Source of the DNA: Microbotryum violaceum
Taxonomy: Eukaryota
NCBI GenBank assembly: GCA_001244265.2
Contig: CDLV01000006.1
Coordinates: 1,426,001 to 1,490,000, forward strand
Length of the DNA: 64,000 bases
Reading direction: 5' to 3'
Position numbers and translations under genes: made by a program. Positions 1 to 64,000 of the stretch are shown in pieces; positions within the stretch are counted from its first letter, which is position 1, and each line of letters opens with the position of its first letter. The notes beneath the pieces are model-generated. The model was not told the origin of the DNA and searched no databases. It saw only the letters and a program-made list of their open reading frames with translations.

Positions 1-2677
1 TTCTCCGTTGGCACGGACGTATCGATGTGGATCTGAGATCTGGGTTGAGTCAAATTATTGATATCTTGAGGTTCGGAGCTAATAGGAGTCGGAGGCGCCA
101 TCTCGGCGGCGGGCTCATGATGCAACTGGGCATCCTCGTGCGCAGTCGAAATCTCGAGGGGCAGCTGCATCCCCGTGTTGGAAACGGGCGAGGCCAGCAC
201 CTCACCGTCGACATCGCTCTCGTTCTCGTCAGCGGTGACGAACTTGACAAAAGAGCTGATGGCCCGGTAGCAGTATTTGGCAGGGGTCGTGAAGGCGAAC
301 AATGGGAGGTCTGGTTTCGCGTGGAACGAGAGGGTCAGCACACAGCGTGGCTGAACAATCGTGGTTGGTACTCACCGTGGCACATACCATCATAGATCTG
401 CAAGTGGACCTTCGTGGGAGGGTATTCGACGTGCCGCTTCGTCCGTTCGGGGTTGGCGTCGAGGAGGGCTTGGCGTACTGGGTATCGGTCGGGATGTGCA
501 GCTCGGTGGGCCATCTGCAGGGCGAGTACAGATCGGCTGGTCAGACTAGGCACAAGATGGTTGTCCAAGAGGAATGAAGTGACTGACGTATACGATCTCA
601 TCCCTCAACACTTCCCTGTCACCACACATGACATACATCGAAGGAAGACCGCCAAGACTTGGTTGCCAGATGGGTGAAACGAAAGGATAGACGAGCTGGT
701 CGTTCGTGGCGTACAGCTGAATCTGATCTCGGACTTCGACTTCCTCGCCATCGATTTTGAGCTTGAGCACTTTTCCAACTTCGGCTTTGGACTCGCCGTT
801 GGCCTGTGCCGACCCTCCCGACCCGTCCGGTGCGCCGTCCTTGCCCGTCTCCGTATGTTCGGCGCGCTGATAATCTTCCGGGAACTTTTCGACCTCTTCC
901 AAAAGTTGCTCTCCTTTGCGATCAGCTCTGCTCGATCCATTGAAAAACATACTCGTCTTCTTGGTCACCCTACGTTCTTGTTCGAACGTCTCTGCGGCAT
1001 GTTTGAGCCCTTTGATCGATGTTGAGCGGTCTGCCCGTTCTTGCCATTCGGCAGGAGGGGGCGGCCAGAGCATCGACGGCTTGAAGAGGCCCAAGCCGAA
1101 GGCGGGGATGACGTCGGTCTCGGTATTTTGCAAAATCGAAGGAAAAGAATGTGTGAGATCGCACCATGGCGAGATCAAGACGACTGTGCGACAAGAACGT
1201 GTCAGGCCCCGTTGCTCGGACGTGATTGAACCGTCACGGCGCACTCACTTCCAGCGGGTGCCGGCAGGCCGGCATCTCGGATCAAGCAAGAGAGGGCAAG
1301 CGTCAGCCCACCCCCTGCACTATCACCCGCGATGACGAGCTTTTTAGGATCGACGGGTTTGTGCTTGGCTCCAATAGGCGGGCGAATGAGATAAATGTAA
1401 GACGCCAGAGCATCGGCAAGAGCGCAGGGGAACGGGAACTGCGGACTGAGGCGATACTGCAGCGCAAAAGCTCGGCCCCCAATCTTGCGGGCATACCTCC
1501 AGATACTAAAACGATGCGTGTTGGGACTGCCAAAAAAGTAGGCGCCGCCATGGATGTAGAGGATGCACCGCATTTCATCGAGGTCGTGTTCGTACGCCGA
1601 ACCTTCCTCGTCGCCCTCGTAAGCGACGTCTTCGCCCATGGCTCTTCGTTCTTCCCGTTGACGGCCGAGTTTGTATCGGCGTTTGTGATCATCCTGCGAC
1701 TTGCGCTTCATCGCCTCAACCTTTTCACATTTGATTTTCTCCAGATCATCGTCGTCGACCTCGTTCGCACCGAGGCCGTGCCAATCCTTCTTCATCGAGA
1801 TCCATTCGCCGTTGAGCGCGCCGTCGGGGTTGGGACACCGTTGCCACCATTCCTTGCCTCCCGCGACGTTCTGAATATCGTCCTCGCCTAAGGTGTCGAT
1901 GAGGATGCGATTCGCTTCGAGTCGGGTATCGAGAGGGATCAACACCCTGACCACGCGCACCCACCAAGGTGCCGGAATAAAGTTGTTGCCAAAGGCTTGT
2001 GCTTCCTCCACAGTGTGCTCGGTCGCCTTGACGAACTGCGTGTTTGTGTAGACAAGTATCGTGATCAGTTAGTACTCCGTCTCGGCAAAGGTGCTCCGTC
2101 GACGAAAGCGCTCCGCTATTCATTGATGTGGTCCAGCGCCCGATACGGGTCGTCTCTTTTTAGACTAGCTGGAATTTAAATTCTCATTCGCTAGCCTCTT
2201 TCGCCCCGCATGTCCGACGCGTGGAAGTCACGTGTCACCGCGGCGTGAGTAAAAGACGGAGAGGAGAGCGCTTACAAAGTACTTCATGACACTGAACGCT
2301 TCGTCAAAGAGGAACGAGCCCCGAGCTGATCTGCACGATCGCTCGAATTCAGGGTCAGTTTCTGAATTTTTTGCGTGACACGTTTAATTGGTCATCAGTC
2401 GATCAAGTCGAGCGACCAATTGCGCATGATGACATCGAACCGGATCGCAATTACGGCCTAAGGCTCGAGTTTGCCGGGACACTTTGGCGATACGAGGAGG
2501 GACGAATGCCCCAGTCCACGATGGCCAACCGGTCCACGATGGAGCGACTGACACGAGATGAACGTACTGCTTCGAAGTGATCTTCTTGTGCAACGCAAAG
2601 TGACGACAGCCGGCCCAGATGATCATGCCCAGGCCGCTGACAGACATGGTCAACGGGTTTAGCGGTAGGAAGTCCAT
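1..2677 (-). CDS. Alpha/beta hydrolase, HSL-like lipase/esterase (spliced; 3' end runs off the left edge)
   Basis: Exon ORFs carry LYIHGGAYF (oxyanion HGG), YRLSPQFPFP, GDSAGG (nucleophile elbow), ISPWCDL, VSP and EVLRDE. N-terminal exon MDFLPLNPL starts at 2677. Confidence 0.85.
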
Positions 2678-3329
2678 CGCGGGTGTTTGTTGTCCGTTTT
2701 GGTGGGGTCTTGAACGGGGTTATTGTCGATTGTTGGCGAGGACCAAGACAGAGTAGCCTCGCTGTAAGAGATTGACTCCGGTTTAGTGCCTCGTCCGAAT
2801 GCGCGAGGTGGAGGGGGTTGGCCTGAACGTCTCGTCGCGACGAGTGAAGCGCGTGCAGGCATGCAGGTAGCCGAGCGGCGCGAGGATGGCCGAGGACGGC
2901 AGCTGGGCGCAACACAAACGCCGAGAGGTTTTGGTGAAAATTCCTGGTCACGTCGAATGAGCACAGGGGGTCGAGCCAAATTAACCGAGTTTGACATCTC
3001 GATTATGTGTCGGTTGTCTGATGTAAGGTCCTTGTCGAGCGCATGCAGTGGTAGCTAATTTGGGCCGTGCCGAGTCCGCTTGCCATGAGAGAGCTAGGGG
3101 GGCGCCTCGAGACAGCCAAAAGAGAGCTAGATCGCGCTTGGTCTTGCTGGCGCATGGCACAGTCGACACAGTCGACACACTCGCCCAAGTCACGACTTAT
3201 GTTGAATATGTTAAAGCGCAGTATTATGACGACAACGCTCCAGTCTGAAATTACTTGCTACGCCGCACAACGAGAAAGTACATTCCAGAACCATTCCAGA
3301 ACCCGCCGTCTACAGAAAAGACTAGGACC

Positions 3330-4787
<1,458 letters not shown>

Positions 4788-5387
4788 CGTCGGCTGCGTC
4801 AGTGAGGGTGCGAAGGGCTGCTGGTGCACTGGAGCTAGTCTGGAGCTCAACAGTCGACCCGGCGTCGGCCACGGGTGACGCTGTGACGGGTCCGCCTCAC
4901 TCGACTCATACAAGCGGCTACAACTATCCCTGCGCCAGTCCCGGCCGGAAAGCCATAAGAGATATCAGGGCCCAGGGACTGGCTGTACAAATTCCGATCC
5001 CCGATGTGCCCTACAACTGTGCACTGGTCAAGAAACTCACCTTCGCATATCCAAGATGAAAAATCGTCGACGCCTCGAGAATAATCAAATGCTGAGCCTG
5101 AGCTTTCGCCTACATAATAACTGAATGGGCCCCTCCGAGTCGGCGTTCGTTCCGGGCACCAGGCCCTTCCGAGTCGGCGCTGGCTGGTCCAAGCTCATCA
5201 CAGACTATCACAGACGCGTCGCCGCCCTGACTCGGCAACGTCCGAGGAGCCGTTTCGCTAGCCGTTTTGCCATCTTGTCGCACAGTGACACACCACCGCA
5301 TACGCCGACGTCACCCCACCCGCAGGAGACGCTAACCGATCGTACTGCACTGCAATACTAGGACGCGATACCGCTCTGTAGCGCAGG

Positions 5388-8246
5388 ATGGTGCTGCTCG
5401 CGTCGCGGTACGCCAACTCGGTCGCCCGAGGCGCGGTGCTCTCGATCGCGGCCGGCCTGTCCTTCATGCTGATTGCACGACATCAACTCGCCTTGCCCCA
5501 TGCGCACCCACCCGGAGTAGCCCAGAGAATAGGCTCCCAAGCTGTAAGCTCACGTTTCCACGCGTGAGGCACTCCATCGTTGTCCTCTGACACGCTCTCA
5601 CCTCTTCAAAACCTCCAGTGGGACGTGGCGCTCAGAGCGTCAACGCCCGGTCAAACCATCGTGAACGCCGAAAGCTCCTCCGCGTCTTCCTCGACGTCAA
5701 GCACTCTATCCGATTTTAAAGATGAAGACGACGACGATGCCCTCGACGACAGCCACCTCGGCTTCGCTCGCGGCGAGTGGAACCCCTTCCTCGCCGAGAC
5801 CACGCCCATTACCGAGATTCAGATCAAGACGTGCATGCTCCCGCCGGGGCTGTACGATCTGTGTTCGCCGACGAGTTCCAAGAAGGAGGATGCGACGAGG
5901 GGGGAGTGGAGGAGGGTCGACAGGGATCTCAACAAGCGCGTCGGCATCTACTATGCTTACCTCTACTACCGTACGTCCATCAGCTCGGAGTCGGGTTTTC
6001 ATGTCGTGCTGACCCGTCGACTTTGCCCTGCAGGTCTCCTGATCCCGAGTAGCTCTACACCAGTCATCACAAACATAACTTTGATCGATCAAGAGATCGA
6101 GCTCGACAGTACCGAGTGAGTCAGCAGCACGAAGGGGGGGAAGGGGGGGGGACGCATCACGATCCCAAACCTGACGAAAGCGAAACCCTGTCTACCTGTC
6201 TGGTATCAGTGGCGTGTGGACTCGCGTATCTGAAAATATCAGGGAAGGCATCTGGCCTCGTATGAAGCCTATGTACCTGTACTACCGATCAACGTCCCAG
6301 CATCTCATCAAAGCCGCTCGAGCAGCCTCGCCCGATCGGAATGCCGGGGACAGCCTCGAGCCCATCACCCAGCTCGACGTCATCTATGGCGGTAACGAGG
6401 TACAACCGCTCCCTGGCTACACCAAACTTCCGGGCAAAATTTCGGGTGGTGAAGACGACGAAAAGGCTGTCGGCACGGGCAATCGTAAAGGCTCTCGAGT
6501 CGGGTCGACGCTAGCGTATCGCAAGATTGCACAAAGTGAGGGTCTCTGAGACCGGCGGTTTTGCTGACATATGCTCAACATTCACCAAATCACCTATCGC
6601 ACCTTGTAGAAAGCGCCGCTGCCCCTCCGTTGCGATTCTCGGCCGAGGGCACTTATACGATCCTCCAAGTCGCCGATCTGCACCTCAGCGTCGGTCCAGG
6701 CAAATGCCGCGACCTCGATTTCAAGCAGAGGACCAACTGCGAGGCGCTCGGTGCGGACACCTACACGCTGCAATGGCTTGAAACCGCGCTCGATGAGGTC
6801 AAACCTTCCCTCGTCGTCTTGTCGGGTGACCAACTCAACGGGCAAGACACGTCGTGGTCGGTCCAATCGGCGATTATGAAGTTCGCGCCTTTGATCTACA
6901 GGCGCTCGATCCCTTGGACCGTCGTCTTTGGGAACCACGATGGCGAAACGACAGATCTGGATCTGAAGCGACAGATCGATCTCATGAGTCGCTTGCCGTA
7001 CTTTGTCGGTGAGGCTGGTCCTTCTTCGATCGCCGGATCAGGCAACTACGTTCGGTCGATCCGAGCTAGCGATTCCGATACGGTGCTTTCAACGCTGTAC
7101 TTCCTCGATTCGCATGCCAACGTCAAGAAGACCGCACCTTGGTCACAAGCAGGCTATGACTTTATCAAACCTGATCAGATCAACTGGTTCAGGGGAAGGT
7201 CGGCGCAGATCCATACGCTAAAGAGGCCTTACACACCGTCGAATGTCCAGGCCAAGGGCTCGAGAGCGAGACCCTCCAAAGCCAATGAAGCCGTCAGGCA
7301 TGTCCCGCGCGGTTCGGAAAGTCGAACGACGGCCCAAACCTCGGCGCTGGCTTCGGGCAGCAATGCGGCGACTCAGCGTGACGATCCAGACTGGGCCCCG
7401 TCTGAGTCAGGTATTGGCGGGAAGCGCATGAGGAAGCGCGCACTTCATGCGAGACAAGATGACGAGGATGCGGATGCGCTCGGCGACGGGGAGGGCGACG
7501 ACTCCGTCCTTGGCCCCGACGACAACACCGAAGACATCGCGAAAGCCATCGCGGTGGAAGAGGCGGGCAACAGCGATGAAAAGATCGACCTTGGCTATGG
7601 GATGATGCCTGACGATGGAGCCAACATACAAGACGCACCAACTGGGCACGAGACCGATACCTTCGTCAAGGGCAACCCTCTGCTCGAGAACGAGAAGGGA
7701 CTCGAACCGACCGTACTCCCCGTGGGACCGACCCTAGCTGCCCCCTTAGAAGCCAAGCCGAACGCGCTCGTCTTCTTCCATATCCCTTTGCAGGAAGCGT
7801 ACGATTCGCCAATTGACGTCGGAGCCGACGGTACGCGTCTGTTCTTCGGTGAACGGTTAGAAGGCAACGGCGCGTCCAAGACGGACTCGGGCTTCTTTCA
7901 ACAAGGCCTCTTGGCGCAGAAGGAGTTGATGGCCGAGAGCGATGGGCCCGTCGATGCGTTCTGGGACGGCGAATCGTCCGCACCGACCAAAGGGCGACCC
8001 GAAGTCAAGGTCGTCGCGAACGGGCATTGTCACATTAGTGAGGACTGTCGAAGGGTCAATGGGATTTGGCTCTGCTTTGGGGGTGGGGCTTCGTATTCGG
8101 GCTATGGTCAGCCTGGGTTCTTGAGGCGCATGAGGGTGTACGAGTTGAGTGATTATGGAGAGACGATTGAGACCTATCATCTCCTTGATACGAAGCAGAT
8201 CATCGATCGAGTCGTGCTGGTCGGGGAGAAGGCCATGGGGTCTTAG
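5388..8246 (+). CDS. DCR2-like metallophosphoesterase with N-terminal signal anchor
   Basis: Motifs ILQVADLH, SGDQLNG, VFGNHD, LYFLDSH, FFHIPL and NGHCH, plus WLCFGGG.SYSGYG..RRMRVY typical of the Dcr2 family. Start codon inferred. Confidence 0.85.
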
Positions 8247-8555
8247 AGGGGTTTCAGAGGGTCCATTCGTATTGATTTCGTCTGTCTGTCGTTCTTTAGG
8301 ACTCATCGGCTCCTGTGTGTGTATTTTTGGCTCCCTGCAATCCCGAATTACTTATGATTGGAATGTGGTCCCGGGATGTGGCGATATGGCATAGCACAGC
8401 AAAGATGGGCTGCAAAGCGCGAAAAACAAGGGTGAATGCTAAACAGAAAGTTAACAAGCAACTATGTGCGGTAGAAACTACGAAGGAAAAGAAGGAGGCC
8501 CGTACACCCTTTACTACTGCTATTACTGATCGAAGGCCAAATGAGACACTTTCTT

Positions 8556-10324
8556 TCACGACGACAGGTTTTCACGATCCTCCAGCCAGTCCAAGCATGT
8601 CCTCCCGCAACCGCGATGCAAGATCGGGATCGTCTTGGCGCCGTCGACCCTCTTCAAGGAAGGCTTGAGGAACGTGCCCTCGGCGACCCATTCGTACCGT
8701 TCGACCGCAGGGCGGAAAAAGACTTTTGCTTCGCCATCGTGGACTGGAGACTGACACACATTGGCAAGCGGGTCGAAAGGCTGCGTCGATACGGTGGCGC
8801 CGTCATCGACGGTTGAAGCGACGGACCAGGACGAATCGGTCGAGGTACCGGAGACGGTGCGTGCTCGGCGGGAGACGCACGAGGTCGGGAAAGGGGTGGA
8901 AAGGAACGGTTCGACGAGCGAGTCGGGAAAGTTTGTGGGTCGCTCCCATAACGAGATGCGCAGAGGAGGATTGGGTTGGGACGGGGTGGGAGCCGAGGAG
9001 GGCGAGAGAAGGTAGCGCGTCATCGTTTCGACCAACGACGGCACCGCGAAATGGACTCGCAGAGGGCCCAACACGCGCCTGGAATCGGTATCGTCGACCC
9101 GGTCGGACGACTTCTTGTCCTTGGAAGTGACGGGAGGCGGCATGAAGGGGTTGGGATGGAGGGTGATCTGCTCGAGGTTCTCGAGCTTTAGGATCTCGGC
9201 GGGCAGGTACCGCAGCTTGTTGGAGCGCAGACTGAGGGTGACGAGCCCAGAGAGGCGACCGATCCCAGCGGGTATCCGATCAAGTCGGTTTTGACCCAAG
9301 AATAGCTGCTCCAGATTCGGTAGAGTGAAGAGAGAGTTCGACAAGGACGATGCGGTGAGCTCGTTGTGGGTCAGGTTAAGCTTGAGGGGGACGGAGAAGC
9401 TGAGGGGCGAGGAGCGCGAATTTTGCTCGCTGGGAGTGCGGCCGAAGGAGACGGTGGAGCTGCGAGCGAATGAGCGTGTCCCCGTGGCTAATGTACAACC
9501 TTTTGATCCAAACATGTTGGGGGTGGTCGCCGGTACTGATTGTGTTCGGGAGAACGAGCATGTCGACCCTGCGCCGAGTAACAGCGACGACTCGGAGAAC
9601 ATAATATTGGTCGATGTCGACTTGGGCAGAGGTTGAGGTAGCCTTCTGAGCGTCTTGAGTTCCCACACCGAATCAGGTACGAAAGCGATACCTCGATTAC
9701 TACGCGCGATCCAGGTGACGCATGCAGTGGTCAGTATCGTGGGTGGCGTAACTTGGGAGTGGTGGGGAAAGCCAAGACCTACCTCAGATCGAGATTGCCA
9801 TTGGCGGTGTCGACGGCAGTCGCCAGCACGACGATCCAATCAAACTTGGCAGGTCCGACGATAGAGGGCATGTTGGCTTTGCTGAAGACGACTTCGGATT
9901 TGATGCCGCGGTCGGCGATCCACGCGTCCATCCAGCCGCCCTCCTCCTCGTCATCACCCAACCCGACGATAGCGACGGGCGTTGAGGCGCAAGCGAAGTC
10001 GTGTTGGATCAGAGGGGACTGCCATGTCGACTTGGCAAATAGCAGAGTACCCGAACTGGATCGCAGTGATCGACCCTTTTCCTCGTCAGGGTGTGCGCCC
10101 AAGCAAGCGCCGAAGGGTGAATGGTGGGCGGCGGACGTGGCCGGGACGACGCCGGCGAGGTCGAGTGGGGTGCATGACGACGGAGGCGGCGGAGGAGACG
10201 ACAGCGACAACGAGGCTCGCTTGGCTTGACGGAGTGCACGACGACTGTCGACATCCTCGTCGGGGATGACCCATCCTTTGGCTACGGCCGACAGCGGGTG
10301 AGGATCGATCGAGGGTACGGCCAT
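8556..10324 (-). CDS. Leucine-rich repeat protein
   Basis: LxxLxLxxNxL repeats (LEQLFLGQNRLDRIP, LVTLSLRSNKLRYLP) and a PSLVE cap motif; one intron near 9710-9782. Confidence 0.75.
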
Positions 10325-10884
10325 ACCGACAGAGCGCGCTGAACGACCGGAAGTGAGGCGAATCTGCGAAGGCGACCGTTGGCGAAGAGTCAGTCAACCG
10401 CGATCGGGCGGAGGGGGGGAACCAAAGGACGTATTGTAATCCGTTCAATCCAAATGCCATTTTTGAAACTCACATATGAACAATGACCAAGTCGCTATAA
10501 GCGACCGCGGTGATAAGGGGGAGAGGAAGAAGGGGGACTGGCCTCGAGAGGAGAGAGGAGAGCTCGTTCAACTTGGCGCGCCCGGGCTCGGCAACGGCAC
10601 GGTCCGAGCGCGACGACAACCAACGGTCGGAATACTCGGTCCTCGAAACGCCAGGTCATCTTAAATGCCAGGACCGTATTATTGGGAGTACGAACGGTCT
10701 CGAAAGCGCTGAAGAGGAAATACTGCGTCGTGCGGGCTCATTTCTCAATTGAGGGGGTCGAGTCAAGAGCCTCGGCTCGGTTCGAGCACTGGCCAGACTC
10801 TTCAGAGTGTAACCCCGTATACATTCAAGGACATCCTCATATCCTGGGCGCTAACATTTTCATAACCTCGCCTCTCTCTCACAG

Positions 10885-11365
10885 ATTTGAGCCTGTACAA
10901 ATTCTTCCTAAGCAGTCTCTAGGAGGCCAGGGGGTGTCGAGTCAGACCTACTCTCCTCCAGCCCAGGTGACCCTAGACTTTCTGCCTCCGAGCGGCCACA
11001 ACAAGTTCGTCCACGACACGCAGTCCCAAGTGCACACCGGCATAGCGACCCTCTCGAGGCGAAACCCCGATGGACAAATCGGGCTGCAATTCGTTTGCTC
11101 CTGTAAGTCGGTCGTTCGCGCCCATGACGGCGCCGGGCCACCAGCGGACAAATAAATCGTGAGAGCGATGATGACGAAATAGATGGCGATTGTGGTGAGT
11201 CCAGCACGGATCGCGAGGATGGATACGCTTCTCAGGACCTCATTGCGTTAGCTGGTGCGACTTCCTTGGCCGAGCTGGTGAATCTGTCGTTGAAGCTCGT
11301 CGAAGACTTTGGTGGGCGTGCTCTCGACAGATCTTGACATCTTGATGAGAATATACTGTATGTGA
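10885..11365 (+). pseudogene. Possible decayed fungal-type protein kinase (FunK1-like) fragment
   Basis: 3' splice signal (CTAAC...CAG) followed by broken frames containing TSLAELVNLSLKLVE and LDR..LDENILY, resembling the FunK1 S..EL...HRDIS..NIL region. Stops and frameshifts present. Confidence 0.25.
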
Positions 11366-13238
11366 TCACCGCATCAGTACGCAACAAAATAACGCACGCG
11401 GTCCGCAAACGCTGAGACATGCCACCTTGCTGCAGGGACAAAGGACTCACGTGACGTGGAGCTGCAGACGAGACAGTGGGAACGGTGGAACAGGGCGAAT
11501 CCTGTCTGGCCCTGGATCGAAAAGCGAAGAGTAATGTCACTAATCGGGCGATTAGTCGCGTAGGGGAGGATGGGGGGCTGGTTGAGGGAGTGCAGGAGGG
11601 CAAACGAGAGAGAGAGAGAGAGAAATCACCCGAGCTGTGCTCTGCCTCGTTCATTCGGCCAACAAGGTCCAGCAGGGTAGAGCAGGGTCCAGCAGCAGTC
11701 GCCAGCAGTGTAGCAGTGATCTAGCCCGCGGCGCGAGCAGGCGCTAGCGTGGTGTTCCCTCTTTTGGTATCATGATCAAGCCTGATTAGACTTCACATAT
11801 TCAACTACTTACGCAGAATCAAGGTTTCTTGAAAGGGGGGGGGGGTAAGACTATGTAAAGTCAAAGCCACTGGATCTATGTAGCCCTCACATAGAACCAC
11901 CAAAAGGTGAGCCCAAATCTTCCCAGAGTAGCACTAAGATTAACTTATGCCGAACCTGCTCAGATTTCCGAACGGCTCGTGCAGTGCGACAATCCCTAGG
12001 CACGTGTGATGTGGATTTCAAAAGTCCGTCCTACAACCACCTCCTCTGACCATTAAGGTTTCAGAGGCAGATGTCGGGAAATGAGGGGAGGTCAGTCACA
12101 AGCAAGCCCATGAGTTGCGGAACGGGACCTAATAATAGCCCATCCCTGACCCGACCGACGAACCAGTCGTGGGCACGCGCCGTGCCCTCGAGTCTGGTCA
12201 TCAACCACGGGTCGGGAGGGTAGGGAGTACCCAACGCTGAGCGCAGCGTTGCCCGGTACCCACCTCTCTAGCCTAAACTTAAAAACTTCCGAATTCCCGG
12301 TGCATCTACCTTGGTACCCAACCGGACTTGACTGGAAAAAGTAGAGGCCGGATGTACCAATGACCTTTATTACACAAGTCTAAACCGATCCATAATGTAA
12401 ACTTGCCGGATCACACTTGCAGTTTGCTATCCGGACCTACCTATCTCTATCAGGTAGCGGGGAGCCGGCCGTGCGTCTTACGAGCTAGTATCTTGCCCCA
12501 AACCGACTCCCTGGATCGCTCGCGCGATGTGTAGCGGTGAAATGTGACAAGTTGCAGCGGGATGAGGGACAACTAGCGGGAGAGGAGAGGGGAGGCCCGA
12601 GCGCGCGAGCTCGATCGGCGCGTCAAATCCTTGCAGCAAAGGCCGAAAAGAACAGTCGCCCCAATCAGTGTGGTCATGCGGAGCCCCACCGGCCCCACCT
12701 GCTAGCCGAGGGGTGATACGCCTGACGGCAGTACTCATAACCTCGACAAATTAGGCGACTCACGACCTACTTTGAGCGGGTGAAAATAAGTTCTCCGAGT
12801 CTGATTTTTCGCTCCATGCTTCGGACCACCTGCCGTATGAAGTTGGTCCGAGCACCTCGGTCCCGCCGGCACGGGGTCAGCGGTGGTACGTTGGATCGAT
12901 TATAATCGATACAGTGACAGTCAGATCTGGACGGTGTACGATGGATAAAGGCGAGAATAGAGAGGGTTCGCAGATAGAGGTGTACGCTCAAACCTAATGC
13001 ATTGCAATAAATAGTTATATAGAGCTCTGGATAAGGCGGATAAGGCCGATCCCTGAGCAGACCTTGACTAAGCCGGGAGTATCAAATACAATCCGGCCAT
13101 TCATCCCCTCAAGACGCTTCCCAAGTTTCCAGAATCGAAACATAAAAATACCCCTCACTCCGCACATCACGTCCTCCGGATTGTCACCTCGAGCTCCGTG
13201 TATGCGAGTACCGACGATGACGAGCAGCCGGCAACAGT

Positions 13239-14890
13239 CTAGAACGGCACCCACTTGGTCTTCCCTATCAGGATGAACGACTCGTAAGATGCAGAGTCGC
13301 GAGGTAGTTCGGGATCAAACGTCATGAGCTCGGCCCATTGTTGCAGCAGCCTTCGCCAGTAGCAATCGACCGACGCAGGCGAGAGGTAGTGGCGGAAGAA
13401 GTTGTACGACGTATCGGCGATCTGCTCGGCGCGGTCGTCGTTCTCGATGAGCCATTGCATCGTCGCAGGTAGTTCGTCAAAGTTGTGACCCGGCGATAAA
13501 ACGATGTTCTGGTCTGGAGAGTTCATATTCGAATTGAATAGGTGGTGGAAGTGCTGGATATACTTCAACCTGTGCGTGACGAAGACGGAGCGACACTTCA
13601 GCAACTGCTTCCCTCGGCCCGAGTATGCGAATCCTTCGACGTGTCCCAAGTACTTGAAGGCACAGTGCTCTTCCGGAGCGAGCACCTCTTTCTCTATCGT
13701 GGACTTGTCCCCCCACTCAAGATCCGAGACTGCACCCCACTTGTACTTGCGCGCAATATCCCACAGCTCCTTGCGAATATCGACCATGAAGGCGCCTTTC
13801 CAGAATAGCTTGGGGACCTTGTCTGCCCACTTGATCCTCTGTTCGTACTGCTTGCATTTGTCCGCAACCTCAACCATGCCGCCAACTCCAGGTTCAGGCC
13901 AGGAGAAGAAACCAAAGTCGGGCATGAGCGTCAATTGAGGCTCCTTCTCTCGACGACCGAGGGCCCACGCTGCGCCTGCTGGCATGCCCGTGTCGCCGGT
14001 TTGCACGACGAACTCGACATCAGGGAGCGGCTCGAGGGAACCGATCATGGCGTCGCGGATTGATGCAAGCACAGCTTTAGTTCGTGTGCCTTGCTGTTCA
14101 TCTGAATAGCTCTTGACGTAGAGCTGTGAAGAGGGTAATGGACGAAAATTTGAGCGTTAGGCCAGCAGATGGTGCCGATCGTAGTTTTCCGGATATCTCA
14201 TGAGCACAGACATACCCTGTTGTTCTTTATCAAGACTCGAGCCTGACTCTTTTTTTCTGCCTCATCAAGATGCTTGAGGGTCACTCCCCCCTCCTTCTTC
14301 CAGTATGCAACGGCGCGATCGATTTCGAGATAGAGGCCGGGGAAGACATTGTCGCACTGAGCCTGTGTCAGATGTCGGTCATGGCCAGCCTCGTACCCTT
14401 CTGCAGCTTCCCTCCAGCTTTTGCCCTTGTTCTGCTCGAGGGTGCAGATCTCACTTAAGGCGGTCAAATTGGACTTGGGTGCACAAGCGTACGGGTTGAG
14501 CGTCTCGGGCAAGGGCACAGGCCTCGGCACGGGCTCCGGCGGCGGTTCTCGGCTGGCCATGCGCAGGACGGCCACGACAAGCAGGATTGTGGTCAAGGGT
14601 GAGATGAAGAGCCAGACTTGCACGAGACGAGAGCGAGGTGTGGGTGAAGTGTTCAAGGCCCCCCACGGCCCCCACAGTCCGATGGGTGATCGGCCATGAG
14701 TCAAAGCAGTCGGGGCGGTGATGCCCGTCACGCTGCCGCCATTGTTCAACGAGCGATAGGTCGCTCCGGCGAACGTCATCTCGGCCTCGTGGTCGGTCGA
14801 GCCTTTACTTCCGACCACAGGTGAGCCAGGTAGACTTGATGCGAGGGTTGAGAGTTGGTCGGTGATAGTCCGTCGCACGCGGTGAAACAT
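13239..14890 (-). CDS. Glycosyltransferase family 90 (CAP10/Cxt1-like), type II membrane protein
   Basis: TM anchor WLFISPLTTILLVVAVL; LPDVEFV, LMPDFGFFSWPEP, EEHCAFKYL.HVEGFAYSGR, A++IA..S..FFR.YLSPA..CYWRRL. Confidence 0.85.
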
Positions 14891-15510
14891 GGCGTCAGCT
14901 CGACAAGTGGTGATGTCGTCGTCGTGAAGTCGACTTCAGCCGGAGCCCGCTTGCCCGGCCTCGTTAACGCCGTTCGGGCCAGGGTGAGATGAGGTGGTCA
15001 CTGGTATAAGAAGCGCTATGGAGTGTCTCTAGTGAAAACAAAGGTCTGCGCTGTGAGGGCGACGTAGGCCTCAGTTCGGGTGTATCTGTCGTGTGGTGTG
15101 CCTCGTCAAAGTGTTGCGCTGAGGGAGATTGCTCACGAAGCTCGCAGGAAAGCCCCAAGGTCACGCGCGGTCAGCTTACTTGGGTGTAATTTGGGGTAGC
15201 TTGTGGTTTGGCGTCCGTGGCAGTTCGTGGCCGTCGATCGATCGCGACGGCCACTATGAACAAATTTCTGTGTTTCTAGAGGTCTTTCGAGATTCTGTAA
15301 CAACACAAAGTGGTTATGTTTGTTTCGTACGTTTGTGTTCTTTGGGTCTTCGTCTCATTAACGTAACCCATTAGCGTGCTCTCTACGCGCGGCTTCAGCT
15401 GCCGCCAGCTAGCCGACAAGGCGATCATGAGATTGGACAATGCAAAATACATTACAAGAAAGGACAGAGGACATAACTAAATGAGATCGGAGGTGCACCG
15501 TCAAGATCGC

Positions 15511-16861
15511 TTACGCGGTATCCTGACCGGCCACGAACGAAAAGTGAACCTCCTTTCCAGTCAACTTTCGGTAGACCGACGAGAAGGTCTCGAGCTTGTA
15601 CTCGAGAGAGGTGGCATCGCGTTGGTCAAGGAATCTGTCAAGAGTCGGACGTCGTAATGATCAGACAAAGTGTTCGAACATCACGGTTCGAACCAGGTCA
15701 AATGTCGCTTACACCTTGATCAACTTCGAGCCGTCGACGTTTTGCCTCGTCCTCTTTCCGGTCACCTCCTGCACAAGAGTCAGAAGAGGGACGGGACGAA
15801 CACCGAGAAATAAGTACCTTATATGTCAAGGTGATACCGCAATCCACTCTCTCAATCAAGAGGGAGCTTCACATCGCTGTATCCAACCTTTCCTCTTGAT
15901 GCTTCATCGTGCTCGTTCCCCGAGGGGTGTGTGGGAGCGAGCGATGCTTCCGCGGGGCCACTGATGTGACTACCGAACAGTGGGGGGCGGAGACAATGAT
16001 AGTATCGGGGAAGTGTGGTAAAAAAAACCTACCGTGGGGTAGACAAGATCGTCGAGGATGGCCGAGTGGACCTCCTTGAGTGTGCGCGAGCGAGGGCGCA
16101 TCTGCTTTTGACGGGAACCGCGGGTAGGCTTGCGCATCATTCGTCGCTGTCCGATGAACACGACATGGCGTTCCGAAAACTTCTTCTCGAGCTCGCGAGT
16201 CAAACTATGGTCGGGCAAAAGCGAGGGTCAGGCTCGAAGCCGAGAGAAAAGGACCGCATCGCTTGAACGCGCATTGACTTACCGGCCCTGGATCTTGTGG
16301 AACGCCTTGAGCTGAGTCATGGGCACAAAGATGACGATAGCCTTGCGACCACCCTTGATGTCCACCTCTCGAGCCGCCGAAATTTGCAAAGGTCGCAGCT
16401 CGGCCTTGAGCTCGGCGACGCCGTTCTCGAGGTCGAGCAGAGCTTGGGCGACCGAGGTCTCGAGCGCGTCAGGGGCGGTGCGGGGGGCGTTGGCGCTTCG
16501 GAGAATCTTGCTGGCAGACTGGTATTGGGGTAGTAAGACGGTTCATCAGTATCATCAAATCATTGTGGTTCGAGGCTGAGCAGGGCGTTGTGATAGACAA
16601 CAAGGGGTGATGAGAACGCGCACGCAGACGCATAGCACACGAAAACCTCATGCCGGCAAATGATGGCGCATTGCAAATAATTGCAGATGTATGCCGCCAT
16701 GCATGTACCTCCTAGCCTGCCCAGAGAGCACGCGGGCACCACCAGGCGGGGCATTGAACTTTTTTACCTGGGCCTACGCCGTGCGATGTGTCCTTGCTCG
16801 CGTCGCGTCCCGACTGCCAGGCACAGAACGTCGGATGCGGTGTCTGGGGAAGACTCACCAT
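15511..16861 (-). CDS. RPS7: 40S ribosomal protein S7 (eS7), 5 exons, first exon is the ATG only
   Basis: [75 protein letters not shown]. Confidence 0.97.
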
Positions 16862-17125
16862 TATGATTGGTTGTTGGGTGGCCGGGTCGAGTGGAAGCAC
16901 GGGATAGTAGGATCGCAGAGATGTGTTTCGAGGTGAGGTGAGGTATGAGACAGGCCGCGAGCGCTTGTGAGCCTGGGAGGGCTGGCTCATGATGGCGCAA
17001 GATCAAATTCCGTTTCGAGTTCGAGTGTTAGTAATCAGCCTTGTAATGGTGAAATCGACCGAATACCTGCGGTGAAGCCCCCTTCTTCGGCAAGGTACCG
17101 CTCTCTTGTCTCGAGGTTCATCAAT

Positions 17126-17127
<2 letters not shown>

Positions 17128-17161
<34 letters not shown>
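17128..17161. repeat. Poly(T) tract, about 34 nt, upstream of RPS7
   Basis: Directly visible homopolymer about 270 bp upstream of the RPS7 ATG; possible poly(dA:dT) promoter element. Confidence 0.8.
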
Positions 17162-17162
<1 letters not shown>

Positions 17163-17530
17163 ACCTCTACTACTTCAATGGCTGCAATGACTCCTGATCA
17201 ATTCTGTGCTCGAAATGCCTTGAGCCCGCACTGCAGCGAGTAAACCCTGCAAAACATCCTGGACGCGCTCAGAGGCTATATAACAGACTGTCTATCTTTT
17301 TATCACCTCAAAATAGACGAAATGTTAAAAAAGCAGCTGGCAACACTTTACGTGCACACTGTACACCTTCTGCAGCGGCTCGGCGGCTATGGGCTGCGCT
17401 CGGACCGCCTCTCTGTGGCCTTAGGGGTCTGTGCGAGTCCTTTGTCATTCGGACTTGTCATTCGGACTTGTCGACGATCGATGGGGTCGCGCCCTGGCTA
17501 CTTCACTGTCCGGCCATCACCGACACCCAC

Positions 17531-18407
17531 TATGTATATGCTACGAATAGCCCGCTCTGGTGATATACCAGTTTCTACACACCCAGACGAAATGCTCGAC
17601 AAAACCTCCTTTCGGATCGGCAACGCAGGCGCAGTGGGGCCCAAGTGGACGACGGCCTCGTCCGAGTCGGCGTCGGGGAGTGATCACCTCGGGAATACCC
17701 TCAGCAACGCAGAAACGACCCCCAAGCCAGTCCCAACACGACTTCAGAGTTTTCTCAACCTTCTCAACAGGCCGACCAAACAGTCCTTTCCCTTGACAAT
17801 TGACATCCCCTCGAGCAGCCCGATGCGCCCTGCCTCGGTGCCGTCGACGCCGGCGTCGATCTACGATCGGTTTGCCCAAACTGCATCGGAGGATCAACAC
17901 GGATCGACGAACCGGGAGCCGACGAGCTTTCTCGACGAAGACGACGAGCCAAGTTACCTTTGCCGTAACAAATGGTCCCTCGAAGAACATGGAATACATT
18001 CGACGTCACCAACATCTGTGCACGACGAAGCTTCAGATAGCGTGTCGAACTATTCGACCGACCTCGAAAGCAAAATTGTGGCGTCCACGACGTCGCAGGC
18101 ATCATCGAAGTCGACTTCAACCCGATTCGAGCGCAACTCTGAGTCGAATGTCCAAAAAAGCACCGACGGCCGTGGTGGTACCAAAAATGATTCCTTTCCA
18201 GGGTGCGATGTGAAACAAAACGATGAGGGTTTACCGCATCCGACGGATCATCATTGCGAATCTTCGAATTATCAGTGGGATGCACGATCCCTCGTGCTGC
18301 TTAGGGTGCTTTTAAGGACAGGAAGGTGTCAGGTAGACAGCTCGACACAGGTGAGTCGGAGTTGCCCAGCCTGGGAAGTACCTACCTGTGTCACGGAACT
18401 TGTGTAA
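17531..18407 (+). CDS. Hypothetical Ser-rich protein (structure uncertain)
   Basis: Long low-complexity ORF (17322-18407) with splice-like signals downstream; no recognisable domain. Confidence 0.35.
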
Positions 18408-19217
18408 ACCAACGACACCCAAAACCACCCTTTGATCTTCAAAAAGAACAATGCCCATTTCAAATTTTGTGTTTCACTGACGTGATGCACTCGTATTATA
18501 TACACAGGAACTGCGGAACGCGCAAGAAGCGATTGATCGCATAGTCGGAATCCGAAATCGAAGCTCAGGTGACGGTGAGTTCGTGTAACAGCTGATCGGA
18601 GTCCCAGTCCTCTACAAATGTGCCGGCTAGGAAGCTGCGTGAAGCCCCCCGAAGATGCTTGTCATCCTCTCGGTTCCGACGCCTCGATCCCTTTTCATCG
18701 TTAATGTTTCCCTAGGGGAGTGTCAGTGCCGGAGCGTGCCGGGGCCGGCAACCGCTTGCGCTCTCGGAGCTGAGCTCGGTTGATCGAGCAGGAGCCGGAG
18801 GAAGGCTCGCCCCGAAGGGAAGGATCTGCGCAGGCGGCGCGCGCGTGGAACCTGCGCGCTGGGCGCGGGTCACGTCTCTTCCATTTCCGGCGTAATCTTC
18901 AGAATCTTCACCCCAGAACGGGACCCCTTGCGCACGATCAGTCTGGTGCGATTCACCCCGATCCAAATGCCGAAGGTGGACGCAAGCGCAACCGCGACAA
19001 ACAAGCTCTCGAGGTTCCCCAATTGCCTTCGTTAGCTGGGCTCCGCGGACTTGACTGCCCCTGAACTTTCACGTTCCTTGAGGCGCAAGCGAACCCCGTC
19101 GCTCGATACTGCTTCGGTCCCTGCTTCTGACCTTCCAATTGGCTCCGTCGGATTCTCTCTAGCCTGCGTCTTTCCACTTCCTGTCGATACGACAAGGTCA
19201 CCGCTTTTCTTGTCGCC

Positions 19218-22200
19218 ATGGATCCGAGGCTGACACAGCACTCTTCCTTCTCTTCTTCCCACTTCTCGGCATCGACGAATCGGTCGTCCCGTGGCTCGCG
19301 CTCGTCTTTGGCGTCATCGTCGGCGGCTTCCTACGACACTGACGGTACCTCTCCGGATTCGTCGCCACGGTTTCTAAAATCACCCATACCCACTATCTCT
19401 CAATCACGCTCGAATGGCCATCATAAACGAACCTCTGTACAATCTCTGCCTGCTGGACGTGGGAACGGCTTGTTCGTCGACACTGCTGCGCCGACCGTGC
19501 CTTTCCCAACCGTCTCGTCGGCGTCGGGCTTTGGCTCCTCACGACGGGCCTCGGCTCCTCCCAATCCTCTCAAATCGGTCTCCCTGTCGCTTCGCCGCGA
19601 ACGGCCAATGCTTGAAACACGGGGACCGAAAATCTTCCCGTCGCGCAAGCCTCCTCCGCTCTCAGATCTACGCAGGACGTCTTCTTCGAACAAAAGAAAA
19701 TCACCCTCCGCTGTCTCTCTGAATGCTTTCGGCCGGCTCGGCCCCGCCACCTCGCCACCGTCTCCCTCTCGCACGGCATCCTCCTCGTCCGAGTCCCACT
19801 TGTCAACGGTCGAGCAGCGAACGAACCTCGCGGCCTACCTCGACAAAACCGCCGAGGCCATGGAAGGCGGCAAGTCTCTTGCGATGGCCCACGAGGAGCT
19901 ACGGACAATTAATGGATCTCGACGGCCGTCGGGGGATTTCCAAGCCGCGTTCGAAGCGCAGGAGGCACAAAAAGCCGCGGAACAGCAGAACAAGCGGGCC
20001 GAGAAACGAAGACGTACCATCAAGGAGCTATGTGATACCGAACGAGTGTACGCGAGCGACCTGGCCGTCTTGCGCGACATCTTCCTCACGCGGGCCCGCG
20101 GTGCCGAGATGAGTTCAATCGCCGACCACGTCATGGCCTCGGGTCTCGGATTGGTTCGACTCGGTGAGGACGAGGAGGAGTCACCATCTTTCAACGCGAT
20201 CTGGGCTCGTACTCCTCGAAGTCCCCAGACCTCGTTCACTCGAAATTCGGTATTGGCCAAGCTCGAGCGTCGCCGCCAAGATTCGACGGTGCAGGCGCTC
20301 GAGTACGTCGAGGACGCGGTCATGTCGTCGAGGGACATCTACACCATATTCATCAATCTCGAAGAAATTTCGGATCTCGCGGAAAGGTTTTCTGCAGCTT
20401 TGGATGCTGCGCAAGGCATTGACAGCCAAGATGCCCAGGATGACAGGATCGGCGAAGTCTTTGTCGACATGGTAGGTCCACAAAGCAACAAGGGGGATGA
20501 GATGGTAAGCTGACTTGTGGTTCCCTTTGCTTGACATAGCTTCCTCGCATAAAACAAGTTTACTCGACCTACTGTGCCCGCCACCACCGGGCCATCATTC
20601 GCCTCCAAGAACTCGGGTCCACGCTGCACACTTATTTCTCCGAGTGCCGCGCGCTCAGCCACGGCCGCACGAGCGCTTGGGACCTCGCGAGCTTGCTCAT
20701 CAAGCCAGTACAACGTTGCCTCAAGTACCCTCTTCTGCTCGAAGAGATCCTTGCCGTGACACCAACGGAACACCCGGATCGACCTTCACTCGTCGCCGCG
20801 CTCAAAATGATGCTCTTGACGGCGGAACACATCAACGACTACAAGAAGCGCACCGACAAGGTCGAGAATGTCCTCGCTTCCAAGCGCCAGGGTTCTCACT
20901 CCCACAGCCGGGATACGTCTTTTTCCTTGCACAAGAAATTGCTCCGGTCTGCTCCCAAGACCAAGCCCACGGGCAACGTCGCGGACCAGAACAAGTTGTT
21001 CGATACGCTCGCCGCGCTCGTCGACACGACTAGGGCTGGGGTGCTGCGCTTCTCAGCCGAAATGAAAGATTGGTCACGCAGGACTCAGAAAGCTCTGGAG
21101 GCCCAAGTCACGATGGTCTCCGGTTGGATCGACCTTTACGCTCCAATTGGTGACGAGATGTACCCGCATCCTTCTCACCGCCGCTTGGAGGTCTTCCTCG
21201 ACGATGTGCTCGTACCACTCATCGAAGGCCCCTTCCGCGAGCTCGACCACGAGATTCGCCGCTCGCTCGTGTCCAAGACCGATCACCTCTTGTCCTTGTT
21301 CGAGAACCCACTCCAGGTGATCAAGAAGCGAAACGAGCACAAGGCCGAACATCGCCGTTATATGACGCGGAAGATGCCCCAAGACCAACGTGGATCGGAG
21401 GATTTCGTTACGCTGACGACGCAGTTACTCGAGGAGTTGCCCAGGTTCTTGGCGAGCGTGAGCAAGTACTTCAACATCGTCGTTTCGGCGTTCACAAACG
21501 TTCAGCACATTTACCAGGATAGTGTTAGGGAGCGATGGGAGGCATACGCCGATGAGTGGTTGACGCAGATCCCCAAGGGTGACTATGCGGCGATTGATGC
21601 CGCCTTCCAAGATGCGAGTCGGGATGTGACGCAGATGCTCGCCTCCATCGTCAAAGGACTCAAACTGTCCGTAGCCAGTAAGCCGCTCCAGTTCTCTTCT
21701 CTCACCGAGTCGAATACAAACCGATCGTTTAATCGTGTTGTCAACTTTTCAGCCGCTGGCACGATCCAACGTCGTTCGCAGAGTACGCGAAGGCATCAGG
21801 GGCGTGACTCTCTTTATTCGACGAGCAGTTCCTCGTCTAACACGACGCCAGTCATGTCTGCTCGAGGCCGATTCAACGGAGCCGAAGAAGCAAACCACTT
21901 CGAGGACTATTCCATCACCTCTTCGCTCCAGCGACGCTCTTCAGGCCACGGTGACAACGGGAGCATGCCTTCTTCACCTTCGACGGGTCGACCTTGCTTG
22001 CGTCGACATGAAGCATCCTCGACTTTACGTCGGAACAAACGAGCCTCGGAAGCTTTACCGCCTTTACCTCCCTTGCCTCCAACTTCGAGCAGTCTCATCT
22101 CGAACTACTTTGACAACGTATCAGAGGACGAAGATCCTGATGAACAAGACGGGGATTCGATGCATCACATCTTGTACCGAGCCGAAGCGATCGCTTCAGC

Positions 22201-22378
22201 GTGTTCGAGCGCGTACAGGAGTGGGTACCCTTTGCTTTCCTTCATCGAGGGGGATCAGGTCGATGTCGAGTTGGAAGAGGCGGATTCGGACCAAGGGGGT
22301 TCGGGCTGGTTGTTGGCGAGGGATGGGGAGGGGATCTTGGGGTGGTGCAGGACCGAGGACTTCATTGTCGTCGAGTAA
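19218..22378 (+). CDS. RhoGEF with DH, BAR-like and C-terminal SH3-like domains (dynamin-binding protein/Tuba-like)
   Basis: KRRRTIKELCDTERVYASDL, IFINLEEI, LLIKPVQRCLKYPLLLEEIL..TP.EHPD (DH); IKKRNEH..QLLEELPRFL (BAR-like); LSFIEGD...GWLLAR...GWCRTEDF (SH3-like). Confidence 0.85.
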
Positions 22379-22502
22379 GAGTGCATCTTGTTGTTCCCCT
22401 ACGCATCGTTCGGCTTGCTTCATTCGTTTTTTCCAGATAACGATCTACAATGTTGCTATTTTGTTTACTATCAATGCGTCGAGTCGAGAGAAAGTACCAC
22501 GT

Positions 22503-23870
22503 TCAAAGCTTGGCCTTCTTTGCTTCCTCCGCGCGCCTTGTCGCCGCCATCTTGAGCAAAGCGTACAGACTCTGCAATCTCGGCATCTCGATCCCTTTCT
22601 CCCTCGCGATGCGAATCTGCACAAAAGGGTGAGTGAGTTCATCGGTCAGTGAAAACCAGGCCGAATACTTCAAGAGGGTCGATCGTCCCTCCCCTTCGTT
22701 GGAAAGAACTGACCGGATTGCCCAAGATGACCTCGATCTCCATCGGTCTGCCTTCGATCCAATCGACCAACATACTCGGCAACCCATCCGTATTACTCTC
22801 TGAACTCTTGAGGATCATATCCGCATCGACCTTTTTCAACTTGGGGGGCCAGTCTCGTCCTAGGACTTTGGGGCCGGTGTGGAAGATTTCGTTCATGCAG
22901 CCTTTGAGGTGGAGACGGAGTTCGGGGTCGAGGGACATGCGGGCGTTGCCTGTTGCACCTGCTAGGACCGAGGAGGGGTTCATCGAGGCGTTGATCTGAG
23001 GAGAAATTTAGGGTTAGGATGGGATCCTGGGTGTCGTCATCCTGGCTCTGCTCGTCCAAGGTGGTGGTGAACTCACGGCCAACTTGTGCCATCTGACGAG
23101 CTGCAAGCCCCTCTCGTCGTACTCTTCGGCATCCTCGATCCCACCATGCTTCAACAACTCGACAAACTCCTTACACCTCTCCTGACTCTTCTTCTCCAAC
23201 GCTGTATTGCTCTCGTCCCCGACAAAAGGCCCGATCGAGATGCGCGTCCAGCGATTCTGCTTGATCAGGCCCGGTTGGGTTTGTTGCGCACTGACGACGG
23301 TCACGGCGCTCAAGACGACGTTGTCGGGGAACCTCTTGCGATGAGGTGATTCGACGCCTACGCCATTTTGGATCAGGACGATCGTCGCTTCGGGACAGGT
23401 TTCCAAGAGGGGAGCGATCAATTTCGAGTCGTCCAGGACGTCAGGAAGAGCTTTGGTCGCGACGACGATGTAATCCCATTTGACGTCGGCTGAAGCGGCG
23501 GCGGAGAGGGAGGGGAAGACGAGGTCGGGGGTGAAGTGATAGTTGCCGAAGGAATAGGTTTGCATCTCGAGGCCCGAGGTGGAAACGGATTGGTAGTTGG
23601 AACGACACGTGACTGAGACCGAGGAGAGCGACGTTTGGAGACGGGATCCGTAGAAGGCTCCGACCGCTCCTGTGCCGACTATGGAGCAGATTCGATGAAC
23701 CAGAGAGGGGAACTATTGGTGAGTCCATCAGGGAGTGCGACGAGTGGACAAGGAAAGAGAGAGCTCAGGCGGGGCGGGAGCCGGAGACTAGTCGGCATTG
23801 GACGGTGGATGAGGATGATCTGCTTACCAATGAGCACCTCCTTCTTGGGACCTGTAGTCGATGGTGGCAT
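22503..23870 (-). CDS. 2-dehydropantoate 2-reductase (ketopantoate reductase, ApbA/PanE family)
   Basis: GTGAVGAFYG Rossmann motif, CRSNY, DYIVVATKALP, IVLIQNGVGVE, RWHKLA/INASMNP, PSMLVDW..GRPMEIEVILGNP. Confidence 0.9.
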
Positions 23871-23971
23871 GGCGCGAAGTGCGACGGGTGGAGTTGCGGA
23901 AGGAGAATGAACGGATGGCGCTCCTCCGGTGATTGGCTCAGCCGGGCTCAGCTGGGCTCGAGACCGACGAG

Positions 23972-24009
23972 GCCCCTGGCTGCCCCTGGCTGCCCCTGGC
24001 TGCCCCTGG
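23972..24009. repeat. 10-bp tandem repeat (GCCCCTGGCT x ~4)
   Basis: Seen directly, in the 357-bp divergent intergenic region between the reductase and NDUFA5. Confidence 0.85.
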
Positions 24010-24227
24010 GTTCTGCTGCTCGGCTTGGGCTGAGGCGGCCACCGCGTTCAGTGGCGCAGGGCCGACTGGCGCAGACTGGCGCAGGCAGGCCGTCGATGGC
24101 AGCGAGCGCGCTCCGCTGAGCTCCAGCTCGACTCTGCTCCGCAACCTCGCACACGGCTTGATCTCACATCTCACACCCTTCAAACTCCGAAACCCCACTT
24201 CGAAAGCCGCGCTCTCAAAGCCCCAGT

Positions 24228-24788
24228 ATGCGATCCGTCCTGCGCGCGAGCCGAGCCTTACGCCAAGCGATGCCTTCCACGACCACGCCGGCTGCTCCTC
24301 CGCACATCCCGCGCACCAAACTCACCACCAACGTCGTCGGTCTCTCCGTACACAACGAGCCCCTCCCCACCCTGAAACATACCCTCGAGGCGACCCTCTC
24401 CTTTGTACAACGGATGCCCCAAGGCGCGGTCTACCGTCGTTCGGTCGAGGCGACCACCCGCGAGCGATTGAACGTATTGGCCAAATTTGGGCGCGAAGGA
24501 TCGGAAGCGGATTTGGAATTGGTCGAGAGGGAGATTGGGTTGGGAGGGATCGAGGAGGTGATGCAGATTGCCGAGGATGAGTATAGGTTGGCGGGCAAGA
24601 TGTTGGAGTGGAAGGCGTGAGTGGCCAAGCGTCGGGTGCAGAGCGAATTCGGGTTACGGTCGCTAACCGATACCGTGATCCTGTTCGTGCTTTGCAGGTG
24701 GGAGGAACTCGAGGTGACGCCCGCAAAGGACCAATGGGTTCAGTTCAAGCAGACACCTTCGACCACAATGCCGGACGACCTCAAGTGA
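24228..24788 (+). CDS. NDUFA5: Complex I accessory subunit NDUFA5
   Basis: TTNVVGLSVH..P..L...MP..AVYRRSVEA.T.ERL...VEREIG.G.IEEV..A.DE..L..KM.EWK+WEEL; one intron. Confidence 0.92.
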
Positions 24789-25065
24789 GCGTCGCTACCT
24801 AGAAGAGGAGAAGAGGAGCGCGGCTTGCCAGTGCCAGCAGGTTGCGATAAGAGTGTCTGGAATGGGTGGCATATCTCTTTGCATTTCAGCGTAGTATAAT
24901 CGAGGGAACCTGCAACCGACAACTGGACTGCGATTTGTACCATCATCGTCCCAAATGGGCGCGCAGGGGAGTGCAAGAGCCAAAAAAAAAAGGCCGGTGG
25001 GGCATCCATTCAGAGGCAATTTATGGACAACAACACACAATCTTTCGCACAAAGGACCCCGCCTT

Positions 25066-26997
25066 CTACAGAGGTAAGACGAACTCACACGCGACGGCAA
25101 GATGATCGCTCGGTTCGACGCCCAACTTGGGCAACCCATCCCCCATCTCGTCCCGACGATGCATCCTCATCAAGCCCGTCCATTCAACACCGCTCACTCC
25201 CCGATCCTCCTTCTCCAATGCGAGTATGTAATCGAGACAACACCTCCACAACGGCGTATAGTTGGTATACATGGGTTCAAAATCGCCTCTCGCCACCCGC
25301 TCCTCCCAACTCCCTTGACGACGTTGTTCGACCGCTCGAGGATCCTCGATGATCTTCCACCCTTGACTCGATTCGACACCGGGTGGTCGCTCGACGTACC
25401 ATTGCGCTTGTTCTCCAGTGAAGAGACCGTGAATTTCTCCGTAAGCTGAACGAACGTGGGGTAGACTCTCGTAGAGAAGTTTGAACTCGTCGAGCGACAC
25501 GAGCCCATCAGCCTCGTTCGCAGCTCGAGAATTCTTGATCACCTTATCGGGGTCCTCGGTCGCTTCTTCCCCCTCGGCCACTTCTTTGACGTCGTTCATC
25601 GTCTCGTAGGAAGGATTGTATACCTTGTCGACGGATTGGTGAATGACGCAACTTGCTTCGAAAGCATGCGTTTGGGAGGGGGTCAAGGGCACGCGCTTGA
25701 GCAGGGCGTAGGTGATTTCGTTGGGTTGAGTATTGAGGTCTGAGCGAAAAGAGTGACAGGTAAAGATTCAACGACCTTCATTGAAGCCTGAGCTTCATCG
25801 GGAAAACACTCACCACCCGCCAGGATCAGTCTCCAGAGCCCGCCGTGTTTCCCCTGCATCTCGACCCTAAACCTCTCGGCCCTCTCCGCAAACAGATACA
25901 TCTGTCGAACCCTCTCGTAAACATGGGTAGGGTGCCAAAACAGGTGCGTCGTCCCGATGATCAAACCTCCTTCACTCGACAACGACGAAGAATCCGACAA
26001 GGGTTTGTGTTTCAGCGCGACGAACAAAGCGACGTTCCTCGTAGATCGGGACAGCGCTCGAATCCTCCTTTCTTCCGCAAGGTTTTCTCGATCCAGTTGC
26101 ACGCTCGTCGTCGCCAACGAGGCCCTCATTTTTTCCTCGTCAAAGTTGATCTCCAACTGATCGACTTTATCAAAGAGAGAAGCTTGGTGGGCGATCAGAA
26201 CGCCATGGGGTTTGGTGTCGTACCCGATGTGGTAGGTCAGGTCGTAGCCGGCTTGTTCGAGCGCTTGACGATGGGTGTCGTAGTGGTCGACTTCTTGGAG
26301 ACAGACGAGCGAGGGGGAGTAGTGCAGGACTCTTATGAGGGAAGGGGGCGATCGGGGTCAGATCTAGGACTATCACTCGTCGTGCTGGCGCAGAAGACTT
26401 ACTCGGCCATTAGGGTCATAATTCGGGTCTTGACCTGAGGAACAAAGGATAGCCACAGATTGGTTCCCTGCGGTGGTTCGTTTCCCCCAAATTTCAATGA
26501 AAACACACCTTGAGGAAATCGGAACCGGGGAACAGTTCTCTCCTGACCAAAGCCTGAGCGAGCATCTATACACTCGGAGTAGTGGGGGGGAGCCACAAGG
26601 TCGAGTCAGGTTCTCCCGATCGAAAAGGGGGCCTCGACGGTGACCAACCCCAACAAGCTGTACTCACGTTCCAACTGAACAAGGTGAACGTTCTCCTCTG
26701 GCCTGCTTGACCGTTCGTACTCGGCTCCCTCCTCAACCAAGGCCTCGGCTTGAACCTCATCGTGGTCGAGGCACCGTTCAGTTTGGTCGCCTCCAGCGTG
26801 GCCGCTTTCGCCGCTTGAAGTTGTAGAGTCTTTTGTTGCTTCTTCTCCAACCTCTCTCGGCGCTTGAGTTCGATCAGTTCTTCTTGGGTTGGTGCGGGCG
26901 GTGGTGGGGAGGGCGGGCGGGCGGGTTGGATCGCCCAGGGGTCGTTCGCGTCGGTCTCGAGTTCGTGTGGGGTCCGAGTCGTGGCTGAGAACGTCAT
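25066..26997 (-). CDS. EEP-family RNA nuclease/deadenylase (NGL2/CCR4-like)
   Basis: FTLFSWN, MLAQALVRRELFP, QEVD, IGTTHLFWHP..YER.RQ, GDLN, EPMYTNYT...LDYI, EPSDHL. Confidence 0.88.
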
Positions 26998-27500
26998 CGT
27001 CGAGAACGGGCGATGCCGGTAAGCTGAACGCACTCTGAAGCAGGAACGAGCACGACTGAAGGAAGTGCTTCCGAGAGACGTGGTGACTAGCCGATGCGTA
27101 GGTGCGAGGTAGAGGCAGAGGCCGTGACGGACAGGGAGAGAGAAAGAGCTGATCCAAGTCGGGCTGGCTGGCTACGGCCTTGGCTTGCGAAGTCGAGGCA
27201 AGTCAGTTGAGGGGGTCCGAGCGAGCTCCGCGCGTACGCCGACAGCTTTGTTCTCTTGGCCTTGCATCACCTTCGATTTCTCCAACATTATCTCCGAAGG
27301 GCTTTTAAAAAGAAGACGCTTTCACGAATTCGACTGGACTGAAACTTCTCCCGAACCCCCTACTCGGATCATATCCACCAGCTCCGCAACGTCCGACTTC
27401 GCAACCGATCGCCACTCACCGCTCGGCCAACCTCACCTCATTCAATACACCCACCTCCCTCCCCTTTCACCCGACCGCACGCGCCTCCACCTCTTGCACC

Positions 27501-28476
27501 ATGCCGGGCAACCGCATCAAGACGATGAAGGCGCTCCAGTCGCGCAAGTCCAACATCAACGGCCACAAGATTCACCCCAACTCGCGCCGGGCCAAGCAAC
27601 TGCAACGCGTCGAGTTGAGGACCAGGAAGTTGGAGGTGCAGGGCAAAGTGCAGAGGGTGACCGAGGTCAAGAGGGGTCAGTGAAGAGGAGAGACAGAACC
27701 TTTGGAGCAAAGTTGTCGGAACTGAGTTGGGGACTATTTTTTTGGGTTTTTGTCGAGCAGTCGACCGACATCTCTGGTTCGTGCATTCGATCCCGGACGA
27801 CCGAACTTCGCTCTCCCTGCCCGAACTGCACCAAACGATCCACGACTACATCCATCGCGACGAGATCGAGATGGTCCAACTCGCGCAGGAACGGACCGAA
27901 CGGAGTTGGAGAAAGGCCGAACCCAAGAGCAAGAGGGAGGTCGAATTGGAGAAGCAGCGGGAGCAGGAGAAGGACGAGTACAGGACCGGGTTTGGTCAGT
28001 TTCGTTTCATATCTTGACTTCAACATTGTAGGATGGGAACTGATACTGGAAGAGAGATGTCGTCGACTTCTGTACTCCCTACAGTCGTGCCCGATCTGAC
28101 GTTGGCGAAAAACGTTTACCTCTGTCGCCAATGGATCCACCCCACGCCGACACCCAAGAACCCGCATCCCAACAAGGGCGGGGACCCTTCATTCCTCGGC
28201 CGGTGAGTATCGAATTTTTGACAGATTCCTCTACGCGAGGGAGCCTCGATCCCGGCCAAGTCCTCGTCCGGCCCCCTTACCTCCTTACTGATCGAGTTCC
28301 CTTTCCCTTCGAAATTATTCAACAGGATCCGACTGATCAGGATCAACTCTGAAAATCAAGGCTCGGTCGTCGTCGAGTCAGAAGGGGCGAGGAAGGGTGA
28401 ATGGGAAGAAGAGGGGGAAGGGGAAGTCGAGATGGAGGATCAGCACGAGCTCCTGGAGGAGGGAGGAGGGGCCTGA
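27501..28476 (+). CDS. TMA16: Translation machinery-associated protein 16
   Basis: KIHPNSRRAKQLQRVELR, YIHRDEIE..LAQER, E..EYRTGFVVPDL; spliced. Confidence 0.85.
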
Positions 28477-28670
28477 GGCTTGAGAAGGGTGCTGGATTTT
28501 CTCTACGCGTGTATACATGTACGATATATCTTGTTCTGATAGAGTCTACTCGATGTGATTGCCTTCGAGTGTGTCGGAGAAGAAGGTCAACTCGGAGTGC
28601 TTCTTCGGTTGGGCTAGACCGTTGGCCCAGAGTCCGCCCCACTCCTTGCGCCAAACACTGGAGAACCCTG

Positions 28671-28730
28671 CAGGGGGAGGCAGGGCTAGGCAGGGGGAGG
28701 CAGGGCTAGGCAGGGGGTGGCAGGGGGTGC
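28671..28730. repeat. 10-bp tandem repeat (CAGGGGGAGG/CAGGGCTAGG variants x6)
   Basis: Seen directly, about 165 bp upstream of the BUD6 ATG. Confidence 0.85.
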
Positions 28731-28893
28731 GAAACGCGCGTGTGCCCGTAGCTCCACCACTCCGGCGGCTTGTCGACTCTGGTACACCACGCATCACGCA
28801 TTGAGCTGACAAGCTGGAAACCCGACCAACGGATTGGCTCAAGTTGGATTGATCTACACCGAGGCGGCTCCTCTGGTGGACGTCGTGACTCCC

Positions 28894-31800
28894 ATGTCGG
28901 GCCATCCCCCCTCAGCTGGGTCAGCCGGAGGACCGGCTCCGACACTTCAGGACCCATTCCAATCCTCGTCCTCGTCCTCGTCCTCGTCTGCGAACCACAC
29001 CACTCGCATCGCGTCAACTTCTTCGGTCGGATCTTCGGCTTCGTCTTCGGTCGCTATGAGCTCGAGCAGGAGTCGTGGAGCGGCAGGGGGAGCACCTGCT
29101 TCGACGAGTGGTAGTGCGAGGGGGCCGATCAGGGTACGTGTTCTGGCGCTCAAGCGAGAGTGACGACGACATTAGATTACTTGGCCTCGACGACCGCACA
29201 TCACACTCGGCCATGACCTGAACTGATCATCGCGAGCTACTAACAACGCACACCGCTCTTCTGACCTGCAGCCATCGGGAACCTCTGCTGTGCCCACATC
29301 GCACATGGACAGCACCAGTCAGTGCTCTCTCTCTCCCGGCTTGATCACCGGCACCGCGCTCCTGAGCCCCACCACCCAAAGCTAAGTCTAATTCTAATCC
29401 TTCTCCTCTCCTCCATCTCATGCGCTCTCACCAAAAAATGGAACAGTCACGCGCTTACTCGTCGCCACTAAACAACTACTCGAGGGTGAGCATAGTAACT
29501 CTCTCTCCAGTGGGTTCATGGCCCGAGGCATGCAAGTACTGACGGACTCGCAAACAGGTCTGGCGAGATGGGCCCGAGGCGATCTGAGCGAGGATGCCAT
29601 CAGCGAGATCTACGTCAAGTTGGGCAACGATTTCAACCTCGCTGTCGCCGCTTTTGCAAAGGAGAATATCGGCATGAGGTGAGCGCCGCATACGGGAATC
29701 CACGGTCGAGACGATACCAAGAGCTGACACCCATGTAGCGCGGCCGCCATAGTGAACTGCTTTCGGTCCCCGGCGATCTGAGGATATGTCTCGAGACATG
29801 CTTGTCCGAAGAACCCTCGCAGGCGACGCTCGAGCGTCATCTCCCCAAAGTACGCCAGATCATCATTGGTCTACTGCACGGGCTCAGGGAGAAGCAGAGG
29901 TTGTATAGGGACAATTCGGCCGCGAGGAGGGTGCGCGAGACGCAGGAGAGGGAGCAGGCTAGAGCGAAGCAATTGGCTCAGCTTCAACAGGCGCAGAAAC
30001 AACAGCAACAGGCGAATGCGCCGGCTTCCGGAGGAGGAGGATCACCGCCGACGGGATCGGGAGCTGGACCTTCCGATCGAGGGAGCACTTACTCCGTCGC
30101 TTCGTCGACGGGCTCATCCTCTGCAACTGGCCATCCATCGACCCGATCTTTGATCGGCAAGGAACCGCTAAGTCCTGATAGCGCCACGAGGTCCAGGGAC
30201 GATCTGAGGAGGTTCGTCAGTCAGGCGCAGCAACAGCACCCACCACCGACGGCGTCGACCAGTCAGAGTCTACCGGGGACGAGGAGTACGTCACCTTTGC
30301 CACCGCCTTTACCTGGGATGGCTCTACCGGCACTGCCATCGACTTCCGGTTCGAGATCGAGACCCTCGCTCGAGTCGCAAGCATCGCTTTCAAATGACGA
30401 TCTCCCGAGAGACGGCACGAGACAGAGCGCGATCCCGCTCGTCACAGCCTCGCCGAAGATGGTCAAATCGAATAGCAATGAGCGCGACTCTTACGGTACG
30501 AGTGAGGCCGAGTTTGGCACCCTGCCTTCGGTATTACCATCATCAGATTTCAGGAAACTGAGCTCGAGTGGGAGTCTACGTCGAAGGAGTTCGGAACGAT
30601 TGAGGGCTCATTCGCCACCGCCTCCGCCGAGGGATAAGGGGCCGATGCCTTTGCCCCTGACGCCGACGCACAATACGAGCCCAATCAACGACTTTCCTAC
30701 CTCACCACGAACGTCCTTCCCCGACCCGACGAACGGGTTGACCTCGGCGCCTCCTTCGGTTCCAGTTCATTATCGACGCCCCAGCGCCGCAATCTTGGCT
30801 GCCGCAGCGGCCGAACCACCCCCTCCCCCACCGGCGGGTACGATGGCGCACATGCAGTCGCTCGAAGCGTTGAGGCAGTCCGACAACCTCTCTCGGAGGG
30901 CCAGTCGAAGGTTCTCGGCCTATGCGATTCAGAAGATCACGACGGGCTCGGGGTCGCCCGGTCGATCGCCGGGTGAGAGGAGGATCATTTCCGGTCCGTC
31001 GCCGATGGGAGCTGGGAGTGGAGGCGGAGGAAGCGGGGATCCTGGAGATGGTGGATCGTCGCTTCCTCGTAGTGCTTCGGCTGGGAGAGAGCTGGCGATC
31101 GCGGATGAACGAGGTGGGATGAGACGTGGTGGGCCCACCAACAACTCGATGACGGCACCGGCCCGGAAAGCCAAGAGTGAGTTCCGACCGACGAGAGGTG
31201 GGACGACCGTCACATCCCCTTTGGCGCAAAGGGAGACGGCGGAGATCGCGACCATTGCGGAGGAGGGAACGGGTGGCAGTCGGGAGGGATCACCGAGTGC
31301 CAGTTCGTCGTCGCCGAGTCGGAATGGAGTTGCGAACCGAACAGGTTCGATGAGGATGCCCCCTCCGACGGCGGACTTGCCTGCTACTCCTTCTTCGTCG
31401 TCGACATTCACTCCGTCGATAGCTGAAGGAGCCGAACCCACCTCTGTCGGCCCCGTTCGCAACGCAAGCACCTTGACGACCGTCTCGACGGACAGTGACT
31501 CGCACGACTACCCTCTCACCGTCTTCCTCCAAATCGGTCGAGAAGTCAAAAAGGCGCGCTTGGTCGAAGAACCGACGATCGCGTCGCTCAAACTCGTCTT
31601 TGTCGAACGATTCCAGTACAACCCCGGGGCAAACGATTTTCCCGCTATTTATGTGAGAGATGGGGAGTTTGGGATTAGTTACGAGTTGGAAGATATGAAG
31701 GATGTGAGGAATGGGAGTGTGTTGAGTCTGAACATCGATAGTGAGTGTTGGGGTCCTAGTGGATCAGGGATTGCTTCCGTGTAGTTGACTGATGTCCTTT

Positions 31801-33120
31801 CCGCCTATTCCCGAAGCCGTCGAACAAGTCAAGCAACACATCGACCAAGGCTTGTTGACTCTCTCGCAGGACATCAAGGAACTGCGATCAACCATGACGG
31901 CGATGCGACGCGTCTCGAGCCACGCCGGCATGTTCAGCCCCGAACTAGCGACGCCTGCCGCGGCGCAGACCCTGCCCGAACCGAGCGAGCAGCAGTACCA
32001 GGATGCGGCGCAGAAGGTCTTGCGCATGCGACGGCTCGGCTCGATCCCCAACATGGCTGCTAGTGCGAACGCGGACAAAGCTTCGCCTAGCGATCCCAAT
32101 ACGCCCAAGCCTTCGCAGGCCAGTACTTCGAGCGTTGGTGCTCCACCCCTGCCCGCTGCTCCAAAAGGCTCCCCTACTCTTTCAACGAGCTCCAAGATGG
32201 GTGGTGGTGGTGGTAAAGGAGCACTCGACGCGAACCAAGTCGTCGAGACGCTCCGGACGCAACACAAACAAGTGCAAGACCTACGCCGCGAACTCGGCGT
32301 CCTACGCCAAGTCTATAGCGATTTCGGGCACCACACCAAACACATCTTCGCGGCGATGAAGGTCGAGACCTCGCGCGTGCACAAACTCGCTTCGACGAGC
32401 AAAGTCGGCAAGTCGAGAACTTTCGTCGAAGCGGGCGTACAAAAGTTGGATGCGGACGTTTCCGAATTGGTCGTGAAGGTGGACGAGATTTCGGATTCGA
32501 TTGAGTTGATGCGAGCGGATGTCGTGCGAGGCGTTCGACCTCGGCCTGGGTACCTTAGTGAGACGGCGTTGACGTTGAAGAAGATCGTTGAACAGAGGGA
32601 TGCCGTCGCGGAAAAGTTGGGAACGACCAAGCCGACGTGGGCGCATACCTGGTCCGAGGAATTGGCCAAGGTGTTGGGCGAGCAAGAGACGGTGCAGAAG
32701 CACGAATCGATGTTAGTTGATCTGTGCGATGACCTCAACGACGTCAAGGACGTTTTGAAGAACATTGAGGCCGTCGCCAAATCAACGAAGAAGCTGCATC
32801 GGACCAAGAGTCGGCATCGTCTTGCGGGCAGTGGCGATGATGGTACGGAAGGGAACGACCTCGATCCCGGTCAGTCCTTGTCGAACGTCTTGCTCGAGGT
32901 CAAGCATCTCCAACCCGACGCGAACAGACGCTTGGAAGCGATCGCGAGAGCGGAGAAACAACGCGAGATCGACAATGCGAATAGGACGGACGAGTTCGCG
33001 GACGAGTTGGAAGAGTTTGTACAGAGGGGCAAGTTGAAAAAGAGTGGTGGGGTTGAGGAGGCGGAGAGGTTGAGGCAGGCGAGGAGTGAAGCGACGCTCA
33101 AGGCTATGTTTGCTGGTTAA
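28894..33120 (+). CDS. BUD6: Bud site selection protein 6 / actin-interacting protein Aip3
   Basis: VTRLLVATKQLLE, CLSEEPSQATLERHLPKVRQIII.LLHGL, L.RRASRRFSAY, VFLQIGREVKK, YELED, QVQDLRRELGVLRQVY, KLKKSGGVEEAERLRQ. Confidence 0.92.
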
Positions 33121-33289
33121 GCTGGCGAAGATGGCATGCGCGTGGCTCTCTGGTTTTTTGTTCGTACATGCATTACCTAATGATTGCAAGTAGATTACGT
33201 TGATGACCCATGCGACCTGGACGAGAACATTCGACTGATGCCAATCTGAAGCGCGACGGGCTCCCCCACATGCTCCGAACCCCTCATGT

Positions 33290-34134
33290 CTACTCATCCT
33301 TTTTGGACGAGCTTGCCGCCGCAGGCTCTTGGACACTACTCGCAGAAGCTTGCTGCAAAGCTCTCGCCGCCTCCCTCGCCTGTTCGTTCCTGATTTGCTC
33401 GAGACGAGCCTGTTCCTCCAAGTCGACGGCATTCCCATCCCCAAAGCCGACAGTGAAGCCCATGAAAAGTCCAGAGAAAAAGCTGAAGATCCCAAAGAGC
33501 GCAAGGAGGGAGGACCCATGGGGCGTTTTCTTGCTTACGTAGAAGCAAGTTGCGGCAAAGAGGAGACGTCCGGGAGCTGAGGTGGCGGAAACGCGGTAAG
33601 GTCAGCTAGCTGCAGTGCCACTAAGGGGTGCGAAAGGAAGTTGCACTAGACGGGAAAGATGGAGCATGGATTGTGCAGGTGGCTGCGTAGGGATGACGCA
33701 CTCGAGTTTCTTTTGGCCTTTTCGTCCAAGGTGTACACGCTCAAAATGTATTGAGCGCCTTTGATGGTAGAACCCCCGGTGAGGGTCGGGATTAGCTATC
33801 GCTAGTAGTAGTTTCGAGAGGCCCCAGTGCGCGGTGTGAAGAGACTAACCGATGGCGAACGAGAGCACGCCGACCAATGCGAGAGCCTGATTATTCCCGG
33901 AATACGGACGAAGTTGGGTTTCTTTTTCGATGAGGGTGAGAACGGGCTGTACAACTCGCAGGAAGGCGGTCGGTTCCCGGAGGAGGGCGACCCCTGTCGC
34001 ATAGGTTGAAGGATATAGCATCCGAATGAGACTTGGAGCATACCCCAATTTGATCGAGCTCGAGTGCGACTTCACGTACCTGCTATGACGTGTGCGAGAC
34101 CCGCCACACCCAACTGAACATCGCTTAAGCTCAT
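33290..34134 (-). CDS. Hypothetical small membrane protein (spliced)
   Basis: Exons MSLSDVQLGVAGLAHVIAG / TYATGVALLREP... / GAQYILSVYTLDEKAKRN / LPGRLLFAATCFYV...SLLALFGIFSFFSGLFMGFTVGF...KKDE*, bounded by GT-AG signals. Confidence 0.6.
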
Positions 34135-34463
34135 GGGGGGCGTCGGAACTGTGGCAGCCGTGGACACGGTCAAGCGTGCGGAAGAGGTGCTGATCGCCGG
34201 GTAGTTGGGAGTGAGTGACACCAGTAGGCTTCTCAAGTGCTGATAGCAGGTGCGTGGAGCTGGTAAGGGCAAGGACTCAGGACAGCCAGCTTGAGGGCGG
34301 CCTCTGGATCCGTGCGCTTGCCATGCAGTGGAGCCAATGTGGGGCGGCGCACGATCTCGCACGATTTCACGTGGGTTTCAGGGGGCGAAGTCGACTGACC
34401 GGCCGCGCACCTCGGCTCTCATCTCCTGGGCGAACTACCTCATAAATCAGCTCCACACAGGCG

Positions 34464-35570
34464 ATGTCAAGCTCTGCGTCGACTGCAACCACCCAAGCTG
34501 CCAAGGCCCTGCTGCGCAAGTCACTCAAGCGACGGCTCAAGCTCGTGCCCCGAGTTCAAGTCGCCCAGGAATGTCGGTCTGCACGACCGTGCTGGTCATC
34601 TCACCTTCAAGAGCTGATTCCATTTCCATTCTCACAGCCGCTGCAATCGCCGCTCGAGTCCTCGCTGCATCGTGGTACCTCAAGGCCGATGCGGTCAGCT
34701 GCTACCTCTCCACTCCGGTCGGCGAAGCGAGCACCGACTCGATCATTCTCGACGCCCTGAGCAAGGGTCAGTCCAGACCAAGCGAACCTGGCATTCTACA
34801 CAGGGAAAAATTGGGTATTTACTCCAACACAGGCAAACGCGTCTTTATACCCTTTTGTCCACTCGAGCAACCCGCTGTCATGCGCATGCTCAGGCTCAAA
34901 TCCGCTCAACACTTCGAGAGTCTTCAATTGAATAGATGGGGGATTCGGGAACTCGATCCACAAGAGGTGAGAGAGCTGCGTGGATATATTGAGAAGTCAT
35001 GATACACGTCGCTTACACTGTCGTACTGAGTCACAGGTCGAAGCGCTAGAAGACGGTGAGAATCTTGACCCCCAAGAGAATTCGTGACGGCCGAATACCG
35101 GGGCAAAGCTCTGACTAAACCCACCGCTTCTTCCTCTCCCTCCTTCCTCAGCGGAATCAGAACAATCCGGTGGACTCGACTTGATTCTGGTCCCTGGTCT
35201 GGCGTTCGACCGCAAGAAGGGACGGCTCGGACATGGCAGAGGCTACTATGATCGGTGCGTCAAGTGCACCTCAAAGAATGTCACGAGTATTGGACTGACA
35301 TGACGTACTGAATGGTCCAAGATACATAACCGAGACCGGCAACTATTCCGCACGATTCAACAAACACCCACCTTTTACAGGTCAGCCGACGTTTTAAGTG
35401 CACATCAGTCGAGTTCAGAGCCGACACTGATATGACCAAATCATCGGCCTACAGCTGCTCTTGCACTTCAGGCTCAAATGATTGAGCAAGATGATCCAGA
35501 TCAGATCCCTGTGACAGAGTGGGATCGTAGACCCGATGCGCTAGTCACACCGGATGAAATCGTTTTTTGA
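34464..35570 (+). CDS. FAU1: 5-formyltetrahydrofolate cyclo-ligase
   Basis: [59 protein letters not shown]. Confidence 0.92.
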
Positions 35571-35956
35571 GGCTCCTTACTGGAGCAGTTCAGCTTGCTC
35601 TGTTCTGGGCATCATGCCAAGTGCAATGTAACGAGATCGATCTCGGATGGGTTGCAAATCCATTCTCCACGGGTTTTTGAGTCTCATGGGTAATACCGAG
35701 AGCGAAATCGCCTGTCCAAATTGATGGTCCGAGAGTCGACTATCTCCTGTTCACCAAAGCTTCTTGGGTAGTAGTGCATCGAGCCGGAGGACAGCCTCCT
35801 CGGAATGACCTTTCCCATCACTCACGCTTTTCACTCTCCCTTATCTGCGCAGCCACCATGCAACATAGCAGAGCTCATCATTCTTCAAATCTGCCTGCCA
35901 TCCTCTCCCAGATAGCTGGCAGTCGGCCCTTCTCAAGTTCGACCGAGGTCAAGGTG

Positions 35957-37021
35957 ATGGCTGAACCGATCAAGTCCGTCACGTGGACGAGGGTGCCCGA
36001 ATGCTTCAGTCTGGAAGGATATCCTGACGGTCGTAATGACGAGGCACTTTACAAGCTTGAATGCAAGTCCTATATTTTTGGTCATCCTCCCCCCCTCTTG
36101 CACTGATTCGATCGTGAGCTGGCGCGGGTTTGACATCGCGCGCGCGGATTGACATCTCTCGATCCTCCCTCGTTCACCTCCTCATTCGCTTCCATCGGAG
36201 CATAGATGCGAAGACAGGAAGATCGATATGCAAAGGTCTTCGACCCTGTGCCGGTACACCGATCGAGCAGGACGACTTGCGTTTGGGCGTTTGGGTCGAG
36301 TTCGGCAATACCGTCGCTGGGTTCCAGTGGCGTCATTGGGTACGTTTCCACCTCTCTGTGCTTGCTCGACGGTGTCGGGGCGACCGTCCACTGACTATCG
36401 TGATATGGCTCATGTGTAACATCAGCGCTGTGTGACGACCAAGCAGATCGAGAACATGCGCACTGTCTACGACTACCTCTTTGAAATTGAAGGCTTCCAT
36501 GATCTTGACTCGGAGGACCGCCACATGATCGAACGAGCGCTCGAGAACTTTAAGAGTAAGCAGGCGTGACGGGTTGATACGTTCACCGCGAGCGTACTGA
36601 TCAAAGACTGGTGTCGTTGTATCTTTCATGCTCAGTTGACCTCGACGACGCCGGAACGATCGAACCCGGCGGTGATCCGACGCCCCAGGAAGTACCGCAA
36701 ACGCCCTCTCCAAGTGACAGTGCTCTTTCCAAGACCACCCTCATCCTCAGACGTCAACGAGCCAAGACGAGTTCGATCCGAGACACTCAAGTGGAAGCCA
36801 ATCGGACCGAAGTGAAGCCAACCCAGAGCGTTGAAAGCGGTTTACCGCCTGAGACGCCTTCGAGTCCGGTCAAGTCAAAGACCAAATTGAAGGCAAAGGC
36901 GGGAACCAAAATTAAGGCTCCTCCTGTGGAGGATCGAACCGATTTTGCGCAGACGATGTTGTTCGCGAACGCGGCCAAAGGTGACGACGACGAGATGGTG
37001 GAGGTGAGAAGCGAGGCCTGA
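35957..37021 (+). CDS. PARP-type zinc-finger (zf-PARP) domain protein
   Basis: Spliced YKLEYAKTGRSICKGLRPCAGTPIEQDDLRLG...WRHWRCVT matches the zf-PARP pattern. The first intron (36063-36205) is GC-AG. An in-frame upstream ATG exists at 35858. Confidence 0.75.
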
Positions 37022-37363
37022 GAACGGTTGAATGAAGGAACGAAAGGTTTTATGGCTTATGGAGGTGCGGGAAGCGGAGTCCGGAGCTTTCGAGAATTTG
37101 CGATAGGTGCATCTGTACAAGTAGTGGCAACGAATAACCGAGATCATCCGAGCTCAGACTAATCGGAACGAAAGTAATGAATTACAACAACAAAAAAGTA
37201 TGTGATCGGGAAACAAACTTGCCCCTTGAGCCAGCTCGCTCTTGTTTTGCCGAGGACAGCTACTGGTGGCGTGGTAAGATCCAGCGTGTAGCAGGTGAAA
37301 GCGACTCTCCTATATGAGCTTCATCGACTACTCGGCTCCATCTTCCGCCACGATGGAGGAGCT

Positions 37364-38526
37364 TCACCGCGAGGCGACCATCCGCCGTTGTTGGCCCATA
37401 GGAGCCGATCGTACTGGCTGATCTGGCGTTGGTGCGTCCGGAGCAACCTCGTCCACTTCATCGACCCATCCCGCCGGTACCAAACACGGCACGGACGTCG
37501 CCACCTGAGCTCCAGTTGAAGATGCCACGCGATGAGCTCGGTGAGACTTGGCGCTTGGGTGGGGCTTTGCTCTTCATCCGACTCACCCAACTCGCTCTGT
37601 TAATCCAAGCCGGTGCTCGTCTGCCTGTCAAACGATAAAGCAATTCGTCCGTGAAGCTGTTGCAATTCTGCACATAGTGTCAAGAGCCGGGTACCGTGAT
37701 CAGCACCTTAACCCTCGAATTCGAAAAAGTGCTTGTTGGAGATGCTCACCCTTTGCAACAACGAATACTTGGTTCCCTTCCATTCCTCTTCTGACTTCAT
37801 CTGATCGACGATTTTCCATGCTCTTTCCAAAGGGTCCTCGGTAGGCTCCGCTGCACTTGGTTCTAGATCGCTGCCCTCCATTCCCTTACTCGACGATGGA
37901 TTTCTCTTGGACGTCGGCGAGAGTGAAGCCGTCGATCCCGCACTCATTTGTTGAGCATACGAAGGACCGGCAAGCGTAACCGTGCTCTCGGATGATGGCG
38001 TACGCGTCTGCCATAGCTTGATCGAACTCAGGCTCGTGCTCGAGGCCTGGCGCCGTTGTTGGTCGGGTATGGCCGTCCGTTCTACCTCCGCTTGAGGATC
38101 CCCGAACTCCTTCTCCCAATCTGGTCCAAACGCTTCTTCAGCATCGAGAAGAAGATATTCTCGAAGCCCTGGCATACGGTCGCCTGCGGTCCCAGCTGCG
38201 AGAGTGAAGACGCCGGTAGCGCTGGGCACGTCGTGTCCACCGAACGCGATCTCGACTTGGTTCGACGCGTTGCCGTTGAGTCGGGAAGCGTAACGTCGGG
38301 GTAATTGGATCGACGAATGGTACACACCTATTGCGAGAGAGGTTTTATGCAAGATCAGTAGCTTGGTCGGGGCGTAAGCCGCGCATAGATGAGCAGGTTG
38401 GTTGATTTGCGAACGGTGGAGGCGCGACAATACGAACCTGTTCCGAGCGTGTTGAGCATCCAAGAAAGGTTAGACGGCGGTAGGAGGTCATAGATCCGTA
38501 TTTTGACGTGTAGAGGCTGCGACATG
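37364..38526 (-). CDS. PPPDE/DeSI-family isopeptidase
   Basis: IRIYDL, GVYHSSI (catalytic His), EIAFGGH..TGVF, YSLLQRNCNSFTDELLYRLTG..PAWINRA (catalytic Cys in NCN). Confidence 0.85.
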
Positions 38527-39592
38527 ACGGCGCGCACGGGACAGTATGCTCGACAAGGAGAAGGAGCGAAACAGGCGGACGGCCTGGGTTGCCCGGGCGA
38601 GAGGTGGGGGTGGACCGGTGGAGCGCTGTGCGATGTTCTGAGCGCTTGAGCTAATTATAGCCTCGCTGGTATTTGAGAGAAGCTGTTTAAATCCACACTC
38701 GAGCAATCATATCATGATTCGCCGTTCCAAGTCATTACCGTTGCATCGTCTCTCTTGCTGCAGCCAAACGAAGCAGTCCACAGGCGTGGGCCTAGCTCGG
38801 AAAGTGATATATCACGCTCGGCCAAATTGTTGCTCAAACCTGGATGTGCACCGATAGGGAAATCCAATGCCTCCCTCGAAAATTACCGGATTTTTCTTGG
38901 TACCTATTTTCTGGAGCGATGAAAGCTTGCCTTGATTCTGCGCGAAGCTCGAATATGCATGCCATCCGATAAATTAATCGAAAGGAAGGTCGGGTAAGTC
39001 AGTCCGAACTTCGGGAACTTCGGCGGACTCGTGTTTCGCGCTCGGACCTCTTCTTTGGACTGAAATTAACATTGATCTGAATATGTGAAATCTAATCAGG
39101 CTTGATACAAAAAAACACATTGTTGGTGTTTTGTAAAGGTATCTGGTGACTTTTGGCTTTACATAAGTCCAGCCCCTTTTCAAACATAGCGAATAATTCT
39201 GGTTAGGCTTGACCATAAAACTATCAGATTACTCGAGGCCGCGACTAATTAGAGCGGCTCTATCTCTCTCTCTCTCTCTCTCCCTGACGTTCCCCAGTAA
39301 CTTCGTCTGCTCACGGCGCTGCTTCTCAAGGTTTGACAACGTTTGTCTCGCTTCCACCACTACCCCCTACCTCCACTTGCCTTTGGCTTCACCTCCTGTC
39401 AGTCACTACAGCAGACGCCCAGCGCGCCTGCTTCAGCTGTAACCATCCCGTCGTCTGTAACGCGGGCTGGTCAGTGAACTGCTCAGAGTTCCACGGACTG
39501 GCCGTGGGTCACTCATCCAAGGTTTGGGACTCCCCGAACCCCCTATAATCAGTCAGTTGGGGTCGGGCCGACGCGTGCCTTGGTCCCGAATA

Positions 39593-40776
39593 ATGGATCC
39601 GGTCTACTACAATGACCCTCTTGACGTACCCGTGAACTTGGAGGACGAAGAGTGAGTGTAAGGATTTCAACTTGGAAGACCTGGCCCCTTTTGCCATTGC
39701 ATGGGATCCCCCGCTCACGCCACGTCCTCGACGGTGGTCTGACTAAATATCGTTTCCATGAGCGAGCGACAAGGCTCCGACGCAACTCGATCGACCCTTC
39801 CACCTCCTTGACAGACCACTTGCACCGCCTGCAAGCGGAAGCTTACAAGGTGCACCCTTACCCCTGTGTACGCAAGTGGAACTTTGCCCGCTACAAGATC
39901 AAGCGCAACCATCTTGGATATGACCGCGCGCTCGCCCATGGCCATCAAGACCGAAGCGTGATCTTGATCGATGCCGGGTGTTGCAGTGAGTCGTGGCCAT
40001 ATTCACTCACCAAGCTGCGAGTAAGTGTCTAATACGCTCTTTTTTCCGCGTTTTTAGTGGGTACGGATGTCAGGAGTCTTGTGGCGGAAGGCTTTCCCGC
40101 GGATCAACTCCTTGGCACGGACCTTGACGATCGTGAGCTCAACCTGCCTGTCCGTTCGTACGATTAGGCCGCGGAATCTAGGCTGAAGTGCCTGTTCAAT
40201 GTAGGCTTCCTCGCGTTGGGTTATAAGCTTTTTATGGACGAACCCTCATCGCCCTCCACGCCTGCGTTCCTCGCCGGCGACCTCTTCTCAACATCGTTCC
40301 TCGCTGCGCCCGTCGCGGATCCCTCAATCTCGACATCGGTCTTACCTGCTCCAGCACTCAAGTCATTGACATCGCTTACACCACTTCTCGGTCGGGTTCA
40401 ACATATTCACTGCGCCTCGCTGTTCCACTTCTTTGGCGAAGCAAAACAAGCTCAACTCGCGCACAAGCTGTTCGCGCTCCTCAGCCGGACCGCAGGTTCC
40501 ACAATATTTGGGTCCCAACTCGGCAGCAGCATCGCCTCGCTCTGCGATCGGTATTGACTGCCCGAAAATACCGACCCCGGGGCGGAGGATCAGGCGTGGT
40601 GTCACTCGCCCGGGAGTTGAAAGAAGCTGTGGGCCGACTTGTCCGAAGAAATTGGGGTGAAGCTTCGCGTGATGACCGCTCTGGAGGATCGCGCCGGTAG
40701 CAAGGCGATGCCCATCATCGACGACATCCACAAGTATAAGATCAACAACCTTGTGTGGTGTGTGACGGTCTTGTGA
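39593..40776 (+). pseudogene. Fungal SAM-dependent methyltransferase-like gene with two in-frame TGA codons
   Basis: AYKVHPYPCV..WNF, LIDAGCC.GTDVRSLV.EGFP..LLGTDL, GYKLF.D, SLFHFF, IFG. The last exon stays in frame through TGA at 40555 and 40618 (WCHSPGS*KKLW) to LVWCVTVL*. Confidence 0.75.
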
Positions 40777-40865
40777 AGCGCTCGTTTGGGCCAGCCTTTA
40801 TGCGAAGCGGACACAATCTGGGGTCTGTGGAACATGGGCCCTGACGACGGAGGGACTCTGATTAA

Positions 40866-42107
40866 TTGGTTGATAAAAAGACAAAAATGCCCTCGAAAGA
40901 TAGCGAAAGGACGAAATTGCCCTCGCTTCTTTTCATGAGGACAGAAATGCCCTTCTCTAAAGGACCAAAATGCCCTCGGATTCTCGACTCCTGTAATACT
41001 TGATATATCATCTCATAACCAAGAGGGTAGCTTCTTGTAGTCGTTTTGATTAGCTCCGTACACTCAGAATCCCCAGAGATGCCGTGAGAATTCATATATC
41101 ACGGTCGCAAAGTCAGGGCCCTATCGCGACTGAAGTGAGTCCAAGTCGAAAGCGAGCGATGAGTATAGACCGAGTGAATTCCATATGAAATAGGCCAGCA
41201 GTAGTAGCATTGACAGTCTTGACACCTTATGCTCAGATTCAAATGGTCTATTTACCTATCGCATGTAACTCGGTTGTGTCCGGGGCTTTTGCAGAGACCA
41301 CAGATCGCGTCGCGCTTGGACCTCTCGTCCGCACCCCGGATCCTGCGCTTGATCGGACGTCGTGTACGCGTGGAGAGATGTGACAGAACGATAATGGAAC
41401 CTTCTTCTTCGCCAGTTGAGTCACTATCGTCCACTTACCCATGACCTCATGACGCTCACGAGGAAGACGATGCAGCTTCATTCGGCCCGAGACGGAACGG
41501 GTTGGAGCGTTGTCGCGTAAGTCTGCTCTTGCTGTCGCCGGTGTGCAGCAGCGATCGGTGACTGTGGGCTTCATTGAAGACAATGATGGTCCAAACACTG
41601 CATTCTCCTTTGGAGACAGCAGTGGCACAGAAGGAGCACGGAGGATATTGGACACTCTTGCTCACGACGCATGTCAGACTTGCGAATGTCGCTGAAACTG
41701 GTGATCAAGCGCATATTGATGGCCCGCATCTGTGAGCTCCTTCTAGAGACTTTCCCCCTCCCTGAAAGAATGTTCCATTGTCGAAAGTCGGTGGTGACTT
41801 CGGGGTCGGGGCGAGAATGCGGAAGGTGGCCAACGTCGCTTCGCGAACTCGCGCGCCTCGTCGCGTCGACGATCGATGAGGCCCCTGACTTTGCGACCGT
41901 GATATATGAATTCTCACTGCATCTCTGGGGATTCTGAGTATACGAAGCTGATCACACCGACTACAACAAGCTATCCTCTTGGTTATGAGATGATATATCA
42001 AGTATTACAGGAGTCGAGAATCCGAGGGCATTTTGGTCCTTTAGAGAAAGGCATTTCTGTCCTCATGAATAGGAGGCAAGGGCATTTTTGTCCTTTTCTC
42101 TAACTAG
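40866..42107 (-). mobile_element. Internally deleted Mutator-like (MULE) DNA transposon with ~220-bp TIRs
   Basis: Inverted repeats at ~40906-41126 and ~41874-42096 (about 90% identical by eye) with internal GGACnAAA(A)TGCCCT subrepeats. Internal relic CGLCKSPGHNRVTC zinc knuckle at 41252-41434 (minus). No TSD found. Confidence 0.75.
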
Positions 42108-42249
42108 TTTGATGATTTTTCTATCCAGAGGGCTGAATATGCACCCACGATGTGGTTCTGTCATACCTTGGGGTAACCGTTGCACTATTGCATCATTCCT
42201 TGTGGAATTCAAATATCTATATATGCATCAACTTGTTATATTCACGCGA

Positions 42250-43471
42250 CTATAACAGCTCGGCACGTTTGTTCTCGGGCCATTCGAGAGAATAAGCCTG
42301 TCCTCCCCCCATCCCAGCGGCTTCCCACTCCCTGATCGATGTGAGCGCCGCGTCACCCCAGTTGAACAATTCGTCGGCGTCGGTAGGTCGGTCGACAAAG
42401 ATCATGAAGGCCTCGTTGAGTTCGGCGATAAACTTTGACGAGACGGCTCTGCACGGGCCCAGCGTTGAGGGGTAAGGGAATTAGGGGTATTTTGCCACGA
42501 GGAACGAGTCCGAGCCCACTGCTTGAGCAATGATTGACTAACCCCTGAATGAACGAGCGGAGGGGCGAATAAAAATCATTGACGTTGAGCAGCATCACCG
42601 CTGCGGCGAAGAAGCGAAAAGCGATTTAGATTTGCTGCACCTACAAAATGGGATAGTGACAAGCTTGCACTCACGCTTTCGGTCTTTGGTTTCATCAGTG
42701 TCCCGGCGTCGAGTCGTGCATTAATCGTTGTAAGAGGAGGTCGTGCATTAATCATTGTAAGAGGAGGGGACGCATCCGCGCGGTTGGGCTCAGTCAGGGG
42801 TCATGTGACTCGGCACTGTCACATCCAAAGATCATCAACCCCGAACTCACGAATCCCGAGTTGTGTCCACGTGGACGCCTCGGCACACTCTTCCAGCGTT
42901 CCGAACCCCCCGGGTAGACCGATGAAGGCGTCGCATTCGCTGGCCATGATTTGCTTGCGCTCGTGCATCGACGCCGTGTTGGTTTCTTTGAACCGCGGGT
43001 TCGTCGGGATCGAACCTGGTGGCGCCTCCGCTGCAAGGAACTGGAACAGTTATATGGGGCCGAGGTCCGAGTCAGCAAAAGGGGGAGGAAAATCGGCGCA
43101 AGGAGAGATGCGGGGGTCCTCGTGCTTCTCTAGGCGAAGTTACCGCGACGGGGATGATGCCATGAACTTGGCCGCCGGCTTCGAGGCACGCCGTGGAGAC
43201 GGCTCCCATTAAGCCTTTGGTACCTCCACCACTGAAGGATGGGCGAGCATTAGGCCGAATCGGGCAAGAAGCCACATAAGTTGATCAGCGAAATAAAAAG
43301 ACATTGTAATCTACTGGAGATGTTGCAAACTACTCACTAAATGAGACGCAGCCCGGCCTTCGCAATGGCCACCCCCACTTCCTTGGCGGCTCGCTCGTAC
43401 ATGGGATCATCGCCAGACGAGGAGCCGCAGAAGACGGTGATGCCTCGAGAGTTGAGTTCTATCGAGCCCAT
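42250..43471 (-). CDS. LOG1: LOG-family nucleoside 5'-monophosphate phosphoribohydrolase (cytokinin-activating family)
   Basis: [30 protein letters not shown]...[26 protein letters not shown]+.LLNV..FY; includes a 9-nt exon. Confidence 0.93.
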
Positions 43472-43925
43472 GTTTTGTTTTTGTTTTTTTCGATTGAAGA
43501 AGAGCGTCGTGTGAAGGACAGAGAGGAAATGACGGATGCCGCGCGGTGACGGCGGATCGCGTTCGAGAGCTTGAGAGAAAGAGCGCGTGTTTGCGAGACG
43601 TGCAAATGTATGCGGATTGGGAGTCAAGGGAGAGCGAATGAGCCGTGGAAGGGAAGAGGGAGAGCCGACGAGAGGGTCCTCAGGAGAAGAGATCGTCAGC
43701 GCCGGGACGCATATCCGGCTGAGTAACACCGGTGCCGGCCGGCGATGGGGCAAGGTCGTGCACGCGTGCACTGGCACCGTCGACCCCTACGGGAAATCCG
43801 GGCAACCGCGGGCACCGCGATTGAACTGCGGTTAACCGAGATCCGCGCAACCGCGGTGCCCGCGGTTGCACTGCGGTTATGCGGTTGCAACTGCACGATT
43901 TTATTTATTTGATAGACTTCATTAA

Positions 43926-44319
43926 CAGCATAATTATATTAATACCTAGAAATCTTCGGAAAAGTCGGAGGGAATGCTGTTACGCGAGGTCGCCAACTTG
44001 GAAATGCTCCATTACCCCCTGCAATTCTCAGCTTGCTCGTAGACTAAGCGAGAACAGGCTGACTTTAAGACCTTACCTAGTGCAGCAAACAACTCGTGAT
44101 ATGATACAGTCTCGAGTGGTGTCCTAATTACATACACCTACATCTCCAGATGAAGATGTGGTGGTCTTGGAATTGAACAACGCTTCTAATGGATTGATGC
44201 TGACGAGCAATTGGAAAAACCGCGCCCCTGAGTCCTACACTACTCGCTTCTGCCAGTGTGCGTAACAGCATTCCCTCCGACTTTTCCGATGATTTCTAGG
44301 TATTAATATAATTATGGTG
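43926..44319. mobile_element. MITE with 60-bp TIRs and TTAA flanks (piggyBac-like)
   Basis: 43926-43985 is the reverse complement of 44260-44319 with 2 mismatches; TTAA at 43922-43925 and 44320-44323. Confidence 0.75.
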
Positions 44320-47221
44320 TTAATTAAATAAAAACCTGCCGGACGACCGAACGGAGACCGCTCTGCCAGGCTCCGTTGTGTCAGCGCCAGGCGTCGACTC
44401 GGCGCAGAGGGGTCACAGTTGAATGTGGAAACACAGATATCGCATATGTGTCGGGAGCTGTCACAGCTGACCCTGCGCCTTGCGCAAGCTCGGCCGCGGT
44501 GGGAGGCGAGCGCATCGTCTTCGGGATGATGGACACAAGTTGCCAGTGGCGGAGACGCTCGACGCCGATCAGGCTGAGGGTGCGAGGACCATCCACATCG
44601 AATATCTCGTACAGCCCCCGAACGTCCATGGCAACTGGGAAGACATCGACCAACGAAAGCAATTGCTTCTCCTTCAGCGCCGTTACACCTAGCTCAACTT
44701 GAAAACACACAACTTCGCCGGCGCGCTGTGAATTGTCGGCCTCCATTGACATCTGTGGATCCCAGATTCGCTGTCAAGAATATATCCGCTGACATCAGAT
44801 GTGATGAGTTGATTTGGTGGTACTTACTCGCACAAATCTAGCCGTCTTGCAGTTGACGGTGCCTTGCGTATTTCGCATCTCGTTACCGGATCCGAGCAAC
44901 GTGACCGCTGATGCATCTGCACCCTCGAGGCGCCGCCATCCTTCATCGAGCGAGCTGCCGAAGTCCATCGCATAGATGGTTCTTGGTGTAGTCGTTTGCT
45001 TTCGACCCCAGAGAGGTATCGACGTGACACTGCCTCCGTGGAAGACTGCGACCTCTTCGGTCAAGTCGACAAAATTTTTGCGAAGGGCTGGCGCCGTTTT
45101 CTTGAGCCTGTGTAGCTTGTAGCCCAGCAGCTGGGCATGCAAGGCATGATCCCTCGGCGAAATGTCCCGGAGCTCTTTCATTATAGGTATGTCCTTCTTG
45201 AGTCGAAGGATTATCATCATGAACCGCATCTCCGCCGAATTCATGCCAGACTCGACGGGGTTTGACTTGCTTCTCGTCCTCCCTTTGCTGTAACCCATCA
45301 TCGTCTCCGTTCCGCAAGCCGAGTAATCACGAAGCGGGCCCATTTTTTCATAACATCGGGACCGTGCATAAGACGATGATTCGTGGCAGGGAACAGATGA
45401 AGAAACTCGGGATCTCGATCATACAGAAGCTCCTCGCGCAGTAGCAGCGTCTGTTCGAGGAGGAGAACATAGAGGTAGGTGTATGTGATGGAAACCTCGC
45501 CCCTTTCATCGAGCTCGTACAGACGAAGCTGTTCGAGCTGGTCCACGTCCGGTAGGCGATCGAGAAAGTCAACGGAATCGTGTCTTCATCGCCGCAAACA
45601 TTCAAGTTCGACTGAGATCCCCGTGCCACGACGCCGCAGCGATTCGAGCTTGGTCGGGTGTCGTTCCATTGCTTCAACCACCCGACGGTAGTAATTGTAG
45701 TTGCGCTCGTCATCCAGTCGAACCTCTTGCCCACCAGGGGTTTGGAATGTCGTGGCGGTGTCGACAAGCCCAGCCCACTCGGGATGGTCGAGCACCAATA
45801 CGATCACTCCCTCGTCGTTTTCGAACGCTTTCGCATGGGGAACACAGAACGGCAGATAGACTTTGGTGTTTCCAGGTGCGTAATGAAATATGCTGATGAT
45901 CGAGCAGATCAAGCACGAAGCGAGGCCTCTTGCTCCCACGAGGTTTCCAAGGGCTGCTTGCTCCAGGGGGCAGGGTCATGGGTATCACCCAAGAGATGTG
46001 GGCGTTGACCTTGCGATTGGCGTTGGAGTGCGCGAGCACTTCGGTTCCGTTGGAGAAGGTTGCAATAGGGATGTTATCCGGCTTGAGATCGCCATTTGCG
46101 TAAAGCGTCGGTGCGTGTAAGCCGTCGACCCATTGCCTCACGACCGGGTAAGAGCCCGAGCCACCTGACGCCTTGTGCGTCGACCACCTCGTCGCTCGGC
46201 TTGATTGGCGAGGGTAGGGCTGATTACTGGGTGTGCACGAAGCACGTTAACAAAATAGGCAGGGTCATAAGAGCGCTGCGTTGACCGTTCGGTCTTCTCA
46301 CCATTCTTGCCCAGCGTGAAACGTTTCTCGCGGCACCCGGGCGTTGGACACTCCTCAGGGTCTTGGAGTCGTTTGGCGCCATAGGAGACGTGACCTTTGG
46401 GGCACTTCCCGACCTCCACAGTTCTGAAGCTGGTGAGATGTCGTATCGTTCGGACCATTTTGTACTCGGACATTCGCTGAGGTCGGCGTCGTGGCAGGTG
46501 TAGGTGCGCAGCAATATGAAGAGCTCAGTCCAAGCGTCCCTCGAAAGCGAATGGTCCCGCTTACATGTAGAGTTGTAGCTTTGCAAGGTCATGGGGCGGA
46601 AGCGCAACTTTTTTTTTTTTTTTTGTAGAAACTGTTCATCATATTGCCCCCAATTCGTGTTCCCCCTATTTGGCCTACGGAAAAAACTAGATGGAAGTCG
46701 ACGATGATAACACAAACCGCCCGCAAGATGCGAGAAACGGGCCGGTGTCCACCAATCCGATACTTGGGATTCAAGTGCCCGAGCCAAGCGGTTGCTCCCC
46801 CCAGGAGACGAATGAGAGAGAGAAGATGAGAGAGAGAAGAAGAGAGAGAGAGAAAGAGAAAGAGTACAAAAATAATTGACTAACGACAAGAGACCCACCC
46901 CGCACCCACTTCCCAACTCGGTCGAGACAAAGACTGGAGAGCGACTGCGCAGCTACCCTGACCCGCGAAGTCCCAAGTCTATGCTCGGTCACAACAAGAC
47001 GCGGTGGAGGCCCCTCAAAACCTCCACCTCAGCAGTCCCTGGCCCCTCAAAGCCGACTTTCTGCCTGTGTCTGCTGATCCCTCCCTTGACTCAGAACCCG
47101 GAAGCCAAAGAGCGCGAGTCACCGTCGAGTCAATCTCAAATCGCGAGCCGGTCCATGAGCAACGAAGGCAGACCTGTAATAGATGAAAGATGAAAGCAAG
47201 ATATTTAGTATACAGTTTTTT

Positions 47222-49069
47222 GTTGGAAGATGAAGCGTGATGGTGTGTGTGTGTGTGGGGTGTGGTGGGGGGGAATCGAACCCAGCCTCTACTGCCCTCG
47301 CCCGCCCCTTGCTCCTCCCGCCCTCAACTTCATCCTCTCCTTCAGTACCACCCTCCTCCTCTCCACGCTTTCCATCCTCGTCCCGTGCTTCTGCATCCTC
47401 CATCTCCCACTGCTGATCATCTCCAAAACCATCCCCGTGAAGATCTCGATCGTCCAGCCCGCCCCTTCCTGTTCGCTGAGCTTGGCCTTGAGCTTGGGGA
47501 GGCCAAAGAGCCGTTGCAGTGTCGTGTACTGGTCGTCCTCGATCGTGTCGCACCCGAGTGCGTCGCAGAGCACGCACCTTGCCGCGATCCAGACATTCCG
47601 CGAGTCAACGCAGCCGAAAAAGTAGTGGTCGGTGTCGTCCACCGGCGCTTCGCAGACGAGGCACGCGGGAGAAGTGTCGTGATTATGTTGGTGTTGCAGC
47701 TTGCGCGTCGGGGTGAAGCGGAGAATCAGCTTGAACCAAACTTCCCTCTCCCTCGCCGTCAGTGCCTTCGAGTTGACCGCCTTCCAAAAGCTCCTGAGGT
47801 CGTCCGGCTGCGGTGGTCCCTTGAGCCCGAGCGTGTTGGTAAAGGCCTTCGCGTTCAGGACCCGGCGGATGCGACGGATGGTGTACGGTCGAGCCATGTT
47901 CAGCAGCTTGTACTGGCTCGCCTGCTGTGGAAGCACCGGGTCCGGAAGGCGCTGCTCCATTGCGAAGCGGGCCACGGGCTTGGGGAGAATCGCCTCGAGC
48001 GGTGCGCTGGTGCCGATCCGGGGAGGCACGTTGAGCCGTCCTGCCGCCACCGCCACCGCCAAGGGCATGTTCTTGTGTCGATCGAAAGTGAACCGGTACC
48101 AGGCCGCGATTGCCAGTCGCTGCGGGAGCCCGCGTCGATCGTACTCGCTGTTGTCGCCGAGCACATCCGCCGGCGGCGTCCAAAGGTGAAAACCCCCACC
48201 CGCATACAACTCGCGCCGGTAGAGATCCGCCACCTTCGGGTAGCCCTGGAGACGAAGGTAGTCAGGTATATGAACCGCGTCGATGGTCTGTCTCCCTCTG
48301 ATGGGGGTGTGGAGGCTGCCGAGCAAGGTGGGAAGCGCGAGCAGGTTCGCGGTGGTCAAGGTCCTCGGGTTGACCTGCGCGTCTTGCTGTTTCGGAACCC
48401 GCAATGCTGCTCGCCATCGGGGATGGAGGTCGCTGGGGATGGGAGTGGATGGATGTGGCCAGAGATCGGTGGCCAGGTCGAGGTCGGGCTGAGCTCGGTG
48501 GAGTGCCGAGAAGAACGTCCCAGATCCGTGCCGCAACCGCGTCCACGACGTCCTGCATCCTGATCACCCCGAGTCCCCCCTTGAGCTTGGCTGTGAACAC
48601 GATATCTCTGCCGTAGCTGGTCCTGCCCTTGCCCCCACGGACGAAATCGACGAGCATGTCATCGAGCTTCTTGACGACTTCGGGCGGCGGGATGTCGGCT
48701 GCAAGGAAGTGCAGGATCTTGGGGATGGCGTACCGATTGACGTAAAAGGCACGGGTGTGGTGTGTGAGCCAGCGATGCTGAACCCCTTCCAGCGTCGCCT
48801 CGAGGCGTTCGATGAGATTCGCGTAGGCGAGTTCGGTATCGCCGCTCGGGTCGAAGGGGAGGCCGATCCACTCGAGCGACTCGCCTGCGGCCTTGACGAC
48901 GAGCGGGCGTTGCCCCGGGTCCCAGCGGCGTCCGATCGGTAGGACGACCGTCTTGTCCGTGTTGAGCCGGCCATTCGTTGCATGCCTACAGTCGAGCGCC
49001 AGGTCATCGAGCAAGTTGAGTGACCCCAAGCTCGCGACGGCGACGACAACGTCATCGGCAAAACCCGGT
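47222..49069 (-). mobile_element. 5'-truncated L1/Tx1-like non-LTR retrotransposon (RT C-terminal half plus CCHC finger)
   Basis: Begins at FADDVVV; LNTDKT, KLKGGLG, CLVCEAPVDDTDHYFFGC. One frameshift near 48505. 8-bp TSD AGTTTTTT at 47214-47221 and 49070-49077. Confidence 0.9.
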
Positions 49070-49265
49070 AGTTTTTTAGTTTTTTTTGACTGGGGCTTAT
49101 AAATTGCAATCCTTCGGGTTGGCTGGGACCGCTACAAAAAGAGCTAAAGGAGGTTATAAAGCAACGACGGCAAGCAGTTGGGTGAAAGTCGAATTTACTG
49201 CGTCAGCCGTCGTGTTTGTGTCAAACTGTGGTGAAGGTTTTAGTAGACATTGCACTGATATCGGG

Positions 49266-49338
49266 GGCCCGATAGCTTAGTAGGTTAAAGCATTTCCAAT
49301 TAATGGAAGCGACCCAGGTTCGACTCCTGGTCCAGCCG
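49266..49338 (+). tRNA. tRNA-like gene/pseudo-tRNA, formal anticodon TTA
   Basis: A box TAGCTTAGTAGG; D stem GCTT/AAGC; anticodon stem TTTCC/GGAAG with loop AATTAAT; T stem CCAGG/CCTGG with TTCGACT; acceptor 5/7 paired; TTTT just downstream (49347-49350). Lacks U33. Confidence 0.7.
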
Positions 49339-50333
49339 CTCTCATCTTTTGTTGATCATTTTCGGAATCATCGTTGATCCCAACAAACTGGACCACTTGA
49401 AGGACAGCAAGACTTTGAATCACCTTCGGCATCAAGCTCGGCGAGATGAGCTTCAGGCGCGGCAATCTCATCTTCAGTGGGCTCGGGCTCATCTTCCCCC
49501 CCTTAAACATCCTCTTCCTGCCCCGCGCCTCCCAGCTCGCTCTCATCACTTTGGGTTTCACCCGCACGGGAGTCCGCGTCACTGCTATCTCCGTCATCAT
49601 CACGTTCCTCCTGCTCTTCCGAGCCCCATTCGAGTTCCAGATCGTCGAGCTCCTTCGGACCGCGCGTATCCTCTTCGTCTACGACCATCTCTTCTCCCTC
49701 GTCATCTGCGGCTTCATTCAGGTTTTCTTGAAGATCGTCTTCGTCGCCGTTTTCGTCCGCCCCTCCGCGCCGAATTCTCGATCCATATCATCGGCGTTAT
49801 CGTCATCGACCGCCATTGGGATCGCGTGACCGACTGCTGCCGGCAAAAGACGCCCCCGAAGGTCAGAATGGAGAATGGCCAAGATGAGTGAAGTCGTTGA
49901 CGGACCTGGTGTAGCCCCCTTTCGCTTCCAGCACTTGGCTAGTTCTTTCCCGCCTGCGCCTGGCCGTAGCTGTTTAACGTCCTTTTTGAGATGCGCTGCC
50001 CAGGTTCTTCTTGTAAGCCAGACTCCAGACTTAGACCGGCACACTAAGCAGACGCAGTACCTCCATTCATTGTAGTGTGCTTTGTCGTGCTCGGGCAGTT
50101 CGACAAGACCGCCCAACGGACGTGTGTCTGCGAGCTTCTTCTGGACGCGGTTGATTTGTGCTTGCTCGATCTGCTGTCTCCACTGCGCACCTAGGTCTGG
50201 TTCGACTCTGCTGTGAGACACGACAAAAACAGTGTGTGACTGACGCCTTGGAAGAGGGGATATGGCCTCACAACCGTAGGGAGAGAAAGAGGGGGCGGAA
50301 AAGCACCCAGTAGCCACCGCTGAAGGTGCTCGT

Positions 50334-50470
50334 TGTGAGGATCTATTATAGAACCTTTCATGTAAAATCTTTCCAATGACGCTGCACAAAGTTACCGGAG
50401 CTGCCGCAGAAGCTTGACACAGAGTCATTGGAAAGATTTTACATGAAAGGTTCTATAATAGATCTTCACA
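50334..50470. repeat. 137-bp fold-back (47-bp arms, 1 mismatch, 43-bp loop)
   Basis: 50334-50380 is the reverse complement of 50424-50470. Confidence 0.9.
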
Positions 50471-52343
50471 CTTCCCCTTAGAACCTTACTTTGGCATCTT
50501 GCTCTACAGCATGGTTCGGAGACAGCCGCCCCTTTTCTCTTGTTAACCGACAGACGCTACCAAGTTAAATTTCGGTGCGAGGCGATTTTTGGTCCAGGGA
50601 GACGAGAACACGAACTTCAGTCAACGGTCGATAGCAGAGTCAATGATTGGTGAGGAACCAATCAAGAGGACTCCGCACCGCCGCTGACGCAGTCCGCGCC
50701 TCCCTGGCCAAAATGGCTTAAACTACCCAAAAACCCCAAAGACGCTTCTAGCCATTACTGCTCGCGCAGTCCCTTCCAACACTCGTCACCCCGAGTGATG
50801 TTCCGGCGTGGGCGTGCGCGGCGAGTTCGGCAGCGTTGTCGCGGCTCGACTAATCTCCGCCACGCCAGCTAAAAGGAGCGTTCGCTTCCGAATTCACCCC
50901 TCTCCTCTCGCTCCCACCACGCAACTCGCCACGCCGCCTCGTTCGCACCCCTGCGTAAGGTCACGCGTGGACAGCATTCTCAAATCACGTCCACCAATGT
51001 CGTGCAACTCCGAGACCATCGACTGGCGTGGTCGTGCTGAGCAAGCCGAGCGAGCCTGGGAACTCGCTACATCAACTCGAGTCCGAGCGCGATCTTGCCT
51101 GCGCGCAGCGTGACGTTCTTCAAGCACAAGTTGCTGCGCTCGAGACCGCCAGCGAGGGCATGAGAGGACGGACTGAGGATATCGAAGACCGCGATGGCGT
51201 CAAGGTTGAACATGGCAAGTGGTACCAGCTGAGTTCGTCCCCAACTTGCTTGATCCTGTGTCTGCCGGAGCTAGCACGGACCGCTTTAGACCTTCCGCTG
51301 GATCGTCACAACGATCTTTTGAATGGCAGATATCAAGTCATTGATGTCGGGAGCTAGTCGTCGCAAGCGTGTGCTCAACACAACGCAGCTTTCAAACGAC
51401 GACAACCACGCCGAACACCTCACCAGCGACCCCACCGAGTCGTCGGCAAAGCAGACTGATCCTTCTTTCGAAGCCGAATGAGTGTCAACCTTCTGACCCG
51501 AGTGTTGTGGTTCAGCATGTATTCAAATGTGGCTTTCTATCCCACGCCGTGTTCGTTTCAGGAACGTCGTTCAGCATGTTTGCTCATCAGCCGCCCAAGT
51601 CGACGTGGTTTCGCTATGGAAAGTTGTACCCTCTTGGAGTCCGCTTGTATATGTTTGTTAGCCTATACATGTTGTCACCACACATCTGAAGAAACCGAGT
51701 TTTAGTTGAAATATGTTTCGTCGGCCTGATGTCCCTATTTGTCCAACCTGCTTGCAAAAGTCAGGCAAACGAACCAGATTTTTTTGCCGATTGCGATGTC
51801 CAACTTCGGCTTTTGCTGCAACTTAGGATTTGCCGCGCCGGTTGAGTATTTTGCAACCGCGGTTGAAGTGCGTTTCCGCAAGCCAGTTTCTAGGCCTGAA
51901 GTTGAACCGCGGTTACTTTCGAATGGCTAGACGGGCAACATCTGTTCCACCAACCGCGGTCAACTGCGGTTGCGCGGATTTCCCGTAGGGCACCGTCGCA
52001 AGACGCGCGCAAGACAGCAAGCAGCATTTTCGCGATTAATCAAAAAAGTCGAACAGATCCCGTAACGATGAATCTGTACAAGCTTTCTTTCTGCGAGCTC
52101 CTGTCTCAACATAAAGTGACTCCTCTCCCCAGCACAACTTGTGCCACCTGCCTAAAAGTCCGTTGGCCTTGCCCAAGATACTCGCCCGACCCGTCCGCTG
52201 GCCTACCCACTGGGCACCCAGTCTGAGGCGAAGTCCACGCGAGACCTCGCGAGACCGCGCCAGCAGCAGCGCGTTCAGGCTAATCGTAGCGCGCACAACT
52301 CGTGCTCTTGCCCTCGTTCGACGGCGACTCATCGCACTACAAC

Positions 52344-55545
<3,202 letters not shown>

Positions 55546-56807
55546 TGACCAGCGCTTTTCGAACTCCGCTAGGTAACAAAAAGGGAAGAGGAGAGGCGGT
55601 CCGGTTCGGCATCGGCGGCTTGCTCGGGACCTGAAGGGGTCCCGGAATGGATCCAGTGCAGGCTAGCCTTCCTCAGTTTGCTTCCTTGTCGTTGACGCAT
55701 TCTCTTCGCAGCATACTTTGCACGAGCCGTGTCTGTTTCACTTCTTCCCCTTCCTGTCTTCTTCCCCTTCCTGTAGCGCTGTTACTGCGTTGTAGACACT
55801 CAAATTCCCGGCGTCGCTGTCGCGACTGGTCGCCCCTTGTCGTTGACGGAGGCGTCAGAAGCGCTTGTCTCATTGGTGCGCGCGAGCGGTCGAGCTTTTT
55901 TGGATCCGCTCGCCTCATGAGCACCCTGTCACTCTGCTGTAGTCCTCTTACTGCGCTGTCTGTAATCTCAACACCACAAACTCGATGCCCACGTTCTGTT
56001 CTCCGACTATTCTCCCATTAAGTCTTAGCGAGATGTTTCGGCCTCGAGGTGATTTGGCTTGGATAGGGGAGGACCTGGGATCAGACGAGGAGCGAGCAAC
56101 GAGGCAAGCCCACTTTGGATTTCCCACCCCTTCCACCACTCGCTCCGATTCTCCCCCACCGCCGCCGCCGTCGATAGGAAGCCCCCAACTTTCGTCGCCG
56201 GATTGCACCACAACAAGGGTTTACAACAGCAATTGCGAGACGTGACGCTATAGAACAGTTGCATAAGATGTAATAACATATGCCATGGCGGGGCTCAGAT
56301 GCAATACATGACGTTGATCGACCTTTGAACCGAGGCGAGGTCTTCGAGCGACGGTCGATTAAGGTCGACGATTCGGACGGAGCTCGAGCTCGGAGCCTTG
56401 TTGTTTGTCCAAACCGCCGACGATTTCTTTGATCGCGGGAATCGAGGGCACAGGGGAGGAGGGCCGCGCGAGGGAAGGGCCATGTTTTGGGGCAGTGAGA
56501 CCAACAGGGGTCGAGCGAAAAAGCTGATGACCGACACATGAAAACGGAATGATCAACAGCAAGCAAATGCAAGCGACCTAGGTCGAGGCCGGTCCTGACA
56601 CGGGGGCAAGGCTCACGCGCGCCCGACGTCGGGATTGCTCCTCTCCTTCCTACCTACCACTCGCTCGCTCACCTCGCTCTTCGCTTTCTTGCTCACTCGC
56701 AAACCCAAACAGCCCGCGCTCAAAGTTTCATCTGCCTTCGCGTCCGAAGCCGGTCTTCCACCATTCTCTCCACACTTCAGAACCTTATCGCGTCACCGAT
56801 CAAAGCA

Positions 56808-59410
56808 ATGACTGGCGTAACCAAGACCCCCAAGGCTTCCACCACGAAGAAGTCGTCGACCCCGACCGCTGCTGCGGCCACGGCTCCCAAAGCCGCCGCC
56901 GTCGCGAAGCCTTTGGCCGCCAAGAAGCCTACCAAGCCCGCCGGTCCTTCTTACGAGGAAATGATCACTGTCAGTACCTCTTGCTGCACCATACGTCAAT
57001 ATTACTATCGAGTCGCAAGACGTGCTGTAGAACGCGTGTATCGGCGCTGATTCGAACTCGCGCGTCATCCCCACCGACCTCGGGTCTCGTCCGGTGTTGC
57101 CAACCCCGACCGCTGTCGTCGCTCCCTCGTCCGCGCTCTCTCCGAACAGGCCGCTATCAAGGCCGAAGGCGATGCTCGCAGCGGTGCCTCGAGGCCCGTG
57201 ATCAAGAAGTGAGTCAAGCAGTCTTCGCTATCGTATGTGTTGTCAAGTGATGCACGTGTTGTTGTGCCTTGAGACGGCGATTCACCCGAGACGTCTGAGC
57301 CCATTCTTGGCCGCGCGCGCGTGCGCGCCTCGAATGTAAACAACGGGGCTCGCCCTCGTGATCTTGACGGTCGATCTATGCGTGTGCTACCGACCGCCAC
57401 ACCCTGTGTATCGAGCTGTGCGATCACGATTCGACACTTGTTTATCATACTTGAGATGTCTTGTTCTGACCATGCCCTGCCTTCTTTCCCTGTACCGCTT
57501 CGCTCTCTTCGTCGCGTGATTGCCCACCTCGCTCAACTCGTCGCCCCTCGTTCCCCTTCCCTATTCCATCGTCACCTCGATCGCGTGCCCTCGTGCTCGT
57601 TTCATTGCATCGGCTATAATCCCGCCATGATTTCAACCTCATTCGCGTGAATTGTATTTTTCATTACGATACGAATCAACCTCGCCGCCTCAAAAGGTAC
57701 TTGCTCGCGACCTACAAAATGGCGGATGGCGCCGGCTTCGATTCCAAGATTGCCGCCGCGGTTCGTCGAGGTGCCGACAAGGGAACTTTCGACCTCCCCA
57801 AGGGCATTGGTGGGAAGATCAAGATTGGCAAGCCCTCCAAGGAGGTGAGTTCTCGGCAAGAATACAATACTGTTCCGAAAGCGAAACATGTTGCAACACA
57901 CCTTGCAGCACATTTGCACCCTCCGCCGCCTGGAGCGCGCGTGCAACCGACTCGAGCTCAGGAGCTGATCCGGCTTCTTCTCCGTCTCTTCTACCCTTTC
58001 TATCGTCCTTGATCCACACGTTCCCCCGGCTTGCGCCGTGACGTGGTTGACTACAGAACGTCCCCGCCAAGAAGCCCAAGAAGGCCGCTGGTGACAAAAA
58101 GGTGCGTCGCTCATCTTGCCCACGCTGCCGCCGCGCTCCTTGAGCGACCCTCACCTCGAGTTCGAGCTGACCTTGCTCGCGTTCCGCGCCGTTTCACTTG
58201 ATCACACAGGTGCTTACAACGCCTCCGACTCTTGTTTGACCATTTAAATGGCCATCTTACTAATATAATGCCAATACATTGCAGCCTGTCGCTAAGAAGA
58301 CCGCTGCCAAGAAGGTAAGCTCGTGCTTGTGCTCGAGTCGATGTGCTTCTCTGACTACCCTCACGCGGAGGCTTACTGGACTTGTCTTTATTCCTGTTCC
58401 AGCCCGCTGCCAAGGCTACTGCTACGAAGAAGGTACATTCTAACCTATTTCGCCGCCGTGTGGAGGAAATCCGTCGAGCCGATCTGGAGCTAACCGTTCC
58501 GATCCATCGCCCGTCCTCCTTCCCCTCGCTCTTGCCGCACTCGGTTCATGTGTACCACAGCACGCCGGCGAGAAGAAGCCTTCCGCCAAGGTCAGTTGGT
58601 TGACTTGTTCCATCACACCACGTTTTCGATTACGTTGCTCATACAAACGCTTTAAACGCCATCCCTCCCACTGTCAGGTTGCCGCTGCCAAAAAGCCTAC
58701 AACCGTCGCGAAGAAGGTTCCCGCTGCCAAGAAGGCTGCCGCTGAGAAGAAGCCTGCCGCTGCGAAGGTAAGTCGAGCAGATCAGGTCGAGATGATGTCC
58801 AGTGGTACCGGTGCTGATCACTCAAATGCGCTCCGTCGGAACGCGAACAGGCCGCCGGCGCGAAAAAGGTGCGCGCCTGACACCCTAGCCCCTGTCTTTC
58901 GACCCCTGCGCGAGCCGCTGACCCTGGCCGTGCCTTCCCTCAGACCCCCGCTGCCAAGAAGCCGGCTGCAGAGAAGAAACCCGCTGGTGAGAAGAAGCCT
59001 GCTGCCACCAAGAAGGTACGTCAATCACTTTGATATGTTACTGTCATTGTTGAACTGCTGTCGCTGACATAGCTGGATGCGCTCAGGCCCCCGCTGCCAA
59101 GAAGGTCGACGCGACGAAGAAGGTTGCCGGCGAGAAGAAGCCCGCCGCTAAGAAGACGGTCGCTGCGAAGTCGGTCGGTAAGTGAAAGAGTGATGCCATA
59201 ATGTCACCTGTTACACCTTTCGGGACATCGGACTGACGTATGATCTTCGTTGTTTGGGCTCCTTTCCAGCTAAGAAGGCTGCACCCGCCAAGGTATGCCG
59301 CTCGCTCTATTGGACTGTGTCATTCTGTCCTATGTGCTGACGCCTTCGTTGTGTCTTTCTACTAAATCCAGGCAAAGGCCGCGACCAAGCCGAAAGCTGC
59401 CAAGAAGTAA
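56808..59410 (+). CDS. Linker histone H1, 13 exons, about 278 aa
   Basis: PSYEEMITAAI...RSGASRPVIKKYL..Y...AVRRG..KG.F..PKG..GKIK globular domain, followed by a K/A/P-rich tail in many short exons. Confidence 0.92.
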
Positions 59411-60045
59411 ACGCGCTCGTCGTCTATCGTGATCGTCTCGAATCTCGACTGCGTCGTTCCATGTCCTTCTCGTTCCCCTCGGGCTCGGCTCTCCTTTCGG
59501 TTTCCTCTCCAAACTTGTTGTTCTACTCGTATCCCCATGGAATTGTGGTTTCTTGCGGATAAAGGTGGTGGTGGTGTCGGTGGCGCTGGTGGCATTTTGT
59601 GTTTTCCTTTCTCCCCCCTTTTTCCTGGCCCACTTCTTCTCCAATTGTGTTTTCAAACTTCGAACTTCGAATCTATATTCCCCTCTGGGTCCCCAAACAA
59701 GCACTGCTCGCTTAGCCTCTTGTTTCCGCTTGTTTGGTCTTGCCCCACTGCTGGTTTGCTCCTCACCTTGTCATTCCCACCACCGCTCGCCTCTTGAATC
59801 TGTTATTCGACGCTCGGACCTAGATTTCCTGTCTGCAAAGAGGTCTGCGGTTCTTCCCATACGGTCTATTAACATGTCATTTTCAAAGGGCTGTACGTGC
59901 TGCTGTTTGAAAAGCTCGGCGTCTTGATTCGCTTCTCTCTTTTCGCTCTTGCTTGCGTTATGCCTGCTTCGCCTAAAGTAAGGAAAAGAGAAGATGCCTC
60001 GACAAATGCCGACATTGCAAAAGAGCGCGCCCACTCTCTGCTCTT

Positions 60046-61194
60046 CTAAAAACTGCCTCCTATGACTCTTGTTGATGTCGTCGACTCTGGTGACATGGTA
60101 GTACTCGATCCCATCGTCATCCCCGGCGGATGCATGACCCTCTTCTCCCACCCCGAAATTGACTTTGGGATCGCGCCTATACGACTAAATGAGAGTCTCT
60201 CGGATTAGGTCCCCATCACGCGGAACGCTTTCGTGATAGTAGAATGAATCTGCCTCTCACCTTGGTGGCCAAAGGATCGCCTCGATCCGACTATCCAACA
60301 AACCCAACGGTATCGGACCATAGGTGTTTGAATCTTTCGAATGGTTCTTCTCGTCACCTTCGACCCAGCAATGGCCCGCGGGGATACGGACCGTTCTTTC
60401 GGGGTAAGGTGGGAGGGTCCGTACGAGGGATCCGGGTAGGCCTACGAGGCGTTTGATGAGGAGCTGGGAGGGGTTCGTTGGGGATCTAAGGTAGCGAGCG
60501 AGGATGGGTGGTGAGCGAGGTGGGTTTTTTTTTTTTTTTTTCTGGGGGAAGGATTTGTGGAATGCCTAGATCGGGATACACGAGAGCATTCGTACCTTAG
60601 GGCAACGACATCTCCAATTTGATAACCCGCTTTAGGATCGGTGCGTGTTGCACCTTGGGTCAGTTCCAGATTCTTGTAGCGATTCAGCAGGACGATGTCC
60701 TGGCGCAGTTTGGAGGAGTCCGGGTTCAGGGTCGGCTGAAGGGGTGCGGTGGGGGAAATCGGAGCGGGAGGTTAGTTCGATGTGGGGACGGCGAGGATGA
60801 CAGCCTACAGCTATGATTTGGTTGTCTTGCTGATGGGAATCGAAGTGCTTACCTGCATTGATCTGAGGTGACGAGTCGGGCGATCCGAGGGAGCGGGTGG
60901 GGCGCCGATCACGAGAGCCAGGCGCGAGGATGAGCAGTCGCAACTCGTCAGCGAGCGCTTGAACGAGCCGATCATGAGAAAGCGAACCTACCTCCCCGAG
61001 ACTGCCGCAAACGAAACGACGTGGTGGTCGACGAAGAAGATGACGGGCAGCCATGCGAGAGCGTTCAACCACGGGCGAGCGTGAGATCGTAATCGAGCAC
61101 GAGGACCCCCCGAAGACGAGGACGAGCCTGTAGGATTCGGATTCGGGTGCGAGTTGGGTCTCGGTGTCGGCCGAGCTCTTGAGGCGGAAGCCAT
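60046..61194 (-). CDS. IMP2: Mitochondrial inner membrane peptidase subunit 2 (S26)
   Basis: VSGRSMQPTLNPD..D.VLL, GDVV.LRSP.NP...IKRLVGLPG, IPAGHCWVEGD...S.DSNTYGPIPLGL, WPPSRIG. Confidence 0.92.
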
Positions 61195-61448
61195 GGTCGG
61201 GAGTGGTGTTTGGTCCCGGAGAAAGGAGTAAGCGAGGGAGCTGTCGGCGAAAGGAACTTGAATAAAGGGGATCAAAAAGCTCCCCGTCGGCGCGCGTCTG
61301 CGATTCGCGAGGTTGGTGCGGCTCTCGCATCGTCCAGTTTTGTGCGCACCCTCCCTCGATTATGGCAGGCGAGTTTACGAGGATGGAGATCGCGTGGCTC
61401 TGGACGCTGACCGCCCCTGGCTGGCTGCCTGTGTGTGCAGACACGAAA

Positions 61449-62609
<1,161 letters not shown>

Positions 62610-62686
62610 TGATTAAACACCAAGAGCCACTCCCTATACTATACAGACTAGACATGTCCTCCTGCAGTCGGTAAAAACGCGGTCGT

Positions 62687-63646
62687 CTATAATTTGGCTT
62701 TCGACCCCTGTGCGGCAGCGATCGTCTGTGCCGCGTCGCTGATCTCTCGTTCTATCAAGGGGTAGAGACCGTTCGGAAGTTCGGCACCTTTGTGGTTGTC
62801 ATAATCAAATCCGACCATGATCGCTTCGCCCGAACAGACTCTCGCTCGTTGACTGCAGAGAAAGAAAAGAAAACGCCGAGAGGTTGCGATCAGAACCCAA
62901 GCCAAACGGTAACGAGGCTTCTGCAGCGCGCTCGAACTCAACTCGAACGAAACGATCACACTCGTCAACACGAATTTCTTCTTGGCGACTTGGGTCGCCC
63001 GGTGAGCGATGAGCAAGTGATCGGGGGCGTAGACGGGTCGTTCGAAGCGGTTCATCACTTGGCCGACGACGAGGCCGCGGCCTTGCGCACCCTGGTTGAT
63101 GGCTTTAGCTGTGGGCGCATCGAGTTTACGTGTGATACTGCGGACGTAGGCGCCGCGACCTGTTGGGAGTGAAGGAGAGTGGGGCTCGGATTAGCGGAGG
63201 AAAAGGTAACACAACACGAGAAGACGGTCAAAAGCAAAGATTTTGCTCTTGAACCTTGCGAGCAGTCAAGCACTGACCGGCTTCGAGATATTTGTAGTAC
63301 ATGGCATTGTTGAGATGAACGTTCGGATCCTGATCACCCCATTGTACGGTCACTTCGATGAAAGTCTCCTATTCCGGTTCCACGAACGAGAGTACTCCCC
63401 CACGTCAGTTCGTTACCCACACGCGATCTAGAAATTCGGCTGGTCCCGAGCGCAGCGCGGCACTGCTGTCGACGCGTTCATATTGGCATTCGGGAGAACG
63501 ACGGTCCCAGCCTGCCTCACTGCACGTCAAGCGTTAAAGTAGCGTACCTCTTTGAAGCCAAGTTGTGTCGCGATCTCAGTCGCGGCTTTTCGATCGGCAT
63601 GGTATTTTTCCGGGTAGACGACTCCGTAGGGGACGATGGCGGTCAT
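62687..63646 (-). CDS. HotDog-fold acyl-CoA thioesterase-like protein
   Basis: VQWGDQDPNVHLNNAMYYKYLEAGR, RFERPVYAPD.LLI.HR, GEAIMV.FDY; start inferred. Confidence 0.8.
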
Positions 63647-64000
63647 GTTGAGCTGTGGGAAACTTGTGCGAAGATGGAGGACGAAGCCGAATCTGGGCAC
63701 CGGCTCGACGGATTGCCGGGCTGCTCGTTGCCGATCGGGGCTGCTGAAAAAGTTGTGGGAGCGGTTGCATGTACGACTTTACTCGCGTGCTCAAATTAGG
63801 ACCGATAAAAAAGAGGTCAAAAAGTGGGACAGATCAAGGGTCATCTTATCCTGCGTGAGGAGGCGATGTCAGTCTCTAAAGTCCGTCGACTCGGTGTGAG
63901 CACGCGTACGGACCTCGACCCTTGTCGACGAAGGGCGGCATAGAAATCCCACGTCACGGAGGCGGAGCACATGTGAGACTAGGAGTATTCAGGTTACAAA

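What the first reader, a model, noticed from the sequence alone, without database searches (positions are those of the whole stretch)
46608..49350. Mobile noncoding insert carrying a terminal tRNA-like Pol III cassette with formal UUA (ochre-reading) anticodon
Seen: an insert splits the CACTA transposase, which reads DDSENDQQK|LRFRPM in frame once the insert is removed. It has CTTTT repeats at both ends and a 16-nt T run at one end. At its other end (49266-49338) is a near-complete cloverleaf with consensus A and B boxes, three intact stems and a TTTT terminator supplied by the flanking repeat. The anticodon position reads TTA, but position 33 is A rather than U and two acceptor pairs mismatch. 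If the T run is a poly(A) tail, the tRNA is antisense at the element's 5' end, the reverse of a canonical tRNA-SINE. Inference: an undescribed non-autonomous element family, either a LINE-mobilised retrocopy, a Helentron/DINE-like element (T-rich ends, internal microsatellite) or a TG...CA solo LTR (46624-49344). It may spread a Pol III/TFIIIC module, possibly as a chromatin barrier or small-RNA source; nonsense suppression is possible but less likely.
Basis: partly seen in the sequence, partly recalled or inferred. Interest (0 to 1): 0.78.

Follow-up and report, generated by a model that had tools for sequence, protein, structure and literature searches.

The report
Antisense tRNA-like head on fungal retroposon
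The insert is two ordinary poly(A) retroposons lying head to tail in a Microbotryum transposon gene: a dead LINE fragment and a short multi-copy element whose front end is, oddly, a backwards, decayed tRNA-like sequence rather than a working stop-codon-reading tRNA.

Summary
A 2,733-bp insert (46613-49345) flanked by CTTTT duplications interrupts an otherwise open 238-codon frame. It has a 16-T run at one end and a tRNA-like cloverleaf at the other (49266-49338; Rfam tRNA 46.3 bits; formal anticodon UUA, A33, two acceptor mismatches).

The proposed anatomy does not hold. The "left arm" plus "nested insert" (46613-49063) is one 5'-truncated, dead APE-type LINE copy of Microbotryum: the C-terminal half of the RT, the 3'UTR and an A16 tail. 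Only 49072-49345 is a separate short retroposon. It has its own A-rich tail, on the same minus strand as the LINE.

Logan contigs of four runs show that the tRNA-like part recurs in 7-17 distinct contigs per run. Its summed depth is far above that of the host flanks.

The tRNA-like module lies antisense at the 5' end of this short element. It therefore cannot be the element's own Pol III promoter, and a T5 run sits in the element's sense strand.

My best reading is that a tRNA(-pseudo)gene locus was captured or 5'-transduced, and that LINE machinery amplified it as a passenger. Ochre suppression is very unlikely. The Helitron and solo-LTR readings are rejected. A portable Pol III/TFIIIC role is untested.

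The parts
46608..46612 (.). left copy of the 5-bp target-site duplication CTTTT
   Evidence: identical to 49346-49350
46613..46624 (-). poly(A) tail of the LINE fragment (with the TSD Ts it forms the 16-T run 46609-46624)
46625..47288 (-). LINE 3'UTR. Holds a (GA)n/(CT)n microsatellite around 46813-46875, a (CA)n run around 47240-47258 and a B-box-like 11-mer at 47272-47282
   Evidence: ORF2 stop at 47289. Contigs of other copies bridge 47221 colinearly, and summed depth rises toward the 3' end. B-box match
47289..49063 (-). 5'-truncated LINE ORF2: from just before the RT FADD motif to the C-terminus, including zf-RVT. One frameshift, where other copies carry 34 extra letters at about 48506
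   Evidence: PF13966 26.4 bits, cut-off 27.5; 49 Microbotryum LINE gene models, up to 94% identity; loose end at 49063; table 5c
49064..49071 (.). 8-nt filler between the two retroposons, belonging to neither
   Evidence: LINE copies diverge from the window at 49063; the T-rich tail starts at 49072
49072..49087 (-). A-rich tail (A8 CT A6 on the minus strand) of the short retroposon
   Evidence: Another copy has a different T/G-rich tract before the same body (X15 loose end at 49084). Two joints land at 49080
49088..49190 (-). 3' module of the short retroposon, in the bin with the highest summed depth of the stretch in X1 (second highest in X2). Other copies diverge beyond 49190. Holds a T5 run on the minus strand (49136-49140)
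   Evidence: bin 49007-49173; loose ends at 49190 in X2, X13, X15
49191..49265 (-). 75-nt spacer; on the + strand it lies directly upstream of the tRNA-like sequence
   Evidence: no Rfam match
49266..49338 (+). tRNA-like module with A and B boxes, formal anticodon TTA, A33 and acceptor mismatches 4:69 and 5:68. It is antisense to the retroposed RNA
49339..49345 (-). first 7 nt of the retroposon (minus strand), which is the 3' trailer of the tRNA-like module. Variable in other copies (49339 C>T; T inserted after 49341)
49346..49350 (.). right copy of the target-site duplication CTTTT. It supplies the only T4 run after the tRNA-like module
46224..46607 (-). host ORF downstream of the insertion (LRFRPMTLQ...)
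49351..49678 (-). host ORF upstream of the insertion (...INDDSENDQQK, whose last codons lie in the TSD copy 49346-49350)

Best explanation
The insert is a composite of two poly(A)-type (target-primed) retroposons in the same minus-strand orientation, inside one 5-bp target duplication. It lies in a degenerate, multi-copy Tnp2/CACTA-like gene of a Microbotryum fungus.

Unit 1 (46613-49063) is a dead, 5'-truncated copy of an APE-type LINE. It comprises the C-terminal RT half with a 34-nt deletion, a roughly 660-nt 3'UTR and an A16 tail.

Unit 2 (49072-49345, 274 nt) is a short non-autonomous retroposon with its own A-rich tail. Its 3' part (49088-49190) is shared with an even more abundant repeat. 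Its 5' part (49191-49345) is the reverse complement of a tRNA-like gene together with 75 nt of that gene's upstream flank and 7 nt of its trailer.

Inferred steps:
- An abundant retroposon copy sat head-on upstream of a tRNA(-pseudo)gene.
- A Pol II transcript that started just beyond that gene and ran antisense through it into the retroposon tail was reverse-transcribed by LINE machinery (a 5' transduction or capture).
- The new unit was then amplified.
- The LINE fragment joined it either by inserting into its A-rich tail or by a template switch during one integration event.

On this reading the tRNA-like module is a passenger. It is tRNA-derived and keeps A/B boxes, but it is not a decoding tRNA.
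For: Shown:
- TSD, tails and the restored open frame.
- LINE identity: 49 hits, all Microbotryum gene models; 15 of 49 carry PF03372 and 11 of 49 carry PF13966; 95% identity over 197 aa to P0004.
- Exact 5' truncation at 49063. The loose end of other copies, reverse-complemented and translated by hand, reads PQSRAITSLA, the residues that precede FADD in P0004, P0010 and P0022.
- Contigs of other LINE copies cross 47221 colinearly (table 8).
- Summed depth rises from the RT part (about 1,900-6,600 in X1) to the 3'UTR (5,300-19,700), as expected for a 5'-truncated LINE population.
- Unit 2 is separate. Another copy shows a variable T/G-rich tract before 49084. Joints 46705>49080 and 46750>49080 place the same unit and its tail next to shorter LINE 3' ends at other loci. 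Summed depth in X1 is 20,610 for bin 49007-49173 and 6,010 for 49174-49340, against 440-490 in the right-hand host flank and 390-910 in the left-hand one.
- The tRNA-like part is covered by 7-17 distinct contigs per run in 4 of 4 runs (table 3).
- A junction contig at single-copy depth starts at 49313, which fits a repeat boundary near 49343-49345 (record 6).
- tRNA likeness. Defects: A33, two acceptor mismatches, fold z-score -0.90 (37 of 200 shuffles fold as well) and a 5-nt closed loop in the minimum-energy fold.

Inferred: the capture or transduction origin and the Pol II transcript.
Against: - No genome was available. I could not align the copies, find a source tRNA locus, or see the 5' ends and TSDs of other copies.
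- Depths are sums over contigs and are no copy number. The tables were cut: 408 differences, 257 loose ends, 1,133 pieces and 2 joints were not shown.
- A and B boxes with normal spacing are intact, and no position in 49293-49338 is among the 40 best-supported differences from other copies. That could mean constraint rather than youth.
- A shared 5' end in many copies could also mean an internal promoter rather than one master copy.
- Nested insertion and template switching cannot be told apart.
Confidence: 0.6

Rival explanations
1. The antisense tRNA-like module is a selected, portable Pol III/TFIIIC unit. Each new copy brings A and B boxes, and the T-rich target duplication supplies a terminator. 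The bound factors keep the site open and drive divergent or antisense Pol II initiation of the retroposon itself (a mobile promoter), or act as a barrier or small-RNA source.
For: - A and B boxes are intact and 44 nt apart.
- The retroposon's 5' end lies 7 nt beyond the tRNA-like 3' end, and the TSD gives T4 right there.
- The head recurs in 7-17 contigs per run, and no listed majority difference falls in 49293-49338.
- A family with a common 5' end needs some way of being re-transcribed.
- From recall, not from a call: mouse B2 SINEs are reported to be transcribed by Pol III one way and Pol II the other.
Against: - There is no expression or binding data. No listed run is on record as RNA.
- The A-box pattern alone is not above chance.
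- T4 may be a weak terminator in fungi.
- Conservation cannot be separated from youth with the truncated tables.
- The cloverleaf is no more stable than shuffles.
Confidence: 0.15
2. One non-autonomous element (46613-47221 + 49078-49345) carries a nested LINE fragment.
For: - The joint 47221>49224 with 40 other letters between, in X1 and X2.
- A loose end at 47216 in X1 and X13.
- Both 'arms' have much higher summed depth than the RT interior.
Against: - Contigs of other copies run from ORF2 across 47221 into the 'arm'. X13 record 9 covers 47137-47350 with 2 differences. X2 record 23 covers 47172-47618 at depth 568. X15 record 15 covers 47077-47618.
- A nested LINE would need its own tail and TSD at 47221, and none is there.
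- The right unit has its own A-rich tail at 49072-49087.
- Loose ends at any point of a LINE 3'UTR are expected from 5'-truncated copies.
Confidence: 0.1
3. It is a working ochre-suppressor (UUA) tRNA gene spread by a mobile element.
For: ARAGORN calls tRNA-Stop(tta). Rfam scores 46.3 bits. A and B boxes are present and a T4 run follows.
Against: - A33 in place of the near-universal U33, and acceptor pairs 4:69 and 5:68 broken.
- The minimum-energy fold pairs positions 32 and 38 and leaves a 5-nt loop; z-score -0.90.
- There are many copies per genome, which would be hard to tolerate for a stop-codon reader. This last point is inference.
Confidence: 0.02
4. It is a solo LTR of a tRNA-bearing TRIM (Helenus-like), or a Helitron/Helentron-type element.
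For: - A 5-bp TSD, as reported for fungal Helenus (PMC10886601, passages read).
- 49088-49344 begins TG and ends CA.
- T-rich ends.
Against: - The T-rich tract before the unit recurs in other copies with variable sequence, as a retroposon tail does.
- There is no second LTR, PBS or PPT nearby (no repeat within the window).
- Kojima found no Helenus in Microbotryum (PMC10886601, passage read).
- From recall: Helitrons make no target duplication. The interior is a non-LTR RT.
Confidence: 0.03

Closest known systems
tRNA-derived SINEs (e.g. Mg-SINE of Magnaporthe; AfuSINE2 of Aspergillus fumigatus, PMC5063351, seen as search listing and abstract start only)
   Same: Short (274 nt), non-coding and multi-copy, with an A-rich tail and a target duplication. 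It sits with a LINE that could mobilise it and contains a tRNA-related module with A and B boxes.
   Different: The tRNA-related module is the reverse complement of the retroposed RNA. It therefore cannot be that RNA's internal Pol III promoter. The sense strand also carries a T5 run (49136-49140) that would stop Pol III.
MINE chimeric retroelements (WEIRD-MGL) of Magnaporthe grisea and U6-L1 type chimeras (PMC2104539, abstract and section 5 read)
   Same: A non-coding 5' unit is fused in the same orientation to a 5'-truncated LINE 3' part, and the whole is flanked by one pair of direct repeats. The fusion recurs with different LINE truncation points: here 49063, and 46750 and 46705 in other contigs.
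   Different: An A-rich tail and an 8-nt filler lie between the units, so a later LINE insertion into the tail explains it equally well. The TSD is 5 bp against 10-20 bp in MINE. The 5' unit here also occurs with tails of its own.
Helenus / TRIMp3 (tRNA-like sequence in the LTRs of non-autonomous LTR retrotransposons; PMC10886601, passages read)
   Same: A mobile element spreads a tRNA-like sequence whose promoter boxes are kept while the cloverleaf looks non-functional. The 5-bp TSD matches that of fungal Helenus.
   Different: There are no LTR pair, PBS or PPT, and the architecture is poly(A)-tailed. Helenus was reported absent from Microbotryum.
5' transduction by non-LTR retrotransposons, and the head-on geometry of tRNA-gene-targeted TRE5 elements of Dictyostelium (recalled, not from a call)
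   Same: The 5' end of a truncated retroposon faces the 5' side of a tRNA-type gene at short distance (75 nt). Flanking DNA is carried along as the new 5' end.
   Different: No source locus was seen. Targeting of tRNA genes by the Microbotryum element is not shown.

Membership tests
Functional tRNA gene (ochre suppressor) | Cloverleaf that reaches the Rfam tRNA gathering score | tested here: met
   46.3 bits against 29; ARAGORN call
Functional tRNA gene (ochre suppressor) | U33 and a 7-nt anticodon loop | tested here: not met
   The loop is AAUUAAU with A33. The minimum-energy fold closes it to 5 nt
Functional tRNA gene (ochre suppressor) | Seven paired acceptor positions | tested here: not met
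   4:69 and 5:68 are flagged as non-pairs
Functional tRNA gene (ochre suppressor) | Expressed, processed and charged | not testable with these tools
   No run is on record as RNA
tRNA-derived SINE | tRNA-related region at the 5' end in the sense of the retroposed RNA (internal Pol III promoter) | tested here: not met
   The tRNA-like sequence is on the + strand. Both A-rich tails are on the - strand and so is the variable tail of another copy
tRNA-derived SINE | Short, non-coding, with an A-rich or simple-repeat tail and a TSD | tested here: met
   274 nt; tail at 49072-49087; CTTTT around the composite
tRNA-derived SINE | Dispersed multi-copy family | tested here: met
   7-17 distinct contigs per run over 49286-49339 in 4 of 4 runs. 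There is no second copy in the window
APE-type non-LTR retrotransposon (LINE), 5'-truncated copy | RT with a downstream zinc-binding region; full-length relatives carry an APE endonuclease | tested here: met
   49 homologues, of which 15 carry PF03372 and most carry PF00078. zf-RVT scores 26.4 bits, just under the cut-off of 27.5
APE-type non-LTR retrotransposon (LINE), 5'-truncated copy | Poly(A) tail, TSD and a variable 5' truncation | tested here: met
   A16 and CTTTT. Other copies continue beyond 49063
Helenus / solo LTR | Paired LTRs with PBS and PPT, or a solo LTR whose flanks are unrelated between copies | tested here: not met
   No repeat of the unit in the window. The T-rich tract precedes the unit at several loci
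Helitron/Helentron | No target duplication, a 3' hairpin with a CTRR end, rolling-circle proteins or their remnants (features recalled) | tested here: not met
   A 5-bp duplication is present, and the interior is a LINE RT. The termini were read by eye only
CACTA/Tnp2 transposase (host gene) | Match to Transposase_21 or related Pfam models | tested here: inconclusive
   0 Pfam families for 13 window ORFs and 5 homologues. 0 hits in two homology searches with ORF 49718-50452. The Atlas look-alikes of P0061 are Transposase_21 and Plavaka clusters at 0.92-0.96

The most novel reading that the evidence does not exclude
A new class of LINE-dependent short retroposon whose 5' end is an inverted tRNA gene module. 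The module's A and B boxes recruit TFIIIC/Pol III at every new copy, and the T-rich target duplication provides the terminator. This creates the open site from which the element's own antisense, polyadenylated RNA is started. In effect it would be a portable bidirectional Pol III/Pol II promoter, the mirror image of a canonical tRNA-SINE.
Probability: 0.12. Interest if true: 0.7.

Novelty: new variant of a known kind. Interest (0 to 1): 0.35.

Why it matters
Microbotryum genomes were annotated with no SINEs, and 42% of TE space was 'unknown' (PMC4469406, Table 2 passage read). A short, abundant, LINE-dependent family would fill part of that gap.

It would also matter for TE-accumulation studies on the mating-type chromosomes of these fungi.

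The inverted tRNA-like head is unusual. If it is only a passenger, it is a clean example of 5' capture creating a new retroposon family. If it is functional, it would show a second way in which tRNA promoters can be used by retroposons.

It also warns annotators that tRNA scanners will report 'suppressor tRNA' genes at each copy.

Tried and rejected
- No whole genome is held for the window. A copy census, TSDs of other copies and box/stem covariation could therefore not be done.
- No second copy of any part of the insert lies in the window.
- Two exact-pattern scans of metagenome contigs with window strings from the anticodon/T-arm region gave 0 matches.
- The scan's own earlier notes gave nothing by place, by sequence or by words.
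- No RNA holder is listed among the 24 runs. X15 is only guessed to be RNA, and its depth profile parallels the DNA runs, so nothing can be said on expression.
- No contig showing the empty site was among the listed joints (2 joints were not shown).
- Host identity. Pfam was blank for 13 ORFs. ORF 49718-50452 found nothing among longer proteins or in the 1.84-billion representative library.
- The sigma-70/terminator scan is irrelevant to a fungus.
- The isotype of origin of the tRNA-like sequence could not be determined without the organism's tRNA set.
- Rejected readings: a whole-insert solo LTR (TG...CA at 46624-49344), because those ends would leave non-matching flanks; Helitron; and twin-priming inversion of a sense tRNA-SINE, in which the tRNA would then lie at the other end of the inverted piece.
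- Literature searches for an inverted-tRNA retroposon or a Microbotryum SINE listed none. Supplements were closed and could hold TE libraries that include this family.

Full report
**What is there**

The window is fungal. It holds Bud6/AIP3, RhoGEF and GT90 genes and has about 56% G+C.

- CTTTT at both ends, and a run of 16 T at 46609-46624.
- At the other end, a sequence that ARAGORN calls tRNA-Stop(tta). Rfam's tRNA model scores it at 46.3 bits against a gathering score of 29, E 1e-6, and it is the only Rfam hit in the 64 kb.
- In the Rfam alignment the D, anticodon and T stems pair. The loop is AAUUAAU, so position 33 is A. Acceptor pairs 4:69 and 5:68 are broken.
- The B-box pattern matches at 49317-49327, one of 3 matches in the window against 0.17 expected. 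The A-box pattern matches at 49273-49284, but that pattern alone is not above chance, since 49 of 100 shuffles give a match.
- As RNA the sequence is no more stable than shuffles: z = -0.90, and 37 of 200 shuffles fold as well. The minimum-energy fold pairs positions 32 and 38, leaving a 5-nt loop.

**It is an insertion**

The right flank reads ...INDDSENDQQK up to 49346. The left flank reads LRFRPMTLQ... from 46607. Once the insert and one CTTTT copy are taken out, the two frames join into one that is open for 110 + 128 codons.

The last protein search found ten Microbotryum gene models related to the left flank. One of them (P0055) has tblastn matches on both sides of the insert, at 49766-49416 and 46572-46204 with adjacent residues 133 and 134. 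Two more (P0057, P0061) begin with residues that I matched by eye to the right-flank ORF and continue into the left flank. Paralogous copies therefore lack the insert.

Whether the host gene is a CACTA transposase is not settled:
- Pfam gave nothing for 13 of 13 window ORFs or for 5 of 5 homologues.
- Two searches with ORF 49718-50452 were blank.
- The Atlas look-alikes of P0061 are basidiomycete Transposase_21/Tnp2 clusters (0.96; 12 of 30 hits) and Plavaka clusters. This is a lead only.

**Anatomy**

Read on the minus strand, the insert has three segments:
- 49345-49088, followed by the A-rich tract 49087-49072.
- 8 nt of filler.
- From 49063, an open frame with the RT motif FADD that runs to a stop at 47289, then about 660 nt of non-coding sequence and A16.

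The coding part is a LINE:
- There were 49 hits, all gene models of M. silenes-dioicae, M. saponariae or M. intermedium, at up to 94% identity. Of these, 15 carry the APE endonuclease domain PF03372 and 11 carry zf-RVT.
- The window fragment itself has zf-RVT at 26.4 bits, against a cut-off of 27.5.
- All 119 tblastn matches of these proteins lie in 47102-49098.
- The apparent extension to 49095 is three chance residues. Real identity starts at FADD.

Contigs of other copies leave the window sequence at 49063. Their loose end, reverse-complemented and translated by hand, reads PQSRAITSLA, the residues that precede FADD in P0004, P0010 and P0022. The LINE copy is therefore 5'-truncated exactly at 49063. 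It also lacks 34 letters that other copies have at about 48506, which explains its frameshift (table 5c).

**The 'left arm' is the LINE's 3'UTR**

Three contigs from other copies run colinearly across 47221:
- X13 record 9: 47137-47350, 2 differences.
- X2 record 23: 47172-47618, depth 568.
- X15 record 15: 47077-47618.

Summed depth rises steadily from the RT part to the 3' end, as in any 5'-truncated LINE population. In X1 it is about 1,900-6,600 over 47337-49006 and 5,300-19,700 over 46669-47336. There is no tail or duplication at 47221.

They remain unexplained. A 5'-truncated LINE copy next to unrelated DNA would give the loose end.

**The tRNA-bearing unit**

49072-49345 behaves as a retroposon of its own (all unless stated):
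- Another copy has a different T/G-rich tract in front of the same body (X15 loose end at 49084).
- Two contigs join the tract at 49080 to shorter LINE 3' ends (46750 in X1, 46705 in X2).
- The bin 49007-49173 has the highest summed depth of the stretch in X1 (20,610). In X2 it is second (3,003 against 3,218 for 46669-46835), and in X13 and X15 several LINE bins exceed it.
- The tRNA bin reaches 6,010 in X1. The host flanks are at 390-910 on the left and 440-490 on the right, and single contigs of this locus are at 75-103.
- Other copies diverge beyond 49190 (loose ends in X2, X13, X15). So 49088-49190 is shared with a still more abundant repeat, and 49191-49345 is a head specific to a subfamily.
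- Over the tRNA-like part, 7-17 distinct contigs per run differ from the window at 49286 (T>C), 49292 (A>T) and 49339 (C>T). No position in 49293-49338 is among the 40 best-supported differences.
- A contig at single-copy depth that spans the right junction starts at 49313, consistent with a repeat boundary near 49343-49345.

Caveats:
- Depths are sums over contigs and are not copy numbers.
- The tables were cut.
- All four runs are contigs.
- The best holder may be the sample the window came from.

**Mechanism**

Both tails lie on the minus strand, so the tRNA-like module is antisense and occupies the first 80 nt of the retroposed RNA. It cannot be that RNA's Pol III promoter. The sense strand also carries T5 at 49136-49140.

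I therefore read the head as captured genomic DNA:
- It comprises a tRNA(-pseudo)gene, 75 nt of its upstream flank and 7 nt of its trailer.
- It was transcribed antisense into an adjacent truncated retroposon, then reverse-transcribed and amplified by LINE machinery (inference).

The LINE fragment then either inserted into the A-rich tail, or the composite arose by a template switch in one event, as proposed for the WEIRD-MGL 'MINE' chimeras of Magnaporthe (PMC2104539, abstract and section 5 read). The single CTTTT duplication fits both routes.

The alternative that the boxes are kept because they recruit Pol III/TFIIIC and help start the antisense RNA is open. I give it about 0.12-0.15.

A decoding ochre suppressor is very unlikely, given A33, the broken acceptor stem, the closed loop and the many copies.

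**Comparison and novelty**

Perlin et al. list 0 SINE copies and 41.6% 'unknown' TE space in M. lychnidis-dioicae (PMC4469406, Table 2 passage). Kojima found no tRNA-bearing TRIM (Helenus) in Microbotryum (PMC10886601, passage). A TE study of the genus mentions neither SINE, CACTA nor tRNA in its main text (PMC10502011, term counts). Four full-text searches listed no retroposon with an inverted tRNA head. Supplements were closed.

The composite insert itself is ordinary. The short family is a new variant of the LINE-dependent non-autonomous retroposon: it fails the defining SINE feature of a sense tRNA head but works like one in every other tested respect.

**Verdict**

- Observation: confirmed.
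- Interpretation: partly supported.
- Interest: modest (0.35). It would be higher only if the head proves to be a functional promoter module.

Noticed in passing
window 47272-47282 (-): A perfect B-box-like 11-mer (GGTTCGATTCC) lies in the sense strand of the LINE, 7 nt after the ORF2 stop. It is followed by a C-rich run and (CA)n. No tRNA is called there. It may be chance, since a third match lies inside a coding ORF at 7698-7708, or a tRNA-derived scrap in the LINE 3'UTR.
   Followed up: partly
window 47221 / 49224: One contig each in X1 and X2 joins 47221 to 49224 with the same 40 other letters between (tables 5 and 5c).
   Followed up: no
window about 44387-46607 and 49351-50452 (-): The host is a multi-copy, degenerate Microbotryum-specific gene with many stops and frame changes. 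Related gene models of 326-875 aa in three Microbotryum species have no Pfam domain, but they resemble Tnp2/Plavaka transposases in the Atlas.
   Followed up: partly
window 46813-46875: The (GA)n/(CT)n microsatellite inside the LINE 3'UTR differs between copies. Loose ends at 46802 appear in three runs (X1, X2 and X15), and there is a 113-nt skip in X15.
   Followed up: no
window about 48506: Other LINE copies carry 34 extra letters here, nearly identical across the four runs (table 5c). Their absence in the window copy causes the ORF2 frameshift between ORFs 48262-49131 and 47289-48563.
   Followed up: partly
window 29739-33120 (+): The Bud6/AIP3 homologue is split into two adjacent open frames, with AIP3 profile positions 1-72 in the first and 72-406 in the second. 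This is probably a short intron.
   Followed up: no
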